The position numbers were made by a program, and so were the translations under genes. Below, piece by piece: positions 1 through 64,000 of a stretch of DNA of 64,000 bases (positions are counted from its first letter, which is position 1; each line of letters begins with the position of its first letter). The DNA is taken from the IMG/VR virus record IMGVR_UViG_3300033146_001994, positions 23,548 to 87,547 of that record. One strand, written 5' to 3'. The stretch is from a virus. Under the pieces are notes generated by a model that worked only from the letters and a program-made list of their open reading frames with translations, ran no database searches and had not been told where the DNA came from.

Positions 1-1
1 T

Positions 2-2413
2 TTTGGTTGTGTATGCAAAGGTACTAAAGTATATACTAATAAAGGTGAATATATTAACATCGAAGATTTACAACAGCCTGATGGTATAGTAGGGTTTGGA
101 GAAAATAATATTTCTAAAGAGCCTATAGTGTATATGCAGCCTCCAGCTAAAAAAGAATGTGTTAGAATAACTACTTCATATAGAACTTTGGAATGTAGTA
201 TAGACCATCCAATTTTAATAAGAACAACTGGAACACATAGAAAAGGATTTGATAAAGTTGAAACATACTTTTCTAAAAAAACAAGTAAATTTATTACATG
301 TAAAACTAAATCTAAAGTAACATACCATAAAAAAGTATGGAGAGATGCAGAAAAACTTAAAGAGGGTGATTATTTATTAACAGCGGATATTATTGATATA
401 TGGGGAACTGATAAATTATTTGATGCTAGACTTGTTGGGATGCTTATAGGGGATGGTTCATATGGTATGAGAAAACATTATACTAGAATGGAATTTAAAA
501 CGCCTGTTTTTTCTAATTGTGATGACGAATTAAATAAATATGTCTATACTAAATATGACGCTGTAACTGAAAGTTCATATATTACTAAATTAGGAAAACA
601 TTATAAAGAAACTAGGATTAGAAAATTAATTCCTATTTTAAAAGAAGTGGGAATAGCAGGGCAATCTAAAACGCAAAAAAGACTGCCTAGTAATTATATG
701 TACCTAACTAAAAAAGATTCACAAGAGTTACTAGCTGGTCTATTTGATACTGATGGCAGTATAATGTTAGATGTAAACAATAGAGCTTCTATTACAATAA
801 GCCAATGTAATATAGAAATTATAAAGCAAATAAAAACCTTGTTAGAAAAATTTGGTATAGTAGGGTTTATAACTACAGTAAAGCCGTCTTTAAAAGAGGG
901 TAGAAAAGATAGAAACTTACACTACAGATTAATTATTACAACAAAACAAAGTATAAGGAATTTTAAAAAATATATTCCTATAATAATTAAATATAAAATA
1001 GCAAAACTGGATAAAATTTTAAATTCTAAAGAGTTTTCGACAGATTGTAGAAAATATGACATATTTAAAGGTATTAGGGAAGAAAGAGTAACTAAGGTAG
1101 AATATATAGGGAAAAAAGATATTTATAATCTAACAGCAGGAAACACACACACATATTTAGCTAACAATATAATTACACATAATACGGGAGGAACTAAGGG
1201 CAATAGATTTGAAAGTGCTAAAGAGTTCATATACAACCCTGTAGGATATGGTATACTGCCTTTGAAAAATGTATTTGATAAATCAACTGGTAGTGGAATG
1301 TGTAGCTTTTGGTCAGGTATTTATCTAAACACCGCAGGTGCATATGATAAAAATGGTAATTCTGATGTAGTAAAAGCATTAATAAGGATTCTATATAAAA
1401 GGTGGGAAGAAGTACAAAGTGGAATTAAAGCAGATACTATCTTGCAAAGAAAAGCTGAGAATGCTATTACCCCACAAGAAGCAATATTAAGTACAAGTGA
1501 AAACATATTTCCTGTACAGGATTTAAAAGATAGATTAGCAGAAATTAAAACTAACCTAGGTGCATTTATATCAAAGCATTATATAGGCTTGATGGGAGTA
1601 AAAGATGGAGAAGTGGTATTTAACCAAAAACCTGAATTAACCCCTATTAGGAATTATCCTGTTGATATAGATTCAGATAGAACAGGTGCAATTGAAGTAT
1701 TTAAAATGCCTGCAAAGGGAACTAAAGAACTGTCTATTGGAGAAAGGTATGTAATAAGTGTCGACCCTGTAAGATATGATAAAGTGTTATATAGTGTCTC
1801 ACTTGCTTCTATATTTGTATTTGATTTATGGCTAGATGAAATTGTGGCTGAATATACATGTAGACCTGAATCTATTGAAGATTTTAATACTCAACTATAT
1901 AGATTAGCCATTTGGTACAATGCTGAAATTAACTATGAAAACGATATTACAGATATATTTACATTTTTTAGAAATAAAAATGCACTTTATTATATAACAG
2001 ATACTCCTGAAATGATTAAATCTTTAGAAATAGCTAAAGAGGGTAGAGGTAATAGACAAAAAGGAACTCCATCAAGTGTTAAATTAAATAATCAAGCTAG
2101 ACTTTGGTTAACCCAATGGTTAAAATCTCCTGTCAAAAGTGATACTGAGGATAATGTAACATTGAATTTACACAAAGTACCTAGCATAGGATTATTAGAG
2201 GAATTAATTGCGTGGAATATTGATGGAAACTTCGATAGAATTTCTTCAATGGGAATACTTATGGTTAGTAGAAAAGATAAATTATTGTACTTAGAAAGTA
2301 ATATGACACAGGAAGTGGCTGAATATGAAGAAGATGAATTTTTCAATGATGACTTAAGTATTACTAACCAAAATGAGAAAAGTATGAAAAATTTTGATTT
2401 AAAATTTTTATAA
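2..2413 (+). CDS. terL: Terminase large subunit (5'-truncated by window), intein-containing
   Basis: The frame is open from nt 2 (FGCVCKGTKV...). Removing the intein restores the FG|TGG motif. The C-terminal RNase H-like nuclease has YVISVDP, NYEND and GNFDRISS motifs. Lies directly upstream of the portal. Confidence 0.92.
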   Translation, partial: FGCVCKGTKVYTNKGEYINIEDLQQPDGIVGFGENNISKEPIVYMQPPAKKECVRITTSYRTLECSIDHPILIRTTGTHRKGFDKVETYFSKKTSKFITCKTKSKVTYHKKVWRDAEKLKEGDYLLTADIIDIWGTDKLFDARLVGMLIGDGSYGMRKHYTRMEFKTPVFSNCDDELNKYVYTKYDAVTESSYITKLGKHYKETRIRKLIPILKEVGIAGQSKTQKRLPSNYMYLTKKDSQELLAGLFDTDGSIMLDVNNRASITISQCNIEIIKQIKTLLEKFGIVGFITTVKPSLKEGRKDRNLHYRLIITTKQSIRNFKKYIPIIIKYKIAKLDKILNSKEFSTDCRKYDIFKGIREERVTKVEYIGKKDIYNLTAGNTHTYLANNIITHNTGGTKGNRFESAKEFIYNPVGYGILPLKNVFDKSTGSGMCSFWSGIYLNTAGAYDKNGNSDVVKALIRILYKRWEEVQSGIKADTILQRKAENAITPQEAILSTSENIFPVQDLKDRLAEIKTNLGAFISKHYIGLMGVKDGEVVFNQKPELTPIRNYPVDIDSDRTGAIEVFKMPAKGTKELSIGERYVISVDPVRYDKVLYSVSLASIFVFDLWLDEIVAEYTCRPESIEDFNTQLYRLAIWYNAEINYENDITDIFTFFRNKNALYYITDTPEMIKSLEIAKEGRGNRQKGTPSSVKLNNQARLWLTQWLKSPVKSDTEDNVTLNLHKVPSIGLLEELIAWNIDGNFDRISSMGILMVSRKDKLLYLESNMTQEVAEYEEDEFFNDDLSITNQNEKSMKNFDLKFL
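8..1183 (+). mobile_element. Intein with LAGLIDADG homing endonuclease (392 aa) in TerL
   Basis: Starts with Cys (CVCKGTKVYT). Block B is LECSIDHPIL; two LAGLIDADG motifs (LVGMLIGDGS, LLAGLFDTDGS); block F/G is IYNLTAGNTHTYLANNIITHN followed by Thr+1. Confidence 0.93.
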
Positions 2414-2443
2414 TAATATTATTACCTTTACATAAAAAATAAT

Positions 2444-4792
2444 ATGATACAATTTCCATATCAAAAAAGAGCAACATCACAGAAAACATTAAACTTTTGT
2501 ATTGAATGTTTAGAAAGTGCTGAACAGATGCAATCTGAATTATCTATAGCAAATGATAGTGCGGACTTGATAGATAATGAAAATATTCTAAAAGGTAAAT
2601 TAGACCCTGTAAGGCTTGAAAAAATTGTAAATCCTATTGGAATGAAATCTTCTACCTTTAGAGTACCTACCCAATCATATCCATTACTAAAAGATAAAGT
2701 TGACTTATTACAAGGAGAAGAATGGAAAAGAAAATTTGCTTTTTCAGCTAAGTTGTTAAATCCTGATGCTATTAAAGAAAAATATACTGTAAAAAATAAA
2801 TTTATTAAAGATGGATTAATTAGATTAATTACAGATACAGAATTAGATGATGATACTAAAAAGAAAAGAATAGAGAATTTACAAAACTCTATTATAAACT
2901 GGAAGTACATTAAAGAAATTAGAGCAAATAGAATTTTAGAGGCAGAATATGACTTACAAGGGCTAAAATCTCTTTTTAACAAAGGATTTAAAGCCCTGAA
3001 TACTACTAGAACAGAAATATACGCTATTGAGTTAGTAAATGGTAGAATACAAACTAGAGCTGTCAATTGGAAGAATATCAAGGCTGCTAGATTAGGAAGT
3101 TCAGATAGAATTGATGATGCAGATATTATTATAGAAGAAACATATGAATCTCCTGGATGGATTATAGATAGATACTATGATAAATTAAAACCTAGTGAAA
3201 TTACAAGAATTGATAAAGGACTTGTAGCACAATACGGTAATAGTAGAGATTTTTCATATCCAGCTACAGCAGGAGAAGTTACATTTAGTCGTAGTGACTT
3301 TGGAAAAACAGATATAACAACTACAAATAATATACAAAATAGCTTGATAGATACAAATGCCGTAGGCAAATCAAGTATATTAGATTCCTTTGGTAACATT
3401 AGAGTTACCAGACTTGTGTGGAAATCACTTAGAAAAATAGGTATAATTAAATGGATTGAAAACGGTAAAAACCATGAACGTACTGTAGATGAAAATTATA
3501 CAGCTAATAAAGACAAAGGAGAAGAAATAAATTGGTATTGGAAACCTGAATATATGCAGATAACTAGAATAGGGGATGATATATACCCTAGTGATTGGGG
3601 TATAAAAGCTATTCAATTTATGCAAAAAGATAATATTACTTCAGCAGGCAGTGGCTATGTGGGAAATGTTCTAGATGTATGTATTACAGATGTAATGAAG
3701 CCCTTTCAAGTATTATATGATATTATAATGGCTAGGACTAAGCATGCCTTTATAGTTAGTAGAGGTAAAGTTCCTGTTTTAGATTTAGCTAGAAAACCTA
3801 AATCATGGGATGTGGCTAAATGGGATTATTACCTCAATACTATGAATACCCTCTATGAAAACTCTTTTAATGAGGGTGCAGTAGGTGTAGCAAAAGGTAA
3901 AATATCAGGTAATATGCAACAATCCACTAGGGTAATGGATTTAGAAAATGGCGCCTATGTACAACAACATCTTTACATGCTACAATATATTGAAAAGAAA
4001 ATTGGCGATATTGTAGGTATATCTAAAGCTAGAGAGGGGCAATCATCCTCAACTGAAACAGCTACAGGTGTACAGAATGCAGTAACACAGTCTTATCATA
4101 TTACAGAGCCTTACTATGCTATACATGAAGCAATTAAAGATAGAGTATTAAATAATATATTAGAGGGTGTTAAATACTGTATTAAAGTTAACCCTGAATT
4201 ATATGAGAGTTATTTAGGGGATAATGATTTTATTTTAGATGAAATTGATTCTACACAGTTTACAGAAACTTCTTATAACGTTGTAGTTACTTCTAGTGGG
4301 GAAGATTATGAGCTACTTAATCAATATAAACAGTTAGCACATGCAGCTATTCAAAACAATGCTATGAAATTATCCACTCTTGCTACTATATATTCATCTA
4401 AATCAATATTGGAGGTTAGAGAAAAATTGGAAAAAGCTGAACAAGATTTAGAACAGAAAACAGCTCAACAAAACGAAGCTTCTGAAAAGATGAAAAATCA
4501 AATGATTCAATTAGAGTTAAAAGATAAACAAGATGATAGGGAATCTAAAGAACATATCAGTAATGAGAAAAATAAAATGCTTCTCCTTACAAAATTAATG
4601 GAGATTCAACGAGGAGAAAATGGAGATGAAATCTCAACAGAAGAAATGTTTCATAAAATGGAACAGAACTATTCTGAATTTTCAGCGCTTATTGAGCAAA
4701 GAGAAATAGAAAATAAAAGGGCTGAAAAAGAACAAGCATTAAAAGAGGAACAGTTGAAACAGCATCAAAATGCTTCACAGCAACAGAAATAG
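2444..4792 (+). CDS. Portal protein
   Basis: 782 aa between terL and the capsid genes. IVGISKAREGQ...ETATGVQNAV segment and coiled-coil C-terminus resemble crAss-like portals. Confidence 0.85.
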   Translation: MIQFPYQKRATSQKTLNFCIECLESAEQMQSELSIANDSADLIDNENILKGKLDPVRLEKIVNPIGMKSSTFRVPTQSYPLLKDKVDLLQGEEWKRKFAFSAKLLNPDAIKEKYTVKNKFIKDGLIRLITDTELDDDTKKKRIENLQNSIINWKYIKEIRANRILEAEYDLQGLKSLFNKGFKALNTTRTEIYAIELVNGRIQTRAVNWKNIKAARLGSSDRIDDADIIIEETYESPGWIIDRYYDKLKPSEITRIDKGLVAQYGNSRDFSYPATAGEVTFSRSDFGKTDITTTNNIQNSLIDTNAVGKSSILDSFGNIRVTRLVWKSLRKIGIIKWIENGKNHERTVDENYTANKDKGEEINWYWKPEYMQITRIGDDIYPSDWGIKAIQFMQKDNITSAGSGYVGNVLDVCITDVMKPFQVLYDIIMARTKHAFIVSRGKVPVLDLARKPKSWDVAKWDYYLNTMNTLYENSFNEGAVGVAKGKISGNMQQSTRVMDLENGAYVQQHLYMLQYIEKKIGDIVGISKAREGQSSSTETATGVQNAVTQSYHITEPYYAIHEAIKDRVLNNILEGVKYCIKVNPELYESYLGDNDFILDEIDSTQFTETSYNVVVTSSGEDYELLNQYKQLAHAAIQNNAMKLSTLATIYSSKSILEVREKLEKAEQDLEQKTAQQNEASEKMKNQMIQLELKDKQDDRESKEHISNEKNKMLLLTKLMEIQRGENGDEISTEEMFHKMEQNYSEFSALIEQREIENKRAEKEQALKEEQLKQHQNASQQQK

Positions 4793-4866
4793 TGTTAATG
4801 TAATATGGTATAGATAGTTAAAACTTATCTGTCTCAATTTGATAGGAAAATAAATTAATTGTATAA

Positions 4867-6072
4867 TTGTTAAAACAAAAACTTATGAACACAGAAGAAT
4901 TGTTTGATGGCATTGGAGGTTTAGATTTAGAAGATGATTCTATAGAACTAAATGCTGATGGTGTACCTGTAGATAATATTACGGCAAGTACGCAAATACC
5001 TGAAAGTGCAGAAACACCTACAGGAGATAACCAAGGCAAACCTGAGGATGATGAAGATGATGGACTTATTGACATTGAAGATTCATTGCTTAAAGACCTT
5101 AATGGCGCAGATTCTACAGAGGATAGTACAAATAAGTCTGTAAATACAGATGTAGATGCATATCTTAATTTTTTGGATAATCTAGTAGATTCTAAAGTTC
5201 TTAAAGAATATGATAAAGACGCTTTTCTAAAAGAAGTTGAGGGAGGTAAAAATCCTACAGAACTTATAGTAGCCTTACAGAAAGAAGAATTAGAAGCTGC
5301 TAAAAAAGAGTATTTTGATGGACTATCTGATGAAGATAAGGAAGTGTATAAAGGGAAAACGTCGGGAGTGCAATTAGATGAACTTGGAAATGTTAATAAT
5401 GCATTGGAGTATTATAAAGATATTACAGATGAATTTATAGAGGATGTGAAAAATGAAGATACCCTTAAACAAATCATTTCAATTGATTTAAAAAATAGAG
5501 GATTCTCCGACGATGAAGTTGCGGAACAGCTTGATATATATGAAGAAAAAGACTTAATTACAACTAAAGCTAAAAGTGCTAAAGAGAAAATAGTAAGTAC
5601 TTTAGAAGCAACTAAAGTAAGTCTATTTGAAAAAGCAGAGGCTGCTAAACAGTCTGATTTAGAAAAAATCAGTTCTTATAAAAAAGAATTAAAATCTACA
5701 ATTGAAACAATAGATACAATAATTCCAGGAATCAAAATTGATAGTAAAATGCAAGAACAACTCTATAAGGATTTTACTGAGCCTGTAGAGTATGGAAAAG
5801 ACAAGTCTCCTATAGATGTTATATCCAAAGTTAGAAATATAAATCCTAAAATGTTTGATATTGCATTAAGATATTATAATAGAATAGGTTTATTTAATTT
5901 TGATGATAAAGGTAAATTTGCACCTGACTTTTCTGAAATTAATAAGAACTTACAAACAAAAGAAGCTAGACGTATAAAAGCAATTATTAGTACTGATTCT
6001 TTTTCTAAGAAAGAAAATTCTAAAAATACTCAAATACCTAATAATACAGGATTATTTGATGGAATAGATTAA
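4867..6072 (+). CDS. Acidic head assembly/scaffold-like protein (probable start ATG 4885)
   Basis: Very acidic N-terminus and helical remainder; sits between portal and MCP as in crAss-like synteny. Confidence 0.55.
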   Translation: MLKQKLMNTEELFDGIGGLDLEDDSIELNADGVPVDNITASTQIPESAETPTGDNQGKPEDDEDDGLIDIEDSLLKDLNGADSTEDSTNKSVNTDVDAYLNFLDNLVDSKVLKEYDKDAFLKEVEGGKNPTELIVALQKEELEAAKKEYFDGLSDEDKEVYKGKTSGVQLDELGNVNNALEYYKDITDEFIEDVKNEDTLKQIISIDLKNRGFSDDEVAEQLDIYEEKDLITTKAKSAKEKIVSTLEATKVSLFEKAEAAKQSDLEKISSYKKELKSTIETIDTIIPGIKIDSKMQEQLYKDFTEPVEYGKDKSPIDVISKVRNINPKMFDIALRYYNRIGLFNFDDKGKFAPDFSEINKNLQTKEARRIKAIISTDSFSKKENSKNTQIPNNTGLFDGID

Positions 6073-6089
6073 ATCTTAATTATATAAAT

Positions 6090-7559
6090 ATGAAACTAAG
6101 ACCTTTTCAAATTACAACACCTAGGGACATATCAGGGCTAGTTAAAACTGAAAATTTAGCTTATAACTTTGGTATAGTGCCTCAAAAAGCATCTAAAGTT
6201 GCACTTAAATTGCGTAGTGCAAATGTTGGTGATGACTTAAATGCCTATTTATCAAAATTTCCTGTAAAGAAATTTGAAACACAAGATGACTTTACTTGGG
6301 ATATTGAAGCTGATGGAGATAAAAACATTCCATTGACAAAATGTTCATTAACTCCTTTAGGAAGTCAGGTACTACCTACTGACAAAGTTGGTGAGGGAAT
6401 AACTCCTTTTTATCTATTCTTTCCTGAAAATTGGTTTTTTGAAACCAATGTAATAGTTGGAGAAGCTTTAGAAGATTATCAAATTAGAATTTTAGAACCT
6501 GGACAGGCTGTAGCAGGAGGGTTAACTAGATATAAGTGTGAACTTGTAACTGGAGATGTCAATTTATTTATTCCTTTTGAAGAAGTAATGGCAGGTAAAA
6601 GATTCTCTAAAGACTTTTCTTTAGTAGAACAAGAACTTTCTGTAGATGGAGGTGGATTACACCACAGTTTTCCATATACTATGAAAGGTGCTTTCAGTAT
6701 GATTAGAATGAAAACTGTTGTTCCTGGCAGTATGGTTAATAAATCTCGCCCTGTACAATTCTTTTGGAAAGATTCTAAAACAGGTAAAACTATAAGTTCA
6801 TGGTTAGACAAGCTAACATATGACTTTGATATGCAGTTTCTTAAAGAGATTAATTATCTTACCCAATATGCACGCTCAAATGAAGCTCCTGATGGTACTT
6901 ATAAAAACAGAGGTACTTCTGGGAATATTATTAAGCAAGGTGATGGAATTAAAGCTCAAACACGTAAGTCTAACTATAGTACTTATAATGAATTTGATGT
7001 TAAAATTCTAAGTGACCATGTTTTAGCAATGTCTGTTGGTAAATATAAAATGGGTGAACGTGATGTTCTTTTAAACAGCGGTGAGTGGGGTCATAAACAA
7101 TTCCATGAATCTGTAGAGAATGTTCCTGGAGCTACATTTGTAGCATCAAGAGATACCCATAGAATCTATACCAATAAAGATGGTAATATGGGTTGGAGAG
7201 GACAATTTACTGAGTATTATGGTGCTAATGGAGTTAAGCTTACTAGTATTCCTGATATGACTAAGGATGACCCTGTTAGAAATAAAAGAAACCATCCTAC
7301 TGAACAAGGACTTATTGAATCAAGAAACTATGATATTTATAATATGGGTACTTCATCAGGTGAAAATAACATTCAGAAAGTTCAACTTGCTACTGGAGGA
7401 GAGATTAGAAAATTTAGAGAGGGCTTAAGGTCTCCATTTAGTAAAGGTGAGGGTAGAATGGAAGTAGAAACAGATGGATGGGAAGAACATAGAGCATACA
7501 TTGGTGGTGCAATGGTATTAGACCCTGAAGGAACTGGAGCTTATAATATTAATTTTTAA
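6090..7559 (+). CDS. Major capsid protein (HK97 fold, crAss-like)
   Basis: 489 aa. Motifs FPENWF, GKRFSKDFSLVEQELS and IIKQGDGIKAQ resemble the crAss-like MCP; synteny agrees. Confidence 0.85.
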   Translation: MKLRPFQITTPRDISGLVKTENLAYNFGIVPQKASKVALKLRSANVGDDLNAYLSKFPVKKFETQDDFTWDIEADGDKNIPLTKCSLTPLGSQVLPTDKVGEGITPFYLFFPENWFFETNVIVGEALEDYQIRILEPGQAVAGGLTRYKCELVTGDVNLFIPFEEVMAGKRFSKDFSLVEQELSVDGGGLHHSFPYTMKGAFSMIRMKTVVPGSMVNKSRPVQFFWKDSKTGKTISSWLDKLTYDFDMQFLKEINYLTQYARSNEAPDGTYKNRGTSGNIIKQGDGIKAQTRKSNYSTYNEFDVKILSDHVLAMSVGKYKMGERDVLLNSGEWGHKQFHESVENVPGATFVASRDTHRIYTNKDGNMGWRGQFTEYYGANGVKLTSIPDMTKDDPVRNKRNHPTEQGLIESRNYDIYNMGTSSGENNIQKVQLATGGEIRKFREGLRSPFSKGEGRMEVETDGWEEHRAYIGGAMVLDPEGTGAYNINF

Positions 7560-7573
7560 TAAATATTTGTACA

Positions 7574-8497
7574 ATGACACAAAAAGTAGATAGTAAATTT
7601 AATCCCTTAGAAAATAGAGTTATTCTAGTAAAGCCTGTGATTAGGGCTACTAGGATAACTCCTAAAGGTCACAGTGGTAACTGGCTTTTTGACAATACTA
7701 GTATAGAATTTTGTACTAAATTGGATATAAATTCAGGTAACATGGTAGAACCTTTAAGTGCAAAAGAACGTGAGTTTTTTGAAAATCCTGAAAATAGAAA
7801 TATTCATGGACTTGACTTTAACCCTGGAGATTTATCTGCAAATAAATTAAAAGATAATTTTTGGAAAACATTTAAAGTTAAAATTATAAAAAAAGCTAAA
7901 GGTGCAATTCCTGAGGAAGCTACTTTAATGACATTGGATTTAAGTAAGCCTTATGACTTTTTTAAATATAAAATTTTACTTACAAATGATTGTGAAAAAG
8001 GGTCTGTTGCACTTGGAATGGAAAATAAATTTTCTAGGGCTAGTAATAGAATTGTATTAGTTGAAAAAGATAATGAGAATATCGATACTATTAAAAAACT
8101 TGATATTTTAGAAACTGTAAATAAGTTTTTCTACTCAATTAATAGTTCTGCTGACAATTTAAGAAATTTCTTAAGAGCCTATAATTTTACTTATAGAGCA
8201 CACGTAGAAACTCCTGAGGATGCAGGATTAGATTGGTATAAAATTGAAGTACAGAAACTGATTAATTCTAATTTATCTAATGTTTATAAGTTAATTGTAG
8301 ATAAAAGTTCATATAAAGATAAAATCTTTATTATTACAGCATTGAAAAATAATCTTATAAAAATAGGTAAGTATAAAAACTTTGAAACTCAAGATGGTGT
8401 TGACTTAGGTAGAAATTTAGAAGAAGTTATTGTAAATATAAACTCAGATGAATTTCAAGACCTGCTAATGTTGATTAAAACTAAAATATCTAAATGA
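7574..8497 (+). CDS. Conserved crAss-like protein downstream of MCP
   Basis: DNFWKTFKV and TLDLSKPYDFFKYKILL motifs; position immediately after MCP. Confidence 0.6.
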   Translation: MTQKVDSKFNPLENRVILVKPVIRATRITPKGHSGNWLFDNTSIEFCTKLDINSGNMVEPLSAKEREFFENPENRNIHGLDFNPGDLSANKLKDNFWKTFKVKIIKKAKGAIPEEATLMTLDLSKPYDFFKYKILLTNDCEKGSVALGMENKFSRASNRIVLVEKDNENIDTIKKLDILETVNKFFYSINSSADNLRNFLRAYNFTYRAHVETPEDAGLDWYKIEVQKLINSNLSNVYKLIVDKSSYKDKIFIITALKNNLIKIGKYKNFETQDGVDLGRNLEEVIVNINSDEFQDLLMLIKTKISK

Positions 8498-9153
8498 TAA
8501 AAGCCGACTTTATAACATCTGTTAAAAATAGTCTTTATTTGATGGGGAGTAATGCTTCCCCATCATTTAAAGATGAATACATCTGTCAATATTTGGATAA
8601 AGCATACCATTCAGTAATTAATAGTATTATTGAAAGTGCTGATTTAACCTATATTACCAACCTAATTGAAAGTAAAAGATTAAATATTACAGATTATACA
8701 GGCAAACAGAAAAACTTTACATTTGATGTAGGCAAAATATTTGCTATAGTATCAGGCTATGTATATACTAAATATAATGGAGGTACTCCAATAAAAAGAC
8801 CTATCGAGGTATATTCAAATATATTTATAGATACATTGCTGGATAATTCTAATTACTTATATTTTTCATCACCTAAGTTTATTTTGAATAGTAGGGATAA
8901 TAATATTTCTATTATAATTGATAGTTATAGTGAGTTTACAACATATTCTTGCACAGGTACTGCAATTCCAATAAGTTTTAAATATATAAAAATGCCTACT
9001 AAGTTTATAGATATGCAAAATAATGACACTCCTTTAATATCTGAAATAAAGCATTTAGAAATTGCAGATAAAGCAGCAGAATTGATTGCAAATATATTAA
9101 GTCCACAAATGGCTCAATTTGAAATACATAATAATGATATAATTCCTAGATAA
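8494..9153 (+). CDS. Putative tail ring protein
   Basis: ~220 aa with YIKMP and HLEIADKAAELI C-terminal pattern; overlaps neighbouring genes. Confidence 0.55.
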   Translation: MIKADFITSVKNSLYLMGSNASPSFKDEYICQYLDKAYHSVINSIIESADLTYITNLIESKRLNITDYTGKQKNFTFDVGKIFAIVSGYVYTKYNGGTPIKRPIEVYSNIFIDTLLDNSNYLYFSSPKFILNSRDNNISIIIDSYSEFTTYSCTGTAIPISFKYIKMPTKFIDMQNNDTPLISEIKHLEIADKAAELIANILSPQMAQFEIHNNDIIPR

Positions 9154-9866
9154 TGAAAGTATTACAGATATATAGATTGTTAGAATTAAAAATACCTAAT
9201 TATTCTAAGTTAATACTTAAGGGATTGCATTCAGATACTGTTGAAGAAGCCTTAAATACGGCTGCATTTGATGTATTTTCAAAGTTCTTTGAAGTGTTTG
9301 AACAGAATCAATACACTAAGTTTGGTATCTCTAATTTAATAATACATAATAAGTTAATGGATGTTGTAGAAAATACTGAATTACATCCATATCAATATGG
9401 TAAAATCTATAATACAAACGATGTATATTTTTCAATGAGTGAATTTATTGATATAGCAGGAAAGGTTGTAAATATTATACCGATAAAGCATGATTATTAT
9501 TTGACAAATATTAATAATAATATGCGTAAACCTGATATTAATTATCATTTTTGGAGATTAGATATTGGTACAACTGATAACAATAATGTAAGTAGAGAAA
9601 TAATACTTGATAAAGATTATTTAAATAACGATGTTAGATATTATATAACATATATTAAACTACCATCTAAAATAGATTTGTCAAATATTAATTCATTTAT
9701 TGATATTAATGATGAAATCCTAGTTAAAAATGTTATACCTTTAGCTATAAAATATATTTTAGAAAAATTTGTTATGGAAGATGCTATTACAGAACATAGG
9801 CAACAGGTTCAACAACCTCAACAACCTCAACAACAGATACAGCCACAACAACAACAACAACAATAA
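9153..9866 (+). CDS. Putative tail ring protein with Gln-rich tail
   Basis: FWRLD and YYITYIKLPSKI motifs; paralog-like to the previous ORF; C-terminal Q/P repeat. Confidence 0.55.
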   Translation: MKVLQIYRLLELKIPNYSKLILKGLHSDTVEEALNTAAFDVFSKFFEVFEQNQYTKFGISNLIIHNKLMDVVENTELHPYQYGKIYNTNDVYFSMSEFIDIAGKVVNIIPIKHDYYLTNINNNMRKPDINYHFWRLDIGTTDNNNVSREIILDKDYLNNDVRYYITYIKLPSKIDLSNINSFIDINDEILVKNVIPLAIKYILEKFVMEDAITEHRQQVQQPQQPQQQIQPQQQQQQ

Positions 9867-9906
9867 TGATATTAATAATTATTTTATGAACTTAATACTT
9901 TAAAAA

Positions 9907-11136
9907 ATGAAATCACAAAAAAACAGTGCCCAACTATTTGTAGTAGCTGATACTGTAAATTCAGGTAATGTAGATGCCATAGCAGATGATAAGCTTGGAT
10001 TTGAATGTGTATTAGATAGTACAGGTACTAAAACTCCTGGAGAAGTGTTTACAGTAATTCCTGTACACAGTGCCTTTAAGGTAATAGTACCCAGAGCTAA
10101 TGGTATTTCAGAGGTGTCAGATGCAGTTTATACAGACGATATTACTGAAATTTCTATTAATGATGCAGATGCTGTTGCTGATGTGCAACAAGTAGACTAT
10201 TTAGGATATAATCCTATTTTAGGTAGTGGAAATATTGAAGCATTAACAGATAATATCTTTACTTTGAATATAAAGATTATTGGTGATACAATGGCTTCTT
10301 TTGCTGCACAGACTACAATTGATGCTAGTTTTAAATCAGGTGCATCAACAACGCCTTATGCTATAGCATTGGGATTAGTTGAGATAGGAACAGGTAACCT
10401 AAAATATACCCCTAATGACATTGTGCCTATTAGATTTGACATAGTAGCTAAACATGCAGGAGTAGCACTAGGTACTGGTGTAGGAACTCTGAGATTTACA
10501 AAAGGTAGTAAATACTTCTCTGCATCAGACATAGATAATGCTACAACCAATGCTGCATTAGCAGTAGGAGATTTTATTAGATTAGGTACAACACTTTCTG
10601 ATGGAGTTTACAAAATTGTAGAATTAAATGCTACTACTAATATTGGTAAATTAGATAGAGTTGCTTCTATTTCAAAAACAGGCACACAAACTTCATTTAA
10701 AAGAATAACTGCTGCCACGGCTGCTTCTACTTCATTTGGAATAAAAATTATAGGACTAGCTACAATAAGCTCTCCTGGGTATATTGATACTTATATTACT
10801 AGATTTTTTACAAGTATTAATGGATTTGGCACAACTACTGTTTCAAGAGAAGCTGTAGTAGCATATAAGTCTGCTAAAACTCCTGAAGTAATTGCACAAC
10901 TAGAGGCTGAATTAGCAGGTGCAAACGGAGTAATTTATAGGGCAACTCCGCAATATAATGGAAATAGAGTTTCTTATGTTGTTAATGGAGTGACATATGA
11001 CACTGTACATATTTCATTCAATAAAGACTATAAGAATAGTTTTGGAGAAACTTTAAAAATTCCTGCCGAGATAATTATAGCTATTAACTCAACTAAAACC
11101 GCAGGGTTAAAGACAATATTAGCATCTATTGACTAA
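9907..11136 (+). CDS. Putative auxiliary capsid/structural protein
   Basis: 409 aa, Ala/Thr/Gly-rich and beta-like; last gene of the capsid operon before a terminator. Confidence 0.5.
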   Translation: MKSQKNSAQLFVVADTVNSGNVDAIADDKLGFECVLDSTGTKTPGEVFTVIPVHSAFKVIVPRANGISEVSDAVYTDDITEISINDADAVADVQQVDYLGYNPILGSGNIEALTDNIFTLNIKIIGDTMASFAAQTTIDASFKSGASTTPYAIALGLVEIGTGNLKYTPNDIVPIRFDIVAKHAGVALGTGVGTLRFTKGSKYFSASDIDNATTNAALAVGDFIRLGTTLSDGVYKIVELNATTNIGKLDRVASISKTGTQTSFKRITAATAASTSFGIKIIGLATISSPGYIDTYITRFFTSINGFGTTTVSREAVVAYKSAKTPEVIAQLEAELAGANGVIYRATPQYNGNRVSYVVNGVTYDTVHISFNKDYKNSFGETLKIPAEIIIAINSTKTAGLKTILASID

Positions 11137-11169
11137 GTCTTAAACTTTAATTTATTATATGTTGAAATT

Positions 11170-11202
11170 AAAGGTCTTTTATTAATTTAAAAGACCTTTT
11201 TT
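11170..11202 (+). terminator. Intrinsic terminator-like hairpin
   Basis: AAAGGTCTTTT-N8-AAAAGACCTTT followed by T's, right after ORF 9907-11136. Confidence 0.7.
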
Positions 11203-11204
11203 AT

Positions 11205-11212
11205 TATATTTG
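11205..11212 (+). promoter_or_regulatory. Bacteroidota-type -7 promoter element (TAnnTTTG)
   Basis: TATATTTG lies just after the terminator and 17 nt before ATG 11230. Confidence 0.45.
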
Positions 11213-11229
11213 CAATAAAACATAAAAAA

Positions 11230-11931
11230 ATGGTTAATAGCTTATCTTCATTTATATATAGCAATCTTGACAGTTTACCTCCAATTATAAAATTAATGGT
11301 TTTTCCATTTCTATTTATACTATTTTTCATTTTAAAACTTATTAAAGCTAAAAAGAAAAATAAAGTCATATTCTCCCTAATAAAAAAGATTATAAATAGA
11401 ATAGTAAGACAGAATTTGGAATATCATAATGTATTTATAAGTTTAAATATAAATATAAGTAAAATATCAAATATAGATTTAAAAAACAAGAATAAAACTA
11501 AAGTGTTTAAAATATTATTAAACACGCAGTTAGCAGAAATAAAAAAACTTTTAATTGAAATTATGGGATTTAAGAACATTAAAAGTTTAAATTCAGAAAA
11601 TTTATATTTAAAAATATGTAAAGCAATGCTTGCGCATAACTCTGCTTTTAAAACACAAGTTAATGTTAAAATACATGCTAAATATCCCGACATTGATTCA
11701 AAAAAGCTAACATATTTAATAGCAGGTAATGCAAATAAAGAACTTACAATGAGTATGAATACTTTACTATTGTATGTGGAAAAGCTTGCAAACAGTACTA
11801 TATATGATGATAATTATGAAAGAATTACAGCCTTTTTTGATATGGTAGATACAATAATAACTGCTTTAATGTTGGATGCTGAAAATAATTTCACTAATTT
11901 TAATGGAAATTTTGATTCTTTTTTTAAATAA
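11230..11931 (+). CDS. Membrane-anchored hypothetical protein
   Basis: N-terminal hydrophobic helix (LMVFPFLFILFFIL) followed by a basic stretch. Confidence 0.5.
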   Translation: MVNSLSSFIYSNLDSLPPIIKLMVFPFLFILFFILKLIKAKKKNKVIFSLIKKIINRIVRQNLEYHNVFISLNINISKISNIDLKNKNKTKVFKILLNTQLAEIKKLLIEIMGFKNIKSLNSENLYLKICKAMLAHNSAFKTQVNVKIHAKYPDIDSKKLTYLIAGNANKELTMSMNTLLLYVEKLANSTIYDDNYERITAFFDMVDTIITALMLDAENNFTNFNGNFDSFFK

Positions 11932-11936
11932 AAGTT

Positions 11937-12206
11937 ATGAATTTTACAACATATATATATAATTACTATTATTTTCTTACAAAGAAATTAGATAGAATGG
12001 TGGTATCATTGCAAACAGGCAGTCTAAATAAAAAAGACTTACATGATTATATTATACATTCTAAGATATTACAAAAACTTGAATTGTTTATACCTGAAAC
12101 TTCAGAACCACAACAATTTGATGTTGATACCTACATAAATATTCAAACAGAATTAAATAAATACTTAGATATAAATTTACATTACTATGAGTTTACTTAC
12201 AGTTAA
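11937..12206 (+). CDS. Hypothetical protein
   Basis: 89-aa ORF in the operon. Confidence 0.45.
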   Translation: MNFTTYIYNYYYFLTKKLDRMVVSLQTGSLNKKDLHDYIIHSKILQKLELFIPETSEPQQFDVDTYINIQTELNKYLDINLHYYEFTYS

Positions 12207-12714
12207 TAATAATCAAGACTATTCAAAGTTTAAAGTTGGCTATAGTACAGATATACTTGGAGAGGTTGCTACATTAGTAATAACAATAACTACTACAGAA
12301 CAGGAATACAAAGACAATTCTCCAAAAATAGTAACTTCTGAAATTCCCTTAACTAGTGCCTTGTCTACAATAGATAACCCTGATGAAATTGTTATACCTG
12401 TTGAAGAATTGCCTGAAATCATTGATGGATTGTACTGTTTTACTGTATACATACGAGATGAAAATGATAGTATAATTGATACAATCACTGCGAAATACAT
12501 GATTATGTATAATGCAGAAGTAACTATAGGATTAGATTCAGTAAATTTGGCACAGAGTTTAGATATTGGCAATCCTAATTATTTGCAAAAAGCTTTAGAA
12601 ACTCTTTATCAAGAGGAATTATTAGTTGGAATACAACGAGGTAATGCTGTAGGACTTATTCCTGAAACATTGCGTATACTTGAATACATAAAATATATAC
12701 TTAAAAATAATTAA
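12187..12714 (+). CDS. Putative tail hub/fibre-docking protein
   Basis: 175 aa with IIDGLYCFTV; precedes the tail fibre genes. Confidence 0.4.
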   Translation: MSLLTVNNNQDYSKFKVGYSTDILGEVATLVITITTTEQEYKDNSPKIVTSEIPLTSALSTIDNPDEIVIPVEELPEIIDGLYCFTVYIRDENDSIIDTITAKYMIMYNAEVTIGLDSVNLAQSLDIGNPNYLQKALETLYQEELLVGIQRGNAVGLIPETLRILEYIKYILKNN

Positions 12715-12716
12715 TC

Positions 12717-15700
12717 ATGGATAAGGTAAATGATGGCTTTAAAGTAGGGAAAGAAGATATATATAATCCATTGAAAGGAGATTCTAGTGAGATTTCAGGT
12801 GTGTATGTAGTTAATATTGTAAAAGAGGATACAGAGTTAGTAGTTACATTTAGTAATGGTACTACAACTCATTTTGCTATAGGAGAAACTGGATTTTTAA
12901 ATGTTAAAAATGTTACATATAATGAACATGATAACAGATTAGCTATTGTATATTCAGATGATACTGAAACTATACTTCAGTTAAAAACATCCATTACAGG
13001 CTTAGCTGTAAATAATAAAAAGCTTTCTATAACCTACAGTGATGGTTCAACTAACACTTTAAATATAGATGATTTACTCTCCTTTTCAGGCGATAATGAT
13101 AGTATAGTTATTTTAAGGGATAATGTGTTAACAATATCTTCTTCTAAATTATCAGATTTTGTAAATAAAGAAGATGATAACGACTTTAATGGAGATAATA
13201 CTTTTAATGGTAATTCATACTTAAGTAATTTAAAGTTTTTAGCTGATGACCCACTAAGTAGCCCAATTCTCCACATATCTGACCTTACAGCAAAAGGTGA
13301 TTCAGATACATCTACACTAATGACAAAACATGCAATCTTAAAATTATTTGGCAGTTTTACAGGAGGAGGTATAAATATAACAGGCAATGCTAATAACATT
13401 CCTGTAATAAACACAGATGGCGATGGATTAGTTGATTCTTTAATCAGTAAAGATAATTTATTTCTATTAAATACTAAAGCCGATAGAGTTGTCACAGATG
13501 GTAATATACTATTTGATAATATAGATATTCAGATTAAAGAAAGTCTATCTGGTCAATTAGGAGCGTTACCAAAAGGTAATTTCTCATTATCAAACGGGAT
13601 AAAAGTTAAATATATTTTAGATAATATTTCAAATACTTCTTTTGATAAAGATAAATCTTTAGTTACTGCACAAGGAGTTGAAAATTCAATAGCACAAGCA
13701 CAGTTAAATAGCGTAACATTTACAAAAAGTGTAATTAGTGCATTACCTGATTATCCTACAGGTGAGCCTGCATCACCCTCTCAAGGAGATAGATACATAA
13801 TTAATATTGATGCCAACGAAACTTCAACATTAACAGGACAGACAATACCTAAAAATTCAATAATTGAATGGGAGGGTACAGGAACTGGATGGATTATTAC
13901 ACCTCCTGTCAATGCCCTATCCACATTAAATAGAGCAACTGGTACTTTTTGGAGAGTTGTCCAAGATTCAAATAATAGATTAGTCTGGGAAGACCCAAAT
14001 TCAGGAGGAATATCATCACATGATGATGCTACAGATGTTAGAGATTCTGATGGAGTATCTATGGCAACTCCATCACAAGCAAGACATCTTAATTCACAGG
14101 AAACTGATTTATTATTAAAAGGTGGAACAGTTTCTACTGAACATACTCATGCACCTGCAACTGCAACAAGACCAGGAAGTGTACCTGCATTACCTTTAGA
14201 CAGTTCTAAATTTCTTAACGGTGAGGGTGAATTTGTCTCTATGGCAGATATTAATAATGTAACTGACTTACAAGTAGAATTTGATACAGATACAACTTCT
14301 CCATTTAAGAAAGTCTCCCCATTGTCAAATGGAGTATCAGGATTTACAGTAGGAAATGTAACGACATTAAACTGTTCATGGATAGCAGACGTTACAACAC
14401 GTAATTGGGTAATTACAGATATAACTTTTCCAAAAGAAGAATATACTACAAAAATAACAATAACAAACAGCTATGGTGAGTATTTTCAATACATAGTAAG
14501 TACTAAAAATCCAGCACTTGGGGCAATTTCGTCTGTAATACTTTTAAATAAAGGTGTTGATGGTAAAAATTGTTCAATCAATGTTCAAGTCAGTACTGAT
14601 GGAAAAACACACTCAATAGAAAGCAATCCAGGAAACACACATAGGGCATTACATGAAGCATATGGAGACCCTAGATTTTATTGCCATATTGAATTAATTG
14701 GATACTCAGGTTATTCACTTGGGGATAAGATAACTATAATTCCTAGAGCAGATGTAGGAATAAACGACCACATAACTCCAAATGTTTCAAATATTTTAGA
14801 TGGAGCAGTTGGAGAAGCCAATTACGGATTAAATATTGGAGAAGCTGGAACAGGAATATATAAAGAGAAAACTAATTCAGTCTTAACCTTTAAAAAACTA
14901 AACTCGATATCTGAACATTTAACAATTAATGATTCAGAGGATGGGGAAATAGAATTTAACTTTGACCCTAAAACTGACTTTAGTAAAACTGACTTCATAA
15001 CTGCTGTTCAAGATGGTAATGATAAATATAAATTTAAAGCCGTAAATTTTAACAGACAATTAAGTCAGCATACAATTATCTATTTACATTTTCCTGACGA
15101 AATGGATGCTGATTTAGACAATGCTAACATTTTACTAAGTATTGATGAGGGAGAACACTATGTTCCTATTATGGATAGTGCAGGAGAAACAATTAAACTT
15201 GTTAACGCATTTAAAAGGGGTCTTAAAATAGCCTTAATGTATGAGGAGGATTCAGATACAGAAGCAGAGGGTTGGTATCCATTATTTTCAGATTTAGATT
15301 TTATCAGATTAGCAGGTGAGGGTTGGAACGGAGAAACTATCCTAGATAATTACTCAAAAAATCAAGTTCAAGATGATACTATAACAAATATATTATCTGC
15401 ATTAGCGTCAGGTGGAGAGATTGTTTCAGAAATAGTTGCTATTAATGGGGTTATTACTGCTCCTGTAGAGAAGACTAAAATTGACTTTGAGGTTGATATT
15501 CCATCAAACAACACAAGCTATTTAGATGTAGATGCAAGTAATGATATTTTATTAGAAAGTGAAAATCCCGCAGGATATCAAATAATTGGAAATTTTACAG
15601 TAAAAGGAACTCAACTTGATTCATCTGTATCAAGTAAGGTAAGATTTAAGTTATATAATGGAGATGACCCAATAGATACGTTCAATATCGTTGTTTTAAA

Positions 15701-16211
15701 AGGTGAAGTAAAAAGTGTTTCTAAAAGTTTCTTTCACACTGTAGCTGTAGGAAATGCTCCTGAAACATTAACAGTTACAGCAGAGGTGCTTAGGCACAGT
15801 ATTGAAATAGAAGAAGCAAGCCTACAAGCAATAACGAGATTTACTATTGGAGGAAGTAGTGTTGATGGCATTATCACACGTAACTATATTCATCCTGTTG
15901 TTGATACTGGTAATTTAGAATTAGATTTTGCAGGTAGAAATGAAGTGTACGCAACTAAAGATGGTGGAGGTGCTATTGTTATCAATGAAGATGTTGAAAT
16001 AGCTTACACTAATTATCCAAAGTTTGATACTGCTTATATAGTAATTGAAGTACAGACTGAAACAAGAACAATTACATTTCCTGAAAATCATAAGTCTGGT
16101 GACTTTAGATGGGAGAATTTAGTTTTAACTTTAGATGTAGGATTTTATCAGTTAACAATAAGTAATAATGGTGCATATTACAGTGTATTATGCTCACAAC
16201 CTGAATTATAA
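12717..16211 (+). CDS. Tail fibre/spike protein
   Basis: 1164 aa. Repeated N-terminal LxVTYSDG units, a PSQGDRYII..IIEW (DUF2793-like) segment and a mosaic of beta domains. Confidence 0.6.
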   Translation: MDKVNDGFKVGKEDIYNPLKGDSSEISGVYVVNIVKEDTELVVTFSNGTTTHFAIGETGFLNVKNVTYNEHDNRLAIVYSDDTETILQLKTSITGLAVNNKKLSITYSDGSTNTLNIDDLLSFSGDNDSIVILRDNVLTISSSKLSDFVNKEDDNDFNGDNTFNGNSYLSNLKFLADDPLSSPILHISDLTAKGDSDTSTLMTKHAILKLFGSFTGGGINITGNANNIPVINTDGDGLVDSLISKDNLFLLNTKADRVVTDGNILFDNIDIQIKESLSGQLGALPKGNFSLSNGIKVKYILDNISNTSFDKDKSLVTAQGVENSIAQAQLNSVTFTKSVISALPDYPTGEPASPSQGDRYIINIDANETSTLTGQTIPKNSIIEWEGTGTGWIITPPVNALSTLNRATGTFWRVVQDSNNRLVWEDPNSGGISSHDDATDVRDSDGVSMATPSQARHLNSQETDLLLKGGTVSTEHTHAPATATRPGSVPALPLDSSKFLNGEGEFVSMADINNVTDLQVEFDTDTTSPFKKVSPLSNGVSGFTVGNVTTLNCSWIADVTTRNWVITDITFPKEEYTTKITITNSYGEYFQYIVSTKNPALGAISSVILLNKGVDGKNCSINVQVSTDGKTHSIESNPGNTHRALHEAYGDPRFYCHIELIGYSGYSLGDKITIIPRADVGINDHITPNVSNILDGAVGEANYGLNIGEAGTGIYKEKTNSVLTFKKLNSISEHLTINDSEDGEIEFNFDPKTDFSKTDFITAVQDGNDKYKFKAVNFNRQLSQHTIIYLHFPDEMDADLDNANILLSIDEGEHYVPIMDSAGETIKLVNAFKRGLKIALMYEEDSDTEAEGWYPLFSDLDFIRLAGEGWNGETILDNYSKNQVQDDTITNILSALASGGEIVSEIVAINGVITAPVEKTKIDFEVDIPSNNTSYLDVDASNDILLESENPAGYQIIGNFTVKGTQLDSSVSSKVRFKLYNGDDPIDTFNIVVLKGEVKSVSKSFFHTVAVGNAPETLTVTAEVLRHSIEIEEASLQAITRFTIGGSSVDGIITRNYIHPVVDTGNLELDFAGRNEVYATKDGGGAIVINEDVEIAYTNYPKFDTAYIVIEVQTETRTITFPENHKSGDFRWENLVLTLDVGFYQLTISNNGAYYSVLCSQPEL

Positions 16212-18670
16212 TGAGTTTATTACAAATCAATGCAATGTTAATGGGGAATCAGTATAGATACCCTGCAAATGCTCTGTATACAAAAGAACAAGTTGATACT
16301 CTTATTCTTACAAATAGTTATATACCTATTGCAAATAGTTCTGAATTAGTTAACTTGGTACAGTCTGCTTCTCAAACTATGGGAAAAGGTACACCTTGGC
16401 AAGGTAATTATACAACTGGATTAGATAAGAAATATATAGTTGTTACTAATTTCACTATTGCATCGAATATTACTAACACTCTTGATAATTTTGCAGGTAT
16501 TTTTGATGGAAATCAATTAAAATTAACTTATAACTATGGCAATTTATTTGGTACTCCCGATGCTTTAGCTAAGTACTATAATCTTAATGTGTATGGAAAT
16601 GTTACATCAAATGGCTATTTAGGAGGGATTTGGTATACTTTTTCAGCATATGCTGAGAATTGTACATTTACAGGAAGCATATTAAATGGTCAAGGAAGTC
16701 TTGCAAGATTAGGAGGATTGGCAGTAACTACTTCATCTTCAACAATATTGAAAAACTGTTCAACCAATGTTAATATAACATCTACAATTAATGACAGCAA
16801 TGGAGGTTTAGGAGGTTTAGTTGCTTTAGGAAATGGTGGCACATTTGAAAATTGTCACTCTAGTGGAATATACAATGGATTTTCAAATACAGGTGGATTA
16901 ATTGGAAGTATAAGTTCAGGAGATTTAATTTTGAATAACTGTTCAAGTGATGCTGTTATAACAGGAACAATAAATACAGGTGGTTTAATTGGTTTTTTTA
17001 ATCGTAATACAAATTCATTTTCAACTATTGGAATTAATGAGTTTACAGGAAGTGTAGACGGAGAAAGTAATTTAGGCGGGATAATTGGAGGATTTGAAGG
17101 AATTTCCGCAAATGATATTAATGTATCAAAATTACATTCAACAGGAAATATAACTGGAACTGGAAATTATATTGGTGGGTTATTTGGAATGTCATTTTTA
17201 TCTACAAAAGAAATTAATATAAGTGATTCTTATTGTAGTGGGGATGTACAAGGGAATGATTATGTAGGTGGTCTTGGTGGACGTATTGGAGTGACAACAA
17301 TTAAAGATTGTTATTCCACTGGTGCGGTTAGTGGAAATACTAATGTGGGAGGGTTGATTGGGGGTAATATTTCAACAATTATTATTAATTCATATTGGGA
17401 TACAGAAACAAGTGGACAAGCAACAAGTGATGGAGGAACAGGTAAAACAACAGCAGAGATGCAACAAGGGTCAATTCCTGACACAAACATCTATGTTGAT
17501 TGGGATAGTTTAATTTGGGGTTCAGGTTCAACAAGTGAATATCCAATATTGAAAACTGTAACTGCAAGTAATAAGTATCTTGCAACAGAAATAGTTAATG
17601 ATGAACTTGTAGACCAATATGGCAATATCAATATACCAATAGTATCAGGATTAGTTACTGATGGTACTGCAATATTAGACTTAGCAGGATTTGGTACAAC
17701 TTATGACAAGTCTTATTATATAGGTAATTCAGAGGGTAAAGATGAGAATTGGGATTATCCATTTATCTATTTTGATACTAACAACCCTACTCATTGGAAA
17801 ATTGAAGAGCTTAATTATCGAATGATTGAAGAACAGTATATTGCAGGAGATGGGAATTTGAAAAAACTCTATGCAAAGTTATTATATAGCGGAGGAACAT
17901 TACAAGGATTAGAAGAGTTGTATATGTATAATACTTCTGTTCAAGATGAAACTGCAATATTATCTGTAATTGGAACGTCTGGACAAACAATTAAATTCAA
18001 TGGTATTAATCAATACGCTCATGTATTAGATAATGGAGCATTAGATATTGTTGAAGCTTCGTCAGTCTTTTACTACGGTGGATGGGTAAATATTCCTGAA
18101 AGTAGTAGTGGAAATCATACATGTATTGCTAAAACAGATGGCTCTGATGTAATGACTGCAGGAAATTACTCTACCTATTTAGGTGGAGATGTTCTATATT
18201 CATTTACAATGCCTGCTAATCACTACTCACAGTGTAAATTTGGATATATTCCTACAATATCAGGTTGGCATCATTTGGCAACAAAGATAGATATTACCAA
18301 TGCTAAATTATGGGTATATTTAGATGGAGTTAAGGGTGAGGGTAATACTTTAGACGGAGGATTTTCTAATATATCTAATATATACCCATTCATACTAGGA
18401 GGTTCAACTAATTCAGACGGAAGTGGAGCTATCAACTTTGCTGAAATTGAGATGAAAGATATTAGAATATATCGCAAAGACGTTACAGCAAACTTAACTG
18501 ATTGGATGAATGGAGATATACTTAACGATGAAATTGCAATGTGGAAATGTGATGAATTGGTAAGTGGGGAACTGCCTGATAATGCAGGAGGATTTAATTT
18601 AACACTTGAAAATAACCCACAAATACAACAATATTATACAGGTGAGATATTATGTGGAAAAGAAGTTTAA
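16211..18670 (+). CDS. Receptor-binding/tail protein with GLUG-like repeats and C-terminal LamG-like domain
   Basis: Many G..xxGGLxG repeats and YWDTETSGQ..S.GGTGKTTAEM. C-terminal GWHHLA..VYLDG..MKDIRIY is LamG/concanavalin-like. Confidence 0.65.
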   Translation: MSLLQINAMLMGNQYRYPANALYTKEQVDTLILTNSYIPIANSSELVNLVQSASQTMGKGTPWQGNYTTGLDKKYIVVTNFTIASNITNTLDNFAGIFDGNQLKLTYNYGNLFGTPDALAKYYNLNVYGNVTSNGYLGGIWYTFSAYAENCTFTGSILNGQGSLARLGGLAVTTSSSTILKNCSTNVNITSTINDSNGGLGGLVALGNGGTFENCHSSGIYNGFSNTGGLIGSISSGDLILNNCSSDAVITGTINTGGLIGFFNRNTNSFSTIGINEFTGSVDGESNLGGIIGGFEGISANDINVSKLHSTGNITGTGNYIGGLFGMSFLSTKEINISDSYCSGDVQGNDYVGGLGGRIGVTTIKDCYSTGAVSGNTNVGGLIGGNISTIIINSYWDTETSGQATSDGGTGKTTAEMQQGSIPDTNIYVDWDSLIWGSGSTSEYPILKTVTASNKYLATEIVNDELVDQYGNINIPIVSGLVTDGTAILDLAGFGTTYDKSYYIGNSEGKDENWDYPFIYFDTNNPTHWKIEELNYRMIEEQYIAGDGNLKKLYAKLLYSGGTLQGLEELYMYNTSVQDETAILSVIGTSGQTIKFNGINQYAHVLDNGALDIVEASSVFYYGGWVNIPESSSGNHTCIAKTDGSDVMTAGNYSTYLGGDVLYSFTMPANHYSQCKFGYIPTISGWHHLATKIDITNAKLWVYLDGVKGEGNTLDGGFSNISNIYPFILGGSTNSDGSGAINFAEIEMKDIRIYRKDVTANLTDWMNGDILNDEIAMWKCDELVSGELPDNAGGFNLTLENNPQIQQYYTGEILCGKEV

Positions 18671-18682
18671 AAATAATTAATA

Positions 18683-19093
18683 ATGAGAAGTAAAAGCAAA
18701 ATAATAACATTCAATTATTCAGAATTACCACAAAAAGCAATTAACATCTTGGCTAATAGTACGGATGAAGCGAATAAACATTATGATTTTGAATTGGATG
18801 GAAAAACAAATCAATGGAAGTTATACTTACACTATGATAATTCTTATAAAGAATTTGCAAAAGATTTATTAATGTATGCTCAATATATAACTAACTTTCA
18901 AAATACAGTCAAAGGTTCAGACTATCTTGATATGTATATTAAGGTTGAAAATGAGCCTGTAACTAATGCTGACATAACCTCTATCAAAGGTCATTATAAA
19001 AATATTAAGTTTTCAGAGATAACAGCAGGAACATATGACTTTTCAAATCTATTAACTGAAAAAGACGTAAATAATCTATTATGGCAAAACTAA
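18683..19093 (+). CDS. Hypothetical protein
   Basis: 136-aa ORF between the tail fibre and the amidase. Confidence 0.5.
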   Translation: MRSKSKIITFNYSELPQKAINILANSTDEANKHYDFELDGKTNQWKLYLHYDNSYKEFAKDLLMYAQYITNFQNTVKGSDYLDMYIKVENEPVTNADITSIKGHYKNIKFSEITAGTYDFSNLLTEKDVNNLLWQN

Positions 19094-19668
19094 AGTATTT
19101 AATAATCCATTGTACAGATACTCCTCCTACAATGGAAGTATCAGAAGATGACATTGACTTATGGCACAAAGGAGCTAAGTATGACCCTATAACAAAACTG
19201 TATAGGTTTATGGGACATAACTATACTAAAGATAAACTAGCTTATAAATATTTAAAATTGTCTAGTGGCAAGATAGTTAATGCACTTCAAACAAATGGAA
19301 GAGGCTGGTCTGTTCAAGGTTATGCTAAGATGTATAAAAGAGATGGCAGTACATTTACTTGGGTAAAAGATGATGGCAACCAGTGGATTAAAGATAATGA
19401 AATAACAAACGGAGCTAGAGGTATAAACAAATACTCTAGTCATAAAGTATTAGTTGGAGGAAAAGATTGCAAATTTACAGATGCGTTCTTGAAAAATTAT
19501 ACCACAGCTCAATTTGTTCAATTAGAATCTGATATAAAAGAATATATTGCTAAACATCCACAGATTAAGATAGGAGGGCATTATCAATTTTCAGCAAAAC
19601 AATGTCCGGGATTTAATGTTAGAGATTATTTGAAAATTATAGGAACACCTTTAAAAAATATATTATGA
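19081..19668 (+). CDS. Endolysin, N-acetylmuramoyl-L-alanine amidase (T7 lysozyme-like Amidase_2)
   Basis: Zn-ligand motifs LIIHCTDT, GRGWS and GGHYQFSAKQCPGF. Confidence 0.85.
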   Translation: MAKLKYLIIHCTDTPPTMEVSEDDIDLWHKGAKYDPITKLYRFMGHNYTKDKLAYKYLKLSSGKIVNALQTNGRGWSVQGYAKMYKRDGSTFTWVKDDGNQWIKDNEITNGARGINKYSSHKVLVGGKDCKFTDAFLKNYTTAQFVQLESDIKEYIAKHPQIKIGGHYQFSAKQCPGFNVRDYLKIIGTPLKNIL

Positions 19669-19883
19669 AAAAATGGTTATATTTATTATTCAGCTCTCAT
19701 TCAGTTGTGAGTTCTAAAAGAGTAAGTGGAATGATTTTACTTTTAAGTAGTATTCTATTACTTTTTATAAATAGTGATTTTACAGACAATAAACTTTCTA
19801 TTATTAAACTTGTAGTAGTTATTGGTGGTATATTAGTAAGTGGAGGTTCAATTGAAACAGTTTTAACCAAATTTAAAAAATAG
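19665..19883 (+). CDS. Putative holin
   Basis: 72 aa, two hydrophobic helices after SSKRV, basic C-terminus; overlaps the amidase stop. Confidence 0.55.
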   Translation: MKKWLYLLFSSHSVVSSKRVSGMILLLSSILLLFINSDFTDNKLSIIKLVVVIGGILVSGGSIETVLTKFKK

Positions 19884-19888
19884 AAATT

Positions 19889-20134
19889 ATGGATGGCAAA
19901 AGATGGTCTAAAGAGGTAACTACAGACAAAGGTTCAAAAAGAATAAGTGTTGAACAGGTAGAAAATGGGTTTATTATAACTAAATCAATAGACACCTATG
20001 GTGATTCCACCATACCTAGTAAATATGAAACTAAAAAGTACATCTCAAAAGAGAATCCAATTAAAAATTATAAAGGATTTGAGGAACTTAATGATGAGGT
20101 ACATCCTACAAAACTATATGAGGGAATAGAATGA
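19889..20134 (+). CDS. Hypothetical protein
   Basis: 81-aa ORF (VEQVENGFII). Confidence 0.5.
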   Translation: MDGKRWSKEVTTDKGSKRISVEQVENGFIITKSIDTYGDSTIPSKYETKKYISKENPIKNYKGFEELNDEVHPTKLYEGIE

Positions 20135-20691
20135 ACTTGATAAAAGCACTAGTACTTAGTATTGTTGTAGCAATAGTAACATTCTATATAGGGAAAACCT
20201 TTATATATCCACAACAATTACCTACAAAAGTAATTGCGTATGATACTATAACTAAGGATACAGGGAAGACAAAGTTTTATCCTGAATATATAGATACAAC
20301 TATTTATTCTACTATACTTCTACATGATACAGTACATACTAAAATAGATACATATGCTATTCTAGTAGATTATTTTGCTAAGAAGTTTTATGTAGATACT
20401 ACAATAGTAGACAGCCTGCTTACAGTAATAATAGAAGATTCTATTACTAAAAATAGTATTGTATATAGGCACATTAAAACTAGGTATATAAATAAAACTA
20501 CAACTATTTATCCTACCACACAATTAAAAGGTTTGTTTATAGGGGGAAACTTGTGGTTTAATACTATTGGATTAAATGCTAGTTATATTAATAATAATAA
20601 TTGTTTTGATTTATCTTTTAATTTAAGTAATTTTAACAATAATATAATTTATTATCCGACAATAGGATTTAAAAGAAAATTACAATGGTAA
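20131..20691 (+). CDS. Putative spanin-like membrane protein
   Basis: N-terminal TM helix, DT-rich repeats and C-terminal amphipathic beta strands, within the lysis cluster. Confidence 0.4.
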   Translation: MNLIKALVLSIVVAIVTFYIGKTFIYPQQLPTKVIAYDTITKDTGKTKFYPEYIDTTIYSTILLHDTVHTKIDTYAILVDYFAKKFYVDTTIVDSLLTVIIEDSITKNSIVYRHIKTRYINKTTTIYPTTQLKGLFIGGNLWFNTIGLNASYINNNNCFDLSFNLSNFNNNIIYYPTIGFKRKLQW

Positions 20692-21368
20692 AAACATTAG
20701 ATGTAATAGCATACTCAGTAATTGATACTATAAGACCTATATTAAAAACTACAGATTTTATAGATATTAGAGATGTTAAAAACTGGATAAAAAACTATAG
20801 GAATTTCTTTGCAAAACAGCAGGCTGATAAAAATAGCCCTTTCATTCCTGCACAGTTTTTACAAATGGAAAAATTAAACATGGAAATTTTAGATAAAATT
20901 CCTAAATATCCAAACTTGACTATTACAAAATCAACAAATTTGCCAAATATTCTTACTGGTAAAAGTGGCAATTATCTTGTAGAAGCTATATCATATAATG
21001 ACTCTATTATAGACAGTTTAGCACAAGTGGATAATATCAAAGCTCTAATTAGTTACGTCAATTCGGATAGATTTGATGATGATTGTACATACTGTGCTAT
21101 TATTAATAAACAGTTAGTTATTGCAGGAAAACATAGTATATACAGTGATAGCCTGAAACAATTATATATAAATGCTATATTTGAAAACCCTGAGAATATT
21201 TCCATGTTCAATATTGATACAGAACAATATCCTGTATCTTCTAGTCTTATCAGCACTATTGAAACCTTTATATTAAAAGAAAAGTATGGTATTAACTTAG
21301 CTAATTATTCAGACAATACCAATGATGAGGTGCATAATCTAAATTCAGATACTGATGCTAAGAGGTAA
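20685..21368 (+). CDS. Putative tail ring/adaptor protein
   Basis: AIFENPE and YPVSSSLI motifs; crAss-like position before the IHF-like gene. Confidence 0.55.
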   Translation: MVKTLDVIAYSVIDTIRPILKTTDFIDIRDVKNWIKNYRNFFAKQQADKNSPFIPAQFLQMEKLNMEILDKIPKYPNLTITKSTNLPNILTGKSGNYLVEAISYNDSIIDSLAQVDNIKALISYVNSDRFDDDCTYCAIINKQLVIAGKHSIYSDSLKQLYINAIFENPENISMFNIDTEQYPVSSSLISTIETFILKEKYGINLANYSDNTNDEVHNLNSDTDAKR

Positions 21369-21873
21369 AAGAAAATATATTTCAGATTATACAACTGCTG
21401 ATATTTACAGGGATTATAGAAATATCTATAAAGGAACTCTTTCTAAAAAAGAGTTTTCACATTACTATAAAGTAATTATAGATTTTATTTTAGAAAAGGT
21501 TCTAAATGATTCAGAAGAATATATATTTCCATTCAGACTTGGAACATTTAGAATCAAACGTACAAAGTATGTATTAAAAACTGACGAGAATAATAAAGTT
21601 ATTACAAACGGTTTAAAGATAGATTTTAAATCTAGTTGGAACTTATGGCACAGACAATATCCAAATCTTACAGATAAAGAGATTATTAATATAAAAGGAA
21701 AGAAAAATATATATTTTTTAAATGAACACTCAAATGGATATTATAATAAATTCTATTGGGATAAAAGGACTTGTGTAGGTAAGAATCAATCTGTATTTAA
21801 ACTATATATTAATAGAGATAGAAAAAGAGATTTAGCTTTTTTAAGTAAACAAAATAAGATTTATTATGAATAA
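21355..21873 (+). CDS. IHF/HU-like DNA-binding protein (crAss-like)
   Basis: Basic protein with YIFPFRLGTFRIKRTK and IYFLNEHSNGY; conserved position before the tail tubular gene. Confidence 0.65.
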   Translation: MLRGKRKYISDYTTADIYRDYRNIYKGTLSKKEFSHYYKVIIDFILEKVLNDSEEYIFPFRLGTFRIKRTKYVLKTDENNKVITNGLKIDFKSSWNLWHRQYPNLTDKEIINIKGKKNIYFLNEHSNGYYNKFYWDKRTCVGKNQSVFKLYINRDRKRDLAFLSKQNKIYYE

Positions 21874-22570
21874 TGGTAGATATGTAGATAAGGATACTAT
21901 AATTAAAAGAGTATCGCAATATTATGGACTAGATGCATCAGGTAAAGATATAAATGATTTTATTTATGATGGGCTTAGAGGTGTTGGTAAAAGAGCAATG
22001 TTTGATTTAATCGCTACTACAGGAGAGAATGGTATGCCACAGCCTATAGATGTTTCTGAATATAGAGGTATATTACCTACTAACATTGAAGCTCCTTTAT
22101 TTGCACTAGACTATGATACAAATGAACCTTTAAGATGTATAAATAGTGTATTCAATGAGACACATATGTTACATACTGCTGCATCTAAAACATACTCATT
22201 AAAAAGAAATTTTATATTCACTAGTGAAAAAACACAGAAAATAGTATTAGTATATTTAGGATTTCCTTTAAACTCTATTGGAGAGCCATTGATTCCTGAT
22301 GATGAAAACTATCTAAAAGCTATTACAGCTTATGTAGCTATGAGCATTGCTAGACCTCTAGTTATAAGAGGAAAATTAAACCACCAAATATTCTCTATGA
22401 TTGAACAGGACTATTTTGCATATGCTAATAGTACTGATGTAATGGAGATGCCAAATGAGGATGAAATGGAGCAGTTGAAAAATAACTTATTAACACTATT
22501 ACCTGATTATAATAAGTACTCACATAACTTTTCTGATTTAGGGTTACCTACTAATATAAAATACACATAA
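21866..22570 (+). CDS. Tail tubular (ring/adaptor) protein
   Basis: GEPLIPDDENYLKAITAYV motif; synteny. Confidence 0.65.
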   Translation: MNNGRYVDKDTIIKRVSQYYGLDASGKDINDFIYDGLRGVGKRAMFDLIATTGENGMPQPIDVSEYRGILPTNIEAPLFALDYDTNEPLRCINSVFNETHMLHTAASKTYSLKRNFIFTSEKTQKIVLVYLGFPLNSIGEPLIPDDENYLKAITAYVAMSIARPLVIRGKLNHQIFSMIEQDYFAYANSTDVMEMPNEDEMEQLKNNLLTLLPDYNKYSHNFSDLGLPTNIKYT

Positions 22571-25500
22571 TGAATGCTAGAGGAACAAAACCACACAAGT
22601 TTAATTTTGAGGGAGGAATGAATAGAGATACTTCTTTTATGAAATATCCTAAAAATTCATACTTTGAGACTGAAAATTTTAAGCTATTTACTAATAAAGA
22701 GGGTTCTTTTTATGACCTTGAAAATGTAGATGGTACTTCAAAAGCATTATCATTTACAAATGTGAAAATATTATATTTAGTAGAAGCAGTGGATTTTTTA
22801 ATCCTGTTTTGTACTATAAAAAATCGACTAGTTATTCTTAGAGTAAATAAGTCTTTTATTTATAAAGGGCTAAAAACTGTTATACCTCCAATAGATGTAG
22901 AAGCTATAAATAAGTATGCTGGGAATACTATTAGTTTAATATATGTTGATACTATGACTGCTGTAAGTAATACTATTTATTTTGCTAAGTATAACTATGA
23001 AAATGAAATTGTACAAAAAATATACTGGAAAGATGATAATGGATTTAGGGCTTTAAATGTTATAGAATCTGAATTTAATCATTTAGCAGGTAAAACATAT
23101 GAAAGCACACTTACCTATACCTCTTTACTAACTACACAGGCTGAATTTACATCTTATACAACAGGCAATTTAAAGTCAGGTGCATATTTTTATACCTATC
23201 AGTTATTTGATGTAAATGGACTAGAATCAGCTTTTGCTCCATTGTCAGATGTTGTATATATTTCAGATAAGTACTCAAGTACGCAGTATAGTAAAATTTC
23301 AGGTGGAAAAGTTGGAGAAAAATCTTCACTGGGTGTTGTAGGGAAAATTTCTAATATAGACACTTCTATATACAATAGAATACGTATTGTATCAGTATTT
23401 TATTCTGAAAAGACTAGTATTCCTATAATAAGTATTATTTCAGAACGTACAATTTCTAGCAATATAACTTTTACAGATGTAGGTAATTCTCTTGGAAATT
23501 TATCATCAGAAGAATTGCTATTTAGAAATATTATATTAAATCCAAATACTATTGAAGATAAAGATGGCTTTCTATTTTTAGGTGCTGTTGATAAAAAGGA
23601 TTATTTTGATGTAGATGACTATGTAAAAGAACACAATATTACAACTGGGGTTGTTACAGATTCAAATGGTAAATCCTTTTGGGAAAGCAGAATGTTTAGT
23701 TTTGGATTTGATGGTACTACTAGTTTTTCACAAACAGTTAAAAACCTAGACAATACAGATTCTACTATAATACATTTCAATAACCTACCAACTCTTCCAA
23801 AAGAACATGATTGTATATATACTGGAATAGAAGATGTCAAAACTACTGAATGCTTTGCCTATAAACATGATGGTACAGGTATGAATCCTGTACTCTACGG
23901 ATTAAATCCAAATGCTATAATAGCGGATGGCAGGGTATCTTATGGAGCATATGGAAAAAACATAGAATGTGAATTTTTAACTAGAACTGTGAATATAAAC
24001 GGTACTATAGATAAAGCAGTATTTGATGATGAAATAGTAAGTCCTACATTCTCAAATGGAATGTTTAATGACTTTTCTAATCCTAATAATTGTAAGTATT
24101 TAGCAATAGATTATGATGAGGTCGATAGATACGGAATACAGTTTTTAGAAAATTCTACAGGGAGGTTAAGTTATGTTAAATGGTGTATAGACTTAAGAAG
24201 TCCTAGTACATACAGTTTTGCAACCAACGGTGCAGAAACAACATCTATAATTCGCACTTGGGATGATAATGCTACTACTGATGCTTTAAAAGCACTTTAT
24301 TTAAAATTCACAGTTAGGAATATACCTACGGGATTATCATGGAGAATAGTTAGAGTACCTAAAGAAGTAGAATCTGATTATAGCAATAAAAGCATTGGGT
24401 TGTTAAGTAATGCTTTAAAGTACTCTAACAATTATTATAATTGGATGTTACCTTACTCATTTGAAAGTGTGCAGCCTACTAATATACTAGATTATCCTTT
24501 AAATGTAGGTATTGTAGATTGGTCTAGGAAAATATTTACATTTATCTCTCCTGATTTCTTATTAAATAAAGATTTACAGGTGCACTTAGATAAGAATACA
24601 AATGCTTTTTTCAGACCTGCTGGATATTTAGACTTTGTGAAAAGAGCAAGATTACAACATGATTCAACATATTCTAATTTTGAATTTAATCTACTTAACT
24701 GGAAAATACAGTCATCGACTAAATTTTTATCTCCTGCAAATGCATGGTCTCCTTATTCTATAGATTTAATTAAACATCCCGAATACTCAGATACCTACAT
24801 GGATGATATATTAGACATACCTACTGTTGAAACTGGGAAGTTTAATAATCTAGTGCTAGGCTCATTTGATGCTGTTGATACCTGTGTTTATGCAGGTGTA
24901 GGGGGTACTAAATTATTACTTCAAGATAATAGTACATATGGACATCAAATAAGCATATCTCCTACAGAAAGTACTACTGTAGGAATACTTAAAGAGGATA
25001 ATTTTAATGTTAGATATGGAGGTGCATCCTATAATGATAGGGCATTTAATATCTATAATCCTGTATCTACGTTTACTACTGCGAGTACTTGTAATGTGTA
25101 TGGAACACACTATTTTGGAGTATTTGAATATTTACAAGGGTCTATACAAAAAAACGACACATTGGGAAATGAGCAGCCTAATGCAGTATGTACAACTGTT
25201 TGGTATCCTACTATAAGTAGAAGAAACCTTGCATATGTAAGTACAGCATTGAACAGAAAAAAAGTAGATAAAACATCAATTGAAGCGATGTTAATTCAAG
25301 AAGCAAAAGGCGTTATTGATAAAGCAGGTACAACTATAACACAAGAGGAAGACTACTATCAATATAATTCCGTATATGAACTTAGTAGAAATATGCTTGA
25401 GATTGCTTTACCTAAACCATTTGATGCTTATGCAGTTAAAAACAACATCAATATTACATATTCTAATTACAAAATACAAGGAGAATATACAGACAGTTGG

Positions 25501-26472
25501 TTAAAATTTAATAATAAGACTATTAGCCTTGATAATAGGGGTAAAGATTTAATCGCTTTAGTAAAATTTAAAGATAGAATTTATTATTTTCAAAAACAAT
25601 CCTTTGGTACTTTATACATACATGAAAGACAAAATGTAACTTCTGCTGATTCTAAAAATATCACTCTAGGCAAAGGGGATGTTTTAGAGGGATATAGTCA
25701 ACTAGGTGATTTAACTGGTATAGTAGATAAAAACCATGTTGTATGTACAAATGATAATATTTATTGGATAGATGCCATTAATAAAGAATTTAGAACATTG
25801 GATAAATCAGGTTCAATTGATTTAGGAAATACTATTGGAATGGGTTCTTATTTTAAGAGTCTGACTTACAACAGTACTGCCCTATTTTTTGACGTGAATA
25901 ATAAGGAAGTGCTTATTAAAATCAACCAAGGGTTTGTCAATTTCTATATAGTATATAGTGAGGTATTTAAGAAAATAACAGGATTTATTAATACAGGAAA
26001 TATACAATTTGTAAATTTAGATTCAAGGCTTTTTTCAATGGACTTGCATACTCAAACACCTGTATTATATGAGCATAATGTAGGAGAAAAATGTAATCTG
26101 TGTGGAATTGACTATAAACCATCCATTACTTTAATATCTAATCCTGGAGGTTCAATTATTACCTATTTAGAAGTAATTGAATTACTTATGGATACAAGTT
26201 ATGATAGTGACCATGTAATAAATCCTGAAAGTTCAGAAATAATCGATTCTATCAGATTAACTAATTCTTATCAAGATGTTACATTAACACCGCAACAATT
26301 AGAGACTGCTATAAAAACTTTTAGAAAGCATAGAATAAACGAGCTTACTGAAAATGGAGATAAATTATTAGACTATTATACTAAAATTAAAATAACTTTT
26401 AAGAATGATAGCAATTGGAGAATAATTTTACGTGACATTACAGTATATTTTAAGTTAGCACAACTAATATAA
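22570..26472 (+). CDS. Tail stabilization/muzzle protein
   Basis: 1300 aa starting FEGGMNRD. GNLKSGAYFYTYQL, DEVDRYGIQF and DSWLKF..IYWID motifs are typical of crAss-like muzzle proteins. Confidence 0.75.
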   Translation: MNARGTKPHKFNFEGGMNRDTSFMKYPKNSYFETENFKLFTNKEGSFYDLENVDGTSKALSFTNVKILYLVEAVDFLILFCTIKNRLVILRVNKSFIYKGLKTVIPPIDVEAINKYAGNTISLIYVDTMTAVSNTIYFAKYNYENEIVQKIYWKDDNGFRALNVIESEFNHLAGKTYESTLTYTSLLTTQAEFTSYTTGNLKSGAYFYTYQLFDVNGLESAFAPLSDVVYISDKYSSTQYSKISGGKVGEKSSLGVVGKISNIDTSIYNRIRIVSVFYSEKTSIPIISIISERTISSNITFTDVGNSLGNLSSEELLFRNIILNPNTIEDKDGFLFLGAVDKKDYFDVDDYVKEHNITTGVVTDSNGKSFWESRMFSFGFDGTTSFSQTVKNLDNTDSTIIHFNNLPTLPKEHDCIYTGIEDVKTTECFAYKHDGTGMNPVLYGLNPNAIIADGRVSYGAYGKNIECEFLTRTVNINGTIDKAVFDDEIVSPTFSNGMFNDFSNPNNCKYLAIDYDEVDRYGIQFLENSTGRLSYVKWCIDLRSPSTYSFATNGAETTSIIRTWDDNATTDALKALYLKFTVRNIPTGLSWRIVRVPKEVESDYSNKSIGLLSNALKYSNNYYNWMLPYSFESVQPTNILDYPLNVGIVDWSRKIFTFISPDFLLNKDLQVHLDKNTNAFFRPAGYLDFVKRARLQHDSTYSNFEFNLLNWKIQSSTKFLSPANAWSPYSIDLIKHPEYSDTYMDDILDIPTVETGKFNNLVLGSFDAVDTCVYAGVGGTKLLLQDNSTYGHQISISPTESTTVGILKEDNFNVRYGGASYNDRAFNIYNPVSTFTTASTCNVYGTHYFGVFEYLQGSIQKNDTLGNEQPNAVCTTVWYPTISRRNLAYVSTALNRKKVDKTSIEAMLIQEAKGVIDKAGTTITQEEDYYQYNSVYELSRNMLEIALPKPFDAYAVKNNINITYSNYKIQGEYTDSWLKFNNKTISLDNRGKDLIALVKFKDRIYYFQKQSFGTLYIHERQNVTSADSKNITLGKGDVLEGYSQLGDLTGIVDKNHVVCTNDNIYWIDAINKEFRTLDKSGSIDLGNTIGMGSYFKSLTYNSTALFFDVNNKEVLIKINQGFVNFYIVYSEVFKKITGFINTGNIQFVNLDSRLFSMDLHTQTPVLYEHNVGEKCNLCGIDYKPSITLISNPGGSIITYLEVIELLMDTSYDSDHVINPESSEIIDSIRLTNSYQDVTLTPQQLETAIKTFRKHRINELTENGDKLLDYYTKIKITFKNDSNWRIILRDITVYFKLAQLI

Positions 26473-26528
26473 AATATTATTCTTTACCGTTAATATTATT
26501 TTATTATAAATAAACTAGGATTTTTATA

Positions 26529-26536
26529 TAAATTTG
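26529..26536 (+). promoter_or_regulatory. Possible Bacteroidota -7 promoter element
   Basis: TAAATTTG in the intergenic gap before the cargo genes. It is very close to the annotated ATG, so uncertain. Confidence 0.25.
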
Positions 26537-26541
26537 TTTCT

Positions 26542-29175
26542 ATGAAAAATAAAAACAATCTTACTAGAGATGATGTTTTAATTAATGAGAGATTAAAAGC
26601 ATATCAAAAAGATTTAATACCTCTGTACCTGAACAAGTTAACAGGCGAGGATAAGGATAAATTATCTAAAATATATTCAAATAAAACATTTAATAAAAAA
26701 GATAAACAGTTTATAGCATCAATTAAAAAATCAATTGCATTAACCCCTGATGATATAAATAATTACTTTAAAACTAAAAATATTACAGATAAATCTTTTG
26801 ATGATTTAAGCTCTACAGTAAAACGCCATAAAAATTATAATACTAAAAATAAAAACTTGAATGTAAACTTAGATTTTATTCAAGACAATTTGACAAAAAC
26901 AACTGATATAGAACAGTATGGATTTGGTGGGTGGCTAAAAGAACATGCAGGGGGAGTTGTAGGAGGACTTACTGCCATAGGAGGAGCTGCCTTAACAATA
27001 GGGTCAATGGGTGCATTGGCTCCTGTAGGAGTTGGTCTTATGGCTAGTGGTGCAAGTGCAATTGCTTCTGATATAAATAAAAGTGAAGCTGCAAATACAG
27101 CAATAGATAACGCAGAAGCACAAAAAACTCAATTTGAAAATACTCAAAAAGCCAATTTTATCCAACAAAAAAATGCTGAATTACTAAGCGAGACTAATAC
27201 TCCTCAATATGCAATGGGTGGAGGTATAGAATCTTCACAAATACCACAAGGAACTTCACAACAAGGTCTTATTCCAAACAATAACTATACAGGACAAACA
27301 CATGAGGGAGCTGATGGAGGTATTCCAATAGATGCTAATGGTAATCCTGTGGCAAAAACTAATAATCCTGTGCAAGGATTAGCAGAGGATGGAGAAGTAA
27401 GCTATGGAAAATTTATCTTTTCAGACAGACTAAACATTGGTAAATCGAATGTTTCTTTTGCAGACAAGGCTAAGAAAATTATGTCTAAATATAAAAGTAG
27501 ATTAGGAAAAGATTTAGAAAAGTACGATAAGCCTGCTGTAGAATCTTTAGATAGAGAATTACAAGTGCTAAGTGATGAACAAGAAGCACTGAAACAAGCA
27601 TTAAAAGGAGATGATGCACAACAAGGAATGTCTGGTGAAGAGCAAATCCAACAACCTGAACAACAATTAGATGCTGATGGGCAACCTATACAAACACAGA
27701 TAGAACAATCTCAACAAGAATTAACTCCTGAGCAGTTAAGTCAGTTACAGGCTATTCAAGCACAAAGAACACCTCAACAAGAACAGTTACCTCAGGAAGT
27801 ACCTGCGATGGCATTGGGTGGGGATATACCTCCTGAGAATGTTGTTACTGATGATTCTGGTATAACTACTAATACAAATACAAATACTATAGGTACTAAC
27901 CTTATTAACAATATTGTAAATAACAATGACCCTGCAAAAAGAAAACCTATTGAGGGATTAAACGCCCTAAATCCTGCTGATATTGTAGAAAATAAAGATG
28001 TACAAGATTATCTAAATAAAAATAAATCAGTACAGATACAATATGGCGGTAGTAATGACCCTAATGTTACAAACTATAGAGTAAAACCTTTAGGTGCAAG
28101 AGTTTCTAAAAATTCGATAGGATTTGGTAATGATAGAAGATATGTTTATAATATATGGGATAAAGACAACAATGCAATAGAGACATTAACACCTGCAGAA
28201 TATCAAAACAGACTAAAGTCACAAGAGTATTTAAAAACTCTAAGTAAATATAGTGTGAATAGAACTCCTGCGGAATCATCTGTATATCCAAATACAATAC
28301 CAATTCAACAGCGTGTACAAAAGTTAAGTAATGAAGAGTATTTAGCGGCAAAGTCAAAAGCAATGCCTAGGTATTGGGGTGGTACAAATGACTTATATCA
28401 GGTAGATGGAATCAATGATGACCCTCCAAAAGGTTCCTTAGAATGGTCAAATAATAATTCCTATTCTAATATTGATGACAGTGAATACTATAATACTGTG
28501 AATAATACTCAACATGGAATTGAATCAGATATAAAAACACCTGAATCTTTAAATACTTTTAATGGAGGTTCAGTAACTCCTGCTTATATTGGAGCTGGTG
28601 CAGCAGTTTTAGGTAATGCAGCTGAAATGATTTCTGCTGATGCTTATGCTGATAAATTAAAGGATTCATATACTCCTGCTAAAGCTTATACCTATACACC
28701 AAAAGAGATTAGTTTAGGTAAAACTAGAGAAAATGATATAGCTAGAAGTTTACAAGCTAGAAGAGAAGCTCTTAGAACCGCAAGAAATTCAGGATTAAAA
28801 AATTATACTGATATAGCAATTAATGCTATTTTAGGAGGAAATAATGCATTATCTGATAGACTTATAAAAAGTGAAGAAGCAGAAGATAATGCCAATGTAA
28901 CTAACGCCAATAAAGCAAATGCAGTCAATGTTGCATCTAATAATAGAGTTGGAATGTTTAATACTAATTTATTGCAGACTTTACAAAATGCAGGTAATAG
29001 TACTAAGCATAATGCCACTAACAATTTTATTAATAGTATATCAACTGGTGCACAGCATGTAGCAGGTGCTTATCAAGATAGAGAAAGGTTTGCAAATACG
29101 ACACAGATTATGTCAGAACACTTTATTCCAATGATGGATGAGAATGGTAAACTTGTATATATACCAAAAAAGTAA
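26542..29175 (+). CDS. Virion cargo/ejection protein
   Basis: Repeated (Y/A)xxGG motifs, GQTHEGADGGIP..AEDGEV..FIFSDRL, a Gly/Ala hydrophobic segment and a Gln-rich linker. Confidence 0.65.
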   Translation: MKNKNNLTRDDVLINERLKAYQKDLIPLYLNKLTGEDKDKLSKIYSNKTFNKKDKQFIASIKKSIALTPDDINNYFKTKNITDKSFDDLSSTVKRHKNYNTKNKNLNVNLDFIQDNLTKTTDIEQYGFGGWLKEHAGGVVGGLTAIGGAALTIGSMGALAPVGVGLMASGASAIASDINKSEAANTAIDNAEAQKTQFENTQKANFIQQKNAELLSETNTPQYAMGGGIESSQIPQGTSQQGLIPNNNYTGQTHEGADGGIPIDANGNPVAKTNNPVQGLAEDGEVSYGKFIFSDRLNIGKSNVSFADKAKKIMSKYKSRLGKDLEKYDKPAVESLDRELQVLSDEQEALKQALKGDDAQQGMSGEEQIQQPEQQLDADGQPIQTQIEQSQQELTPEQLSQLQAIQAQRTPQQEQLPQEVPAMALGGDIPPENVVTDDSGITTNTNTNTIGTNLINNIVNNNDPAKRKPIEGLNALNPADIVENKDVQDYLNKNKSVQIQYGGSNDPNVTNYRVKPLGARVSKNSIGFGNDRRYVYNIWDKDNNAIETLTPAEYQNRLKSQEYLKTLSKYSVNRTPAESSVYPNTIPIQQRVQKLSNEEYLAAKSKAMPRYWGGTNDLYQVDGINDDPPKGSLEWSNNNSYSNIDDSEYYNTVNNTQHGIESDIKTPESLNTFNGGSVTPAYIGAGAAVLGNAAEMISADAYADKLKDSYTPAKAYTYTPKEISLGKTRENDIARSLQARREALRTARNSGLKNYTDIAINAILGGNNALSDRLIKSEEAEDNANVTNANKANAVNVASNNRVGMFNTNLLQTLQNAGNSTKHNATNNFINSISTGAQHVAGAYQDRERFANTTQIMSEHFIPMMDENGKLVYIPKK

Positions 29176-29191
29176 TATTAAATTTTAAACC

Positions 29192-31291
29192 ATGCCTTAT
29201 AATAATAGATATAATAATTCGTATTCACAACAACCCTTACCTATACAGCAATCTGCTGATAAAGGTGTGCCTATTATATTGGGGTACAAGCCATCAATTG
29301 ACCCTAAAGTACTACAAAGCAGTCTTGCAAGAGCAGATGCTAAATGGAATAGCGCTAAAAATTTACCTGCTACACTAATTACAGAATTGAACAAACATAA
29401 AATGTATGCTGCTGATAGAGAGCGTGTGGCTGAAAGTATAAACAAAGGTACAGACGATATTGTAGAATTAGTTAAAAATGAATATAATGGTGATTGGAGT
29501 AAAGCTTATGATGATATTAAAAACAAAGTGAATACTTTACAGTCAGGAATCACATTAGGTTCTAATAATTATGCAGAGTATAAACCTTATGAAATGATGT
29601 TGGCTAAAGAAAGAGCACAGGGTAATAAAATTTATGATGCTAGCGGTATAGGAGATATCAGAACTAAAGGAACCTTGAGTTTTGATAATAATAGATTAAA
29701 TACTAGAAAAGATATAGGAACAGAATTTTCAATTTACAATGATTCTAAAATTTTAGATAATATACATAGAAACATATCAACACCTCTTTCTAATACAGTT
29801 TCTTCAATATTATTAAAAAAGTACAACAAAAACGATATTTTAGGAATGTTACAAAGCGGTACTATTAAAGGTAAAAGTGCCGATGAAGTACGTAGTTATT
29901 ACAAAAGACTTGCAAATTCTAATCCACAAGTAATTATAGACCAAATGATGTCCACAGATGGTTGGAATGCTAAGATGAATAATGAATTGGGAGCTGGTTG
30001 GGAAACTGATGCCACTAGAATTGCAAGAGCACAAGACCTATTTGTAAACAATATTGCATCACAGGTAACAAAACAAGTACAGCTTAATTATAGTAGAGAC
30101 CCTAGTTTTACAAAAACTGTACCGCCATCTTCATCACAGCATGGATTATATGGAGATTCTACAACTGTAATAGCTAATACAGATGTAGCCCATTTTACTC
30201 CTGATGCTAAAAAAGATATAGATATATCTAAAGTTAGTAGTAAAACAGCAACAAGTCCAAGTGCAACGCCCTTACAAAAATATGCATTTCAACATAAGAA
30301 ATTTGTTTATAGTGCTGCTAGAAAGAAAAGACAGGATGTAATAGATAAATTAGGTATTAAAGATGAAATAAAAGCACAACTTAACACATACTTAAAATTA
30401 GCGGATAAAGGCATACTGCACTCCACTGCAAATATTTCAAATTTTAGTACTGCTTCCACTCCTGACCCAATATCTAATAATAATATAGATGGTAAATTAA
30501 GTGAAGCAGATATACAAATGCTCAAGAATGTAGGAATTAAAACTGTAGGGGATTTTGACAACTTGTATAATCTACATAAGAAAGTAGGAACTGCATTAGG
30601 ATACCGTATGATACCTCCAACCATCAATGATTTAGCCAATGATGAATTTCAAAACATGGATTTGCCTGTATCACATATCTCAATAACAAATATAAGTGGC
30701 AATGATGCAAAGACAAATATGTTTAGGTATTTACCTACTCTAAGTGAAATTATTAATAAAGAACGACCAGTTAATATGGCAAATGCTACTGAAACTACTG
30801 CATGGGGGGATGATGGAGCTATAATTACTCTTAACGCTCACAAGGATGCTAATTCATTTAAAGATTATATAATACCTATTAGAAGCTTGACAGAGGATGC
30901 TGCTAAAACACTATCTGCAAAATCAAAAAACCCTATGTATTGGATAGATAATAAGTATGGAGCAAAATTAACAAAAATAAAAACTACTTCTACAGGCAAT
31001 ACCCCTGATGAATTATATAATAATGCAATGCCCGCAGAAGAATTATTAGGGTTTAGCAATGTTAAAGGTAAAGTAATATATGATGCTAGTAGAAAGGAAT
31101 ATGCAATACTTATAAAAGATGCTGAAAATAAAATTAGTAAGATTCCTTCATTATCAAGGTTACAAGTTATAGATACTTTATTAAGTCTAAACAAAGTTGA
31201 TAATGCTAGTGCAAAAATAAACCTAAATATAATTAAAGAATTTCAATCTAACTCTTCTGAAATAAAAGAGCGTAAAAAAGATGTATACTAA
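29192..31291 (+). CDS. Putative virion cargo protein
   Basis: 699 aa between the cargo gene and the RNAP gene. Confidence 0.5.
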   Translation: MPYNNRYNNSYSQQPLPIQQSADKGVPIILGYKPSIDPKVLQSSLARADAKWNSAKNLPATLITELNKHKMYAADRERVAESINKGTDDIVELVKNEYNGDWSKAYDDIKNKVNTLQSGITLGSNNYAEYKPYEMMLAKERAQGNKIYDASGIGDIRTKGTLSFDNNRLNTRKDIGTEFSIYNDSKILDNIHRNISTPLSNTVSSILLKKYNKNDILGMLQSGTIKGKSADEVRSYYKRLANSNPQVIIDQMMSTDGWNAKMNNELGAGWETDATRIARAQDLFVNNIASQVTKQVQLNYSRDPSFTKTVPPSSSQHGLYGDSTTVIANTDVAHFTPDAKKDIDISKVSSKTATSPSATPLQKYAFQHKKFVYSAARKKRQDVIDKLGIKDEIKAQLNTYLKLADKGILHSTANISNFSTASTPDPISNNNIDGKLSEADIQMLKNVGIKTVGDFDNLYNLHKKVGTALGYRMIPPTINDLANDEFQNMDLPVSHISITNISGNDAKTNMFRYLPTLSEIINKERPVNMANATETTAWGDDGAIITLNAHKDANSFKDYIIPIRSLTEDAAKTLSAKSKNPMYWIDNKYGAKLTKIKTTSTGNTPDELYNNAMPAEELLGFSNVKGKVIYDASRKEYAILIKDAENKISKIPSLSRLQVIDTLLSLNKVDNASAKINLNIIKEFQSNSSEIKERKKDVY

Positions 31292-31306
31292 TAAAACACA
31301 AAAAAG

Positions 31307-34300
31307 ATGCTAAATCCTGAAATAAATAAAACAAATATTGAAAGTACTGAAATTGATGGTAATAAAGTGACACCTATTATAAATAAAAATATAAAAGGTA
31401 CATCTACATCTACAAGAATTAATACTGCTTTAGATGATATTCCAGTAGTTGATATGGAAACAATTAGTTCTAATTTGAAAAAAGCAGAGCTTACAAAAAA
31501 TAAAGAGGATGAAATACCTCCTGAACAACAGGTTACTAATGCTCTAAGTGAGATGGAGGAAATAGATATAAACAGTATACCTAAGTATAAAACTAATATA
31601 GACAGTAGATTTAAAGATACATTTGATACTAAAGAATTTAAAATAGGTTCAGATGTATATGAGCTAATAGATGACTATGCTGACTATACTGACCAAGAAA
31701 ATGGAGATTTTAGTTATTCTCAAATATTGAATAAGTATGGTAGTTTCTACGAAGCTGATGCACAAACACAGGGAGGATTTACTAAAGTAATGAAAGGTAT
31801 TCCTAGAATTTTAACACGTGCTACACATGATGTTGTTGATATGGGATTACACACAGCAGGATTTGCTAGATGGATATTTAAAGATGGATTAGATAAAAAT
31901 AAATTTGTAGATGTAGTAGATAACTCATATACAAGAGCAGCAGATAATTTCTTTAAAGAATTAGATAATGCTGCATTAACTAAAATTTATAATAGGGCTG
32001 AATATAATACAGCTAATTTTGGAAGTTCTTTAATGTCAGCAGAATTTTGGGGTGAAGATGCTGCATCAGGAATAGGTTCATTCTTATCTTTCCTAGTTCC
32101 TGGAGCTGCTTTAAAAGTACTTAACATATCAAAAGGATTAGAACTATTAGGTATGGGAGCTAAACTTGCAGGTAAAATGGAAGTTGGTATAGGTGCAGGT
32201 ATTAATACTGTAATGGAATCTAGTGCAGAAGCAGCAGGGGTAGTTAATGATTTGAAAGCACAAGGTATTACAGATAGAAATGTTTTAAGTGTACAAGGAT
32301 TAAAGTCATTTGCAGATAACGTACTTATCACAGCTGCTCCAAATATGATAATGCAAGGATTAATGTTTGGTAAAAGTTCGCCTAATAAATTTAAAACTGC
32401 AAACGGGTTATGGAAAAATCCTAAACAGATTATATCTGAAATGTCTGTAGGAAATACTTTAAAAACAATTGGAGAACCTTTAATTTCAGAGGGTGCAGAA
32501 GAAATATTTCAATATGGCTCAGAACAAAATCGTTCAAATAAAGAAGATTTTGAAGAAAACTATTTTACTGGGATGTTAAATAGTATAAAGCGTACAGCAG
32601 TTGGACTAGGTGAAACTGAAGGACAAAAATCCCTATTTTTAGGTTCTTTACTAGGTGCTCTTGGAGGAGTACGTGGAGCTGTTAGAGATAAAAAAGCACG
32701 ACTTAGTACTGCTGAGGGTTTAAGAAAGTCACTTACAGAAATTAATAATTCTTTTATTGGATTAGAAAATCTTTATAAAACTAAAGTAGAGTATGATGAT
32801 GCTGGTAATCCTACAATAAAACTAGACTTAAAAGATGGATTGATTGTAGAGAAAGACCCTGAGAAAATATATAAAGAGTTACAACGTATTGGAGGATTAT
32901 ATGCAAGGTCTGTTGTAATAGAGGCATTACACATTAAAAATGCAGGTGAAGTAGATGCATCTGCCAAAATAGAGGAATTGCCTTTATCAATAGAACAAAA
33001 AGATTATATTAATTCTCTTTCTGAAAAAGCTGCAAAAGAAGCATATAGTGATGAAATGAATAATTCTATTTTAGAATGGATTATTCCACATTTAGCAGTT
33101 GAGGGAGGAGCAGAAGTAGCTAATAATAAATTAGATGAAGTTTTAAACAGTAGTAGTATTGTAGGAAAATATCTAAAAGAATCTAAATTAACAGACTTTT
33201 TTAAAGAGCAGATAAACTCACTGCAAGAAGAATATATAGATTTAGAAACACATCCTGAGAAATTAAAAGTAACTGCTAAAACAGACAAGCATATAAAATA
33301 TAAAAATGCTTTTATAGAGAGATTGAAGATAATGAAATTATCTGCACTTTTTAATACTAATTTACTTGATGCTAAAATTAAAGATAAAGAAGCTGAAATT
33401 GAAAAGCTATTAAAAGCTTCTGAAGATTTAAGCAAATCTGCTGAATTTGCATATGCTAAAAAGAGAGGCACTAGACGTAAAAAGTCAAATAATACGGCAA
33501 GAAATAGAGAATTAAAAGCTCAAATACAGCAAAAAAAAGAAGAGTTTAAAAATCTAACAGATAATAATTTACAGGATAATAAAGACATACAGAAAGAAAT
33601 TCAAGAACTAGAAAAAGAACAAAAGAAAGTTCAAGAACAAGAAACTCAAGAACAGTTAGAGCAAGAAAAAACACAGAGTAAGGTACATCCTGAATATGCA
33701 CTTGAGCATAAACGTCTTGCAAGTGAATTAAAAGCTCTATATGAAGAAAAAGAATATTTTCAAAAACAATCAGCAGGATTAACAAATAAAAATTCTAGAC
33801 AAGACTTGTTTGATAACTTTGTAGGAATTAAATATAAAAATAAATATAAACAGGCTAAGTATGAAGCTGAACAGAATTTAAAAAAAGAAAAACAGACTGC
33901 TGAAAGATATTCCATAATCACAGCAAATCAATATAATTCTAAACTAAGAAAATTACAATTAGACCTTAATTCTGTCAATGTAAATAAGATAAGTGAGACA
34001 TTAGATAAATATACTAAGGATATAAATGAAGATACTAAATTATCAGATGAGCATAAAAAGACTTTATTAGACACAATCTCAAAATTTAAGAGTGTTTTGG
34101 ATGAAGTCAATTCTACTAGAAATGTACAGGTAGAAGCTTTAAATATGATGTTAAATAACAACGTAGAGGGCTTACAACAATTATTAACAGATATATCAAA
34201 CGATAAAAATTTATCTACAAAAGAATACACAATACTGAATATTTATGTAAATAAATTATTAGATGATTTAATGATATATGGTGCTGTAAGAGTTGCAGCT

Positions 34301-37300
34301 AAATCAATAGCAAGAAGTACAATAGATAAAAACGGTAAAAAAGTAACAGTTATTACAGATGTAATAAATAATGATTTTGAAGAAGCTAATGAGAAAAATA
34401 AAAAGAAAATAGATTCTTACAATGCTACTGGCATTTTAGAAAAGGAGCCTACTAAAAAGTCTACTAAAGAGCCTACTAAGAAATCTGTCAGAAATGTTAC
34501 TAAAGATACTGCTAAAAATGTTCTACTTGCAATTTTACAGCATGGTACAGAACGTGAAAAAGTACTAGCTAAAAATCTTCTTAATGTATTAGATTTTAGT
34601 GCAATTAAATTTGAATATAGTAATGAATTGAATGCTCCTGGGAAGCATAATAAAGGAACAATAACAATAAATACTAAACTAAGTATTAATGCTACTACAT
34701 TACATGAATATTTACATGCACTTCTTTATCAAAAAGACTCAACTGAGTATTTTAATACTATAAAGGCTATTTTTGAATCTACTCTTAAATCATTTGAAGA
34801 AAATGCTGATGAAGCTTCAAAAGAGATGTATAAAAGAATGACAGAAGCTTTTAATAAAAACCATAATCTAAAAGACTTCCTTGACAGCTTAACTGATGAG
34901 GAAGTAGTACTTGCTGAGAAACTATATGGATTATTAAACGAAAGTGAATTTCATTCTACTATTACAACTGATGAGGATTTTCAAAGATATTTAGATAGCT
35001 TAGGAATTAAAGTAGATGGTATTTCTGTAGTAAAAAGAACTTTAAAAACATTCTTTAAAGAAATTTTAAAAATATTTAACAGCTTTACAGGCAAGATTTT
35101 AAAAAAAGATGACCCTCTTTATCAAAGCTTAGTTGCATTAGCAAACTTGCAGACAGTAGAAGATGTTTCTACCGTTGAAAATGAAAGTACTGAAAATGAA
35201 AGTACTAAAAATGCTACTGACGATATTACTGTAACAGAAGAACTTATTAAGAATGAACCTATTAGTCCTGAAAATCCTATTGAGCCTAAAAATCCTATTG
35301 AACCTATTGAACCTAATGATAATAATTTTCCTGATGCACCAAATCCTATACCTGATTTAGAAGTATCTCAAGTAGATAATATAGAAAATGAAAATGAAAA
35401 TACTAATGAACCTGATTTTAAACAGGATGATGTAGTAATTTATAAAGGAGAGGTTTATACTGTTGTAAGACTTACTAAAGCACGAGTTGTTATTGCAGAT
35501 GTTAATAATAATACTAAAGCTGTACATCCAAAATCACTTACATTAGAATCTTCCAATACTGTTATAGACGAATTTGAAGATACTCAAAAAACTGTAAAAA
35601 TAAATACAGAGAATGAGATAAAAGCAGAACAATATTCCGTCAAAGAAGTTGAATCTATTGATAATGAAACTACCACAAATGAAGAATTCCAAACAAAGGC
35701 TAATGCTGTAGCGCATAAAACTATTGAGGATGTTGGCAATGCAGATGGTACACATAGCTCTAAAGAAGTAACTAATACAGGACGTAATCTAATTGATGCT
35801 CACTTACAAAAAGGAGATAAAGTTACACTTGTCGCTGTTGATGATGATAGTATTGAAATGTATACTTTTGATGAAGCGGGTAATAGAAAAACTACTACTT
35901 GGGGAGAATTTAAAAAAACAGCCTCAAGTCAAGAAGATATTATAGATTACCAACCTATAGGAATTTACTCCAATGGTAAATTAATTGGATATATACATAC
36001 TTCTGATTGGGTTTTTAATAATGCAGAAACATTTGAAAATGGTGTAAAAGAGTCTGAAAAGTTACATAATATTAGAAAAGATATTTTAGTTAAAGAGGGG
36101 AATATAGAGGTAAAAGTAGAAAGTGTTACAGGTGGAGTACTGTCAATTGCAGAAGTAGCTAAAAATGGAATTTTTTATCCTGAGAAAGATACATTGGAAA
36201 ATAGAATATCTGAGGATACTCCTATTATAATAATGCATGCTAATGGTTCCATTTCATCTACACATAATATAAATACTACTGAACTTCTTGAAAATAATAC
36301 TAATCTTATTTATGGTCATCCATACATTGTAATTAAAGACTTAAACGGTTCATTACGTGCTGTTGCAATTAGGCATAATACATTAGATAATTTACTTGCT
36401 TTAAATCCTACACATACCATTAAAGCACTAGTTGCAGCTGCAATATTCTCAACTACAAAGGGCAATTTAGATTCAATAGAATTTGAACCTTTTAAAAATC
36501 TTGTAGCGAAAGGTATTGAATATGCTAAACAACTAAATATTGATATTACACCTGACAATGTAGCTAAATATTCTCTAACAGGTGAAAATGGGTCTACCTT
36601 ATCTTTAGTAAATTATATCTCACAATTTCTTTATCAACAATCAGACGGGGAATTTGAAAACGCTGTACAAGAACAATCAACTAAAAAGAATGGTAAACCT
36701 GCTTTTAAATTTAAGGTAGTTACCGTAAATAATATAAATACCTTACAGTTCAATTTCATATCTGAATTTCTTACAGCTAATGGAGATGATGGAGTGAGAT
36801 TTATAAATCTAATGAACTCTAAAGCAAACGTAATTTCAAACCAACGGAAAATATTAAATATATTAAATGGGTCATTTACAGATGCACTAAGTGCACAAAG
36901 AACTAATCTTAATGCAGAAGCACTTAGAAACAATAGAACTATTAAGGTAGTAAATGAATCCAATGGAGAAATAGAAACACTTGATTATAATACTTATGCT
37001 AGGAAAGCTACAACTACTATATTGGAAGCTTCTAAGGATAATGATGATAATTTATATCATTTCATTCAACCTACAGTTAGATTGGATTTAAGTTCTATTA
37101 AGGATAATTCTAAGCGTACACAGCTTACAGAAGAGGAAATATCATCAATTACACCTTCTGCTACCAACAACAATGTGGTAGAAGCTGATACAGGTGAGGG
37201 GCTTGATGATGAATTTGCATTTACACATAGAGACTTAAAGGAATTAAAAGAATCAACTGAAAATTTACTAGTACATGGTACTACACTTAAGTTGCAAACT

Positions 37301-40300
37301 AGAATTTTAAATGTCCTGAATACAGAAGTATATAATTATATATTGAAAGAGGGCAATATTTCTAATGGGTATAAGCTTAGTGGAGCTAAAATAGAAGCTT
37401 TTTTAGATTCTAAGATAGAAGAATTAAAACATAATGTAGAATTAACTAAAACTGAGCCTAATAAAAAAGCTAATAGGATAGGGAGATATTCTAAAACACA
37501 GTATAAAAGCTTAGATAAAATATTAAATTCCTCTGATACTATCAAATATAATATAAAAAGAGCCTTAAATACTACTTTAGGTATTACACACAGTGAGGAA
37601 CTTGAAGATTTAATTAATGATTCAAGAGGTAAACAACAAAATTGGGATATGGATTCTTTTCAAATTAATCCTAATATTGGAATATCAGCAGAAGTAAAAA
37701 TCTTTTTAAGTACCCTCACTACTGGGAAATTCTTAGGGTTTAATATGTCAAGAAGTATGAATGATTCATTTAAAATACTTAGGAATGTATTAAAAGATTT
37801 ACCTCCAAACAAAAAGGTAATGTTAAATGAACTAGCTAAATTTACAAAGGCTTATCCTGAGTTTAAAATACTAATTGAAAAATTAAATGATGCTTCTAAT
37901 CAACAAATTTCAAATAAATTTGTATCTCAAATGTGCGGACATGTTGCTAGTGGAGTATTTATATTTGAAAATACTGCGTATAGTAAGGATTCAAAGAAAA
38001 CAGAAACTGTTGTAACAGTAGAAAAATCAGACGCAAATGATATAACAAAAGTAATCTTAAATAAGTGGGCAAAAAACTTATTTGATTCTAAGTATGTAAA
38101 ATTAGAAAATGGAGAACATTACTTTACAGATAAAAAAGGAATAATAAAAGAACTTGAAAGTATAAAAGTTGTAAATATAGCAACACTTAAACCCGTACTA
38201 GATGCTTTAGGTATAAAACTATCTGATGAACTTTACAATGAAATTGAAACAGGTAAGTATTTTTATAAAGGTAAAAAAGTTACACTTACTGTAGTACGTA
38301 ATTTAGTAAAACTTACACTAACTTCTAGTAAAGATACTGCAAGTACTGCTGCAAGGAATGTCAGTCTAGAGACCTCAAATATATTTGGTCAGACTTTCCT
38401 AAAAGCTTTAGCAAAAGAGGATTCTAAATATAATGCTACTGAGACAGCAAATGCTCACATGGAGGGTACTAAAAAAGTATATTCTTATGGATTAAATTAT
38501 AGGCTAAAACAATTAGAAGCAAAACTGTTAGGCAAATTTGATAATTTCAGTTCTTATGCAAAGGGCACATTTACTTCTATATTTTCAAGAAATTCCGCAT
38601 GGCTAAAGAATGCTTACTATATAGATAAGGATGGTAATATCAAGCCTAGAGAAAATAGCTCATTTTTAGCTAACTTTGCTATTGGAACAGTTTCTTTACA
38701 AGCACATAAGAAAGCAAAAGCAAAAAACAAAGACAATGCAGATTTTAGAGCTATTGAAAGAAAAGAAAAAGAGATAACTGCATTAGGATTTATGCATGCT
38801 AGTAGAACAGATAATTCAGGAAATAATGATAGAATTATTTCTTTGTTGTACTTAACACCATCTAATAAAAAGAAATCACCAATTGTCACTGTACCTGCAT
38901 TTAAAGCTAATTTTAAACCTTTCAGTGCAGAAAACGATAACTATGAGTATACAGAAGAAACTATACAGAGAATGTTTGAACAACTGGTTGCTCCTGAACT
39001 TGATAGAATACGTTCTTTTGAACAACTGGAAGCTGTAAATAAATTAGACATAGCTACTAATTATAAGAATGGCTATAAGGCTTTTTACACAATACCTGCT
39101 TTAAACGCTTTATACATTAATGAAGATGGAAGTTTAAGAGCTGATTATAATTCAGATAATGTGAGAAGAAGAGCTAAAAAGTTAATGTTGAGTACATTAA
39201 GCAAATTAACTTCCGAAACAACAGACTATTGGGTAAAAGAGGGAATTGGTGTAACTACTGACAGATTTAATAGCCCACATATAAATAGTAAATTTCTAAG
39301 CAGTGAGCATGTTACTTTAGATAAAAGGACACCTAGAAAATTATTAGTCTCAATCGCATTAGATTTTAACTTACAATATTTAATAGGCAATGCCAATATG
39401 GCAATGACCCTTGCTGGAGATATTGCATCCTTTTATAAAGGAAAAGTTCCAATTCAAAACCTTTCTGCTGAGGATAAAAATGCAGCTATACAGGTAGCAT
39501 TTGAAAATTTAGGTAAGCGTCTAGCTAAAGATATTGCTCCTGGAACAGAATATACAGATAATACAGAAGATGGCTCAGAATCAAATATAACATATGCTGT
39601 AGCGGCTGATTTAAGATTAGATTCTAATGCCTTAGAAGAAATAAAAAAAGTATCTAATGAAAATAACTTTAAAGGAATAACTGCAACAGATGCACAAGAA
39701 TTTGTAACATTTACACATAGATTAAGTTTACTTGCTAGGGATGGTAGTATATCAGAAATACTGGCTGATAAAATTATAAATATTGTAAAAAGTGAAATAA
39801 AAAAAGGAAATCACTTTTACATGGATAATGTTAGAGCAATTTTGTCACCTAAAGAACTTAAAGAGTTCAATACAATAATATTTAAACCTACTAAATTGGA
39901 GTATACTGGAAATACTTTTAATAAAGTGGATGCAGATACAAATATTAAACAAGAACTATATGTTAAATCTTCTGATATTGTATTACAACAGGAAGAGCTT
40001 TATGGAAAACAATTAGATAAGGTTAGAATTGCAATGGAAAAAGCAGAGGTTGACAGACTGCCTTTTAGTACTGCTGCAAAAATTTCAGGACAGTCAAATG
40101 AGAAACATGTAAAGCTGTTTAATGAAACTGGTGATGTATTAGATGTTGAAACTATTACAGAAAATTTAAATAATGGAAAATTTGTAGTTTCACTTAGAGG
40201 ACTAAAAGAACAGCAAAAATTACCCTCTCACGGAGAAAACTCACACATAAATACAGTGACACAAACTTCTAAAAACTGGCTTACTGATGTTATTTCTTTA

Positions 40301-43300
40301 GATGACTTTGTAGATTTATCGGGGAATACTAAAACAGGAGATGAGTTACTTGCTGATTATAATGCAGAATTACAAAAAATCTATGACGCTTCGTTTGAAA
40401 ATTTAAAGACATTTTTAGGGGTAAAGATAGATGGTAAAGGACGTTTGGATTTAACAGAGTTAGATTATATTAATTTAAAAGCTTTACTAAAAAAATCAGC
40501 ACTACAGACTAGAAACGATATTAATACGGAACATTATATTGAATACAGTGATAGGGATTTAAGAAGCTTAAGTTTTGCTCCTGTAGATTTTGAATCTATA
40601 ATGAACTCATTAGTTAAGAGTGAATTACTTAGTAATAAAATGCCTGGAAGTTCTTTAGTAGTTGTTACAGAAGCAGGGTTGAGAAATATTGCAGAAAATG
40701 ATGATATATATAGCGGAAAATATGGTAACATAACTACTCCATTAGCTCTAAATAGAACTATACATACTAAAGATTATACTGGGGAATTAAAACACAATGA
40801 GTGTTTTGTACAATGGAAATTTAGAGATATTGATGGTAAACTATTAAATATTGAAGACTACTTGGATGAAGATGGTAATTTAGATGAAAAGAAATTTACT
40901 CCTGAAATGCTTACTATATTTTCAATGAGAATACCTAACCAAGGATTAAACTTTCAGAAGAGTTTAAAAATAGTAGGATTTTTACCGTATAACTCTGGAG
41001 ATAGGATAGTTACTTCTAAGGATTTAACAATTACAATGGGGCAGGATTTTGATATTGATAAATTATACTGCTATACATATAATTACTATATAAAAAGTGA
41101 TGGTACAATAGCAAGATTAAATGAAGAGGGTGTAAATAATCTAAATACATATGTAAAATCTTTAGGACTAAACTCAATTGCTGAATTAAAAGAAGCTATT
41201 ATTGGCAGACTTAAAAAATCTAAGATTGAAAATATTGATTTACAAGCTGAAATATCAAGAAACCAAAAAGCAGTTAATACACTTAATACTGAATTTGATA
41301 AAAGTTCTACTCCTAAGAATCTAAAAGAACTGATATATAATGTAATAGATGATTTAAAAAGCCTAAGAACAAAAGAAAAATTAACCTCTAGAGAAATAGA
41401 AGATTTAAAATATAACCTATACTTGATAGACAAGCTCTCTAATAGTACGCATATAGCACAAAATAATATAGTAGATATACACCATATGGTACATCAAAAT
41501 AAAAATGATATAGTACAAGCAAAATTATTTAAACAAGAGAATGCATTATTCTTAGAAAAAAATGGAGATGAAGAAACTGTTGTAAGTAAAATTATACAGA
41601 TTGAAGAGAAAAAAAATAGTACTAAAAATTTCATAGGATTTTCTGCTAAATATCAACTAGATAAGAAACAACAAGGAAGTTTTGCTCAAACTGCTGTAGG
41701 TATATTTGCAAATGATATTATATTAAATAGTTTAGGGCAACAGATTTTAAAAAAATCTGGCAGAGGACTTTCTATAGCACAACAAACAATAAATTGGGGT
41801 ACTAATGATAAGGGTATTATTGATTTAACAGGCAGTAAAAATAATTTTAAAAGTAAAGATGGAAAATATTACAGGTCAGATATACATTCAGCATGGCTTA
41901 CTATTGAAGTAGATGATGAAAACGCTCAAATTGCTGGACACTTAAATGTAAACAAAATAACAATTCCATTTATTAAAGCAATGAATCATATGGGCTATTC
42001 TACAATTACACCGTTAATTTTAGTACAGCCTATTATACAGGAATATGTAGATGCTTTAAATACTTTAAAACATTCTGATGAGTACGTAAGCAATGCAGAA
42101 GACATTGTTATTAAACAACTTCTTAAAAAATATAATTATAGCGAACAACAAATTCAATTTTATTTTACAAGTGAACTTTTAGACGATGGTGAAAATATCA
42201 GGAGTGCTGACAGATATACCAATAAATCTCTTACTGAAAAGCAGCTATTTAAAATGCTTGAAGCTGAGGATATACACAAATTTGATAACATTCAGGCAGC
42301 AATTCTTATTAAATTCTTAAAAACAGCAGAAATAGGAGCAACTATATCACGTGCCCAACAACTACTAAACATTGACAGTAAAGGATATGGAAAAGACTTT
42401 GCACATGCAATTGCTCTTGAAGAGAGTATAGCAAAGAGTGCAGAACATCCTCCTATAAAAGAATTTAGTAAGTTGTTTGAAAACAGTATTTTAAAAAACA
42501 GTCTTAAGGCATTAAGTTTAAATAATGCACTTTGGCAAGATAGTAATTTCTATCTAGGTGCTAATACAGAAGCAGTTATAAAGATTATAGCAGGTTTATC
42601 ATCAAAATCATTTGAAAGTGTAAGTAGTAAGGCAGAATTTTACAGAACTATGTATAAGCTTTTAAAGGCTTATATGATGACTTCAAAAAATACCTTATGG
42701 CGCAATGAAGATACAGATTTAACATCTGAACGTGAACGTATTTTAAAAGGTAAAAATTCAATTCAAGTAAGAACTAAACTCTTAAAAAGTTCTGATAATT
42801 TTAAGCTTAAATCAAATGCATTTTTAAATTCTCTAACTGTAGAAAGCTCTAAATATAATTTAGCTAAAGTGACACAGCTTATTACAAACATAGAAGATAG
42901 TACTTCTGATGAGATGATAAAAAGTTTTATCGATTTAGCTTTAATGGACGTAACAGTGGAGGGTGTTGAGGTTAAAGAATATGCAGAGGATTTAGTTAAA
43001 GCAGCTGTACTTAATGGAGAAATGTATGGTGCAATAGATTATTCAAAATCTATACCTGCAATATTATTACATTCTATTCCTTTTATGCAGGAACTTGTTG
43101 ATATAAGTGATTCATATAAAATGAATTTAAATGACTTTTTCAATGTGAAAAATGCGACATTGATAAGGGAAAAAGGCTTTAAAGCATTAGATATTAATAC
43201 TATTCCTCCAGTTGTTTTACAAATTTTTAGAAATTCTCCTGAATTAGTTTCGGGAAGAGTAAATAGAAACATATTACCTAAAAATCCAGGAACACATGTA

Positions 43301-44482
43301 AGCATTCCTTTAGAAGCAGGAAAATTACCTGAATCAATATTTTCTATATATAGTTATAATAGAAAACAAAATCCATATAAGTTGTATGTATTAGTAGGAG
43401 AAAGTACTGATAAAAATGGCACTCCTATAAATGCTGAATATTTAGAAGTCGGAGTATTAAATGTAGGTAATACTATAAAAGAATTCAATGCTAACCTGAA
43501 ACCTGGAAGTTTAGTAAAAGGTGTAAATGTCTCCACTAATACTAAACAACTAAATAGTACGTATAGCAAGATTACTAAAAGTGCCAATTTTGCAAAAACA
43601 TCTGAACATGCTACTGGCAAAACATTGTACATTAAGGAAGAAAATGATACTAAGACAGAATCTGCAAAAGAACAACTACAAGACATAGAAAATGTAAGTG
43701 GATTTAAGCAAGAATTTGAAGATGATAGACCTCCTTTACATAATACAGTTATTACTAATTCTATACAAGATATTACTGAACCACTTACAGATTATGATGA
43801 TGTAGAAGAAAATCCTATACCTGATAAAGCTGTTGAAGATGCTATATTAAGCAATACTAATAAGCACGAAGAGTTTGCACTTCAAAAGAGATTAAGTAAA
43901 AAATATAATGTAAAAATAGTAGATAAGGATGCATCAATAGAAAAGTCTCAGGATGAATTTGCTATATTAAAAAGAAAAGCAGAAGAAATAAATTCTAATT
44001 CTAATAACAAATATACAGCAGAAGTTATACAAGTATTTAAAGATAATAATACGACTGAAACTATACCGCAAATACATTTTAAAAGTAAGAATCAACAAGA
44101 AACTCCTACAGCTTTCTTATTAGATGTTAGAAAAGAAGAATTTAAAAATACATATTTTGGTAAATTAGCTCCTGATGCTGACTTTTTGTTAAAATCTATC
44201 GACATGCTTGATAGAAATAAAGAAATTAAAAAGCTAAAAGATTCTAAGCGGTCAAATAATAAATTGGATACTAAAATAGAACAACTTAAAGAAATTCAAT
44301 TGAAAGATAAAGGCACTGAGTTTTTTAAAGGTGAGATAAAAAAACTAGAGATTAAAGATGAAAAGTATGTTACTTTAGAATTAAAACCTTTAACTTTAGC
44401 CCTTAATGATGTTGTAGAAGTTGCAACATTTGTTACAGATAAAATGATAGAAAAACAAAAAGTAAAATGTTCTAAAGGATAA
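31307..44482 (+). CDS. Giant virion-packaged RNA polymerase polyprotein with zincin-like domain
   Basis: Catalytic GQDFDIDK (41045-41059), RIPNQG, TDAQEF and KRLAKDIAPG motifs; HEYLH zincin motif at 34703-34717; N-terminal Gly/Ala hydrophobic segments. Confidence 0.85.
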   Translation: MLNPEINKTNIESTEIDGNKVTPIINKNIKGTSTSTRINTALDDIPVVDMETISSNLKKAELTKNKEDEIPPEQQVTNALSEMEEIDINSIPKYKTNIDSRFKDTFDTKEFKIGSDVYELIDDYADYTDQENGDFSYSQILNKYGSFYEADAQTQGGFTKVMKGIPRILTRATHDVVDMGLHTAGFARWIFKDGLDKNKFVDVVDNSYTRAADNFFKELDNAALTKIYNRAEYNTANFGSSLMSAEFWGEDAASGIGSFLSFLVPGAALKVLNISKGLELLGMGAKLAGKMEVGIGAGINTVMESSAEAAGVVNDLKAQGITDRNVLSVQGLKSFADNVLITAAPNMIMQGLMFGKSSPNKFKTANGLWKNPKQIISEMSVGNTLKTIGEPLISEGAEEIFQYGSEQNRSNKEDFEENYFTGMLNSIKRTAVGLGETEGQKSLFLGSLLGALGGVRGAVRDKKARLSTAEGLRKSLTEINNSFIGLENLYKTKVEYDDAGNPTIKLDLKDGLIVEKDPEKIYKELQRIGGLYARSVVIEALHIKNAGEVDASAKIEELPLSIEQKDYINSLSEKAAKEAYSDEMNNSILEWIIPHLAVEGGAEVANNKLDEVLNSSSIVGKYLKESKLTDFFKEQINSLQEEYIDLETHPEKLKVTAKTDKHIKYKNAFIERLKIMKLSALFNTNLLDAKIKDKEAEIEKLLKASEDLSKSAEFAYAKKRGTRRKKSNNTARNRELKAQIQQKKEEFKNLTDNNLQDNKDIQKEIQELEKEQKKVQEQETQEQLEQEKTQSKVHPEYALEHKRLASELKALYEEKEYFQKQSAGLTNKNSRQDLFDNFVGIKYKNKYKQAKYEAEQNLKKEKQTAERYSIITANQYNSKLRKLQLDLNSVNVNKISETLDKYTKDINEDTKLSDEHKKTLLDTISKFKSVLDEVNSTRNVQVEALNMMLNNNVEGLQQLLTDISNDKNLSTKEYTILNIYVNKLLDDLMIYGAVRVAAKSIARSTIDKNGKKVTVITDVINNDFEEANEKNKKKIDSYNATGILEKEPTKKSTKEPTKKSVRNVTKDTAKNVLLAILQHGTEREKVLAKNLLNVLDFSAIKFEYSNELNAPGKHNKGTITINTKLSINATTLHEYLHALLYQKDSTEYFNTIKAIFESTLKSFEENADEASKEMYKRMTEAFNKNHNLKDFLDSLTDEEVVLAEKLYGLLNESEFHSTITTDEDFQRYLDSLGIKVDGISVVKRTLKTFFKEILKIFNSFTGKILKKDDPLYQSLVALANLQTVEDVSTVENESTENESTKNATDDITVTEELIKNEPISPENPIEPKNPIEPIEPNDNNFPDAPNPIPDLEVSQVDNIENENENTNEPDFKQDDVVIYKGEVYTVVRLTKARVVIADVNNNTKAVHPKSLTLESSNTVIDEFEDTQKTVKINTENEIKAEQYSVKEVESIDNETTTNEEFQTKANAVAHKTIEDVGNADGTHSSKEVTNTGRNLIDAHLQKGDKVTLVAVDDDSIEMYTFDEAGNRKTTTWGEFKKTASSQEDIIDYQPIGIYSNGKLIGYIHTSDWVFNNAETFENGVKESEKLHNIRKDILVKEGNIEVKVESVTGGVLSIAEVAKNGIFYPEKDTLENRISEDTPIIIMHANGSISSTHNINTTELLENNTNLIYGHPYIVIKDLNGSLRAVAIRHNTLDNLLALNPTHTIKALVAAAIFSTTKGNLDSIEFEPFKNLVAKGIEYAKQLNIDITPDNVAKYSLTGENGSTLSLVNYISQFLYQQSDGEFENAVQEQSTKKNGKPAFKFKVVTVNNINTLQFNFISEFLTANGDDGVRFINLMNSKANVISNQRKILNILNGSFTDALSAQRTNLNAEALRNNRTIKVVNESNGEIETLDYNTYARKATTTILEASKDNDDNLYHFIQPTVRLDLSSIKDNSKRTQLTEEEISSITPSATNNNVVEADTGEGLDDEFAFTHRDLKELKESTENLLVHGTTLKLQTRILNVLNTEVYNYILKEGNISNGYKLSGAKIEAFLDSKIEELKHNVELTKTEPNKKANRIGRYSKTQYKSLDKILNSSDTIKYNIKRALNTTLGITHSEELEDLINDSRGKQQNWDMDSFQINPNIGISAEVKIFLSTLTTGKFLGFNMSRSMNDSFKILRNVLKDLPPNKKVMLNELAKFTKAYPEFKILIEKLNDASNQQISNKFVSQMCGHVASGVFIFENTAYSKDSKKTETVVTVEKSDANDITKVILNKWAKNLFDSKYVKLENGEHYFTDKKGIIKELESIKVVNIATLKPVLDALGIKLSDELYNEIETGKYFYKGKKVTLTVVRNLVKLTLTSSKDTASTAARNVSLETSNIFGQTFLKALAKEDSKYNATETANAHMEGTKKVYSYGLNYRLKQLEAKLLGKFDNFSSYAKGTFTSIFSRNSAWLKNAYYIDKDGNIKPRENSSFLANFAIGTVSLQAHKKAKAKNKDNADFRAIERKEKEITALGFMHASRTDNSGNNDRIISLLYLTPSNKKKSPIVTVPAFKANFKPFSAENDNYEYTEETIQRMFEQLVAPELDRIRSFEQLEAVNKLDIATNYKNGYKAFYTIPALNALYINEDGSLRADYNSDNVRRRAKKLMLSTLSKLTSETTDYWVKEGIGVTTDRFNSPHINSKFLSSEHVTLDKRTPRKLLVSIALDFNLQYLIGNANMAMTLAGDIASFYKGKVPIQNLSAEDKNAAIQVAFENLGKRLAKDIAPGTEYTDNTEDGSESNITYAVAADLRLDSNALEEIKKVSNENNFKGITATDAQEFVTFTHRLSLLARDGSISEILADKIINIVKSEIKKGNHFYMDNVRAILSPKELKEFNTIIFKPTKLEYTGNTFNKVDADTNIKQELYVKSSDIVLQQEELYGKQLDKVRIAMEKAEVDRLPFSTAAKISGQSNEKHVKLFNETGDVLDVETITENLNNGKFVVSLRGLKEQQKLPSHGENSHINTVTQTSKNWLTDVISLDDFVDLSGNTKTGDELLADYNAELQKIYDASFENLKTFLGVKIDGKGRLDLTELDYINLKALLKKSALQTRNDINTEHYIEYSDRDLRSLSFAPVDFESIMNSLVKSELLSNKMPGSSLVVVTEAGLRNIAENDDIYSGKYGNITTPLALNRTIHTKDYTGELKHNECFVQWKFRDIDGKLLNIEDYLDEDGNLDEKKFTPEMLTIFSMRIPNQGLNFQKSLKIVGFLPYNSGDRIVTSKDLTITMGQDFDIDKLYCYTYNYYIKSDGTIARLNEEGVNNLNTYVKSLGLNSIAELKEAIIGRLKKSKIENIDLQAEISRNQKAVNTLNTEFDKSSTPKNLKELIYNVIDDLKSLRTKEKLTSREIEDLKYNLYLIDKLSNSTHIAQNNIVDIHHMVHQNKNDIVQAKLFKQENALFLEKNGDEETVVSKIIQIEEKKNSTKNFIGFSAKYQLDKKQQGSFAQTAVGIFANDIILNSLGQQILKKSGRGLSIAQQTINWGTNDKGIIDLTGSKNNFKSKDGKYYRSDIHSAWLTIEVDDENAQIAGHLNVNKITIPFIKAMNHMGYSTITPLILVQPIIQEYVDALNTLKHSDEYVSNAEDIVIKQLLKKYNYSEQQIQFYFTSELLDDGENIRSADRYTNKSLTEKQLFKMLEAEDIHKFDNIQAAILIKFLKTAEIGATISRAQQLLNIDSKGYGKDFAHAIALEESIAKSAEHPPIKEFSKLFENSILKNSLKALSLNNALWQDSNFYLGANTEAVIKIIAGLSSKSFESVSSKAEFYRTMYKLLKAYMMTSKNTLWRNEDTDLTSERERILKGKNSIQVRTKLLKSSDNFKLKSNAFLNSLTVESSKYNLAKVTQLITNIEDSTSDEMIKSFIDLALMDVTVEGVEVKEYAEDLVKAAVLNGEMYGAIDYSKSIPAILLHSIPFMQELVDISDSYKMNLNDFFNVKNATLIREKGFKALDINTIPPVVLQIFRNSPELVSGRVNRNILPKNPGTHVSIPLEAGKLPESIFSIYSYNRKQNPYKLYVLVGESTDKNGTPINAEYLEVGVLNVGNTIKEFNANLKPGSLVKGVNVSTNTKQLNSTYSKITKSANFAKTSEHATGKTLYIKEENDTKTESAKEQLQDIENVSGFKQEFEDDRPPLHNTVITNSIQDITEPLTDYDDVEENPIPDKAVEDAILSNTNKHEEFALQKRLSKKYNVKIVDKDASIEKSQDEFAILKRKAEEINSNSNNKYTAEVIQVFKDNNTTETIPQIHFKSKNQQETPTAFLLDVRKEEFKNTYFGKLAPDADFLLKSIDMLDRNKEIKKLKDSKRSNNKLDTKIEQLKEIQLKDKGTEFFKGEIKKLEIKDEKYVTLELKPLTLALNDVVEVATFVTDKMIEKQKVKCSKG

Positions 44483-44486
44483 TTAT

Positions 44487-47400
44487 ATGAAGTGTGTAAA
44501 TAAGAATAGCTTAGAATATAAAGCAGCATTGGAGATACTTGAAGATGTTAGTAAAGTAGATGCACTTACCCTAGCTTGTGGCAGAATACCTACTAAAAAA
44601 GAAGCCTTAAAATTTAAAAGTTCATTTGACCCTGTTACAGATGTTGACCCTACCAATCCTGAAAATTCAATTTCTAAATTTGAATCTCTTATAAGTGCAA
44701 AAAAAGATAGAAATAATAGAGTACTGCGCAGAATAAATGCTAATAAGGTAAAAACACTTAAACTTAGAAAATCTTTATTAAAAAACGGTGCTACTAAAGA
44801 ACAATTAAAAACAAATAAAGATTTAAAAGCTTTAATGTTAACACGAAATAAATTAGAAAAGACTTATACAGACTTAAAACGAGATATTGATGAATTATAT
44901 TCAGTAGACAAAATAGACGTTATTGAAAAGTTTGCAATAAAAGACTTAAACGTTATTACACGTCTTTTAAAAAAGCCAAATAAAACAGCTACAGATTTAG
45001 TAGATGCAATAGGTCTAATACGTACATGGAAAAATATATTAAATTTATCCACTACAAATATATTCACAGAAGAAGAATTAACCTCTAAACTTACATGGGT
45101 AATAAAGACACAAGAACTAATGTCAAAATACAGTGTAATGTTTGACCAAAAATTTAACGAGATAATTCCTATTGTAGATAAATTGTATCAACAATTAGGT
45201 GAAGAAGCATTTAAAGAAACCTTGACAGATGAGCTTAGGGCATACTTTACTAATTTATCAGAAGTAGGAAATGTTGGAGGTATTGGACAAGGCAAAGCAC
45301 TGCTATTTTCTATTGCAGAAAGTCATGAGCCTAGTTACCAGCTTTTACATCAAATGTATAAAACAGCAATGAGTACTGCTAATGCAGAAATTGATGATTT
45401 AGCCACTAGGATAGCAAAAGCTTTTAAAGATATAACTACAGACGAATTAGATTTATTTTATCAAAGAGCTTCTAATACAGATAATAGGCAAGTATCTTCT
45501 TTAGTAAGCGCTTTTACGTATGAGTATGAGACAAGAAAACAAGATATTATAGATAACTTGAATAGGAAAACTAATTCTATATTTTTAAATACCAAACTTA
45601 CTAACAAAGAAAGACTTCAACGTCTTAAAAAACTAAATTTTCAAACATCTAAGGCTTTAAATTCCATTAGTACTGTGATAGACCCCAACTTGTTATATAC
45701 CATACCTAAACAAGAACAAAAATATGTGAGGGATGATAAATTTACTGTTGAAGGAGCTAAAACGTATAAGCAAAAGCTGTTAAAGATGTTAAATGGCAAT
45801 ACCCATTTACTAGAAAGATTTTTAAGGCAGGTAGATGAAAATGTTACTTTATATAGGCAAAAATTAGAAATTGCAATAGAAAATATTAAGGAAGAATATC
45901 CTGAGGATATAGTTTTACAAGAAGCCCTAATTGACGAGTTTATACAAAATAATTCACCTTTTATTAAAGCACATAGTTATAAAACTGGAAATATTACAGC
46001 TAAGAGTATTAGAGCAGGTATATTTGATAGTGAACATGTAGTTACCATTGCAAATAAAACTGATTCAGATGGCAATGCTACTAATTTTTATGATGGTAAT
46101 TTTACTAAAATAATGTCAAATGAGAAGTTAGCAAAAGCATATTGGCTCGCTCATGCTATATATACGAGTGCTTACCAAACAATACCAAATGACCAACTAG
46201 AGGGTGCACATATGCTAGCTATATTTCCTGTTGAAAAGAACTTAATGGAGAATTTTGCTAAGGATGGTGTAATTACAGGCATAAAAACATTATATGATAA
46301 AGTTAGAATGTTCGGAACTGCACAAGAGAATGCGCCTATACCTGCACAAATGTATCAAAAAACACAATTAGAGGGAGTAAATAATCCATTTAAACAATTA
46401 ATTCCATTTCTTAAACAGAAGAAAATTTCATATGCAGCGCTACATAACAATGAGAGTGTATCTCCTAAGTTAATAAATGATTGGAAAATAGAATATCTTA
46501 ATGAGGTATCTAAAAATAATTCAAAAGATTTTACTAAGGTATTACAGGGATTTGCAGCAGCTACAATAGTATATAATAATAAAGCATTAATAGAGGATTC
46601 TACTTTTTTAATGCATTCAATGATTAATACTTTCATCAGTAATAAAATTTTAGACAGTAATACTTCTACAGATAAATTTAATAAAAAGAATGCGGCAAAA
46701 TTACAAAACAGTTTAGATACCCTGAATAATACTTTGTCTATTTTTTATGGTTATCATCCTAAACAAAAAACACAAAAATCTAAAAAAGCTCTTACAAGTG
46801 TAAAACTACAAGATAAAGAAGCATATAAAAAACTAGAGGACACAAAGAAAGACTTAGAAACATTATTTGAAAGTAAAAAAATAACAGCTGTTGAATTGGC
46901 TAGAGAATATAAAGAGATTGCAAAAGCTAAAAGAGCATTAGAATTTGATAGAGATTTAACCACTATTTTAGATGGATTAAACGCTTATATCAGAATGAAA
47001 ACTATTGGGTGGAATGTTTTCTCAGGGATGTCTAATATATTATTTGGTATTGTAGCTAATACAATGATTGCTTCTGATGGCAGGGTAATAAATTCAAAGA
47101 ATCTTGCAATAGCATATAAAATGGTAATGTCATCTGTACTCAAATCTAACTCCATGGGAATCTTTGCAACACCTCTTGCTAAAAAGATTTCTAACATAAT
47201 GAGTAGACATGATATATTTAAAAAGTCTAAATATGAAATTGCAGAAAAAGGTATTAATACAGGTAGAAAAGAATCAACACTTCTAAGCACCCTTTCACCA
47301 TGGAACTTTATGGAAAGAGGTGAGTATTTTAATCAAGCTCCTCTTGTAATAGCAATGCTATTATCTAATACTGTAACTATTGATGGAAAAGAAGTTAGCA

Positions 47401-48443
47401 TGTTTGATGCAATGCTAGAGGATGGCTCTTTCAAAGATGGTGTTAGTGAAGAAGATATTGCTAAATTTCATAGAACTAAAAGTGCTATGGACAGATTGAT
47501 AGCTAGAGGTCATGGTAACTATGATACAAAGGAATCTCCATTATTACTGAATAATAAAATAATGTACAGATTAATAAAAACATTTAAAACATGGATGCCA
47601 CAAGCATATTATACCAGATTTGGAGAAGAAAGACCGTCATTTGCAACTGGTACGGTAGAAAAAGGTAGATACCTTTCATATAAAGATTCTATAAAAACTG
47701 GAATAGGTGGCAGGTCAAGAATGGGTTCTACTGCTTTTATAGCAAAACAGCTACTTAAAAAAGTATATTCTAATACTGGATTTGATTACTATTATAATAC
47801 ACTTGATAAATCTAAAACTTTATCTGTAGAAGATTATGAACAGTTAGAAAAAGAAGAAAAAGAAAACTATACAAGGTCAATGACAGCTGTAGATGCTGCA
47901 AATATGAGGGCTAATCTAACTGAATTATATTGGGTAACTGCTTCAACTGTATCAATGGCTTTAATGAGCATGTTAGCAGCTAAGATAGGTGCAGACGATG
48001 ATGATGATGATGAAACTTCAAGGTATTTATCTTATTCTATAATTAATCTTTTAGGTAGATTGCAGACAGATTTATTTATGTGGGTGTCTCCTATTGAAAT
48101 GCATACATTAGTAAAAGACCCTATAATAATAACTAAACTTGTTACTGAATCTACAAAATTAATAAGTGATTCATTCGCAATTGCTTTTGGAGATAGACCT
48201 TTACATATACAAACAGGTAGCTATGCAAAAGAAAATAGACTTACTAGGGATTTAAGTGCAGTCTTTCCTTTTACTGCACAGATTAAAACATTGAGTTCTT
48301 TAGGAAAAGGTTCTTATAAAAATAATAAGTCATTTTGGTATTACAGACTTACTGATGTATTTGGTGGAGATGATATTAAAAAACCTGTGGATAAATATGC
48401 AACAGATGAAGAAGATGATATAGGTTATTCTGATTATCAATAA
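44487..48443 (+). CDS. Large virion/ejection protein
   Basis: 1318 aa helical protein after RNAP; HGNYD..FKTWMP..RFG motif is typical of podophage internal proteins. Confidence 0.6.
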   Translation: MKCVNKNSLEYKAALEILEDVSKVDALTLACGRIPTKKEALKFKSSFDPVTDVDPTNPENSISKFESLISAKKDRNNRVLRRINANKVKTLKLRKSLLKNGATKEQLKTNKDLKALMLTRNKLEKTYTDLKRDIDELYSVDKIDVIEKFAIKDLNVITRLLKKPNKTATDLVDAIGLIRTWKNILNLSTTNIFTEEELTSKLTWVIKTQELMSKYSVMFDQKFNEIIPIVDKLYQQLGEEAFKETLTDELRAYFTNLSEVGNVGGIGQGKALLFSIAESHEPSYQLLHQMYKTAMSTANAEIDDLATRIAKAFKDITTDELDLFYQRASNTDNRQVSSLVSAFTYEYETRKQDIIDNLNRKTNSIFLNTKLTNKERLQRLKKLNFQTSKALNSISTVIDPNLLYTIPKQEQKYVRDDKFTVEGAKTYKQKLLKMLNGNTHLLERFLRQVDENVTLYRQKLEIAIENIKEEYPEDIVLQEALIDEFIQNNSPFIKAHSYKTGNITAKSIRAGIFDSEHVVTIANKTDSDGNATNFYDGNFTKIMSNEKLAKAYWLAHAIYTSAYQTIPNDQLEGAHMLAIFPVEKNLMENFAKDGVITGIKTLYDKVRMFGTAQENAPIPAQMYQKTQLEGVNNPFKQLIPFLKQKKISYAALHNNESVSPKLINDWKIEYLNEVSKNNSKDFTKVLQGFAAATIVYNNKALIEDSTFLMHSMINTFISNKILDSNTSTDKFNKKNAAKLQNSLDTLNNTLSIFYGYHPKQKTQKSKKALTSVKLQDKEAYKKLEDTKKDLETLFESKKITAVELAREYKEIAKAKRALEFDRDLTTILDGLNAYIRMKTIGWNVFSGMSNILFGIVANTMIASDGRVINSKNLAIAYKMVMSSVLKSNSMGIFATPLAKKISNIMSRHDIFKKSKYEIAEKGINTGRKESTLLSTLSPWNFMERGEYFNQAPLVIAMLLSNTVTIDGKEVSMFDAMLEDGSFKDGVSEEDIAKFHRTKSAMDRLIARGHGNYDTKESPLLLNNKIMYRLIKTFKTWMPQAYYTRFGEERPSFATGTVEKGRYLSYKDSIKTGIGGRSRMGSTAFIAKQLLKKVYSNTGFDYYYNTLDKSKTLSVEDYEQLEKEEKENYTRSMTAVDAANMRANLTELYWVTASTVSMALMSMLAAKIGADDDDDDETSRYLSYSIINLLGRLQTDLFMWVSPIEMHTLVKDPIIITKLVTESTKLISDSFAIAFGDRPLHIQTGSYAKENRLTRDLSAVFPFTAQIKTLSSLGKGSYKNNKSFWYYRLTDVFGGDDIKKPVDKYATDEEDDIGYSDYQ

Positions 48444-48470
48444 AAATACTTTTTGTGTTTTGTTAGTTTT

Positions 48471-48511
48471 GGGAAAGTGGCTCATTAGAAATAATACCAC
48501 TTTCCCTTTTT
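48471..48511. terminator. Terminator hairpin between convergent operons
   Basis: GGGAAAGTGG-N16-CCACTTTCCC followed by TTTTT, between convergent ORFs. Confidence 0.7.
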
Positions 48512-48513
48512 AT

Positions 48514-48939
48514 TTACCTGTTTTCAAATACTGTAACTATATCAATTCCCTCTAGCATTAAAATAATATCTGCGTGTAAAGAATTTTCTAAAGGTTTCTC
48601 TATGAATATATAATATTTTAATAGTAAGTTATTAGATAAAATAGGAATTGCTTCAAATTTATAGGTTTTTCCTGCATCTTCTCTATTTTTTAATTTAAAA
48701 GAGATAACTCTAAACTCATCATCTACATAACTTGCCATTATCAAGGTATCATTAGTTGTATTTAAGTAAAACTTAGCAAGTCCTAGTTTATAAGTATGTG
48801 TTTTCTCTGTTTTAATATTGTAGTCATAAATAGAGTAGGATACATATAAACGTGCTGGCAAAAGGTGTGATTGTGCTGTTACGCTTAATGCCAATCCTAG
48901 TAAAATTATTAATATAAAATTTTTCATAATATTATTCAT
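48514..48939 (-). CDS. Secreted/periplasmic hypothetical protein
   Basis: Sec-type signal peptide MKNFILIILLGLALSVTAQ; overlaps the groEL stop. Confidence 0.55.
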   Translation of the reverse strand: MNNIMKNFILIILLGLALSVTAQSHLLPARLYVSYSIYDYNIKTEKTHTYKLGLAKFYLNTTNDTLIMASYVDDEFRVISFKLKNREDAGKTYKFEAIPILSNNLLLKYYIFIEKPLENSLHADIILMLEGIDIVTVFENR

Positions 48940-50524
48940 TAATTAATTCTTCTGCAATTACACACTCTGTTGTTAAGAAAGTACCTGCTACTGATGCTGC
49001 ATTTTCTAAGGCTGTCATAGTAACTAGTGTAGGGTCAATAATGCCCTCTTCTAACATATTACACATTCTATTGTTTTTAACATCATAGCCAATTCCCTTT
49101 CCTGCTTTATTAATCTTTTTAGTTATCTTTTTAACATTCAATCCTGCATTAAGAATTATCTGCTTTAATGGAACTTTCAAAGCTTTAAACAACAATTTTT
49201 CTCCTAAACTATTGTCTTTTCTAGCCAATAATTCATTAGCGATATGATAAAGAACTGCACCTCCTCCTGGAACTATACCCTCCTTTACAGCTGATTTTGT
49301 AGAGTTCAAAGCATCCTCTACTCTATCCTTTAATTCGTCCATTTCCATCTTAGAAATACCCCCTACATATATAATACAAACCTTTCCAAGTAATTTACCT
49401 CTACGTTGCATTAATCTTTCTTTATCGTAATTAGAATGTGAAATAGCTAAATCGTTGTCAATCTGCTCAATTCTTTTAGTAATTACTTCTTTGCTAGAAT
49501 TACCTCCAATTATAGTAGTATCTTCTTTACCAACAATAACCTTAATAGCATCTCCTAAAATTGTAGGAATCTTTGTAGCATCAATATTACGTAAATTACT
49601 TATAGTATTTCTATCTATTGCAGATGCGCCTGTTACTGCTGCAATATCTAACATATTTTCAATCTGTGTCGTACTAAAAGATGGAGTTTTAATAGCTACT
49701 CCTTGAAATTTCATTTCATATAAGTTCTGATTAAATATCTGTAAAGCTTCATTCTTTAAATCATCTACAAACATTACAATAGGTCTGCCTTTATCTACTG
49801 AATACTTCATGAAAGGAATAATATCTGTTGCCTTTGAAAAGACATAATTACTTACAAATATAATTGGATTGTCAAATTCACAAGTACGCTTCTTTACATT
49901 AGTAATCATTAAAGGAGACATGTAACCTCCATTAACCTGCATTCCCTCTAAGTTATCAATGTAAGTATCAAAGTTTTGAGACTTTTCTATTTCAATAACT
50001 CCATCATTACCTACACTTGACAAAGCTGCTTTAATAAGTTTACCTACCTTTGTACTATTATTAGCAGAAATTGTAGCAACATTCTCTATAGCTTGTAAGT
50101 CATTTGATACTTCAATTGAACTAGATTTTAACTTAGATAATACATCTGTAACTCCCTTGTCTATACCATCCTTTAATGCTACTGAACTTATTCTTTTACT
50201 CTTCTTTAAAAGAGATAAACCATTAGATATAATAGCTTCTGTTAATACTATTGCTGTTGTAGTACCATCACCTGCTATGTCATTAGTCCTTAAGGCTGCT
50301 TCCTTTGCTATAGTAGCTCCAATGTCCTTGAAAGGGTCTTTTAAATATACATTTATTGCTACTGTTACTCCATCCTTTGTGATTGAGGGTACTCCTAACT
50401 TACGCTCGTATATAACATTTCTACCTTTTGCTCCCAAAGTTACCTTTACTGCTTTAGATAACTCCTGTACCCCTGAAAATACAGCCTGCCTTGAATCTGT
50501 ATCAAACTTTAATAACTTACTCAT
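48932..50524 (-). CDS. groEL: Chaperonin GroEL (Cpn60)
   Basis: VKVTLGAKGRNV, ITKDGVTVA, AGDGTTTA, GIVPGGG, GIIDPT and ALENAASVA motifs; no GGM tail. Confidence 0.95.
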   Translation of the reverse strand: MSKLLKFDTDSRQAVFSGVQELSKAVKVTLGAKGRNVIYERKLGVPSITKDGVTVAINVYLKDPFKDIGATIAKEAALRTNDIAGDGTTTAIVLTEAIISNGLSLLKKSKRISSVALKDGIDKGVTDVLSKLKSSSIEVSNDLQAIENVATISANNSTKVGKLIKAALSSVGNDGVIEIEKSQNFDTYIDNLEGMQVNGGYMSPLMITNVKKRTCEFDNPIIFVSNYVFSKATDIIPFMKYSVDKGRPIVMFVDDLKNEALQIFNQNLYEMKFQGVAIKTPSFSTTQIENMLDIAAVTGASAIDRNTISNLRNIDATKIPTILGDAIKVIVGKEDTTIIGGNSSKEVITKRIEQIDNDLAISHSNYDKERLMQRRGKLLGKVCIIYVGGISKMEMDELKDRVEDALNSTKSAVKEGIVPGGGAVLYHIANELLARKDNSLGEKLLFKALKVPLKQIILNAGLNVKKITKKINKAGKGIGYDVKNNRMCNMLEEGIIDPTLVTMTALENAASVAGTFLTTECVIAEELINE

Positions 50525-50556
50525 ATTTGTGTATTATTAGTTAATATTAATTATTA

Positions 50557-50564
50557 CAAAGCTA
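50557..50564 (-). promoter_or_regulatory. Bacteroidota -7 promoter element for groEL
   Basis: TAGCTTTG on the minus strand, ~33 nt upstream of the groEL ATG. Confidence 0.5.
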
Positions 50565-50710
50565 ACATTTTTTGAGAATAAAAACCTTAAAATTTTTTTA
50601 TAATTTTTTTTTAAATTGTGGGAATGGATGAGAGTGATGACCTCCTTATAAGAAACCCCCACTAAACTTCGAGCGTAATGGTGCGCTCCACTAATATAGG
50701 AGATAAAGAC

Positions 50711-50995
50711 ATGGCTAGTGTAAATTTAGTTAAGAAAGAGACCTTAAAGAGTTATTTAACCACCAATGGTCTTAAAGGCAAGAAAGTACTTGCATGGTAT
50801 TTAGCTAAGAACAGTGACAAGAGTTACCGTTATTTAGTAGTAAATGATGCAGTCATAATGGATTGTGCCAGTGATGTGGATACTAACTGTCCAATGGTGG
50901 TAATGCATTATGAAAATCTAGAAACAGGCAGAAGCTGGTGTAGGCTAGAGAATGAATTACAGATAGACACAACTAAAGATGTTGTGGAGTTCTGA
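50711..50995 (+). CDS. Hypothetical protein (first gene of the divergent block)
   Basis: Within ORF 50678-50995; AGGAG precedes ATG 50711. Confidence 0.5.
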   Translation: MASVNLVKKETLKSYLTTNGLKGKKVLAWYLAKNSDKSYRYLVVNDAVIMDCASDVDTNCPMVVMHYENLETGRSWCRLENELQIDTTKDVVEF

Positions 50996-51062
50996 GGTAG
51001 AGGGCACAACAGCCCTTTCCTTAACCGTTGACATTCTATACAAACCTTTTAAGATATATACC

Positions 51063-51269
51063 ATGAAATATGATAAGACAGTATTAGTTATAATCATGCT
51101 AGTAGGCATGACAGTTATGATAAGTGGTACTGTATTAGTCAGTATACATACTGATATAGTATTTTTAATCTTTGCACCTGCAATTGGGGCATTACTATTC
51201 TTCATGTCATTGGAGAATTTTATAAAGATTAAACAGATGGAGAATAGAGACAAAGTAATAAAGATATAG
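51063..51269 (+). CDS. Small two-TM membrane protein
   Basis: MKYDKTVLVIIMLVG... with two hydrophobic helices; part of ORF 50979-51269. Confidence 0.45.
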   Translation: MKYDKTVLVIIMLVGMTVMISGTVLVSIHTDIVFLIFAPAIGALLFFMSLENFIKIKQMENRDKVIKI

Positions 51270-51419
51270 TCTACTCCTATAGACAGTACACCTAAGCATG
51301 TGTATAAACTGCTAAAAAACTCAATAACTTTCCAAGATGTTGAGGACACCAGTTTCTTTAGGTAAAACTAAAGTTTTAGGTGTAAAACACAATTTAACTA
51401 AACTAAGAAAGGACTTATT

Positions 51420-51620
51420 ATGGACATTACAGACGCTTTAACAACATGGTATCATATGGGCTATACAGCTGATTCATACTATGATGAGAATGAAAACTAT
51501 AACATAGACTTTATTGCAAATGGTGAAGTCGTTGGTAGTATTAAAACTGTAAAAGATTCAATTCAATGGGATTATCCTAGAGAATTGTTGCAGTTTAAAA
51601 GCGATTTATTGCAATATTAG
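51420..51620 (+). CDS. Hypothetical protein
   Basis: 66-aa ORF with AAGGA upstream. Confidence 0.45.
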   Translation: MDITDALTTWYHMGYTADSYYDENENYNIDFIANGEVVGSIKTVKDSIQWDYPRELLQFKSDLLQY

Positions 51621-51909
51621 ATAGTAGAAAAAGCTTTTAACATGCTGAGTATAGGGAGGATATAGAACCAGTAATTTCCTCCCTCAATTCAGCTTCATTT
51701 ACCCTCAACCATTTCACACGTTGATATAATAATATGACATAATATCGACTACATATTACAACGCACATTTCATTAATTAACACTTTAAACATACACTTAT
51801 GAAGAATTTAAGAGAATTCAGGTTATCTGAGGAATTTTACGCATTATTAATAATAACGGCGTTTATTTTGCAAGTAGTATTAGCATTATTTATAGCTTAA
51901 TATAGAATA

Positions 51910-52116
51910 ATGTTAGTATTCAGGTTAGAAACTCAGAAAAAAGCGTGGTTAGCCACAGCAGACACTTTAAAGCAGGAACTTTTGAAAGCAGAATTTCCTG
52001 TAAGTATTTCCAAAATCAGAAAGAAGAAAAATAGCATTAGCTACAAATTCATTGGTAAAGGGGATACACAGAGCATAGTAAATTTAATAAACAATTCACT
52101 TAGTAAAAACTTTTAA
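51910..52116 (+). CDS. Hypothetical protein
   Basis: 68-aa ORF. Confidence 0.45.
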   Translation: MLVFRLETQKKAWLATADTLKQELLKAEFPVSISKIRKKKNSISYKFIGKGDTQSIVNLINNSLSKNF

Positions 52117-52128
52117 AAATTAGAAAAC

Positions 52129-52644
52129 ATGACAGAAGAAAAATTAAAATTTCAGAGAGTTTTAAATTCAATTAATTTAGTAACAGAACCAGGCAAATAC
52201 ACTTGTAAAGTAACAAGTGTGCATTTATTTGGTGATAAATACATAGTTAACTTGAATGTAATGAACATGTATAACCGAGCAGAAGCAGTTGAGTTATACA
52301 AGGCAGGAGAGTATGTTGAAGCAGCAAATAAAGCACAAAGTTTCAATGTATGGATTGATGAAGAAACTGGAGAGGTAAGAGGATTTTTACCACAAAAGGG
52401 AGAATATGTAAACATAATCATGGATTATGTTACATTAAAGACTGGTGAAGAAGCTTTGTTAGTAGTTTCAGTAAGTGAGATTAAAGCAAAGAAAACTCGC
52501 AAGCTTGACATTGAAAGTATTATTGATGATATTGATGATGTTGATGATGACGATACTGACAGTGTAGAGTTTGGCACTAAAAATGAACCTCTAGAAAAAG
52601 AAGAAATAGAGGAAAGCATTAAATCTGGAAAAGCTCCTTTCTAG
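52129..52644 (+). CDS. Putative single-stranded DNA-binding protein
   Basis: OB-like beta region, very acidic tail (DDIDDVDDDDTD) ending in -APF. Confidence 0.5.
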   Translation: MTEEKLKFQRVLNSINLVTEPGKYTCKVTSVHLFGDKYIVNLNVMNMYNRAEAVELYKAGEYVEAANKAQSFNVWIDEETGEVRGFLPQKGEYVNIIMDYVTLKTGEEALLVVSVSEIKAKKTRKLDIESIIDDIDDVDDDDTDSVEFGTKNEPLEKEEIEESIKSGKAPF

Positions 52645-52653
52645 TCAATAATT

Positions 52654-52682
52654 AATAGGCACTTTAAGTAGTGCCTATTTTA
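52654..52682 (+). terminator. Intrinsic terminator
   Basis: AATAGGCACT-N6-AGTGCCTATT followed by T's. Confidence 0.7.
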
Positions 52683-52725
52683 TACTTATTTTGAACTTAG
52701 TTTAAACTTATAAACCTTAGAAATT

Positions 52726-53676
52726 ATGAAAAGATATATTGTAGAAGTAGACGAAGACAGAACATGTTGGTATCTAGATGATAAATTACATAGAGAGGAT
52801 GACAAACCTGCTATTGAATCTGCAGATGGCAGTAAAGAATGGTACATTAATGGAAAACATCATAGAGAAGATGACAAACCTGCTATTGAATATTCAGATG
52901 GTAGTAAATATTGGTACATCAATAATAAACGCCATAGAGAAGATGATAAACCTGCAATAATTGATGTAAATGGGGATAGATATTGGTATCTAGATGGTAA
53001 ATTACATAGAGAAAACGATAAACCTGCTGTAATTTATACAAATGGTAAAAAAGAGTGGTATATCAATGGAAAACGTCATAGAGATAATGACAAACCTGCT
53101 ATTATAAATGAAGATGGCAGTAAAGAATGGTACAAAGATGGTAAATATAATAGGGAAGATGATAAACCTACAATTGAATACACTAACGGGGAAAAACGTT
53201 GGACTATGAATAATGAACTAGGAAGACAGAATAACAAACCTGCTATTGAATACCCAAATGGTAGTAAAGAATGGTACGTTAATGGTAAATTACATAGAGA
53301 CAACGATAAACCTGCTATTGAATATGCAGATGGAACAAAAGAATGGTATATTAATGGAAAATTACATAGAGACAATGATAAACCAGCTGCTGAATACTCA
53401 GACGGCAGTAAAGAATGGCATCTTAACGGCAAACTTCATAGAGATAATGACAAACCCGCTATTATAGATGAAGATGGTAGTAAAGATTGGTATGTAAATG
53501 GCAAACATCATAGAGAAAATGGTGCTGCCACAATTCACGCCAATGGCGATAAATTTTGGTTCCTCAATGGTATTGAATATTCTGAAAAAGAATTCAATAA
53601 AAAAGTAAATACTAAAAAACTTACTATTGCAGAAATAGAAGCAGTACTTGGCTATTCAATTAAAATAGTTAGGTAA
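52726..53676 (+). CDS. Tandem-repeat protein (24-aa WYxNGKLHRDxDKPAIEYxDGSKE repeats)
   Basis: About 11 imperfect 72-bp/24-aa repeats of a MORN-like beta-hairpin type. Confidence 0.75.
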   Translation: MKRYIVEVDEDRTCWYLDDKLHREDDKPAIESADGSKEWYINGKHHREDDKPAIEYSDGSKYWYINNKRHREDDKPAIIDVNGDRYWYLDGKLHRENDKPAVIYTNGKKEWYINGKRHRDNDKPAIINEDGSKEWYKDGKYNREDDKPTIEYTNGEKRWTMNNELGRQNNKPAIEYPNGSKEWYVNGKLHRDNDKPAIEYADGTKEWYINGKLHRDNDKPAAEYSDGSKEWHLNGKLHRDNDKPAIIDEDGSKDWYVNGKHHRENGAATIHANGDKFWFLNGIEYSEKEFNKKVNTKKLTIAEIEAVLGYSIKIVR

Positions 53677-53678
53677 TA

Positions 53679-53718
53679 AATAAAAAGCAGGTATAATTTA
53701 AAATATCTGCTTTTTATT
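53679..53718. terminator. Bidirectional terminator-like hairpin
   Basis: AATAAAAAGCAGGTAT-N8-ATATCTGCTTTTTATT. Confidence 0.7.
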
Positions 53719-53774
53719 AAAATAATAAACAACTCTATTTATAGCATATTATCAAATAAGTATTAAAAGTACGT

Positions 53775-53867
53775 TAAGTTCTATATACAGGCTATACAAA
53801 GCTACTAAGTTCTATACACATGCTATACAAAGATATTAAGTTCTAAATTCAAGCTATATAAAGCTAA
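53775..53867. repeat. Three 31-bp tandem direct repeats (non-coding)
   Basis: TAAGTTCTAtatacagGCTATACAAAGctac / TAAGTTCTAtacacatGCTATACAAAGatat / TAAGTTCTAaattcaaGCTATATAAAGctaa. Confidence 0.8.
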
Positions 53868-53933
53868 ATCGTGCGCTATAAACACAGAAAAGAAATAGAA
53901 AAAATTAAACTAATCATTAAAATCAATAATATT

Positions 53934-54332
53934 ATGAAAAATAATAATTTAGAAGTCGCTTTAACAAAAGAGGTATGCATAATCTGCGGTAAAGAAATGG
54001 ATGGTGCAATAGTAATGAACACTTTTTTTACTGAACATGAAGCTAATAAAGTTAAAGAGCTACATAATAAAGCAGTAGGGTTTGCAAAAGAGCCGTGTGA
54101 TAGTTGTAAAGCTGATATGGAGAAAGCATTTATGCTTATAGGATTTAACAAAGAAAAATCTGATTTGAGTAATTTACCTGAGGGTTTTTACAGAACAGGA
54201 CATGTTATTGGAGTAAAAAAGACTAGTGATTTAGTACAGCATTTTATAAAACCTGATTATCCTGAAGCTATGGATAGTGGATATATATTCATGCCTGATA
54301 CAGCTTTAAAAAAATTAGGATTAATAGAATAA
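53934..54332 (+). CDS. Zn-binding hypothetical protein
   Basis: CIICG and CDSC motifs; part of ORF 53871-54332, probable start ATG 53934. Confidence 0.55.
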   Translation: MKNNNLEVALTKEVCIICGKEMDGAIVMNTFFTEHEANKVKELHNKAVGFAKEPCDSCKADMEKAFMLIGFNKEKSDLSNLPEGFYRTGHVIGVKKTSDLVQHFIKPDYPEAMDSGYIFMPDTALKKLGLIE

Positions 54333-54376
54333 TACAGCCTGTAAATATAAAAATAAGAATTAAAATTAAATGAACT

Positions 54377-56512
54377 ATGAAAAAAATTTCGGAATTAATG
54401 CAGAAACAGTTTGACAAGATGTGCCAAACAGGTAAACTTTTTAGGTCAAATTTAACAGGAAAAGAAATATGGAAGCTCTATTTAGAAAACTTTAAAGAGC
54501 ACGACAATCCTATATTTAGAGATCCTGAAAGCTCTATGTATAATTGTAACACTTGTAATAATTTTATCAGAAGATATGGTAATATAGTATCTATAAACAA
54601 AAAGTTAAAGTTAGAAACTATTTTTGATATTGCTATAGACAAAGAAAATGAGTATTATTCTAGTTTTAAAATAATACGTTCAAGACTGAAAGTTAGTAAA
54701 ATAGAAAATATCTTTATTGAATCTTTTAAAGCACTACAAGAATTACCATATGAATCTTGCAAAAAATCACAAGAATCATTCAAACTTGGTATTACAGTCA
54801 ATCATAAAACCTATACTCAAGAAGAAGTTGATAAATTTGGTAAGGTTACATTGGGAAAAGTCTATACATTTAATCATTTTAATTTACAACTTCCTAGTAA
54901 GTTTGTAGATACATCAAATAAAAGTGTAGATACAATAATGGCTGATTTTAAATCTGCATATGATGTATTTAAAAGAGGTATGAAAGAGTTACCTCTAAGC
55001 ACATTACTTGTTGTAAAAGATTTGATTTTACAAGGCTCTTTACTGAATGGTAATGCGTATTTAGACAAGCTAAATACTTTTATAGAGCTTAAAGAACATT
55101 ATAATAAGATAACAACAGAAGAAGCACAAGATGTTTGGTGTTGGGATAAGTCTTATAACTTTAAGCAGGCTAAGTTTAAAAATGAATTAATAGGTGTACT
55201 ATGTACAGAATTGGCTGAGGGCAAAGAACTAAATAAAGTCTGTAAAGATTGGAATATAAGAATTGACCCTGTCAATTACATGAAAGCAACTTCGCCAATC
55301 ACAAAAACTCAAAAAGAAGATGCTCAAAAGTTTGTTGAAGAAAATGGTTATATTGATTCTTTTGATAGAAGATTTGCTAATATTGAAGATGTAAAAGTTG
55401 AAGAAATTAAGCATATTAATATCGAAAAGTCTAGTTTAGGGAATGTTTCAATATTTGATAATGTAAAAGTTACTCCATCTACAAGGCATAAGAAGTCTAA
55501 GTTTGATAATATAGAAGAAGTAACTATTGATAAATTTATGGCTGATATTTTGCCTACATGTTCATCTGTTGAATTATTGTTATTAAATAGATTTGAAAAT
55601 AACTTAGTATCTTTAACTACTTCAAACAAGTTACGTTCTAAACCAATGTTCAAATGGGATAATAATTTTTCATGGACTTATAATGGCAATTTAACAGGTA
55701 AATCTGAAATAAAAGAAGCTGTGAAAACACATAAAGGAAAGGTAGATGGTGTATTAAGATTTAGTATTATGTGGAGTGAAGATTCAAATGACAATTCAGA
55801 TTTAGATGCACGTTGTAATATCAATAACCGTAGAATCTATTATTTACATAAGATTGATAGTATTTCACAAGGGCAATTAGATGTAGATATTACAGAACCT
55901 GATACATATAAATATAAAAATTTACCTGTCATTGAAAATATAACATTTCCATCAATTGAAAAGTTAAACAACAGTATTTGTAAATTCAGAGTACATCAGT
56001 TTAGCAAAAAAGGTAAAGGTAACTTTAGAGCGGAAATAGCGTTTAATAATGAGATTTTTCAATATGAATATAAAAATGATTTTTCTAATCACACCTTTAT
56101 AGATGTAGCAGAAGTTAAAATTAAAAACAGTAAATTTTCAATTAAACATATTTTGCCTGAAATATCTTTGTCAAAATCTTTGTGGGGTTTAGATACTAAC
56201 ACATTTCATAAAGTAAATCTTATGTGTCTATCTCCAAATTATTGGGGAAAGAATGCAGTAGGACATAAACACTATTTTTTCATGCTTAACAGATGTAAAT
56301 CTCCTGATAATACAAGAAGCTTTCATAATGAAAACTTAAATTCAGAATTAACAAAACATAGAAAAGTCTTAGATGTTTTAGGAGAAACTACTAAATTAAA
56401 GCCATCTGCAGAAAATTACTTAGCAGGAGTAGGATTTAATTCTACTGTTAAAGATGAAATTGTCTTGCGCTTAAAAGGCAATTTTAATAGAATAATAAAA
56501 GTTAAACTTTAA
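54377..56512 (+). CDS. Conserved large-phage hypothetical protein (711 aa)
   Basis: N-terminal YNCNTCNNFI; C-terminal LRFSIMW..DLDA..GQLDVD..ENI (YfaP/DUF2135-like) motif. Confidence 0.6.
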   Translation: MKKISELMQKQFDKMCQTGKLFRSNLTGKEIWKLYLENFKEHDNPIFRDPESSMYNCNTCNNFIRRYGNIVSINKKLKLETIFDIAIDKENEYYSSFKIIRSRLKVSKIENIFIESFKALQELPYESCKKSQESFKLGITVNHKTYTQEEVDKFGKVTLGKVYTFNHFNLQLPSKFVDTSNKSVDTIMADFKSAYDVFKRGMKELPLSTLLVVKDLILQGSLLNGNAYLDKLNTFIELKEHYNKITTEEAQDVWCWDKSYNFKQAKFKNELIGVLCTELAEGKELNKVCKDWNIRIDPVNYMKATSPITKTQKEDAQKFVEENGYIDSFDRRFANIEDVKVEEIKHINIEKSSLGNVSIFDNVKVTPSTRHKKSKFDNIEEVTIDKFMADILPTCSSVELLLLNRFENNLVSLTTSNKLRSKPMFKWDNNFSWTYNGNLTGKSEIKEAVKTHKGKVDGVLRFSIMWSEDSNDNSDLDARCNINNRRIYYLHKIDSISQGQLDVDITEPDTYKYKNLPVIENITFPSIEKLNNSICKFRVHQFSKKGKGNFRAEIAFNNEIFQYEYKNDFSNHTFIDVAEVKIKNSKFSIKHILPEISLSKSLWGLDTNTFHKVNLMCLSPNYWGKNAVGHKHYFFMLNRCKSPDNTRSFHNENLNSELTKHRKVLDVLGETTKLKPSAENYLAGVGFNSTVKDEIVLRLKGNFNRIIKVKL

Positions 56513-56524
56513 AACTTAAAAATT

Positions 56525-56893
56525 ATGTACAAAGAAGCAACTAGATTGAAATTAAGATTTACAACTGAAAGAGGAATCTTATCATTAGAGCAATTATGGG
56601 ATTTATCATTATCTACTTTAGATGATTTAGCTGTACTTTTAGAAAAGGCTTATAAAGAAAGTGGTAAAAAATCCTTTCTAGTTAAGAAGTCTAAAAAAGA
56701 TAAAGAGCTGAAACTAAAGTTCGATATAGTACTAGACATTCTTACCACTAAAGTAGAAGAATCAGAAGCAAGTAAAAACTCTTTAGAAATAAAAGAGTAT
56801 AATGAAAAGATTCTTGCTTTAATTGCAGAGAAACAAGAAGAATCCTTAAAGGATAAAAGTATTTCTGATTTAAAGGCTCTTTTAAAGAAATAA
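56525..56893 (+). CDS. Conserved phage coiled-coil protein
   Basis: KLRFTTERGILSLEQLWDL motif; adjacent to the 711-aa gene. Confidence 0.6.
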   Translation: MYKEATRLKLRFTTERGILSLEQLWDLSLSTLDDLAVLLEKAYKESGKKSFLVKKSKKDKELKLKFDIVLDILTTKVEESEASKNSLEIKEYNEKILALIAEKQEESLKDKSISDLKALLKK

Positions 56894-56922
56894 TAAAGGG
56901 CTTATAAATTGACATGTAATTT

Positions 56923-57010
56923 CAGACAGATAAATGGAAGTTGTGGCTTAGTGGTGCAAATACACTATAACCTATAGTAGCTACTTCAGGTTCAACCCCT
57001 TTCTGTCTGG
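56923..57010 (+). ncRNA. tRNA-like structured element (degenerate)
   Basis: 8-bp terminal stem CAGACAGA/TCTGTCTG closing 87 nt, with an AGG-TTCAACC-CCT T-arm-like hairpin next to the 3' stem. No clean D-arm or anticodon arm. Confidence 0.3.
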
Positions 57011-57048
57011 ACTTATGTTTAATAAAATAGTAATTTAACTTTAAAATC

Positions 57049-57396
57049 ATGAAAAAAAATAAAGCTATGGATTTAAATTGTCCTTATTGCGGTGCAGAAT
57101 TAGAAATATGTCATGATGATGATTTTGGATATGAAGTAGGTGTTGAACATGAAATGGAATGTAGTAAATGTAATAAACTATTTATATTTAAAACATCAAT
57201 TTCTTTTTATTATAAAGCTAGAAAAGCAGACTGTCTAAATGGTGCTGAGCATAATTATAAAAAAGTAGCAACATTTCCAGAGGAATTCTCTAAAATGAAA
57301 TGTGAAGTTTGTGGTGCTGAAAGAGAATTTACTGATGAAGAACGTGTAAAGTTCGGTATTGGAACAAAAGAAAGTTATTTTGAAAGAATAAAATAG
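57049..57396 (+). CDS. Zinc-ribbon protein
   Basis: CPYC, CSKC and CEVC motifs. Confidence 0.65.
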   Translation: MKKNKAMDLNCPYCGAELEICHDDDFGYEVGVEHEMECSKCNKLFIFKTSISFYYKARKADCLNGAEHNYKKVATFPEEFSKMKCEVCGAEREFTDEERVKFGIGTKESYFERIK

Positions 57397-57472
57397 TATT
57401 ATTACTAATAGCTCTGATAAGATATGTTGCGACCATTGAAAACTAAATTATCAATATTGTAAAATCATAAAT

Positions 57473-57661
57473 ATGAAATACACAATAGAACAGAAAAAAC
57501 CACATAAAGACCAAATAATAGTTTTTAAAGCAAATCACGGTACATTCCCTGAGATTGGCATATGGTCTGATTTTGAAGATAACCTAAGTGAGGTTTATAT
57601 ACCTGCAAATGATGATGTGGAATTAGTTAAAAACATTGAATGGTGGATGCCAATAGAATAG
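57473..57661 (+). CDS. Cassette ORF, hypothetical (ends WWMPIE)
   Basis: 62 aa with a DUF551-like W-M-P C-terminus. Confidence 0.5.
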   Translation: MKYTIEQKKPHKDQIIVFKANHGTFPEIGIWSDFEDNLSEVYIPANDDVELVKNIEWWMPIE

Positions 57662-57785
57662 TATTATTGGTGTATGAACAATAGCCGATAAAAAACACAA
57701 CATTGCGATTACATATAAAGATTATTAACCAAATAATAGCTTAACATAAAGCACCTTAGCAGGCTATTATTTTTATTTATTGTTA
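57662..57785 (+). repeat. attC-like site (degenerate left end)
   Basis: Arms AATAGCC (57680-86) / GGCTATT (57762-68); ends in TGTTA. Confidence 0.55.
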
Positions 57786-57799
57786 GGGTGCATTATTTT

Positions 57800-57976
57800 A
57801 TGTTACAAACTTTAATTGATATATGTTTTGGAATAATAGGTATAGTAATAATAATACTATTTACAATATTATATCAAAATATTACAGGAGAAAATGCTGA
57901 ATTTGCAATGTGGATAGTTAATGTTATGATTAGCATTATTGTGGTGCTAAGACAATTTAAACGAAATGCACCCTAA
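57800..57976 (+). CDS. Cassette ORF, small two-TM protein
   Basis: Flanked by a perfect 13-bp IR GTTAGGGTGCATT (57782-94) / AATGCACCCTAAC (57965-77); the stop is the TAA of TAAC. Confidence 0.6.
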   Translation: MLQTLIDICFGIIGIVIIILFTILYQNITGENAEFAMWIVNVMISIIVVLRQFKRNAP

Positions 57977-58097
57977 CGGTGTGGATATGGGCTGATTGCC
58001 CTTGAAATTTAGTAAATAACTTAAAATTGAAATGCAGTGGAAAATAATAAAGAGAATGTAAATAAAAAGAACGGCAATTTGCCTATATTTAGTATTA
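57974..58097 (+). repeat. attC-like site, 124 bp
   Basis: TAAC..ATATGGGCTGATTGCC..loop..GGCAATTTGCCTATAT..ATTA. Confidence 0.75.
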
Positions 58098-58423
58098 GTG
58101 GCAGTTTTTTGCTACGAATAGCACTAAGCCCATTTTTATTTCTATGGGGAGTTTTTATGTTAATGGTGGGAACATTATTTCCACTACCTTTATTGGTTAT
58201 ATTTAGCACGATGGGGCTTATAGTAACACCATTTGTTTGGTTATTGCGAAAAAGTGGTACAGACATAAAATACCCTGAACCATTTATGGCAAAAGGAGAA
58301 GATTATGGAAATGAAAAAAACATAATGCGTGACCATTTATTTGGAGCAACTATATATGTATGGGGGGCATTTGCAGTAGCATACTACTATGTAAAAACAG
58401 GTGAAGTATTTACTGTAGGTTAA
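58037..58423 (+). CDS. Cassette ORF, membrane protein; frame begins inside the attC-like site
   Basis: Hydrophobic segments; cassette IR ATTAGTGGCAGTTT (58094-107) / AAATTGCTATTAAT (58422-35). Confidence 0.6.
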   Translation: MENNKENVNKKNGNLPIFSISGSFLLRIALSPFLFLWGVFMLMVGTLFPLPLLVIFSTMGLIVTPFVWLLRKSGTDIKYPEPFMAKGEDYGNEKNIMRDHLFGATIYVWGAFAVAYYYVKTGEVFTVG

Positions 58424-58495
58424 ATTGCTATTAATGGCTCTGTTATACATTATTGTAACAAATCACTATAATATTTAATAAAAAAACAGAATAAA

Positions 58496-58687
58496 ATGGT
58501 AGGAAAATATGTAATCATAGACTTAAGAAGCATAGACCATGTGAAAGACCAAATGGTCTATATGACAGACCAAAACGGCAAAATTATCCTCTGTAACACT
58601 GAGATAGATGCCGCCATAACTTGCGAAATGCTTGGATTTAAAAATGTTTGGATTTGCAAATTGATTTTTAATTATGTAAATATTTGA
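58496..58687 (+). CDS. Hypothetical protein
   Basis: 63-aa ORF after a half site at 58432. Confidence 0.5.
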   Translation: MVGKYVIIDLRSIDHVKDQMVYMTDQNGKIILCNTEIDAAITCEMLGFKNVWICKLIFNYVNI

Positions 58688-58730
58688 TAAGATGAAAAAA
58701 ATATAATTAATTATAATATAGGAGGATTTT

Positions 58731-58994
58731 ATGAATAAAAAAGATACTAAAAGACTTGAAAACATAAAGAAAAGATTAGGTGTAACAACAAAAGCAGAAA
58801 ATGTAGTAGTGGAGCATTTATTCAAACGTGACTTAAATAGAAGTATATTACTTGAGAGTTATGGTGATATTAAAGAAAAAGACGGGTGGATTCAAATAAA
58901 TGCAATAACAAATAAACATTCCTATTTATTTAGTATATCAGTAAGTGAACTAGAAAAGGGAGACGAAAGAGAGTTATGGCACAAAATTGATTAA
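58731..58994 (+). CDS. Hypothetical protein
   Basis: 87-aa ORF with AGGAGG upstream. Confidence 0.55.
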   Translation: MNKKDTKRLENIKKRLGVTTKAENVVVEHLFKRDLNRSILLESYGDIKEKDGWIQINAITNKHSYLFSISVSELEKGDERELWHKID

Positions 58995-59102
58995 TTGATA
59001 TAATGGAATACAGCTATATGTAAGGTTTTGATAAAAAGTCGTTTTAATGTTTTTTATTTATTATTAGCGTTTTGTTTTATTAATAACTTAAAATTGAAAT
59101 CA

Positions 59103-59291
59103 ATGAAAGAAATACTAAATACTAATCAAATATTAAAAGCAACAATTTGGTTAAAAGAACATAGAAAACACGTTTATGATATGGTGTGTAATTCAAAAAA
59201 TGAATATCCACCAACAGATAACAAAGATAAGAATAATCCTAATTTATGGAAACCTGAACATTGGAAATGGTTTTTGCATAATGCAGGGTAA
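59103..59291 (+). CDS. Cassette ORF, hypothetical
   Basis: MKEILNTNQ...; the stop is the TAA of TAAC at 59289. Confidence 0.55.
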   Translation: MKEILNTNQILKATIWLKEHRKHVYDMVCNSKNEYPPTDNKDKNNPNLWKPEHWKWFLHNAG

Positions 59292-59403
59292 CGGTTTGTA
59301 TATAAAACGGTGCAAAACGAAATGTAATAGAAAACAGAGAATTAAATAATTAAATATAAACTAAATAAAAGACCACAACAGCATTGTTTTATATACTTTG
59401 TTA
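59289..59403 (+). repeat. attC-like site, 115 bp
   Basis: TAACggttt GTATATAAAACGGTGC..GCATTGTTTTATATAC ttt GTTA. Confidence 0.8.
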
Positions 59404-59418
59404 CGTGGCGTTAAGAAA

Positions 59419-59733
59419 ATGGGCGATTATATTGATAATGTTGTTATTAGGCTAAAAAGAAAATATAGCAAGGACGAACTTGTGCAAAGTATGCTTAAGG
59501 AGCAAAGCCAACTTGAATTAGAAAATGGTATACTTAAAAGTGAAAAAGATGAATTGGAATATGAACTAAACCAAATAAAAAAAATGGATAGCAAAACCAA
59601 ACGAGATTTTCACCAAACTTTATATGTTAAAAACACTAAGAAAGAATTAAAAGCTTTGCGCGAATTATGCAAGAAACTTAAAAAAGAAAACCAAGAACTT
59701 TGGGGTAAGTTGGCAAAAGCTAATGCCACATAA
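59419..59733 (+). CDS. Cassette ORF, coiled-coil protein
   Basis: IR GTTACGTGGCGTTA (59400-13) / TAATGCCACATAAT (59721-34). Confidence 0.6.
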   Translation: MGDYIDNVVIRLKRKYSKDELVQSMLKEQSQLELENGILKSEKDELEYELNQIKKMDSKTKRDFHQTLYVKNTKKELKALRELCKKLKKENQELWGKLAKANAT

Positions 59734-59856
59734 TAGATGGTAATACGGTGTTGGTGCGAAAATGAAAGCGCTTACTTAAATTAACCACAAAATTAAGAAT
59801 GAAATATGGAAATTAAATATTAACCACATACTCGCACTACATTATATTTTATGTTG
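59731..59856 (+). repeat. attC-like site, 126 bp
   Basis: TAAT..AATACGGTGTTGGTGCGA..TCGCACTACATTATATT..GTTG. Confidence 0.75.
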
Positions 59857-59882
59857 TGGTGCGTTTATTTAAAATTATAGCA

Positions 59883-60059
59883 ATGCCAAAAGGAAAACCG
59901 AAAAGTAAATTTGTATTTGATATAGACCCAAAAACAGGGAAAGAAAAGGGTTGTGAATACGAAAATGGAACTTGGTGTGATTTACCTAAATATAAAAGAT
60001 GTGAACATTGTATTAGGCTAAACGACGGAAGTAAGGCTTGTTATGTTACTTCTCTTTAA
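59883..60059 (+). CDS. Cassette ORF, small Cys-rich protein
   Basis: IR GTTGTGGTGCGTT (59853-65) / AATGCACCACAAC (60058-70). Confidence 0.6.
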   Translation: MPKGKPKSKFVFDIDPKTGKEKGCEYENGTWCDLPKYKRCEHCIRLNDGSKACYVTSL

Positions 60060-60066
60060 TGCACCA

Positions 60067-60192
60067 CAACGGTGTGAATATGGCAAGTAGCCAACAATAG
60101 AATGAGAATTTTTAAAATAAATATAATGTTTAACCTTTCGCAAATAGCTCCAAAAAGACCACATAGCAGGCTATTTGCTATATTTTATGTTA
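60067..60192 (+). repeat. attC-like site, 126 bp
   Basis: CAACggtgtg AATATGGCAAGTAGCC..GGCTATTTGCTATATT ttat GTTA. Confidence 0.8.
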
Positions 60193-60207
60193 TGTGGCGT
60201 TGAAATT

Positions 60208-60471
60208 ATGAAAATAACTAAAATTTATTACAATTTTGTGCAAGTTCAATTTGAAGATGGGGCAGGAGAAGATTACATGATAGCGGAAGTAGGAAAACCA
60301 TTTTTATCTTATAATGGTGGTGATGAATATCAAGACAAAAAAATTATCAATATCACAGAACACAGACCCGCGGGTGAAGGCGATAAATGGTTTTACGATA
60401 TTGAATTAGAAGATGACAAAATTGTTAGAGTGTTTAATATTAATTCAGTATTTTATTCAAATGCCACATAA
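60208..60471 (+). CDS. Cassette ORF, hypothetical (HRPAGEGDKWFYDI)
   Basis: IR GTTATGTGGCGTT (60189-201) / AATGCCACATAAC (60460-72); stop lies in TAAC. Confidence 0.65.
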   Translation: MKITKIYYNFVQVQFEDGAGEDYMIAEVGKPFLSYNGGDEYQDKKIINITEHRPAGEGDKWFYDIELEDDKIVRVFNINSVFYSNAT

Positions 60472-60592
60472 CAGTTCTGATAAGATACGTTGCAAATACA
60501 AAGAATTGATTTATAAATTTAATAAGATTTAAATATGAAATACTTACGTAACAAATTAGCACAATTTAAGCAATGGATTTCATCTATTGTTA
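60469..60592 (+). repeat. attC-like site, 124 bp
   Basis: TAACagttctg ATAAGATACGTTGC..GCAATGGATTTCAT ctatt GTTA; left part nearly identical to 57406-57430. Confidence 0.7.
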
Positions 60593-60876
60593 AGTTTCGT
60601 TTTTGTAAAATTACAAGTGAAACTCAAAAATCAAAAAGAATTAAATCATTATTTGAAACTTATTTCGATGGATGTTACGGAGTGGATGCACAAGAAACCG
60701 TATCAAATACTTATGCAATGGGAATATGTAAGTTAGAATATAGTGATAGTACAAATATACTTACTGTGCATCTACGTAGACCCGGATTATTAATTGGAAA
60801 ACAAGGCAGAATTATTGAAGAAGTTGAGAAATATTTAAAATGTAAAATCAAAATAATTGAGATAACACATTTTTAA
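60535..60876 (+). CDS. Cassette ORF with KH-like (ribosomal S3-type) domain
   Basis: LTVHLRRPGLLIGKQGRIIEEVEKYL; IR GTTAAGTTTCGTTT (60589-602) / AAATGAAACTTAAC (60875-88). Confidence 0.65.
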   Translation: MKYLRNKLAQFKQWISSIVKFRFCKITSETQKSKRIKSLFETYFDGCYGVDAQETVSNTYAMGICKLEYSDSTNILTVHLRRPGLLIGKQGRIIEEVEKYLKCKIKIIEITHF

Positions 60877-60884
60877 ATGAAACT

Positions 60885-61008
60885 TAACGGTGTAGCGTAT
60901 GAAATGTAGGCGATTAAAACAACTACTTTTCATATTTGCACCAAACTAAATTAAAAGATGAAACGATTATTAACCGACATACACGCCTATATTTTATACG
61001 CATTGTTA
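60885..61008 (+). repeat. attC-like site, 124 bp
   Basis: TAACggtgta GCGTATGAAATGTAGGCG..CGCCTATATTTTATACGC att GTTA. Confidence 0.85.
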
Positions 61009-61030
61009 GGCGTATGTGCTTTAAATTAAA

Positions 61031-61306
61031 ATGATTATGAATAAGTCAATAGAAATAAAACATTTCAATTTAATAGATTACAATATTCTTTTAAAAGTTG
61101 TCACTGAATATGTAAAGCAATATCAAATAAGTAGAAATAAATTTGAATATGAAAAACATATATTTGACTTAACAGATACCGTATATGGTTTGAAATGTCA
61201 TAAAAATCCTGTTAAGATTTCAATAGATAATCATTGGAAATCGTTTTGGGTTAAAGTAAGAGAAACAAAAACTAAATATAAATTTGATATATGGTATGCT
61301 TCTTAG
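61031..61306 (+). CDS. Cassette ORF, hypothetical
   Basis: IR GTTAGGCGTATGTGCT (61005-20) / AGCATTACGACTAAT (61305-19). Confidence 0.6.
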   Translation: MIMNKSIEIKHFNLIDYNILLKVVTEYVKQYQISRNKFEYEKHIFDLTDTVYGLKCHKNPVKISIDNHWKSFWVKVRETKTKYKFDIWYAS

Positions 61307-61315
61307 CATTACGAC

Positions 61316-61372
61316 TAATGGTTAGTATAAGATGCAACGCAGTGACCGTAGGGTGCATTTTATACATTGTTA
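61316..61372 (+). repeat. attC-like site, short class, 57 bp
   Basis: TAATggtta GTATAAGATGCA-acgcagtgaccgtaggg-TGCATTTTATAC att GTTA. Confidence 0.8.
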
Positions 61373-61418
61373 GCCTTAGTATGGCTTAATTTAGTAATAA
61401 CTTAAATAAATAGAAATA

Positions 61419-61778
61419 ATGAATAGAGAAATAAAATTTAGAGCATGGGATAAGCAAAATAACGCATTTGCTGAATTATATACAAATGTAGATTGTATGA
61501 ATAATTTAGATAATGATAATGTTGCAATTATGCAGTATTCTGGTTTAAAAGACAAAAATAATAAGGAAATATTTGAAGGTGATATTATTAAAATCCCTGA
61601 TGATTATGATACTTACGGAATATTTGCAGGGGAAATATACGAAATATATTTTGCTTATGGTGGATTTAGATTAAAACCTAAAAACTCAAAAAGGCGTGGG
61701 AATTGGCTTGAAGATGAAAAAGAATTAGAAGTGATAGGTAATATTTATGAAAATAAAGACTTATTACCTACTTCTTAA
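61419..61778 (+). CDS. YopX family protein (cassette)
   Basis: MNREIKFRAWDK..MQYSGLKDKNNKEIFEGDII..EVIGNIYEN; IR GTTAGCCTTAGTAT (61369-82) / ATATTAAGGCTAAC (61778-91). Confidence 0.85.
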   Translation: MNREIKFRAWDKQNNAFAELYTNVDCMNNLDNDNVAIMQYSGLKDKNNKEIFEGDIIKIPDDYDTYGIFAGEIYEIYFAYGGFRLKPKNSKRRGNWLEDEKELEVIGNIYENKDLLPTS

Positions 61779-61787
61779 TATTAAGGC

Positions 61788-62071
61788 TAACGGATTATGG
61801 CTATGTATAGTGCCGGCAAATTGCACGGAACTTTAAATTATTAACTTAAATTAGTGAGCGATGAAAATAATTATAAAACCTGTAAATGATATAGAAAAAA
61901 AAGATTTCCCAAAAAGTGTTGTTTCAATGCAATTAGGAATATCTCTTTTTATATTAGAACAATCTGATATTGAAGAAGTAATTAAGAAATTAAGCAAATA
62001 TAGTGAACGACAAAAAAACACTGACCATTTAGAAAACACCGAACAAAAGGCATTACATATAGATGATATTA
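61788..62071 (+). repeat. attC-like site with enlarged coding loop, 284 bp
   Basis: TAAC..CTATGTATAGTGCC..~230 nt..GGCATTACATATAG..ATTA. Confidence 0.6.
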
Positions 62072-62274
62072 TGTTGTGTCTTGAATTAAGATTAAATATA
62101 GATACATGGGGGAGTTATAAAAAAGGCGATATAGAAGTATTTTACATAAGAATTTGCGATGAACAAAACGGCTTAGTTAGATATCCAATAGATAAAAGAT
62201 GGGATATTATTAGTTGTAGTTTAGTGAATGCCCCTAACAGTTCTAATGAGAATAGTAACCGAAATATAATATGA
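61861..62274 (+). CDS. Hypothetical protein, apparent loop-cassette fusion
   Basis: The first ~69 codons lie within the attC-like site (..EQKALHIDDIMLC..), the rest in the next cassette. Confidence 0.55.
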   Translation: MKIIIKPVNDIEKKDFPKSVVSMQLGISLFILEQSDIEEVIKKLSKYSERQKNTDHLENTEQKALHIDDIMLCLELRLNIDTWGSYKKGDIEVFYIRICDEQNGLVRYPIDKRWDIISCSLVNAPNSSNENSNRNII

Positions 62275-62372
62275 TGGTTTACTGAATATAAAATAAAATA
62301 AATATTGTAAAATAGTATATGATATAAAAATAATGTATATATTTACAGTAAATAATATATAAAAAGTACACC

Positions 62373-62996
62373 ATGAAAACAAATCAAATAATGGTTAGAG
62401 AAGAAAAGCAATTTCTACAACGGACAAAAGATGGTTATTTTAGTGCTACCACACTTTTGAACTATTGGAATACAAATAACCCAAAAAAAAGAAAAGAAAT
62501 GGGTATTTACAAAAGAAATAAAAGTACAAAGGAATTTATTAAACATTTGCAAAAAGAGAATATTGAAAACCCTTACATTTCATCAAATAAGGGAACTTGG
62601 CTTCATCCAAAATTATTTATCGATTTTGCAATGTGGGTTTCTGTTGAGTTTAAAAGTAAGGTTATTGATTATGTCTTGGATGGACTTATATTTAATCGGA
62701 ATGAAGCAGGAGATTATTATAAAGAAATGTGTGCGACTATTATGGATACTCATATTGAATTTTTCGGAACAAAACCAAATCCGAAAATATACAGTGAAGA
62801 AGCTAATAGAATTACAAAAATATTAAAATTACATAAAAAGGATAGAAACCTAATGACCGAAAATGAATTGAATACCATAACTGTATTGCAAAAAACAAAC
62901 GTTTTACTATTGCGAAAAAAGGTAGGGAAAGATGCAAGAATAAAGCAATTAATGCTTCAAGCAGAAATATTAAATATTGACGACCATTCTTTGTAG
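62373..62996 (+). CDS. KilA-N domain DNA-binding protein
   Basis: QRTKDGYFSATTLL..GTWLHPKLFIDFAMWVSVEFKSKV. Confidence 0.85.
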   Translation: MKTNQIMVREEKQFLQRTKDGYFSATTLLNYWNTNNPKKRKEMGIYKRNKSTKEFIKHLQKENIENPYISSNKGTWLHPKLFIDFAMWVSVEFKSKVIDYVLDGLIFNRNEAGDYYKEMCATIMDTHIEFFGTKPNPKIYSEEANRITKILKLHKKDRNLMTENELNTITVLQKTNVLLLRKKVGKDARIKQLMLQAEILNIDDHSL

Positions 62997-63086
62997 CCTT
63001 GAATGGAGAGCTAATAAATTACATAGAATTAAATAGATATTATTAACCACAGATTAAGCAATTAACCGCTATCATTTTTATTTATT

Positions 63087-63245
63087 GTTAAGGATTGTTT
63101 ACTTATGGAAAAAGAATAAAAAAAAGTAAAAAAAGTATTTCAACAGCACATCATTCAATATTAATTGGAGATGGATTATTTACAGATAAATCTTATCATT
63201 TATTGGTGAATAAGAATGGTGTAAAAATTGACAAAATTGCTTAAC
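63087..63245 (+). pseudogene. Decayed cassette (ORF stops after MEKE)
   Basis: Bounded by GTTAAGGATTGT and AAATTGCTTAAC; ATG 63105 is followed by an early TAA. Confidence 0.4.
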
Positions 63246-63298
63246 GTGCCGATTATATGGCACGTATGAGGAACGAATATGGGCTATATAATGTGTTG
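63242..63298 (+). repeat. attC-like site, short class, 57 bp
   Basis: TAACgtgccg ATTATATGGCACGTAT-gaggaacga-ATATGGGCTATATAAT gt GTTG. Confidence 0.8.
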
Positions 63299-63413
63299 TG
63301 TGTCTGTGGGCGGGGATTATAGCACAAAGTTTATTTTGCGAAACAAGAATTAAAAAAGAAAAAAAGGGAAGGCGAAAACTTTATAGAGTAGCCAAATAAA
63401 TAAATTTATAAAA

Positions 63414-63632
63414 ATGGATAATTCATTTTACGAAAGACTTCTAACAGAAGCACAAGAGTTGGCAACAAAAACAAATGCCTTAAATGACTTTATGAGAACG
63501 CAAAAATTCGTTGATTTAGATAGGGTAAACAAAAATTTACTTTACAAGCAATCGAGATTAATGAATGAGTATTTACAAATACTTGGGCAACGAATTGAAT
63601 TGTTTGGCGAGAAGTTTTCTTTTAAGAAGTAG
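63414..63632 (+). CDS. Small helical phage protein (resembles crAss001_48-like family)
   Basis: ERLLTEAQEL..KTNALNDF..LLYKQSRLMNEYLQILGQRI pattern; imperfect IR GTTGTGTGTCTGTGGG / CCCAAATAACGCACAA. Confidence 0.55.
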   Translation: MDNSFYERLLTEAQELATKTNALNDFMRTQKFVDLDRVNKNLLYKQSRLMNEYLQILGQRIELFGEKFSFKK

Positions 63633-63714
63633 TGCGGTGGGCTTTTTATTTTTAACCCCAAATAACGCACAAAGTTAGAAACGTGGTACAGTGTTAGCAT
63701 TGGTTATACGCATT

Positions 63715-63796
63715 GTTAGGCACTGTGCCACCTTTAAACAGGAGCAAGTGTTTAGCAATTAACGAATATAATATCATTTTTGGCATTGTGCCTAAC
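63715..63796 (+). mobile_element. Minimal ORF-less cassette (82 bp)
   Basis: IR GTTAGGCACTGTGCCA / TGGCATTGTGCCTAAC (14/16) encloses only 50 bp. Confidence 0.65.
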
Positions 63797-63918
63797 GGTG
63801 TGAATATATTGTTGGTGCGATTTATAAAACGATTGCCTGACATCAGAAAAACATTAAATGTGAAACGAGAAAATTTAAAATATAGTAATAACCAAGCACT
63901 GCAATATATTTGTTGTTG
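63793..63918 (+). repeat. attC-like site, 126 bp
   Basis: TAACggtgtg AATATATTGTTGGTGC..GCACTGCAATATATT tgtt GTTG; the next cassette begins GTTGTGGTGCGTT, identical to 59853. Confidence 0.8.
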
Positions 63919-63941
63919 TGGTGCGTTAAATTCTTAATATT

Positions 63942-64000
63942 ATGAGAAAATTTAATTTAGAAGCGAAAATAACAATTAGTGTTCATACTGTTGTTGATGC
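63942..64000 (+). CDS. Next cassette ORF (truncated by window end)
   Basis: ATG 63942 MRKFNLEAKITISVHTVVD... Confidence 0.45.
   Translation, partial: MRKFNLEAKITISVHTVVD

Follow-up and report, generated by a model that had tools for sequence, protein, structure and literature searches.

The window, that is the whole 64,000-nt stretch of viral DNA analysed, belongs to a marine crAss-like phage, whose contig carries a 63-nt terminal repeat and represents a complete genome of 87.5 kb. An array of small genes occupies the 3′ end of the window, continues across the contig end and stops 117 nt short of the dUTPase gene. Nine units in this array are bracketed by unit-specific 13-nt inverted repeats (arms) of the form GTT.../...AAC, and hairpin spacers (sites) lie between units. 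The features, with arm pairing as matched positions, are as follows:

57049-64000 and on into contig 1-818, + strand: cassette array, 7.8 kb, about 20 small co-oriented ORFs
57782-57977, + strand: unit a, arms GTTAGGGTGCATT / AATGCACCCTAAC, 13/13; ORF 57800-57976
59024-59062, + strand: short-class site, loop motif CGTTTTAATG at 59040-59049; degenerate junction (GTAA) before it and degenerate left arm (ATTAGCG...) after it
59400-59734, + strand: unit b, degenerate, arms GTTACGTGGCGTT / AATGCCACATAAT (10 Watson-Crick pairs, 2 G.T and 1 mismatch, counted by eye); ORF 59419-59733
59735-59852, + strand: long-class site between units b and c, 118 nt by its coordinates
59853-60070, + strand: unit c, arms GTTGTGGTGCGTT / AATGCACCACAAC, 12/13 plus one G.T; ORF 59883-60059
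60071-60188, + strand: long-class site, 118 nt; stem 60077-60092 with 60169-60184 (14 Watson-Crick pairs and 2 G.T), unpaired linkers of 6 and 4 nt
60189-60472, + strand: unit d, arms GTTATGTGGCGTT / AATGCCACATAAC, 12/13 plus one G.T; ORF 60208-60471
60473-60588, + strand: long-class site, 116 nt; stem 60479-60493 with 60570-60584, the loop holding the start codon of the next ORF (60535)
60589-60888, + strand: unit e, arms GTTAAGTTTCGTT / AATGAAACTTAAC, 12/13 plus one G.T; ORF 60535-60876, a KH-domain protein
60889-61004, + strand: long-class site between units e and f, 116 nt by its coordinates
61005-61319, + strand: unit f, degenerate, left arm GTTAGGCGTATGT, right end ...CGACTAAT; ORF 61031-61306
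61320-61368, + strand: short spacer between units f and g, 49 nt
61369-61791, + strand: unit g, arms GTTAGCCTTAGTA / TATTAAGGCTAAC, 12/13 plus one G.T; ORF 61419-61778, a phrog_98 match, YopX-like according to the annotation of a BLAST neighbour
63087-63245, + strand: unit h, degenerate, arms GTTAAGGATTGTT / AAAATTGCTTAAC, 10/13 counted by eye
63715-63796, + strand: unit i, 82 nt, without an ORF, arms GTTAGGCACTGTG / CATTGTGCCTAAC, 11/13 plus one G.T
63797-63914, + strand: long-class site, 118 nt; stem 63803-63811 with 63902-63910
63915-64000, + strand: left part of unit j, arm GTTGTGGTGCGTT; its partner AATGCACCACAAC ends at contig 216

Across the 87.5-kb genome, 11 GTT/AAC pairs matched at 12/13 or better, nine of them inside the 7.8-kb array; the two outside it are A+T-rich. 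Three pairs were found across the contig end (window 63915/contig 216, contig 335/487 and contig 604/818). All six end pairs named in a preliminary description of this DNA were present, 57782/57977 with 13/13, 63715/63796 with 11/13 plus one G.T and the other four with 12/13 plus one G.T. At a looser criterion of 11/13, 54 unrelated phage loci (979,290 nt) gave 23 G.T-type and 23 A.C-type pairs, and the background density of bracketed units was about 0.02 per kb versus nine in the 7.8 kb of the array. Counting against a cassette reading, arm pairing was undetectable for 10 of the 20 array ORFs or units, judged partly by reading the sequence. Cultured Polaribacter phages and further viral contigs (9-128 kb) show the same architecture.

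In 40 units from nine loci, pre-selected for at least 10-11 Watson-Crick pairs, cognate arms were complementary at 5.8 of the six variable positions versus 1.95 of six for non-cognate arms; because of this pre-selection, the evidence lies in the enrichment and the strand bias and not in the cognate score. The variable hexamers were diverse (33 distinct among the 40 units). Mismatches in these arms comprised 41 G.T versus 1 A.C on the coding strand, and arm position 11 was G.T in 36 of the 40. Homologues of unit e, carrying the KH gene in other contigs, have different arms that still match each other, so that the arms co-vary. The arm pair of unit d encloses three unrelated ORFs in other contigs. 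Sixteen pairs of units with the same arms were compared: the upstream site was common to three, the downstream site to none and the ORF to one. Identical arms around unrelated ORFs and within unrelated flanks (15 of the 16 pairs) are not simply predicted by a cassette reading and count against it.

The hairpins and the overlap of stop codons with the arms, both pointed out in the preliminary description, are real. The stems of 13 spacers contain 176 Watson-Crick pairs, 21 G.T, 2 A.C and 8 other oppositions on the coding strand, which gives the more stable fold in 11 of the 13, and stop codons use arm bases, either as T|AA at the arm start or as the TAA of TAAC. Linkers in these spacers measure 4-6 nt on the AAC side and 1-4 nt on the GTT side. 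The sites fall into two length classes, one of 116-118 nt (9 of the 13 spacers) and one of about 40-50 nt, and the short-class loop CGTTTTAATG had 13 matches in 257 kb versus 0.25 expected.

RNA structure would show coding-strand G.T pairs equally. The stems might act in a long early transcript, folded into a hairpin at every spacer and into a 13-bp stem around every ORF, with a role in processing or mRNA-end protection and with cassette-like evolution as a secondary effect. The preference for G.T over A.C in both kinds of stem, the stabler coding-strand fold in 11 of 13 spacers, the position of the arms, one just 5′ of the start codon and the other at the stop, and the co-variation of arms between homologues all fit such a role; the crAss-like phage phi14:2 has early promoters without a known motif and abundant non-coding intergenic RNAs, according to the available part of its description (bioRxiv 10.1101/2020.03.07.982082). 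However, a search of Rfam matched no family, no RNase III gene was found in the phage, and neither the gain and loss of whole units bounded by AAC nor the linkage to a DNA recombinase (both below) is explained. Moreover, arrays occur in phages differing greatly in type and size (33 to 128 kb), which makes a phage-specific RNA polymerase signal unlikely. We therefore regard a primary role in RNA as improbable.

Comparison of relatives revealed differences of cassette size. The cultured Polaribacter phages P12002L and P12002S, at 99% identity, are distinguished by whole cassettes with cuts precisely behind AAC; of the seven gaps that separate their 99%-identical blocks, four are edged by ...AAC on both sides, and a 1080-nt insert in P12002S consists of exactly four units. 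The pair L194/L198 shows one AAC-to-AAC replacement and another that swaps a spacer alone. Among 24 listed contig pieces from the array phage's own relatives in three metagenomes, 7 of 48 ends lie within 2 nt of an AAC junction, and one contig (run X1) joins 60888 to 59024. Related cultured phages differ by whole cassettes, in line with the shuffling proposed in the preliminary description, with edges at ...AAC| of the coding strand and not at the G|TT that it had taken for the cassette boundary. These breakpoints assign the folding site to the gene downstream, the mirror image of an integron cassette. Blocks common to unrelated contigs consist of a site and a left arm, and that of L062 and L077 (95.9%) stops at the inner end of the arm. 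GTT-side breakpoints also occur (one site followed by different units, and one spacer-only replacement), and these count against exchange at AAC. No circular junction or excision product was observed, which counts against a cassette reading too. The first 10-14 nt after AAC are alike between sites, so homologous exchange there would give the same breakpoints.

Such exchange is part of another explanation, in which the spacers are regulatory stem-loops like the PeSLs (promoter-early stem-loops), composite terminators and promoters between small early genes, swapped by ordinary homologous recombination with no dedicated recombinase. A motif, T(-15)..TWTAY(-10..-6)..T(-1)GTTA, is strongly conserved ahead of each unit and nearly limited to the array (12 of its 16 matches on the genome + strand, with 2.8 expected per strand), which fits such elements; what otherwise unrelated contigs conserve is the spacers, the breakpoints fall within 10-14 nt of common sequence, and a recombinase is missing from most phages that carry an array. 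For T4-type phages, the available text of PMC4122927 documents indels bounded by PeSLs. Yet sigma-70-type promoters and canonical terminators were not in excess in a scan whose models do not extend to Bacteroidota promoters, and the unit-specific 13-bp pairing across each ORF with its co-variation, the fixed G.T at position 11 and the fact that arrays almost always sit directly upstream of one recombinase family are left unexplained. We consider this explanation unlikely.

The recombinase in question is a 268-aa Xer-like tyrosine recombinase, to whose gene arrays in other phages are tightly linked. An array (at least one G.T-type unit) lies directly upstream in 58 of the 59 loci with at least 1 kb of upstream sequence, and in 39 of these 58 the nearest AAC is 33-114 nt from the gene. 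Over 80 recombinase loci, 256 G.T-type units were counted in 267 kb upstream of the gene versus 16 in 366 kb downstream; 202 distinct units at such loci have the consensus of the window and its 110-129-nt spacer peak, and the empty unit i recurs in record G004, 37 nt upstream of the recombinase gene. The 268-aa protein scored 130.5 bits against the integron-integrase model, under the curated cut-off of 265. The absence of an integrase, reported earlier for the window, holds for the whole genome: a search of this complete, terminally repeated sequence gave no tyrosine or serine recombinase, Y1 transposase (HUH) or member of the 268-aa family. Among ten other array-bearing records searched, only two have a tyrosine recombinase. 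Both findings weigh against the cassette reading.

One reading that a Xer-like linked enzyme favours is that host XerC/XerD-type enzymes act on the sites as double-stranded DNA, the array being a phage counterpart of the dif modules of Acinetobacter plasmids. Units alternate with spacers, each of them bounded by inverted repeats, and in P12002S units abut with 4-7 nt from AAC to GTT, giving two inverted 13-bp arms around a short centre; single modules are replaced with conserved junctions, as in the available account of dif modules (PMC13141974). The logos, read by eye, however, reveal no inverted second half-site at a constant distance (6-8 nt) from AAC in the common 116-118-nt sites, a strand-specific G.T bias is unexpected for double-stranded sites, and the genes are all co-oriented, with none of the inversions typical of dif modules. 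This makes such targets very improbable.

Taken together, the region probably holds arrayed mobile gene cassettes and works as a phage-borne system for gene capture that resembles an integron without being a canonical one. It would be serviced in trans, each gene having its site in front of it and crossover taking place at AAC. Each cassette would start just after the ...YAAC of the preceding one. Its gene would lie between the left arm (T|GTTR, six variable bases, GT and N) and the right arm (N and AT, then six variable bases and YAAC), and the left arm would be preceded by two short linkers, the first unpaired, in most cases separated by a 15-20-bp hairpin whose loop varies. In the excised circle, right arm, hairpin and left arm would form one long imperfect hairpin of the coding strand on the plan of attC, with a paired AAC/GTT box, unpaired spacer, second stem and variable loop. 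The 268-aa recombinase or a host Xer-type enzyme may cut and join folded single strands at AAC, with circles as putative intermediates; in the recombinase-less crAss-like phage the cassettes may be serviced in trans, for example during co-infection, or the array may merely be inherited. If so, phage accessory genes are held in swappable cassettes without a recombinase of the phage's own.

PeSLs, as described in the available text on T4-type phages (PMC4122927), are likewise conserved stem-loops between small fast-evolving genes, with motif-bounded indels and replacements and mostly ORFan cargo. They differ as local terminator and promoter elements, with exchange thought to be homologous or site-specific, and none is described there with cross-ORF pairing, an AAC/GTT core or a linked recombinase. 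The dif modules of Acinetobacter plasmids (pdif, XerC/XerD), in the available part of PMC13141974, resemble the array in their small accessory modules flanked by inversely oriented sites, alternating module types, replacement between related replicons, and an element that itself has no recombinase; but pdif sites are 28-bp and double-stranded, with two distinct half-sites and a 6-bp spacer, and the modules invert. The phage array has long strand-biased hairpins, one gene direction and, in many phages, a dedicated Xer-like gene linked to it.

An integron has an IntI integrase, an attI site and an array of attC cassettes, and a CALIN is an attC cluster without integrase. Relative to integrons, the array has a 13-bp instead of a 7-bp end box, in which position 11 is a fixed G.T; the site precedes its gene, with exchange at AAC on the coding strand, which is also the favoured folding strand; and the linked 268-aa enzyme is Xer-like, below the integron-integrase cut-off and absent from the array genome. 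The nearest phage precedent found in print is two-site CALINs only, in the available text of Qi et al. 2023 (PMC9892861), which reports one in Polaribacter phage P12002L, from which IntI1 recombined one predicted attC into attI1; a claim that integrons are unknown in Bacteroidota phages would thus be slightly too strong. That text makes no mention of crAss, Bacteroid-, Flavobacter- or Cellulophaga, and its CALIN has two sites whereas the array has about 20 cassettes. P12002L carries both the site family of the array and those attC predictions, a match at the level of the phage. The shuffled integron-like cassettes first proposed stand as to AAC/GTT triplets, end pairing, whole-cassette differences and a linked recombinase, while the canonical integron plan gives way to its mirror image. 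With integrons and CALINs the array shares small co-oriented cassettes, some without an ORF; imperfect hairpin sites with only AAC and GTT as fixed letters, unpaired linkers and loops of variable length; ends that pair cassette-specifically; stop codons within the AAC box; and, as in integrons, a tyrosine recombinase gene adjoining the array in relatives.

The window forms the last 64 kb of an 87,547-nt IMG/VR record bearing a 63-nt terminal direct repeat; the genome is therefore circular or circularly permuted, and nearly all of its genes lie on the + strand. The major head protein matched those of crAss-like phages of Bacteroides, Flavobacterium and Cellulophaga at 34-36% identity, and a 4391-aa ORF as well as portal and head PHROGs were present in the genome, so that the crAss-like label of the preliminary description is reasonable. 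Parts of the window were present in three metagenomes, two of which, labelled marine sediment and hydrothermal vent, contained small shares of its words; no RNA run was among the public runs listed. Pfam analysis of 30 further ORFs of the genome revealed replication and chaperone genes only. A Cpn60/GroEL-type chaperonin gene (window 48932-50524, - strand; Pfam E value 3e-57) is one of only two sizeable minus-strand genes. Outside the window, a family A DNA polymerase gene was found in two ORFs (2444-3679 and 4420-4941 of the whole record); the intervening stretch of about 740 nt, in which small ORFs occur, has the appearance of an intron or a mobile insert.

The array extends from window position 57049 across the contig end to contig position 818. 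A unit, designated by a letter, is the stem formed around an ORF by a left arm (GTT...) and a right arm (...AAC) that pair with each other, and a site is whatever lies between AAC and the GTT that follows. All six end-to-end complementarities named in the preliminary description were found in the sequence, and three further paired units were located where the array wraps across the contig end (window 63915/contig 216, contig 335/487 and contig 604/818). In the whole genome, 11 GTT/AAC pairs match at 12 or more of 13 positions, and 9 of them were inside the 7.8-kb array; as background, the looser criterion of 11/13 gave 23 pairs of each mismatch type (G.T and A.C) in 979 kb of unrelated phage loci. 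Among the approximately 20 ORFs or units of the array, a clear stem was found in 10, including one ORF-less unit and the degenerate unit b; units f and h are more degenerate, and the remainder have no stem. ORF-less units of about 82 nt occur in the window and in two other array-bearing contigs (L057 and L077).

A PHROGs scan of 18 array ORFs assigned a family to 6 and a clear function to none, the dUTPase gene and a 711-aa ORF lying outside the array, and BLAST of the whole array against cultured phages returned two short YopX-type matches only. The 711-aa gene adjoining the array has distant relatives only (at most 46% identity in IMG/VR and 53% in metagenome contigs); its protein is widespread among unrelated phages, and arrays were absent from the relatives found through it in both collections. 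The KH-domain cassette protein (window 60535-60876) has 93 relatives at E<=0.001, some of 83-88 aa without the first 28 or so residues and others of 109-113 aa with a leader encoded in the site. In unit k (contig 281-487) the ORF stops at 427 and a second frame continues to the TAA of TAAC at 487; this unit may be a frameshifted cassette gene.

Arm statistics were obtained from 40 good units, found in the window and at eight further loci. In these units the left arm reads GTT-R, six variable bases and G-T-N, and the right arm N-A-T, six variable bases and Y-AAC, with 33 different variable hexamers in the 40 units. At the variable positions an arm paired with its own partner at 5.8 of 6 positions and with non-cognate arms at 1.95 of 6; since the units were picked for at least 10-11 Watson-Crick pairs, enrichment and strand bias, and not this score, are taken as evidence. 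As in integrons, both ends of one cassette pair mutually and not with the neighbour. Mismatches between arms were G.T in 41 cases versus A.C in one, and position 11 was G.T in 36 of the 40 units, the G always being in the left arm of the coding strand. Conservation is strong in the 5′ flank, with T at -15, TWTAY at -10 to -6 and, in 39/40 units, T at -1, and weak in the 3′ flank, with G in 32/40. A 14-nt left-junction motif gave 16 matches on the + strand of the genome against 2.8 expected, 12 of them in the array. Extension of the helix outward into the flanks was seen in some units and absent in others.

Five long sites were located in the window.

Long sites (window coordinates)
59735-59852, long site
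60071-60188, long site
60473-60588, long site
60889-61004, long site
63797-63914, long site

In a set of 13 sites, 9 are 116-118 nt long despite differing loops. The stems have 9-26 pairs and, in 10/13, start 4-6 nt past AAC and end 1-4 nt short of GTT. When G.T and A.C pairs were treated alike in scoring, the 13 stems contained 176 Watson-Crick, 21 G.T, 2 A.C and 8 other pairs, and the coding strand gave the more stable fold in 11. A rival reading of such stems is that they act in RNA; no Rfam match was found for the array, and we regard this reading as improbable, although it could hold alongside a role in DNA. A second, short class of site (about 40-50 nt, with the loop CGTTTTAATG) had 13 matches in 257 kb versus 0.25 expected, one of them at window 59040. 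Imperfect copies of the downstream unit's right arm were seen in the loops of hairpin-type long sites (window 60153-60173 and 57750-57760; 4450-4470 of contig L062; about 7700 of L077), and the left arm could therefore pair locally rather than across the ORF. As a general rule such a copy was rejected, for it is confined to a few hairpin-type sites (mean 7.34 vs 6.97).

The same architecture was found in other IMG/VR contigs of 9-128 kb, reached through the KH gene of unit e and two site patterns; these contigs are either mutually identical or share sites and arms only. In homologous KH units the arms differ yet still pair; relative to contigs L058/L059, this phage has changes in both partners at three positions. 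Window 60474-60592 is 83% identical to L062 5941-6058, the block running from just past AAC to GTTA, and a site together with its left arm is common to L062 and L077 (95.9%), this block stopping where the arm ends on its inner side. One and the same arm pair, that of unit d, surrounds four unrelated ORFs in four contigs, three of which share their last three residues, read from the arm. In 16 pairs of units with the same arms, the upstream site was common in 3, the downstream site in 0 and the ORF in 1. A leader of 18 codons, encoded in the loop and stem of a site, is in frame with three different bodies.

Bodies fused to the 18-codon leader
KH protein: this phage and contigs L057/L058
Other proteins: contig L064; contig L062

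In a search for host or chromosomal arrays, a 24-nt site pattern was absent from 185,579 species genomes. A 20-nt pattern matched two MAG contigs, the first of which (30% G+C, 71 kb, one unit) is probably a phage; the other, a Bacillota contig of 56% G+C, contains no array and matches the conserved beginning of the long site exactly over 20 nt at 962-981. Region 100000-145343 of Cellulophaga phage phi17:2 contained no units above background.

The position of exchange was examined in related genomes. The Polaribacter phage P12002L shares these units and the short class of site, which in this phage is almost identical to one of contig L059. Its sister phage P12002S is 99% identical to it across 77% of the 20.7-kb early region. 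Seven gaps separate the shared blocks: both edges read ...YAAC in 4 and did not in 1, and 2 correspond to diverged methyltransferase genes. A 1080-nt insert of P12002S is exactly four units with AAC at its end, and units of this phage may abut with 4-7 nt between AAC and GTT. The one informative pair of recombinase-bearing loci (L194/L198) revealed one replacement from AAC to AAC and one of the site only, from AAC to GTT. When metagenome contigs were compared with the window, 7 of 48 piece ends lay within 2 nt of an AAC junction (57408, 57976, 57978, 59733, 60473, 60886 and 60888), a count which is indicative only because it comes from a selection of 24 listed pieces from the Logan contigs of three metagenomes. 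One such contig joins 60888 to 59024, so that the short-site cassette follows the KH unit there. Several of the joints listed have sides of about 20 nt and were left aside, since they look like matches between short start regions that are repeated.

Together with the finding that arms go with the upstream site, these AAC breakpoints indicate that the cassette consists of a site plus a gene and is cut at AAC. The integron-type cassettes proposed in the preliminary description thus stand as regards the pairing of cognate ends, whereas gain or loss exactly at G|TT, proposed as a check, was not borne out, since in P12002L/P12002S and the metagenome contigs the edges are at ...AAC on the coding strand. 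This says that the cassette, as read from sequence, would be the mirror image of an integron cassette. As the 5′ box is the one cut on the coding strand, this strand would be the "bottom", recombining strand in integron terms, which agrees with the G.T bias. The exact cut is uncertain, as sites resemble one another in the 10-14 nt that follow AAC, and homologous exchange would leave the same scars. Such exchange underlies an unlikely alternative, in which regulatory stem-loops are shuffled by homologous recombination in the manner of PeSL elements. PeSL is a composite of a terminator and an early promoter; here there was no excess of canonical terminators (2 vs 2.0 expected) or of sigma-70-type promoters (42 vs 50.7 expected, in a scan that does not cover Bacteroidota promoters).

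Sites of P12002L include those at 30011-30078 and 30849-30965. The array region of this phage also contains a methyltransferase gene (30052-30849); at the DNA level it is 90.5% identical to a methylase gene from Cellulophaga phage phi12:1, and Flavobacterium phages have one with 87% identity; cargo is therefore common to phages of different host genera. At P12002L 14622-15197, a unit with + strand G.T surrounds the annotated - strand gene gp24, and is either a reversed-cargo cassette or a mis-called ORF.

The preliminary description had noted no integrase in the window, and this holds for the whole 87.5-kb genome: no PF00589 match was obtained at E<=1, so that the tyrosine recombinase sought elsewhere in the genome is not among its genes by this measure, nor did a 15-member alignment of the Xer-like family described below match anything at E<=10. 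Serine recombinase, Y1 transposase and RNase III were likewise not found in the whole genome. A tyrosine recombinase was present in 2 of 10 other array-bearing records. In one of these (G004, 33 kb with terminal repeats), the recombinase gene starts 37 nt past the last, ORF-less unit, whose arms are the same as those of window unit i. The enzyme is a 268-aa Xer-like protein scoring below all curated cut-offs, including those of integron integrases (130.5 vs 265 for TIGR02249 and 76.1 vs 435 for NF011946), and its family comprises 3017 proteins at E<=1e-20.

As the G004 protein used as a single query matched itself only, the 15-member alignment was used to collect 80 viral recombinase loci. Upstream of the recombinase gene, 256 G.T-type versus 19 A.C-type units were found in 267 kb; downstream, the numbers were 16 and 25 in 366 kb. 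Of 59 loci (found via the enzyme) with at least 1 kb upstream, 58 had at least one unit and 54 at least two. The nearest AAC was 33-114 nt from the gene in 39/58 loci, and exactly 37 nt in 11. The 202 distinct recombinase-linked units have the consensus of the window, with a spacer peak likewise at 110-129 nt; both sets share T|GTTR..GT / AT..YAAC|G with G.T at position 11 and A at -7, and the recombinase-linked values are 92% for T at -1, 90% for A at -7, 90% for G.T at position 11 and 91% for T at -11. In the window array, no recombinase gene follows the last AAC; instead, 117 nt separate the end of the array from the dUTPase gene.

Because of the recombinase linkage, the AAC-bounded differences and the attC-like plan, the array is probably best explained as a putative integron-like capture system acting at the DNA level. 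On a broader proposal our judgement is evenly divided: Bacteroidota phages, marine and other, may possess an integron analogue of their own, in which a small Xer-like recombinase would act on the folded coding-strand site ahead of each gene, and enzyme-less virulent phages, such as this crAss-like one, would keep working arrays that are serviced in trans at co-infection. Some sites contain a start codon and as many as 18 codons, so that exchange there would, in addition, attach the same N-terminal leader to various protein bodies. If true, the capture system would explain concretely how small ORFan and early genes turn over so notoriously in phages, crAss-like ones included, and how small genes spread between unrelated phages with common hosts. 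For the window, it would explain a mosaic of about 8 kb that is unrelated to other crAss-like phages. Its testable parts are the 268-aa enzyme, the sites of 40-120 nt and the cultured pair P12002L/P12002S, which already differ by whole cassettes.

Searches of the literature on integron-like tyrosine-recombinase systems in Bacteroidota phages, at the level of titles and abstract openings, found no published description of this architecture, and at the same level it was not described in the literature on integrons, attC and CALINs in phage genomes or on early promoters of crAss-like phages. The available part of a tyrosine-recombinase classification reports 27 phages with simple recombinases and describes no cassette arrays (PMC8138268).

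Among known systems, dif modules (pdif/XerCD) resemble the array in being flanked by inverted repeats. They differ in having 28-bp sites, with two distinct half-sites around a 6-bp spacer, in alternating orientation; junctions were considered as dif-like palindromes and rejected, as logos inspected by eye reveal no further half-site at a constant short spacing from AAC. That host XerCD acts on double-stranded sites, as in the dif modules of Acinetobacter, is accordingly highly improbable.

Integrons are the textbook gene-capture platform of bacteria, and an integron-like capture system, if true, would be their phage parallel, with mirrored cassettes, another recombinase and, in each array, tens of small accessory genes. 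The plan of the attC site is the same (right arm, linker, stem, loop, stem, linker, left arm), with an imperfect hairpin, AAC/GTT, unpaired spacers and a variable loop, but the arrangement here is larger, with 13-bp boxes and sites of 116-118 or about 40-50 nt. Integrons also have an attI site and a Pc promoter, and their cassettes pass through circular intermediates. In an integron cassette, unlike the present units, attC follows the gene, crossover takes place at G|TT in the 3′ end of attC, and recombination uses the strand opposite to the coding strand; an IntI-type tyrosine recombinase lies beside the integron array, whereas this genome is without one. In the latter respect the array resembles a CALIN, a group of two or more neighbouring attC sites, as called by the attC covariance model, without an integrase nearby. 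The available text of Qi et al. 2023 (PMC9892861) reports 3 integrons and 17 CALINs in 10,705 phage genomes, and contains no occurrence of crAss, Bacteroid-, Flavobacter- or Cellulophaga. For P12002L it predicts two attC sites, located around two methyltransferase genes, and reports that IntI1 recombined one of these sites into attI1 (PMC9892861). From the gene neighbourhood, with its two methyltransferase genes, we infer that these attC sites are sites of the present family.

Follow-up and report, generated by a model that had tools for sequence, protein, structure and literature searches.

The textbook example of a tyrosine recombinase that works on a folded single strand is integron recombination, in which an IntI-specific helix reads bulged bases to choose the strand. 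In inverted-integrase integrons of the Treponema type, intI points in the same direction as the cassettes; the enzymes are IntI proteins and the sites classical attC sites. A functional fold on one strand only is also found in the ends of IS200/IS605 elements, the attP site of CTX phage, and the hairpin promoters of phage N4. Qi et al. (2023; PMC9892861) found recombination by IntI1 of bottom strands that software had predicted for phage attC sites, one of them from a Polaribacter phage. T4-type PeSLs are described in PMC4122927 as promoter plus terminator motifs that recombine by homology.

The window (the whole 64,000-nt stretch analyzed) ends in an array of about 20 small ORFs, all on the + strand, with attC-like sites between them (57397..64000; locus L001). 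Past the window end, the array runs over a 63-bp terminal repeat to positions 64-818 of the 87.5-kb phage genome. As in integron attC sites and CALINs, including the phage CALINs of PMC9892861, the cassettes are bounded by ...AAC and GTT... with complementary ends, and a second imperfect inverted repeat surrounds a variable loop. On the + strand, the sites read ...YAAC, a 5-6 nt spacer, a stem arm, the loop, the other arm, a 2-4 nt spacer, and GTTR.... The two fixed G.T pairs of the 16-20 bp stem stand 5 nt from each other, and one further fixed G.T pair occurs between the cassette ends. Sites range from 57 to ~135 nt and fall into a short class (~57 nt, loops of 9-17 nt) and a long class (~125 nt, loops of 61-77 nt). 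The following sites and cassettes were delimited.

57662..57795, + strand: site c, long; the 3' arm ends GTTAGGGTGC and the 5' arm is degenerate.
57782..57977, + strand: cassette with a perfect 13-nt inverted repeat, GTTAGGGTGCATT (57782-57794) / AATGCACCCTAAC (57965-57977).
59285..59407, + strand: site h; AAC, 5-nt spacer, 16-bp stem 59298-59313 / 59381-59396 with two G.T pairs, 3-nt spacer, GTT.
59727..59866, + strand: site i; the inner stem is similar to the downstream end sequence, GTTGTGGTGCG.
59853..60070, + strand: cassette; end repeat GTTGTGGTGCGTT / AATGCACCACAAC with G.T at position 11.
60063..60196, + strand: site j; stem 60077-60092 / 60169-60184 with two G.T pairs 5 nt apart.
60189..60472, + strand: cassette; end repeat GTTATGTGGCGTT / AATGCCACATAAC with G.T at position 11.
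60464..60597, + strand: site k; the loop holds the ATG and 20-residue leader of ORF 60535-60876, and the 3' arm and GTTA lie within coding sequence.
60589..60888, + strand: cassette; end repeat GTTAAGTTTCG / TGAAACTTAAC.
60881..61012, + strand: site l; 18-bp stem 60895-60912 / 60984-61001 with two G.T pairs.
61316..61376, + strand: short site of the 57-bp class; stem GTATAAGATGCA / TGCATTTTATAC with one G.T pair.
61369..61791, + strand: cassette with the YopX-like ORF 61419-61778; end repeat GTTAGCCTTAGTAT / ATATTAAGGCTAAC.
63236..63300, + strand: short site; the apical loop GAGGAACGA is also found in two sites of locus L172.
63705..63806, + strand: mini-cassette with no 40-aa ORF; closed by an imperfect inverted repeat of 26 nt, GTTAGGCACTGTGCCA / TGGCATTGTGCCTAAC.
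63791..63928, + strand: site q2; ends GTTGTGGTGCGTT, pairing with AATGCACCACAAC at genome positions 203-216, beyond the window.

An earlier note on this DNA had claimed that the hairpins are built to fold on the + strand, where their mismatches become G.T wobbles, and this claim held under scoring that is blind to mismatch type. Both of its quoted examples are present (GTATATAAAACGGTGC / GCATTGTTTTATATAC at 59298-59313 / 59381-59396; GCGTATGAAATGTAGGCG / CGCCTATATTTTATACGC at 60895-60912 / 60984-61001). Local inverted-repeat alignment, with an equal penalty for every mismatch type so that G.T was not favored, gave 9 mismatches in five clean inner stems (h, j, l, m, and s), and all 9 place a 5'-arm G opposite a 3'-arm T. 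In a second count with a Watson-Crick-only hairpin finder, also blind to mismatch type, 15 hairpins of the array, some of them chance hits, had 18 G.T versus 2 A.C, compared to 39 versus 39 in 118 hairpins of the remaining 76.5 kb of the genome. Minimum-free-energy folds with G.U forbidden gave 35 G.T versus 5 A.C in 104 intergenic pieces from this array and 7 related loci, compared to 93 versus 91 in 600 coding windows and 94 versus 85 in 600 shuffled windows. The wobble bias reported earlier for the cassette-end repeats was likewise recovered: among GTT...AAC pairs, the 10 in which 12 or more of 14 bases are complementary contain 8 G.T and 0 A.C, the full set of 21 with 11 or more of 14 contains 13 versus 3, and 48 control pairs contain 20 versus 20.

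These counts bear on whether strand-biased mutation (C to T on the + strand) or base composition could have produced the G.T excess as a by-product. The + strand, which is the coding strand and, from its GC skew, probably also the lagging-strand template, does show skews of about +0.2 (GC) and +0.15 (AT), and coding controls fold slightly better on it. However, the even controls from the same genome (39 versus 39, 93 versus 91, and 20 versus 20) contradict such a cause, the wobbles lie at fixed columns amid covarying pairs, and in bacterial relatives they occur on the antisense strand. We therefore give this explanation very little credence.

Folding of both strands agreed with the counts. Among 16 curated sites, the + strand was the stabler in 16/16 with DNA parameters (mean -11.96 versus -10.19 kcal/mol) and in 15/16 with RNA parameters (-27.5 versus -22.0 kcal/mol). 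Against the explanation favored below, the - strand folds nearly as well with DNA parameters (-10.2 versus -12.0 kcal/mol), and the slight lean of coding controls to the + strand counts the same way. The GNA mini-hairpins that had also been offered as strand evidence did not survive: the strings C-GCA-G, C-GTA-G, and G-GAA-C do occur in the two 57-bp sites, but the argument fails because the motif is common genome-wide (21 per kb on the + strand), and in nine further sites of relatives, short or mid-length, the loops hold it equally often on both strands (2 on +, 2 on -).

A structural alignment of 16 sites from 4 phage or phage-like records showed that pairing is maintained while sequence varies. 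In this alignment, 95.0% of pairing cells are paired compared to 70.7% in shuffles (0/500 shuffles reach 95.0%), pairing falls to 33-47% when partners are slid, and compensatory changes occur in 14 of the 16 stem pairs. Three column pairs carry a fixed G.U, namely 10/151 (15/16 sites), 23/142 (12/16), and 28/137 (15/16), and nearly every departure at these columns is G.U rather than another mismatch. A compensated change at both ends was also found in homologues of cassette 60589..60888 in loci L171 and L172 (GTTATGCCTCG / TGAGGCATAAC). AAC and GTT are invariant in 16/16 aligned sites, as in the attC outer repeat RYYYAAC...GTTRRRY, with following bases that fit GTTR and only loosely RRY; the 16-bp stem, conserved in structure and variable in sequence between sites, corresponds to the inner imperfect repeat (L box). 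Unlike in attC, no bulged strand-marking bases were found in the clean stems, where fixed G.T pairs take their place. Additional spacer bases occur on the AAC (5') arm, whereas in a classical control array, the IntI integron of Shewanella phage M16-3, the 3' arm shows 1-3 bulged bases; this difference stands against the favored explanation. The anatomy, asymmetry, and covariation of the sites can be taken as shown, and the pairing and compensatory changes mark the structure as selected.

No tyrosine, serine, or Y1 recombinase was found in the 87.5-kb genome, where PF00589 and the family profile had no match in searches run with a positive control. No adjacent IntI with the IntI-specific insertion was found, and no Y1 transposase of the kind that serves IS200/IS605 elements, which, like the CTX attP site and the N4 promoters, share with this array a functional fold carried by one strand only but differ in motifs and layout. 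Among eight related virus records, mostly fragments, no such recombinase was found in seven; these absences, in the phage itself and in its relatives, count against the explanation favored below. The eighth encodes a 268-aa Xer-like enzyme directly after its array, with a start codon 50 nt past the last ...GCCTAAC. This enzyme belongs to a family of 3017 proteins at E<=1e-20, with homologues of 37-55% identity in Flavobacteriaceae and other genomes. The relatives' enzymes scored 130-208 bits against the integron integrase model TIGR02249 (cut-off 265), whereas 4 of 5 tested enzymes from fetched genome loci passed the XerA-type model NF040815 (230-236 versus 220); the remaining enzyme, which comes from the phage-like contig L239, scored 122.5. 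Aligned to an IntI, the relatives' enzyme shows a 28-residue gap that corresponds to a missing IntI segment. The suggestion of a mechanistically different recombinase system was thus partly right: the enzyme in relatives is not an IntI and falls below the TIGR02249 cut-off, but the polarity of the sites is canonical.

Cassette borders could be read from isolates of a Polaribacter phage. Around the array, Freya_1, 5, 6, 8, 9, and 10 share 99.8-100% identity, but the number of small ORFs that precede the integrase ranges from 0 to 12. Each of the three indel borders falls directly after ...AAC, and what follows is either the next unit or ACCCCTATAAC...ATG of the integrase. The 304-nt unit present in Freya_10 and absent from Freya_9 begins with a hairpin and ends ...TTGTTGCTAAC. 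The AAC that marks these borders belongs to the 5' arm of the hairpin on the coding strand and adjoins the integrase; motif and position are those of classical cleavage. The borders, read in the Freya isolates only, agree with the integron pattern of exchange at AA|C / G|TT and of new cassettes beside the recombinase. Sediment metagenome contigs also break at cassette ends, which points to shuffling in the population, and one joins 60888 (the C of TTAAC) to 59024, although such joints, called in reads at 80% likeness with short sides, need caution. Hairpin modules are also found again ahead of other ORFs, with the break at GTTA, and therefore AAC is not the sole exchange point; the site k module, for example, recurs ahead of unrelated ORFs in L175 and L177.

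The polarity of the sites was scanned in 60 bacterial loci, those of at least 8 kb among 80 fetched loci. Oriented AAC...GTT hairpins were found in 24 of these 60; none was found in the other 36, which counts against the favored explanation. In the 24 loci, the wobble strand runs 5' to 3' toward the recombinase gene at 48 of 49 oriented sites. The wobbles of the M16-3 control, a single array, are on the bottom strand (15 G.T versus 1 A.C), which likewise runs toward the recombinase. In the relatives, then, the strand favored by wobbles is the one that points to the recombinase, as in integrons. Relative to both flanking ORFs, the wobble strand in bacterial loci is antisense at 22 sites, sense at 8 (6 of them from contig L239), and mixed or neither at 19, whereas in virus loci it is sense at 20, antisense at 1, and mixed at 3. 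The wobble strand is thus antisense to the genes in bacterial arrays of this family, as in classical integrons, and not in the virus loci, where the array genes would lie on the recombined strand. Hence the claimed sense-strand folding, opposite to attC, is correct relative to the genes but not relative to the recombinase. It is likely that in the phages the genes, and not the recombination sites, have been turned round compared to bacterial arrays, so that the hairpins fold on the gene-coding strand. In most bacterial loci, the recombinase and cassette genes are co-directional with the array downstream, as in inverted-integrase integrons.

The same comparison helps to separate DNA from RNA as the substrate, both of which had been put forward for the sense strand. 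The hairpins could be RNA elements in a sense transcript of several cistrons, for example points of RNase III-type processing from one cistron to the next, with the ends of each cistron paired, G.U pairs that come from RNA folding, and shuffling by homologous recombination, as in T4-type PeSLs. The + strand is indeed the sense strand of the phage genes, its advantage is larger with RNA parameters, z-scores of the best sites are -2.4 to -4.6, and the succession of lower stem, asymmetric internal loop, and upper stem recalls the RNase III sites of phage T7. RNA is nevertheless unlikely as the selected substrate, because bacterial arrays of the same family and motif have the wobble strand antisense to genes (22 versus 8). 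The wobble strand instead tracks the side of the recombinase (48/49), and the Freya indels are exact at AAC, adjoining the integrase. Sigma-70-like promoters (40 versus 47.1 +/- 6.3 in shuffles), terminator-like sites (2 versus 1.7), and the Bacteroidota -7 motif TAnnTTTG (7 on +, 11 on -) were not enriched, which also argues against RNA elements. PeSLs (PMC4122927) and this array have in common that modules made of small orphan phage genes are exchanged at short conserved stem-loop motifs in intergenic DNA. PeSLs join an early promoter to a terminator stem-loop and are near-identical between copies; the stems here differ between sites but covary, the ends pair across each gene, and relatives have a tyrosine recombinase at the array end. 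We consider a purely RNA-based origin improbable; the hairpins could add an RNA role in phages beside a DNA role.

Alternatively, the - strand could be the substrate, which would be classical relative to the genes, with the fixed G.T read as A.C mismatches that, with the unpaired spacer, approximate extrahelical bases. The - strand still folds, the pairs beside AAC/GTT would then open into an unpaired central spacer like that of classical attC, and the extra spacer bases would come to lie on the 3' arm, matching the classical control. The bottom-strand recombination by IntI1 described in PMC9892861 points the same way. By contrast, the wobbles of the classical control are on the recombined strand (15 versus 1), departures at the fixed columns are nearly all G.U, and the Freya borders correspond to AAC in the + strand 5' arm beside the integrase, which on the - strand would be GTT in the 3' arm. 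On balance, we doubt that the - strand is the substrate.

We therefore favor, as the probable explanation, that the sites belong to an integron-like system common to Bacteroidota and their phages, and that this region is an orphan, recombinase-less array of that cassette system of Bacteroidota chromosomes and phages. The + strand would fold as single-stranded DNA in vivo, and a small tyrosine recombinase of the Xer-like kind would exchange it at the AAC of the 5' arm. Because the phage genome has no such enzyme of its own, the host or a co-infecting phage would presumably provide it in trans. The wobble pairs, by making one strand fold better, would probably be the strand mark, replacing the bulged bases of classical attC in a system whose Xer-like family lacks the IntI-type insertion to read bulges. 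With the cassette genes on the recombined strand, the whole phage array would read as one sense operon. More tentatively, and with slightly less than even confidence, we propose a second integron-like single-strand lineage in Bacteroidota and their phages, in which a small Xer-like enzyme that lacks the IntI insertion acts on a strand chosen by three fixed G.T pairs rather than by bulged bases. Its phage genes would have been turned onto the recombined strand, on the lagging-strand template, with sites foldable at each replication round, and orphan arrays would be served in trans by the host enzyme, so that phage and host would draw on one cassette pool.

Array logic with a plain Xer-like enzyme and wobble pairs as the sole strand mark would differ from the textbook integron, and would offer a direct test of the minimum needed for single-strand site recognition. 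Searches that require IntI would largely miss such arrays, in this phylum and in lytic-looking phages. The system would also explain the swapping of small accessory genes in marine flavobacterial phages, since between isolates of one phage the difference amounts to 0 to 12 cassettes. Integrases in phages of this kind, taken as a sign of lysogeny in PMC8776804, need not mean lysogeny. Within the cassettes of the present array, the ORFs fill the available length, and the TAA stop codon sits inside the terminal ...TAAC.

The hairpins lie in the last part of the window (bases 23548-87547 of an 87,547-bp record with a 63-bp direct terminal repeat). The genome has a G+C content of 29%, carries nearly all of its genes on the + strand, where GC skew and AT skew are both positive, and encodes a portal, a major head protein, a GroEL-type chaperonin and a KilA-N protein. 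The hairpins belong to the following feature.

~57397 to window end, across the terminal repeat to genome 818; + strand; array of ~20 small ORFs with structured intergenic pieces between them

Read on the + strand, a site opens with ...YAAC, which is often the source of the upstream ORF's TAA stop. A 5-6 nt spacer (e.g., GGTGTG or GGTTT) leads into a stem of 16-20 bp, whose 5' arm is followed by a variable A+T-rich loop, the other arm, a 2-4 nt spacer and GTTR.... The sequence after GTT pairs with the ...AAC beyond the next ORF and not with the adjacent ...AAC. Ten such cassette-end pairs have at least 12 of 14 complementary bases, as in GTTAGGGTGCATT (57782) and AATGCACCCTAAC (57965), where 13 nt pair perfectly. 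Both ends of a cassette have changed together between phages, being GTTAAGTTTC / GAAACTTAAC here and GTTATGCCTC / GAGGCATAAC in the homologous cassettes of two other loci, L171 and L172. This layout of paired cassette ends and hairpin sites is the same as that of integron cassettes and attC sites.

Mismatches in these hairpins read mostly as G.T on the + strand, although G.T was scored like any other mismatch in the local-alignment, hairpin-finder and fold counts. All 9 mismatches in five clean stems place G on the 5' arm against T on the 3' arm in local alignments. A Watson-Crick-only hairpin finder returned 18 G.T versus 2 A.C mismatches in the array and 32 versus 1 in the related array L172, compared to 39 versus 39 in the other 76.5 kb of the genome. 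Folds of 104 intergenic pieces with G.U forbidden gave 35 G.T versus 5 A.C, compared to 93 versus 91 in coding windows and 94 versus 85 in shuffles. The cassette-end repeats show the same asymmetry (8 versus 0 in the 10 best pairs and 13 versus 3 in all 21; control, 20 versus 20). These counts bear out the excess that the earlier note had tallied by hand in hairpin arms and cassette ends. The balanced controls imply that the excess is real and is a product of neither base composition nor mutation, the strand-biased form of which that note had named as the alternative.

Conservation of the wobbles was followed in related arrays. The ORF at 60535-60876, which encodes a cassette protein, was used to find eight IMG/VR loci of 27-32% G+C with like arrays, and 16 long-class sites (~125 nt) from the own genome, L172, L177 and the phage-like contig L239 were aligned. 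RNAalifold gave a 16-bp stem with compensatory double changes in 14 pairs. On this structure, 95.0% of cells pair versus 70.7% in shuffles (0/500 match it), and only 33-47% pair in a partner-sliding control. G.U occupies three columns in 15/16, 12/16 and 15/16 sequences. One of these columns is the pair that follows AAC/GTT, and the other two lie within the stem, 5 nt from each other (TAT[G]NNNN[G]T over A[T]NNNN[T]ATA). A separate fixed G.T pair, at position 11, belongs to the cassette-end repeat. Because these wobbles are held between covarying neighbors, they are a product of selection and not of decay.

Folding energies agree with the mismatch counts. DNA parameters give the + strand the greater stability in 16/16 curated sites (-11.96 versus -10.19 kcal/mol) and in 89/104 intergenic pieces, an advantage that is clear yet modest; with RNA parameters, the gap is larger (-27.5 versus -22.0). 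Coding controls also slightly favor the + strand in folding energy. The GNA mini-hairpins that had been proposed as a further + strand signal did not hold up: the strings are present, but the motif occurs 21 times per kb, and the loops of other sites carry 2 on the + strand versus 2 on the - strand.

No tyrosine, Y1 or serine recombinase was found in the own genome in searches run with a positive control. A tyrosine recombinase is present in one of eight related records (G001), and no member of its family was found in the own genome either. The G001 recombinase (268 aa) has its start codon 50 nt past the array's last ...GCCTAAC on the same strand, scores highest on a XerA-type model, and falls under the integron-integrase cut-off. 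A 28-residue stretch of an IntI is missing from it, and we take this stretch to be the insertion specific to IntI. At E<=1e-20, the protein collection contains 3017 members of the family, and at least 579 relatives were confirmed in bacterial genomes (579/600 pattern matches), mostly Bacteroidota; homologues at 37-41% identity occur in cultured North Sea flavobacterial phages, and a single-protein scan of viral_contigs with the recombinase returned only the self-match. Of five genome-locus enzymes tested, four score above the XerA-type cut-off but below that for integron integrases, and the fifth, from L239, is under both cut-offs. The enzyme family is distinct from IntI and is absent from this phage.

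The relation of the hairpins to the recombinase was read in bacteria, where 60 loci of at least 8 kb were scanned among 80 kept (of at least 579 relatives). Oriented AAC...GTT hairpins adjoin the recombinase gene in 24 of these loci, and no oriented site was found in the other 36. In Aquimarina, Aequorivita, Gillisia and an Ignavibacteria genome, the array lies downstream of the recombinase with its genes on the recombinase strand. Mismatches on that strand are A.C, and the opposite strand bears the phage motif, e.g., GTATAT[G]AAAA[G]TAGGCGA. Across the 24 loci, the wobble strand runs 5' to 3' toward the recombinase in 48/49 sites. Relative to both flanking ORFs, that strand is antisense at 22 sites and sense at 8, of which 6 lie in L239, with 19 undecided; the virus loci have 20 sense, 1 antisense and 3 undecided. 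Hairpins selected as sense-RNA structures would not lie on the antisense strand in bacteria, which argues against that explanation. The sense-strand substrate (single-stranded DNA or RNA) proposed in the earlier note stands as to the strand and is unlikely as to RNA; the sense strand is the folding strand, most likely as single-stranded DNA.

The same finder was applied to the IntI array of Shewanella phage M16-3 as a classical control. It returned 15 G.T versus 1 A.C on the cassette-antisense strand, and this wobble-rich strand runs toward intI, with bulged bases on the 3' arm. Which strand recombines in classical integrons is reportedly known from work by Bouvier in 2005 and MacDonald in 2006. 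The M16-3 wobbles lie on that strand, so that a wobble excess marks the recombined strand in a system where it is known. The reaction polarity is canonical, and the inversion concerns the genes. The earlier suggestion of a mechanistically different recombinase system is thus right for the enzyme of the relatives, which is not IntI, and wrong for the polarity of the reaction.

Cassette borders could be read in a set of cultured phages.

Polaribacter phage Freya_1 to Freya_10 (L260-L267); MT732463-MT732472

The ten isolates vary in length, and the integrase position moves accordingly. Near the array, the flanks of Freya_1, 5, 6, 8, 9 and 10 are 99.8-100% identical, and 0 to 12 small ORFs stand between a conserved gene and the integrase across the compared isolates. 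All three indel borders read fall directly after ...AAC, followed by the next unit or by the ACCCCTATAAC...ATG of the integrase. A 304-nt unit that is present in Freya_10 and absent in Freya_9 adjoins the integrase, starts with the spacer and hairpin, carries its ORF's ATG in the loop, and ends in ...TTGTTGCTAAC. These borders imply that the unit is a hairpin plus its downstream ORF and that the exchange point is AAC, on the 5' arm of the coding-strand hairpin. The geometry is that of the classical reaction with the genes turned round. In the window's own population, sediment metagenome contigs span single cassettes and end at their borders, and in one contig 60888, which is the C of TTAAC, is joined to 59024. 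All of these contig calls were made at 80% likeness and are weak alone.

Some modules break elsewhere. Site k (60464-60597) stands before unrelated ORFs in two further loci, L175 and L177, with the break at GTTA, so that a second exchange point, or homologous exchange, must be at work too. In a co-travel test of hairpins with upstream and downstream ORFs, 5 similar site pairs were found among 122, 0 with homologous flanking ORFs. The GTTA breaks are one of several misfits. The extra spacer bases of the phage sites are on the AAC arm, whereas the extra bases of the classical control are on the 3' arm; the - strand folds nearly as well with DNA parameters; and 36/60 bacterial loci are without an oriented site. 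Because of these misfits, use of the - strand, with the wobbles being designed A.C mismatches, retains some weight beside the more probable folding of the sense strand.

Several recurrent features accompany the sites.

Window 60472-60597; L175 5941-6058; L177 3100-3229; L171 5919-6078: leader-in-loop site type, shared 20-residue leader
L172 1410-1440, 6502-6530, 5640-5700; L177 ~5253; window 59040-59062: 'empty cassettes'
Window 60152-60200; L172 1871-1918: loop copies of ...AAC end
Window 58018-58030, 59084-59096, 61395-61406, 61845-61856: motif ATAACTTAAA
Window 63268-63276; L172 933 and 9483: apical loop GAGGAACGA, wobble strand

In one site type, an ATG and a conserved leader of 20 residues (MKYLRNKLAQFKQWI.SIV) lie in the loop. 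The leader continues across the 3' arm and GTTA and enters ORFs unrelated between phages, so that exchange at GTTA would give in-frame fusions. 'Empty cassettes' have a GTT... end and a complementary ...AAC end with only CGTTTTAATG, which holds ATG and TAA, between them. At several sites, the loop just 5' of the 3' arm repeats the ...AAC end of the downstream cassette, e.g., CCACATAAC before GTTATGTGG, giving the GTT end a second, local partner. Several cassette start codons have motif ATAACTTAAA 10-25 nt before them, and a metagenome contig links two cassettes within it (58003 to 61387). Short-class sites (~57 nt) have a common 9-nt apical loop, GAGGAACGA, which was not found in site context among the fetched bacterial loci.

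Transcriptional roles were also considered. The idea that the 3' arm carries a Bacteroidota -7 promoter was dropped, as TAnnTTTG occurs 7 times on the + strand and 11 times on the - strand of the array, and Sigma-70 promoter and terminator scans showed no enrichment. Virion RNA polymerase hairpin promoters were set aside, since both the Freya borders and the polarity of the sites relative to the recombinase favor recombination; for phi14:2, the available text describes transcription of only single-stranded DNA and no early promoter motif (10.1101/2020.03.07.982082). The PeSLs of T4-type phages are, in the accessible part of the account, a known phage analogue of stem-loop module shuffling (PMC4122927), and the array here differs in having no enriched promoter or terminator signal.

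Seventeen phage CALINs, including one from a Polaribacter phage, are listed in the accessible portion of a published survey, where the sites tested were recombined by IntI1 (Qi et al., 2023; PMC9892861). The Freya and Ingeline integrases have been read as signs of a temperate life style, and the words integron, cassette, indel and hairpin are absent from the main text as available (Bartlau et al.; PMC8776804). In a literature search, supplements aside, no account was found in which such arrays have reversed cassette genes, fixed wobbles or a recombinase of the Xer-like type. In viral_contigs, a 5'-arm 14-mer had only chance matches, and blastn of the own genome against the loci from that scan gave no match. 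The 711-aa protein encoded upstream of the array led to relatives that share at most 46% identity and have none of these sites, and the sole blastn match of the array among GenBank phages is a YopX-like gene. A distant phage of 27% G+C (L148 2980-4900) has motif TATAACAG at almost every gene junction of a small-ORF region; Shine-Dalgarno sites are present there, and attC-like hairpins are lacking.

Elsewhere in the genome, the intergenic piece before the array (window 56894-57048) has a G+C-richer stretch that is tRNA-like by eye, and ARAGORN called no tRNA in 50000-64000, this stretch included. One ORF of 4391 residues (window 31307-44482) lies downstream of the structural genes. The DNA polymerase I gene appears as two ORFs (own genome, 2444-3679 and 4225-4941), and an intron or the decayed remains of a homing element may lie in the gap of ~550 nt between them, which contains short broken ORFs.
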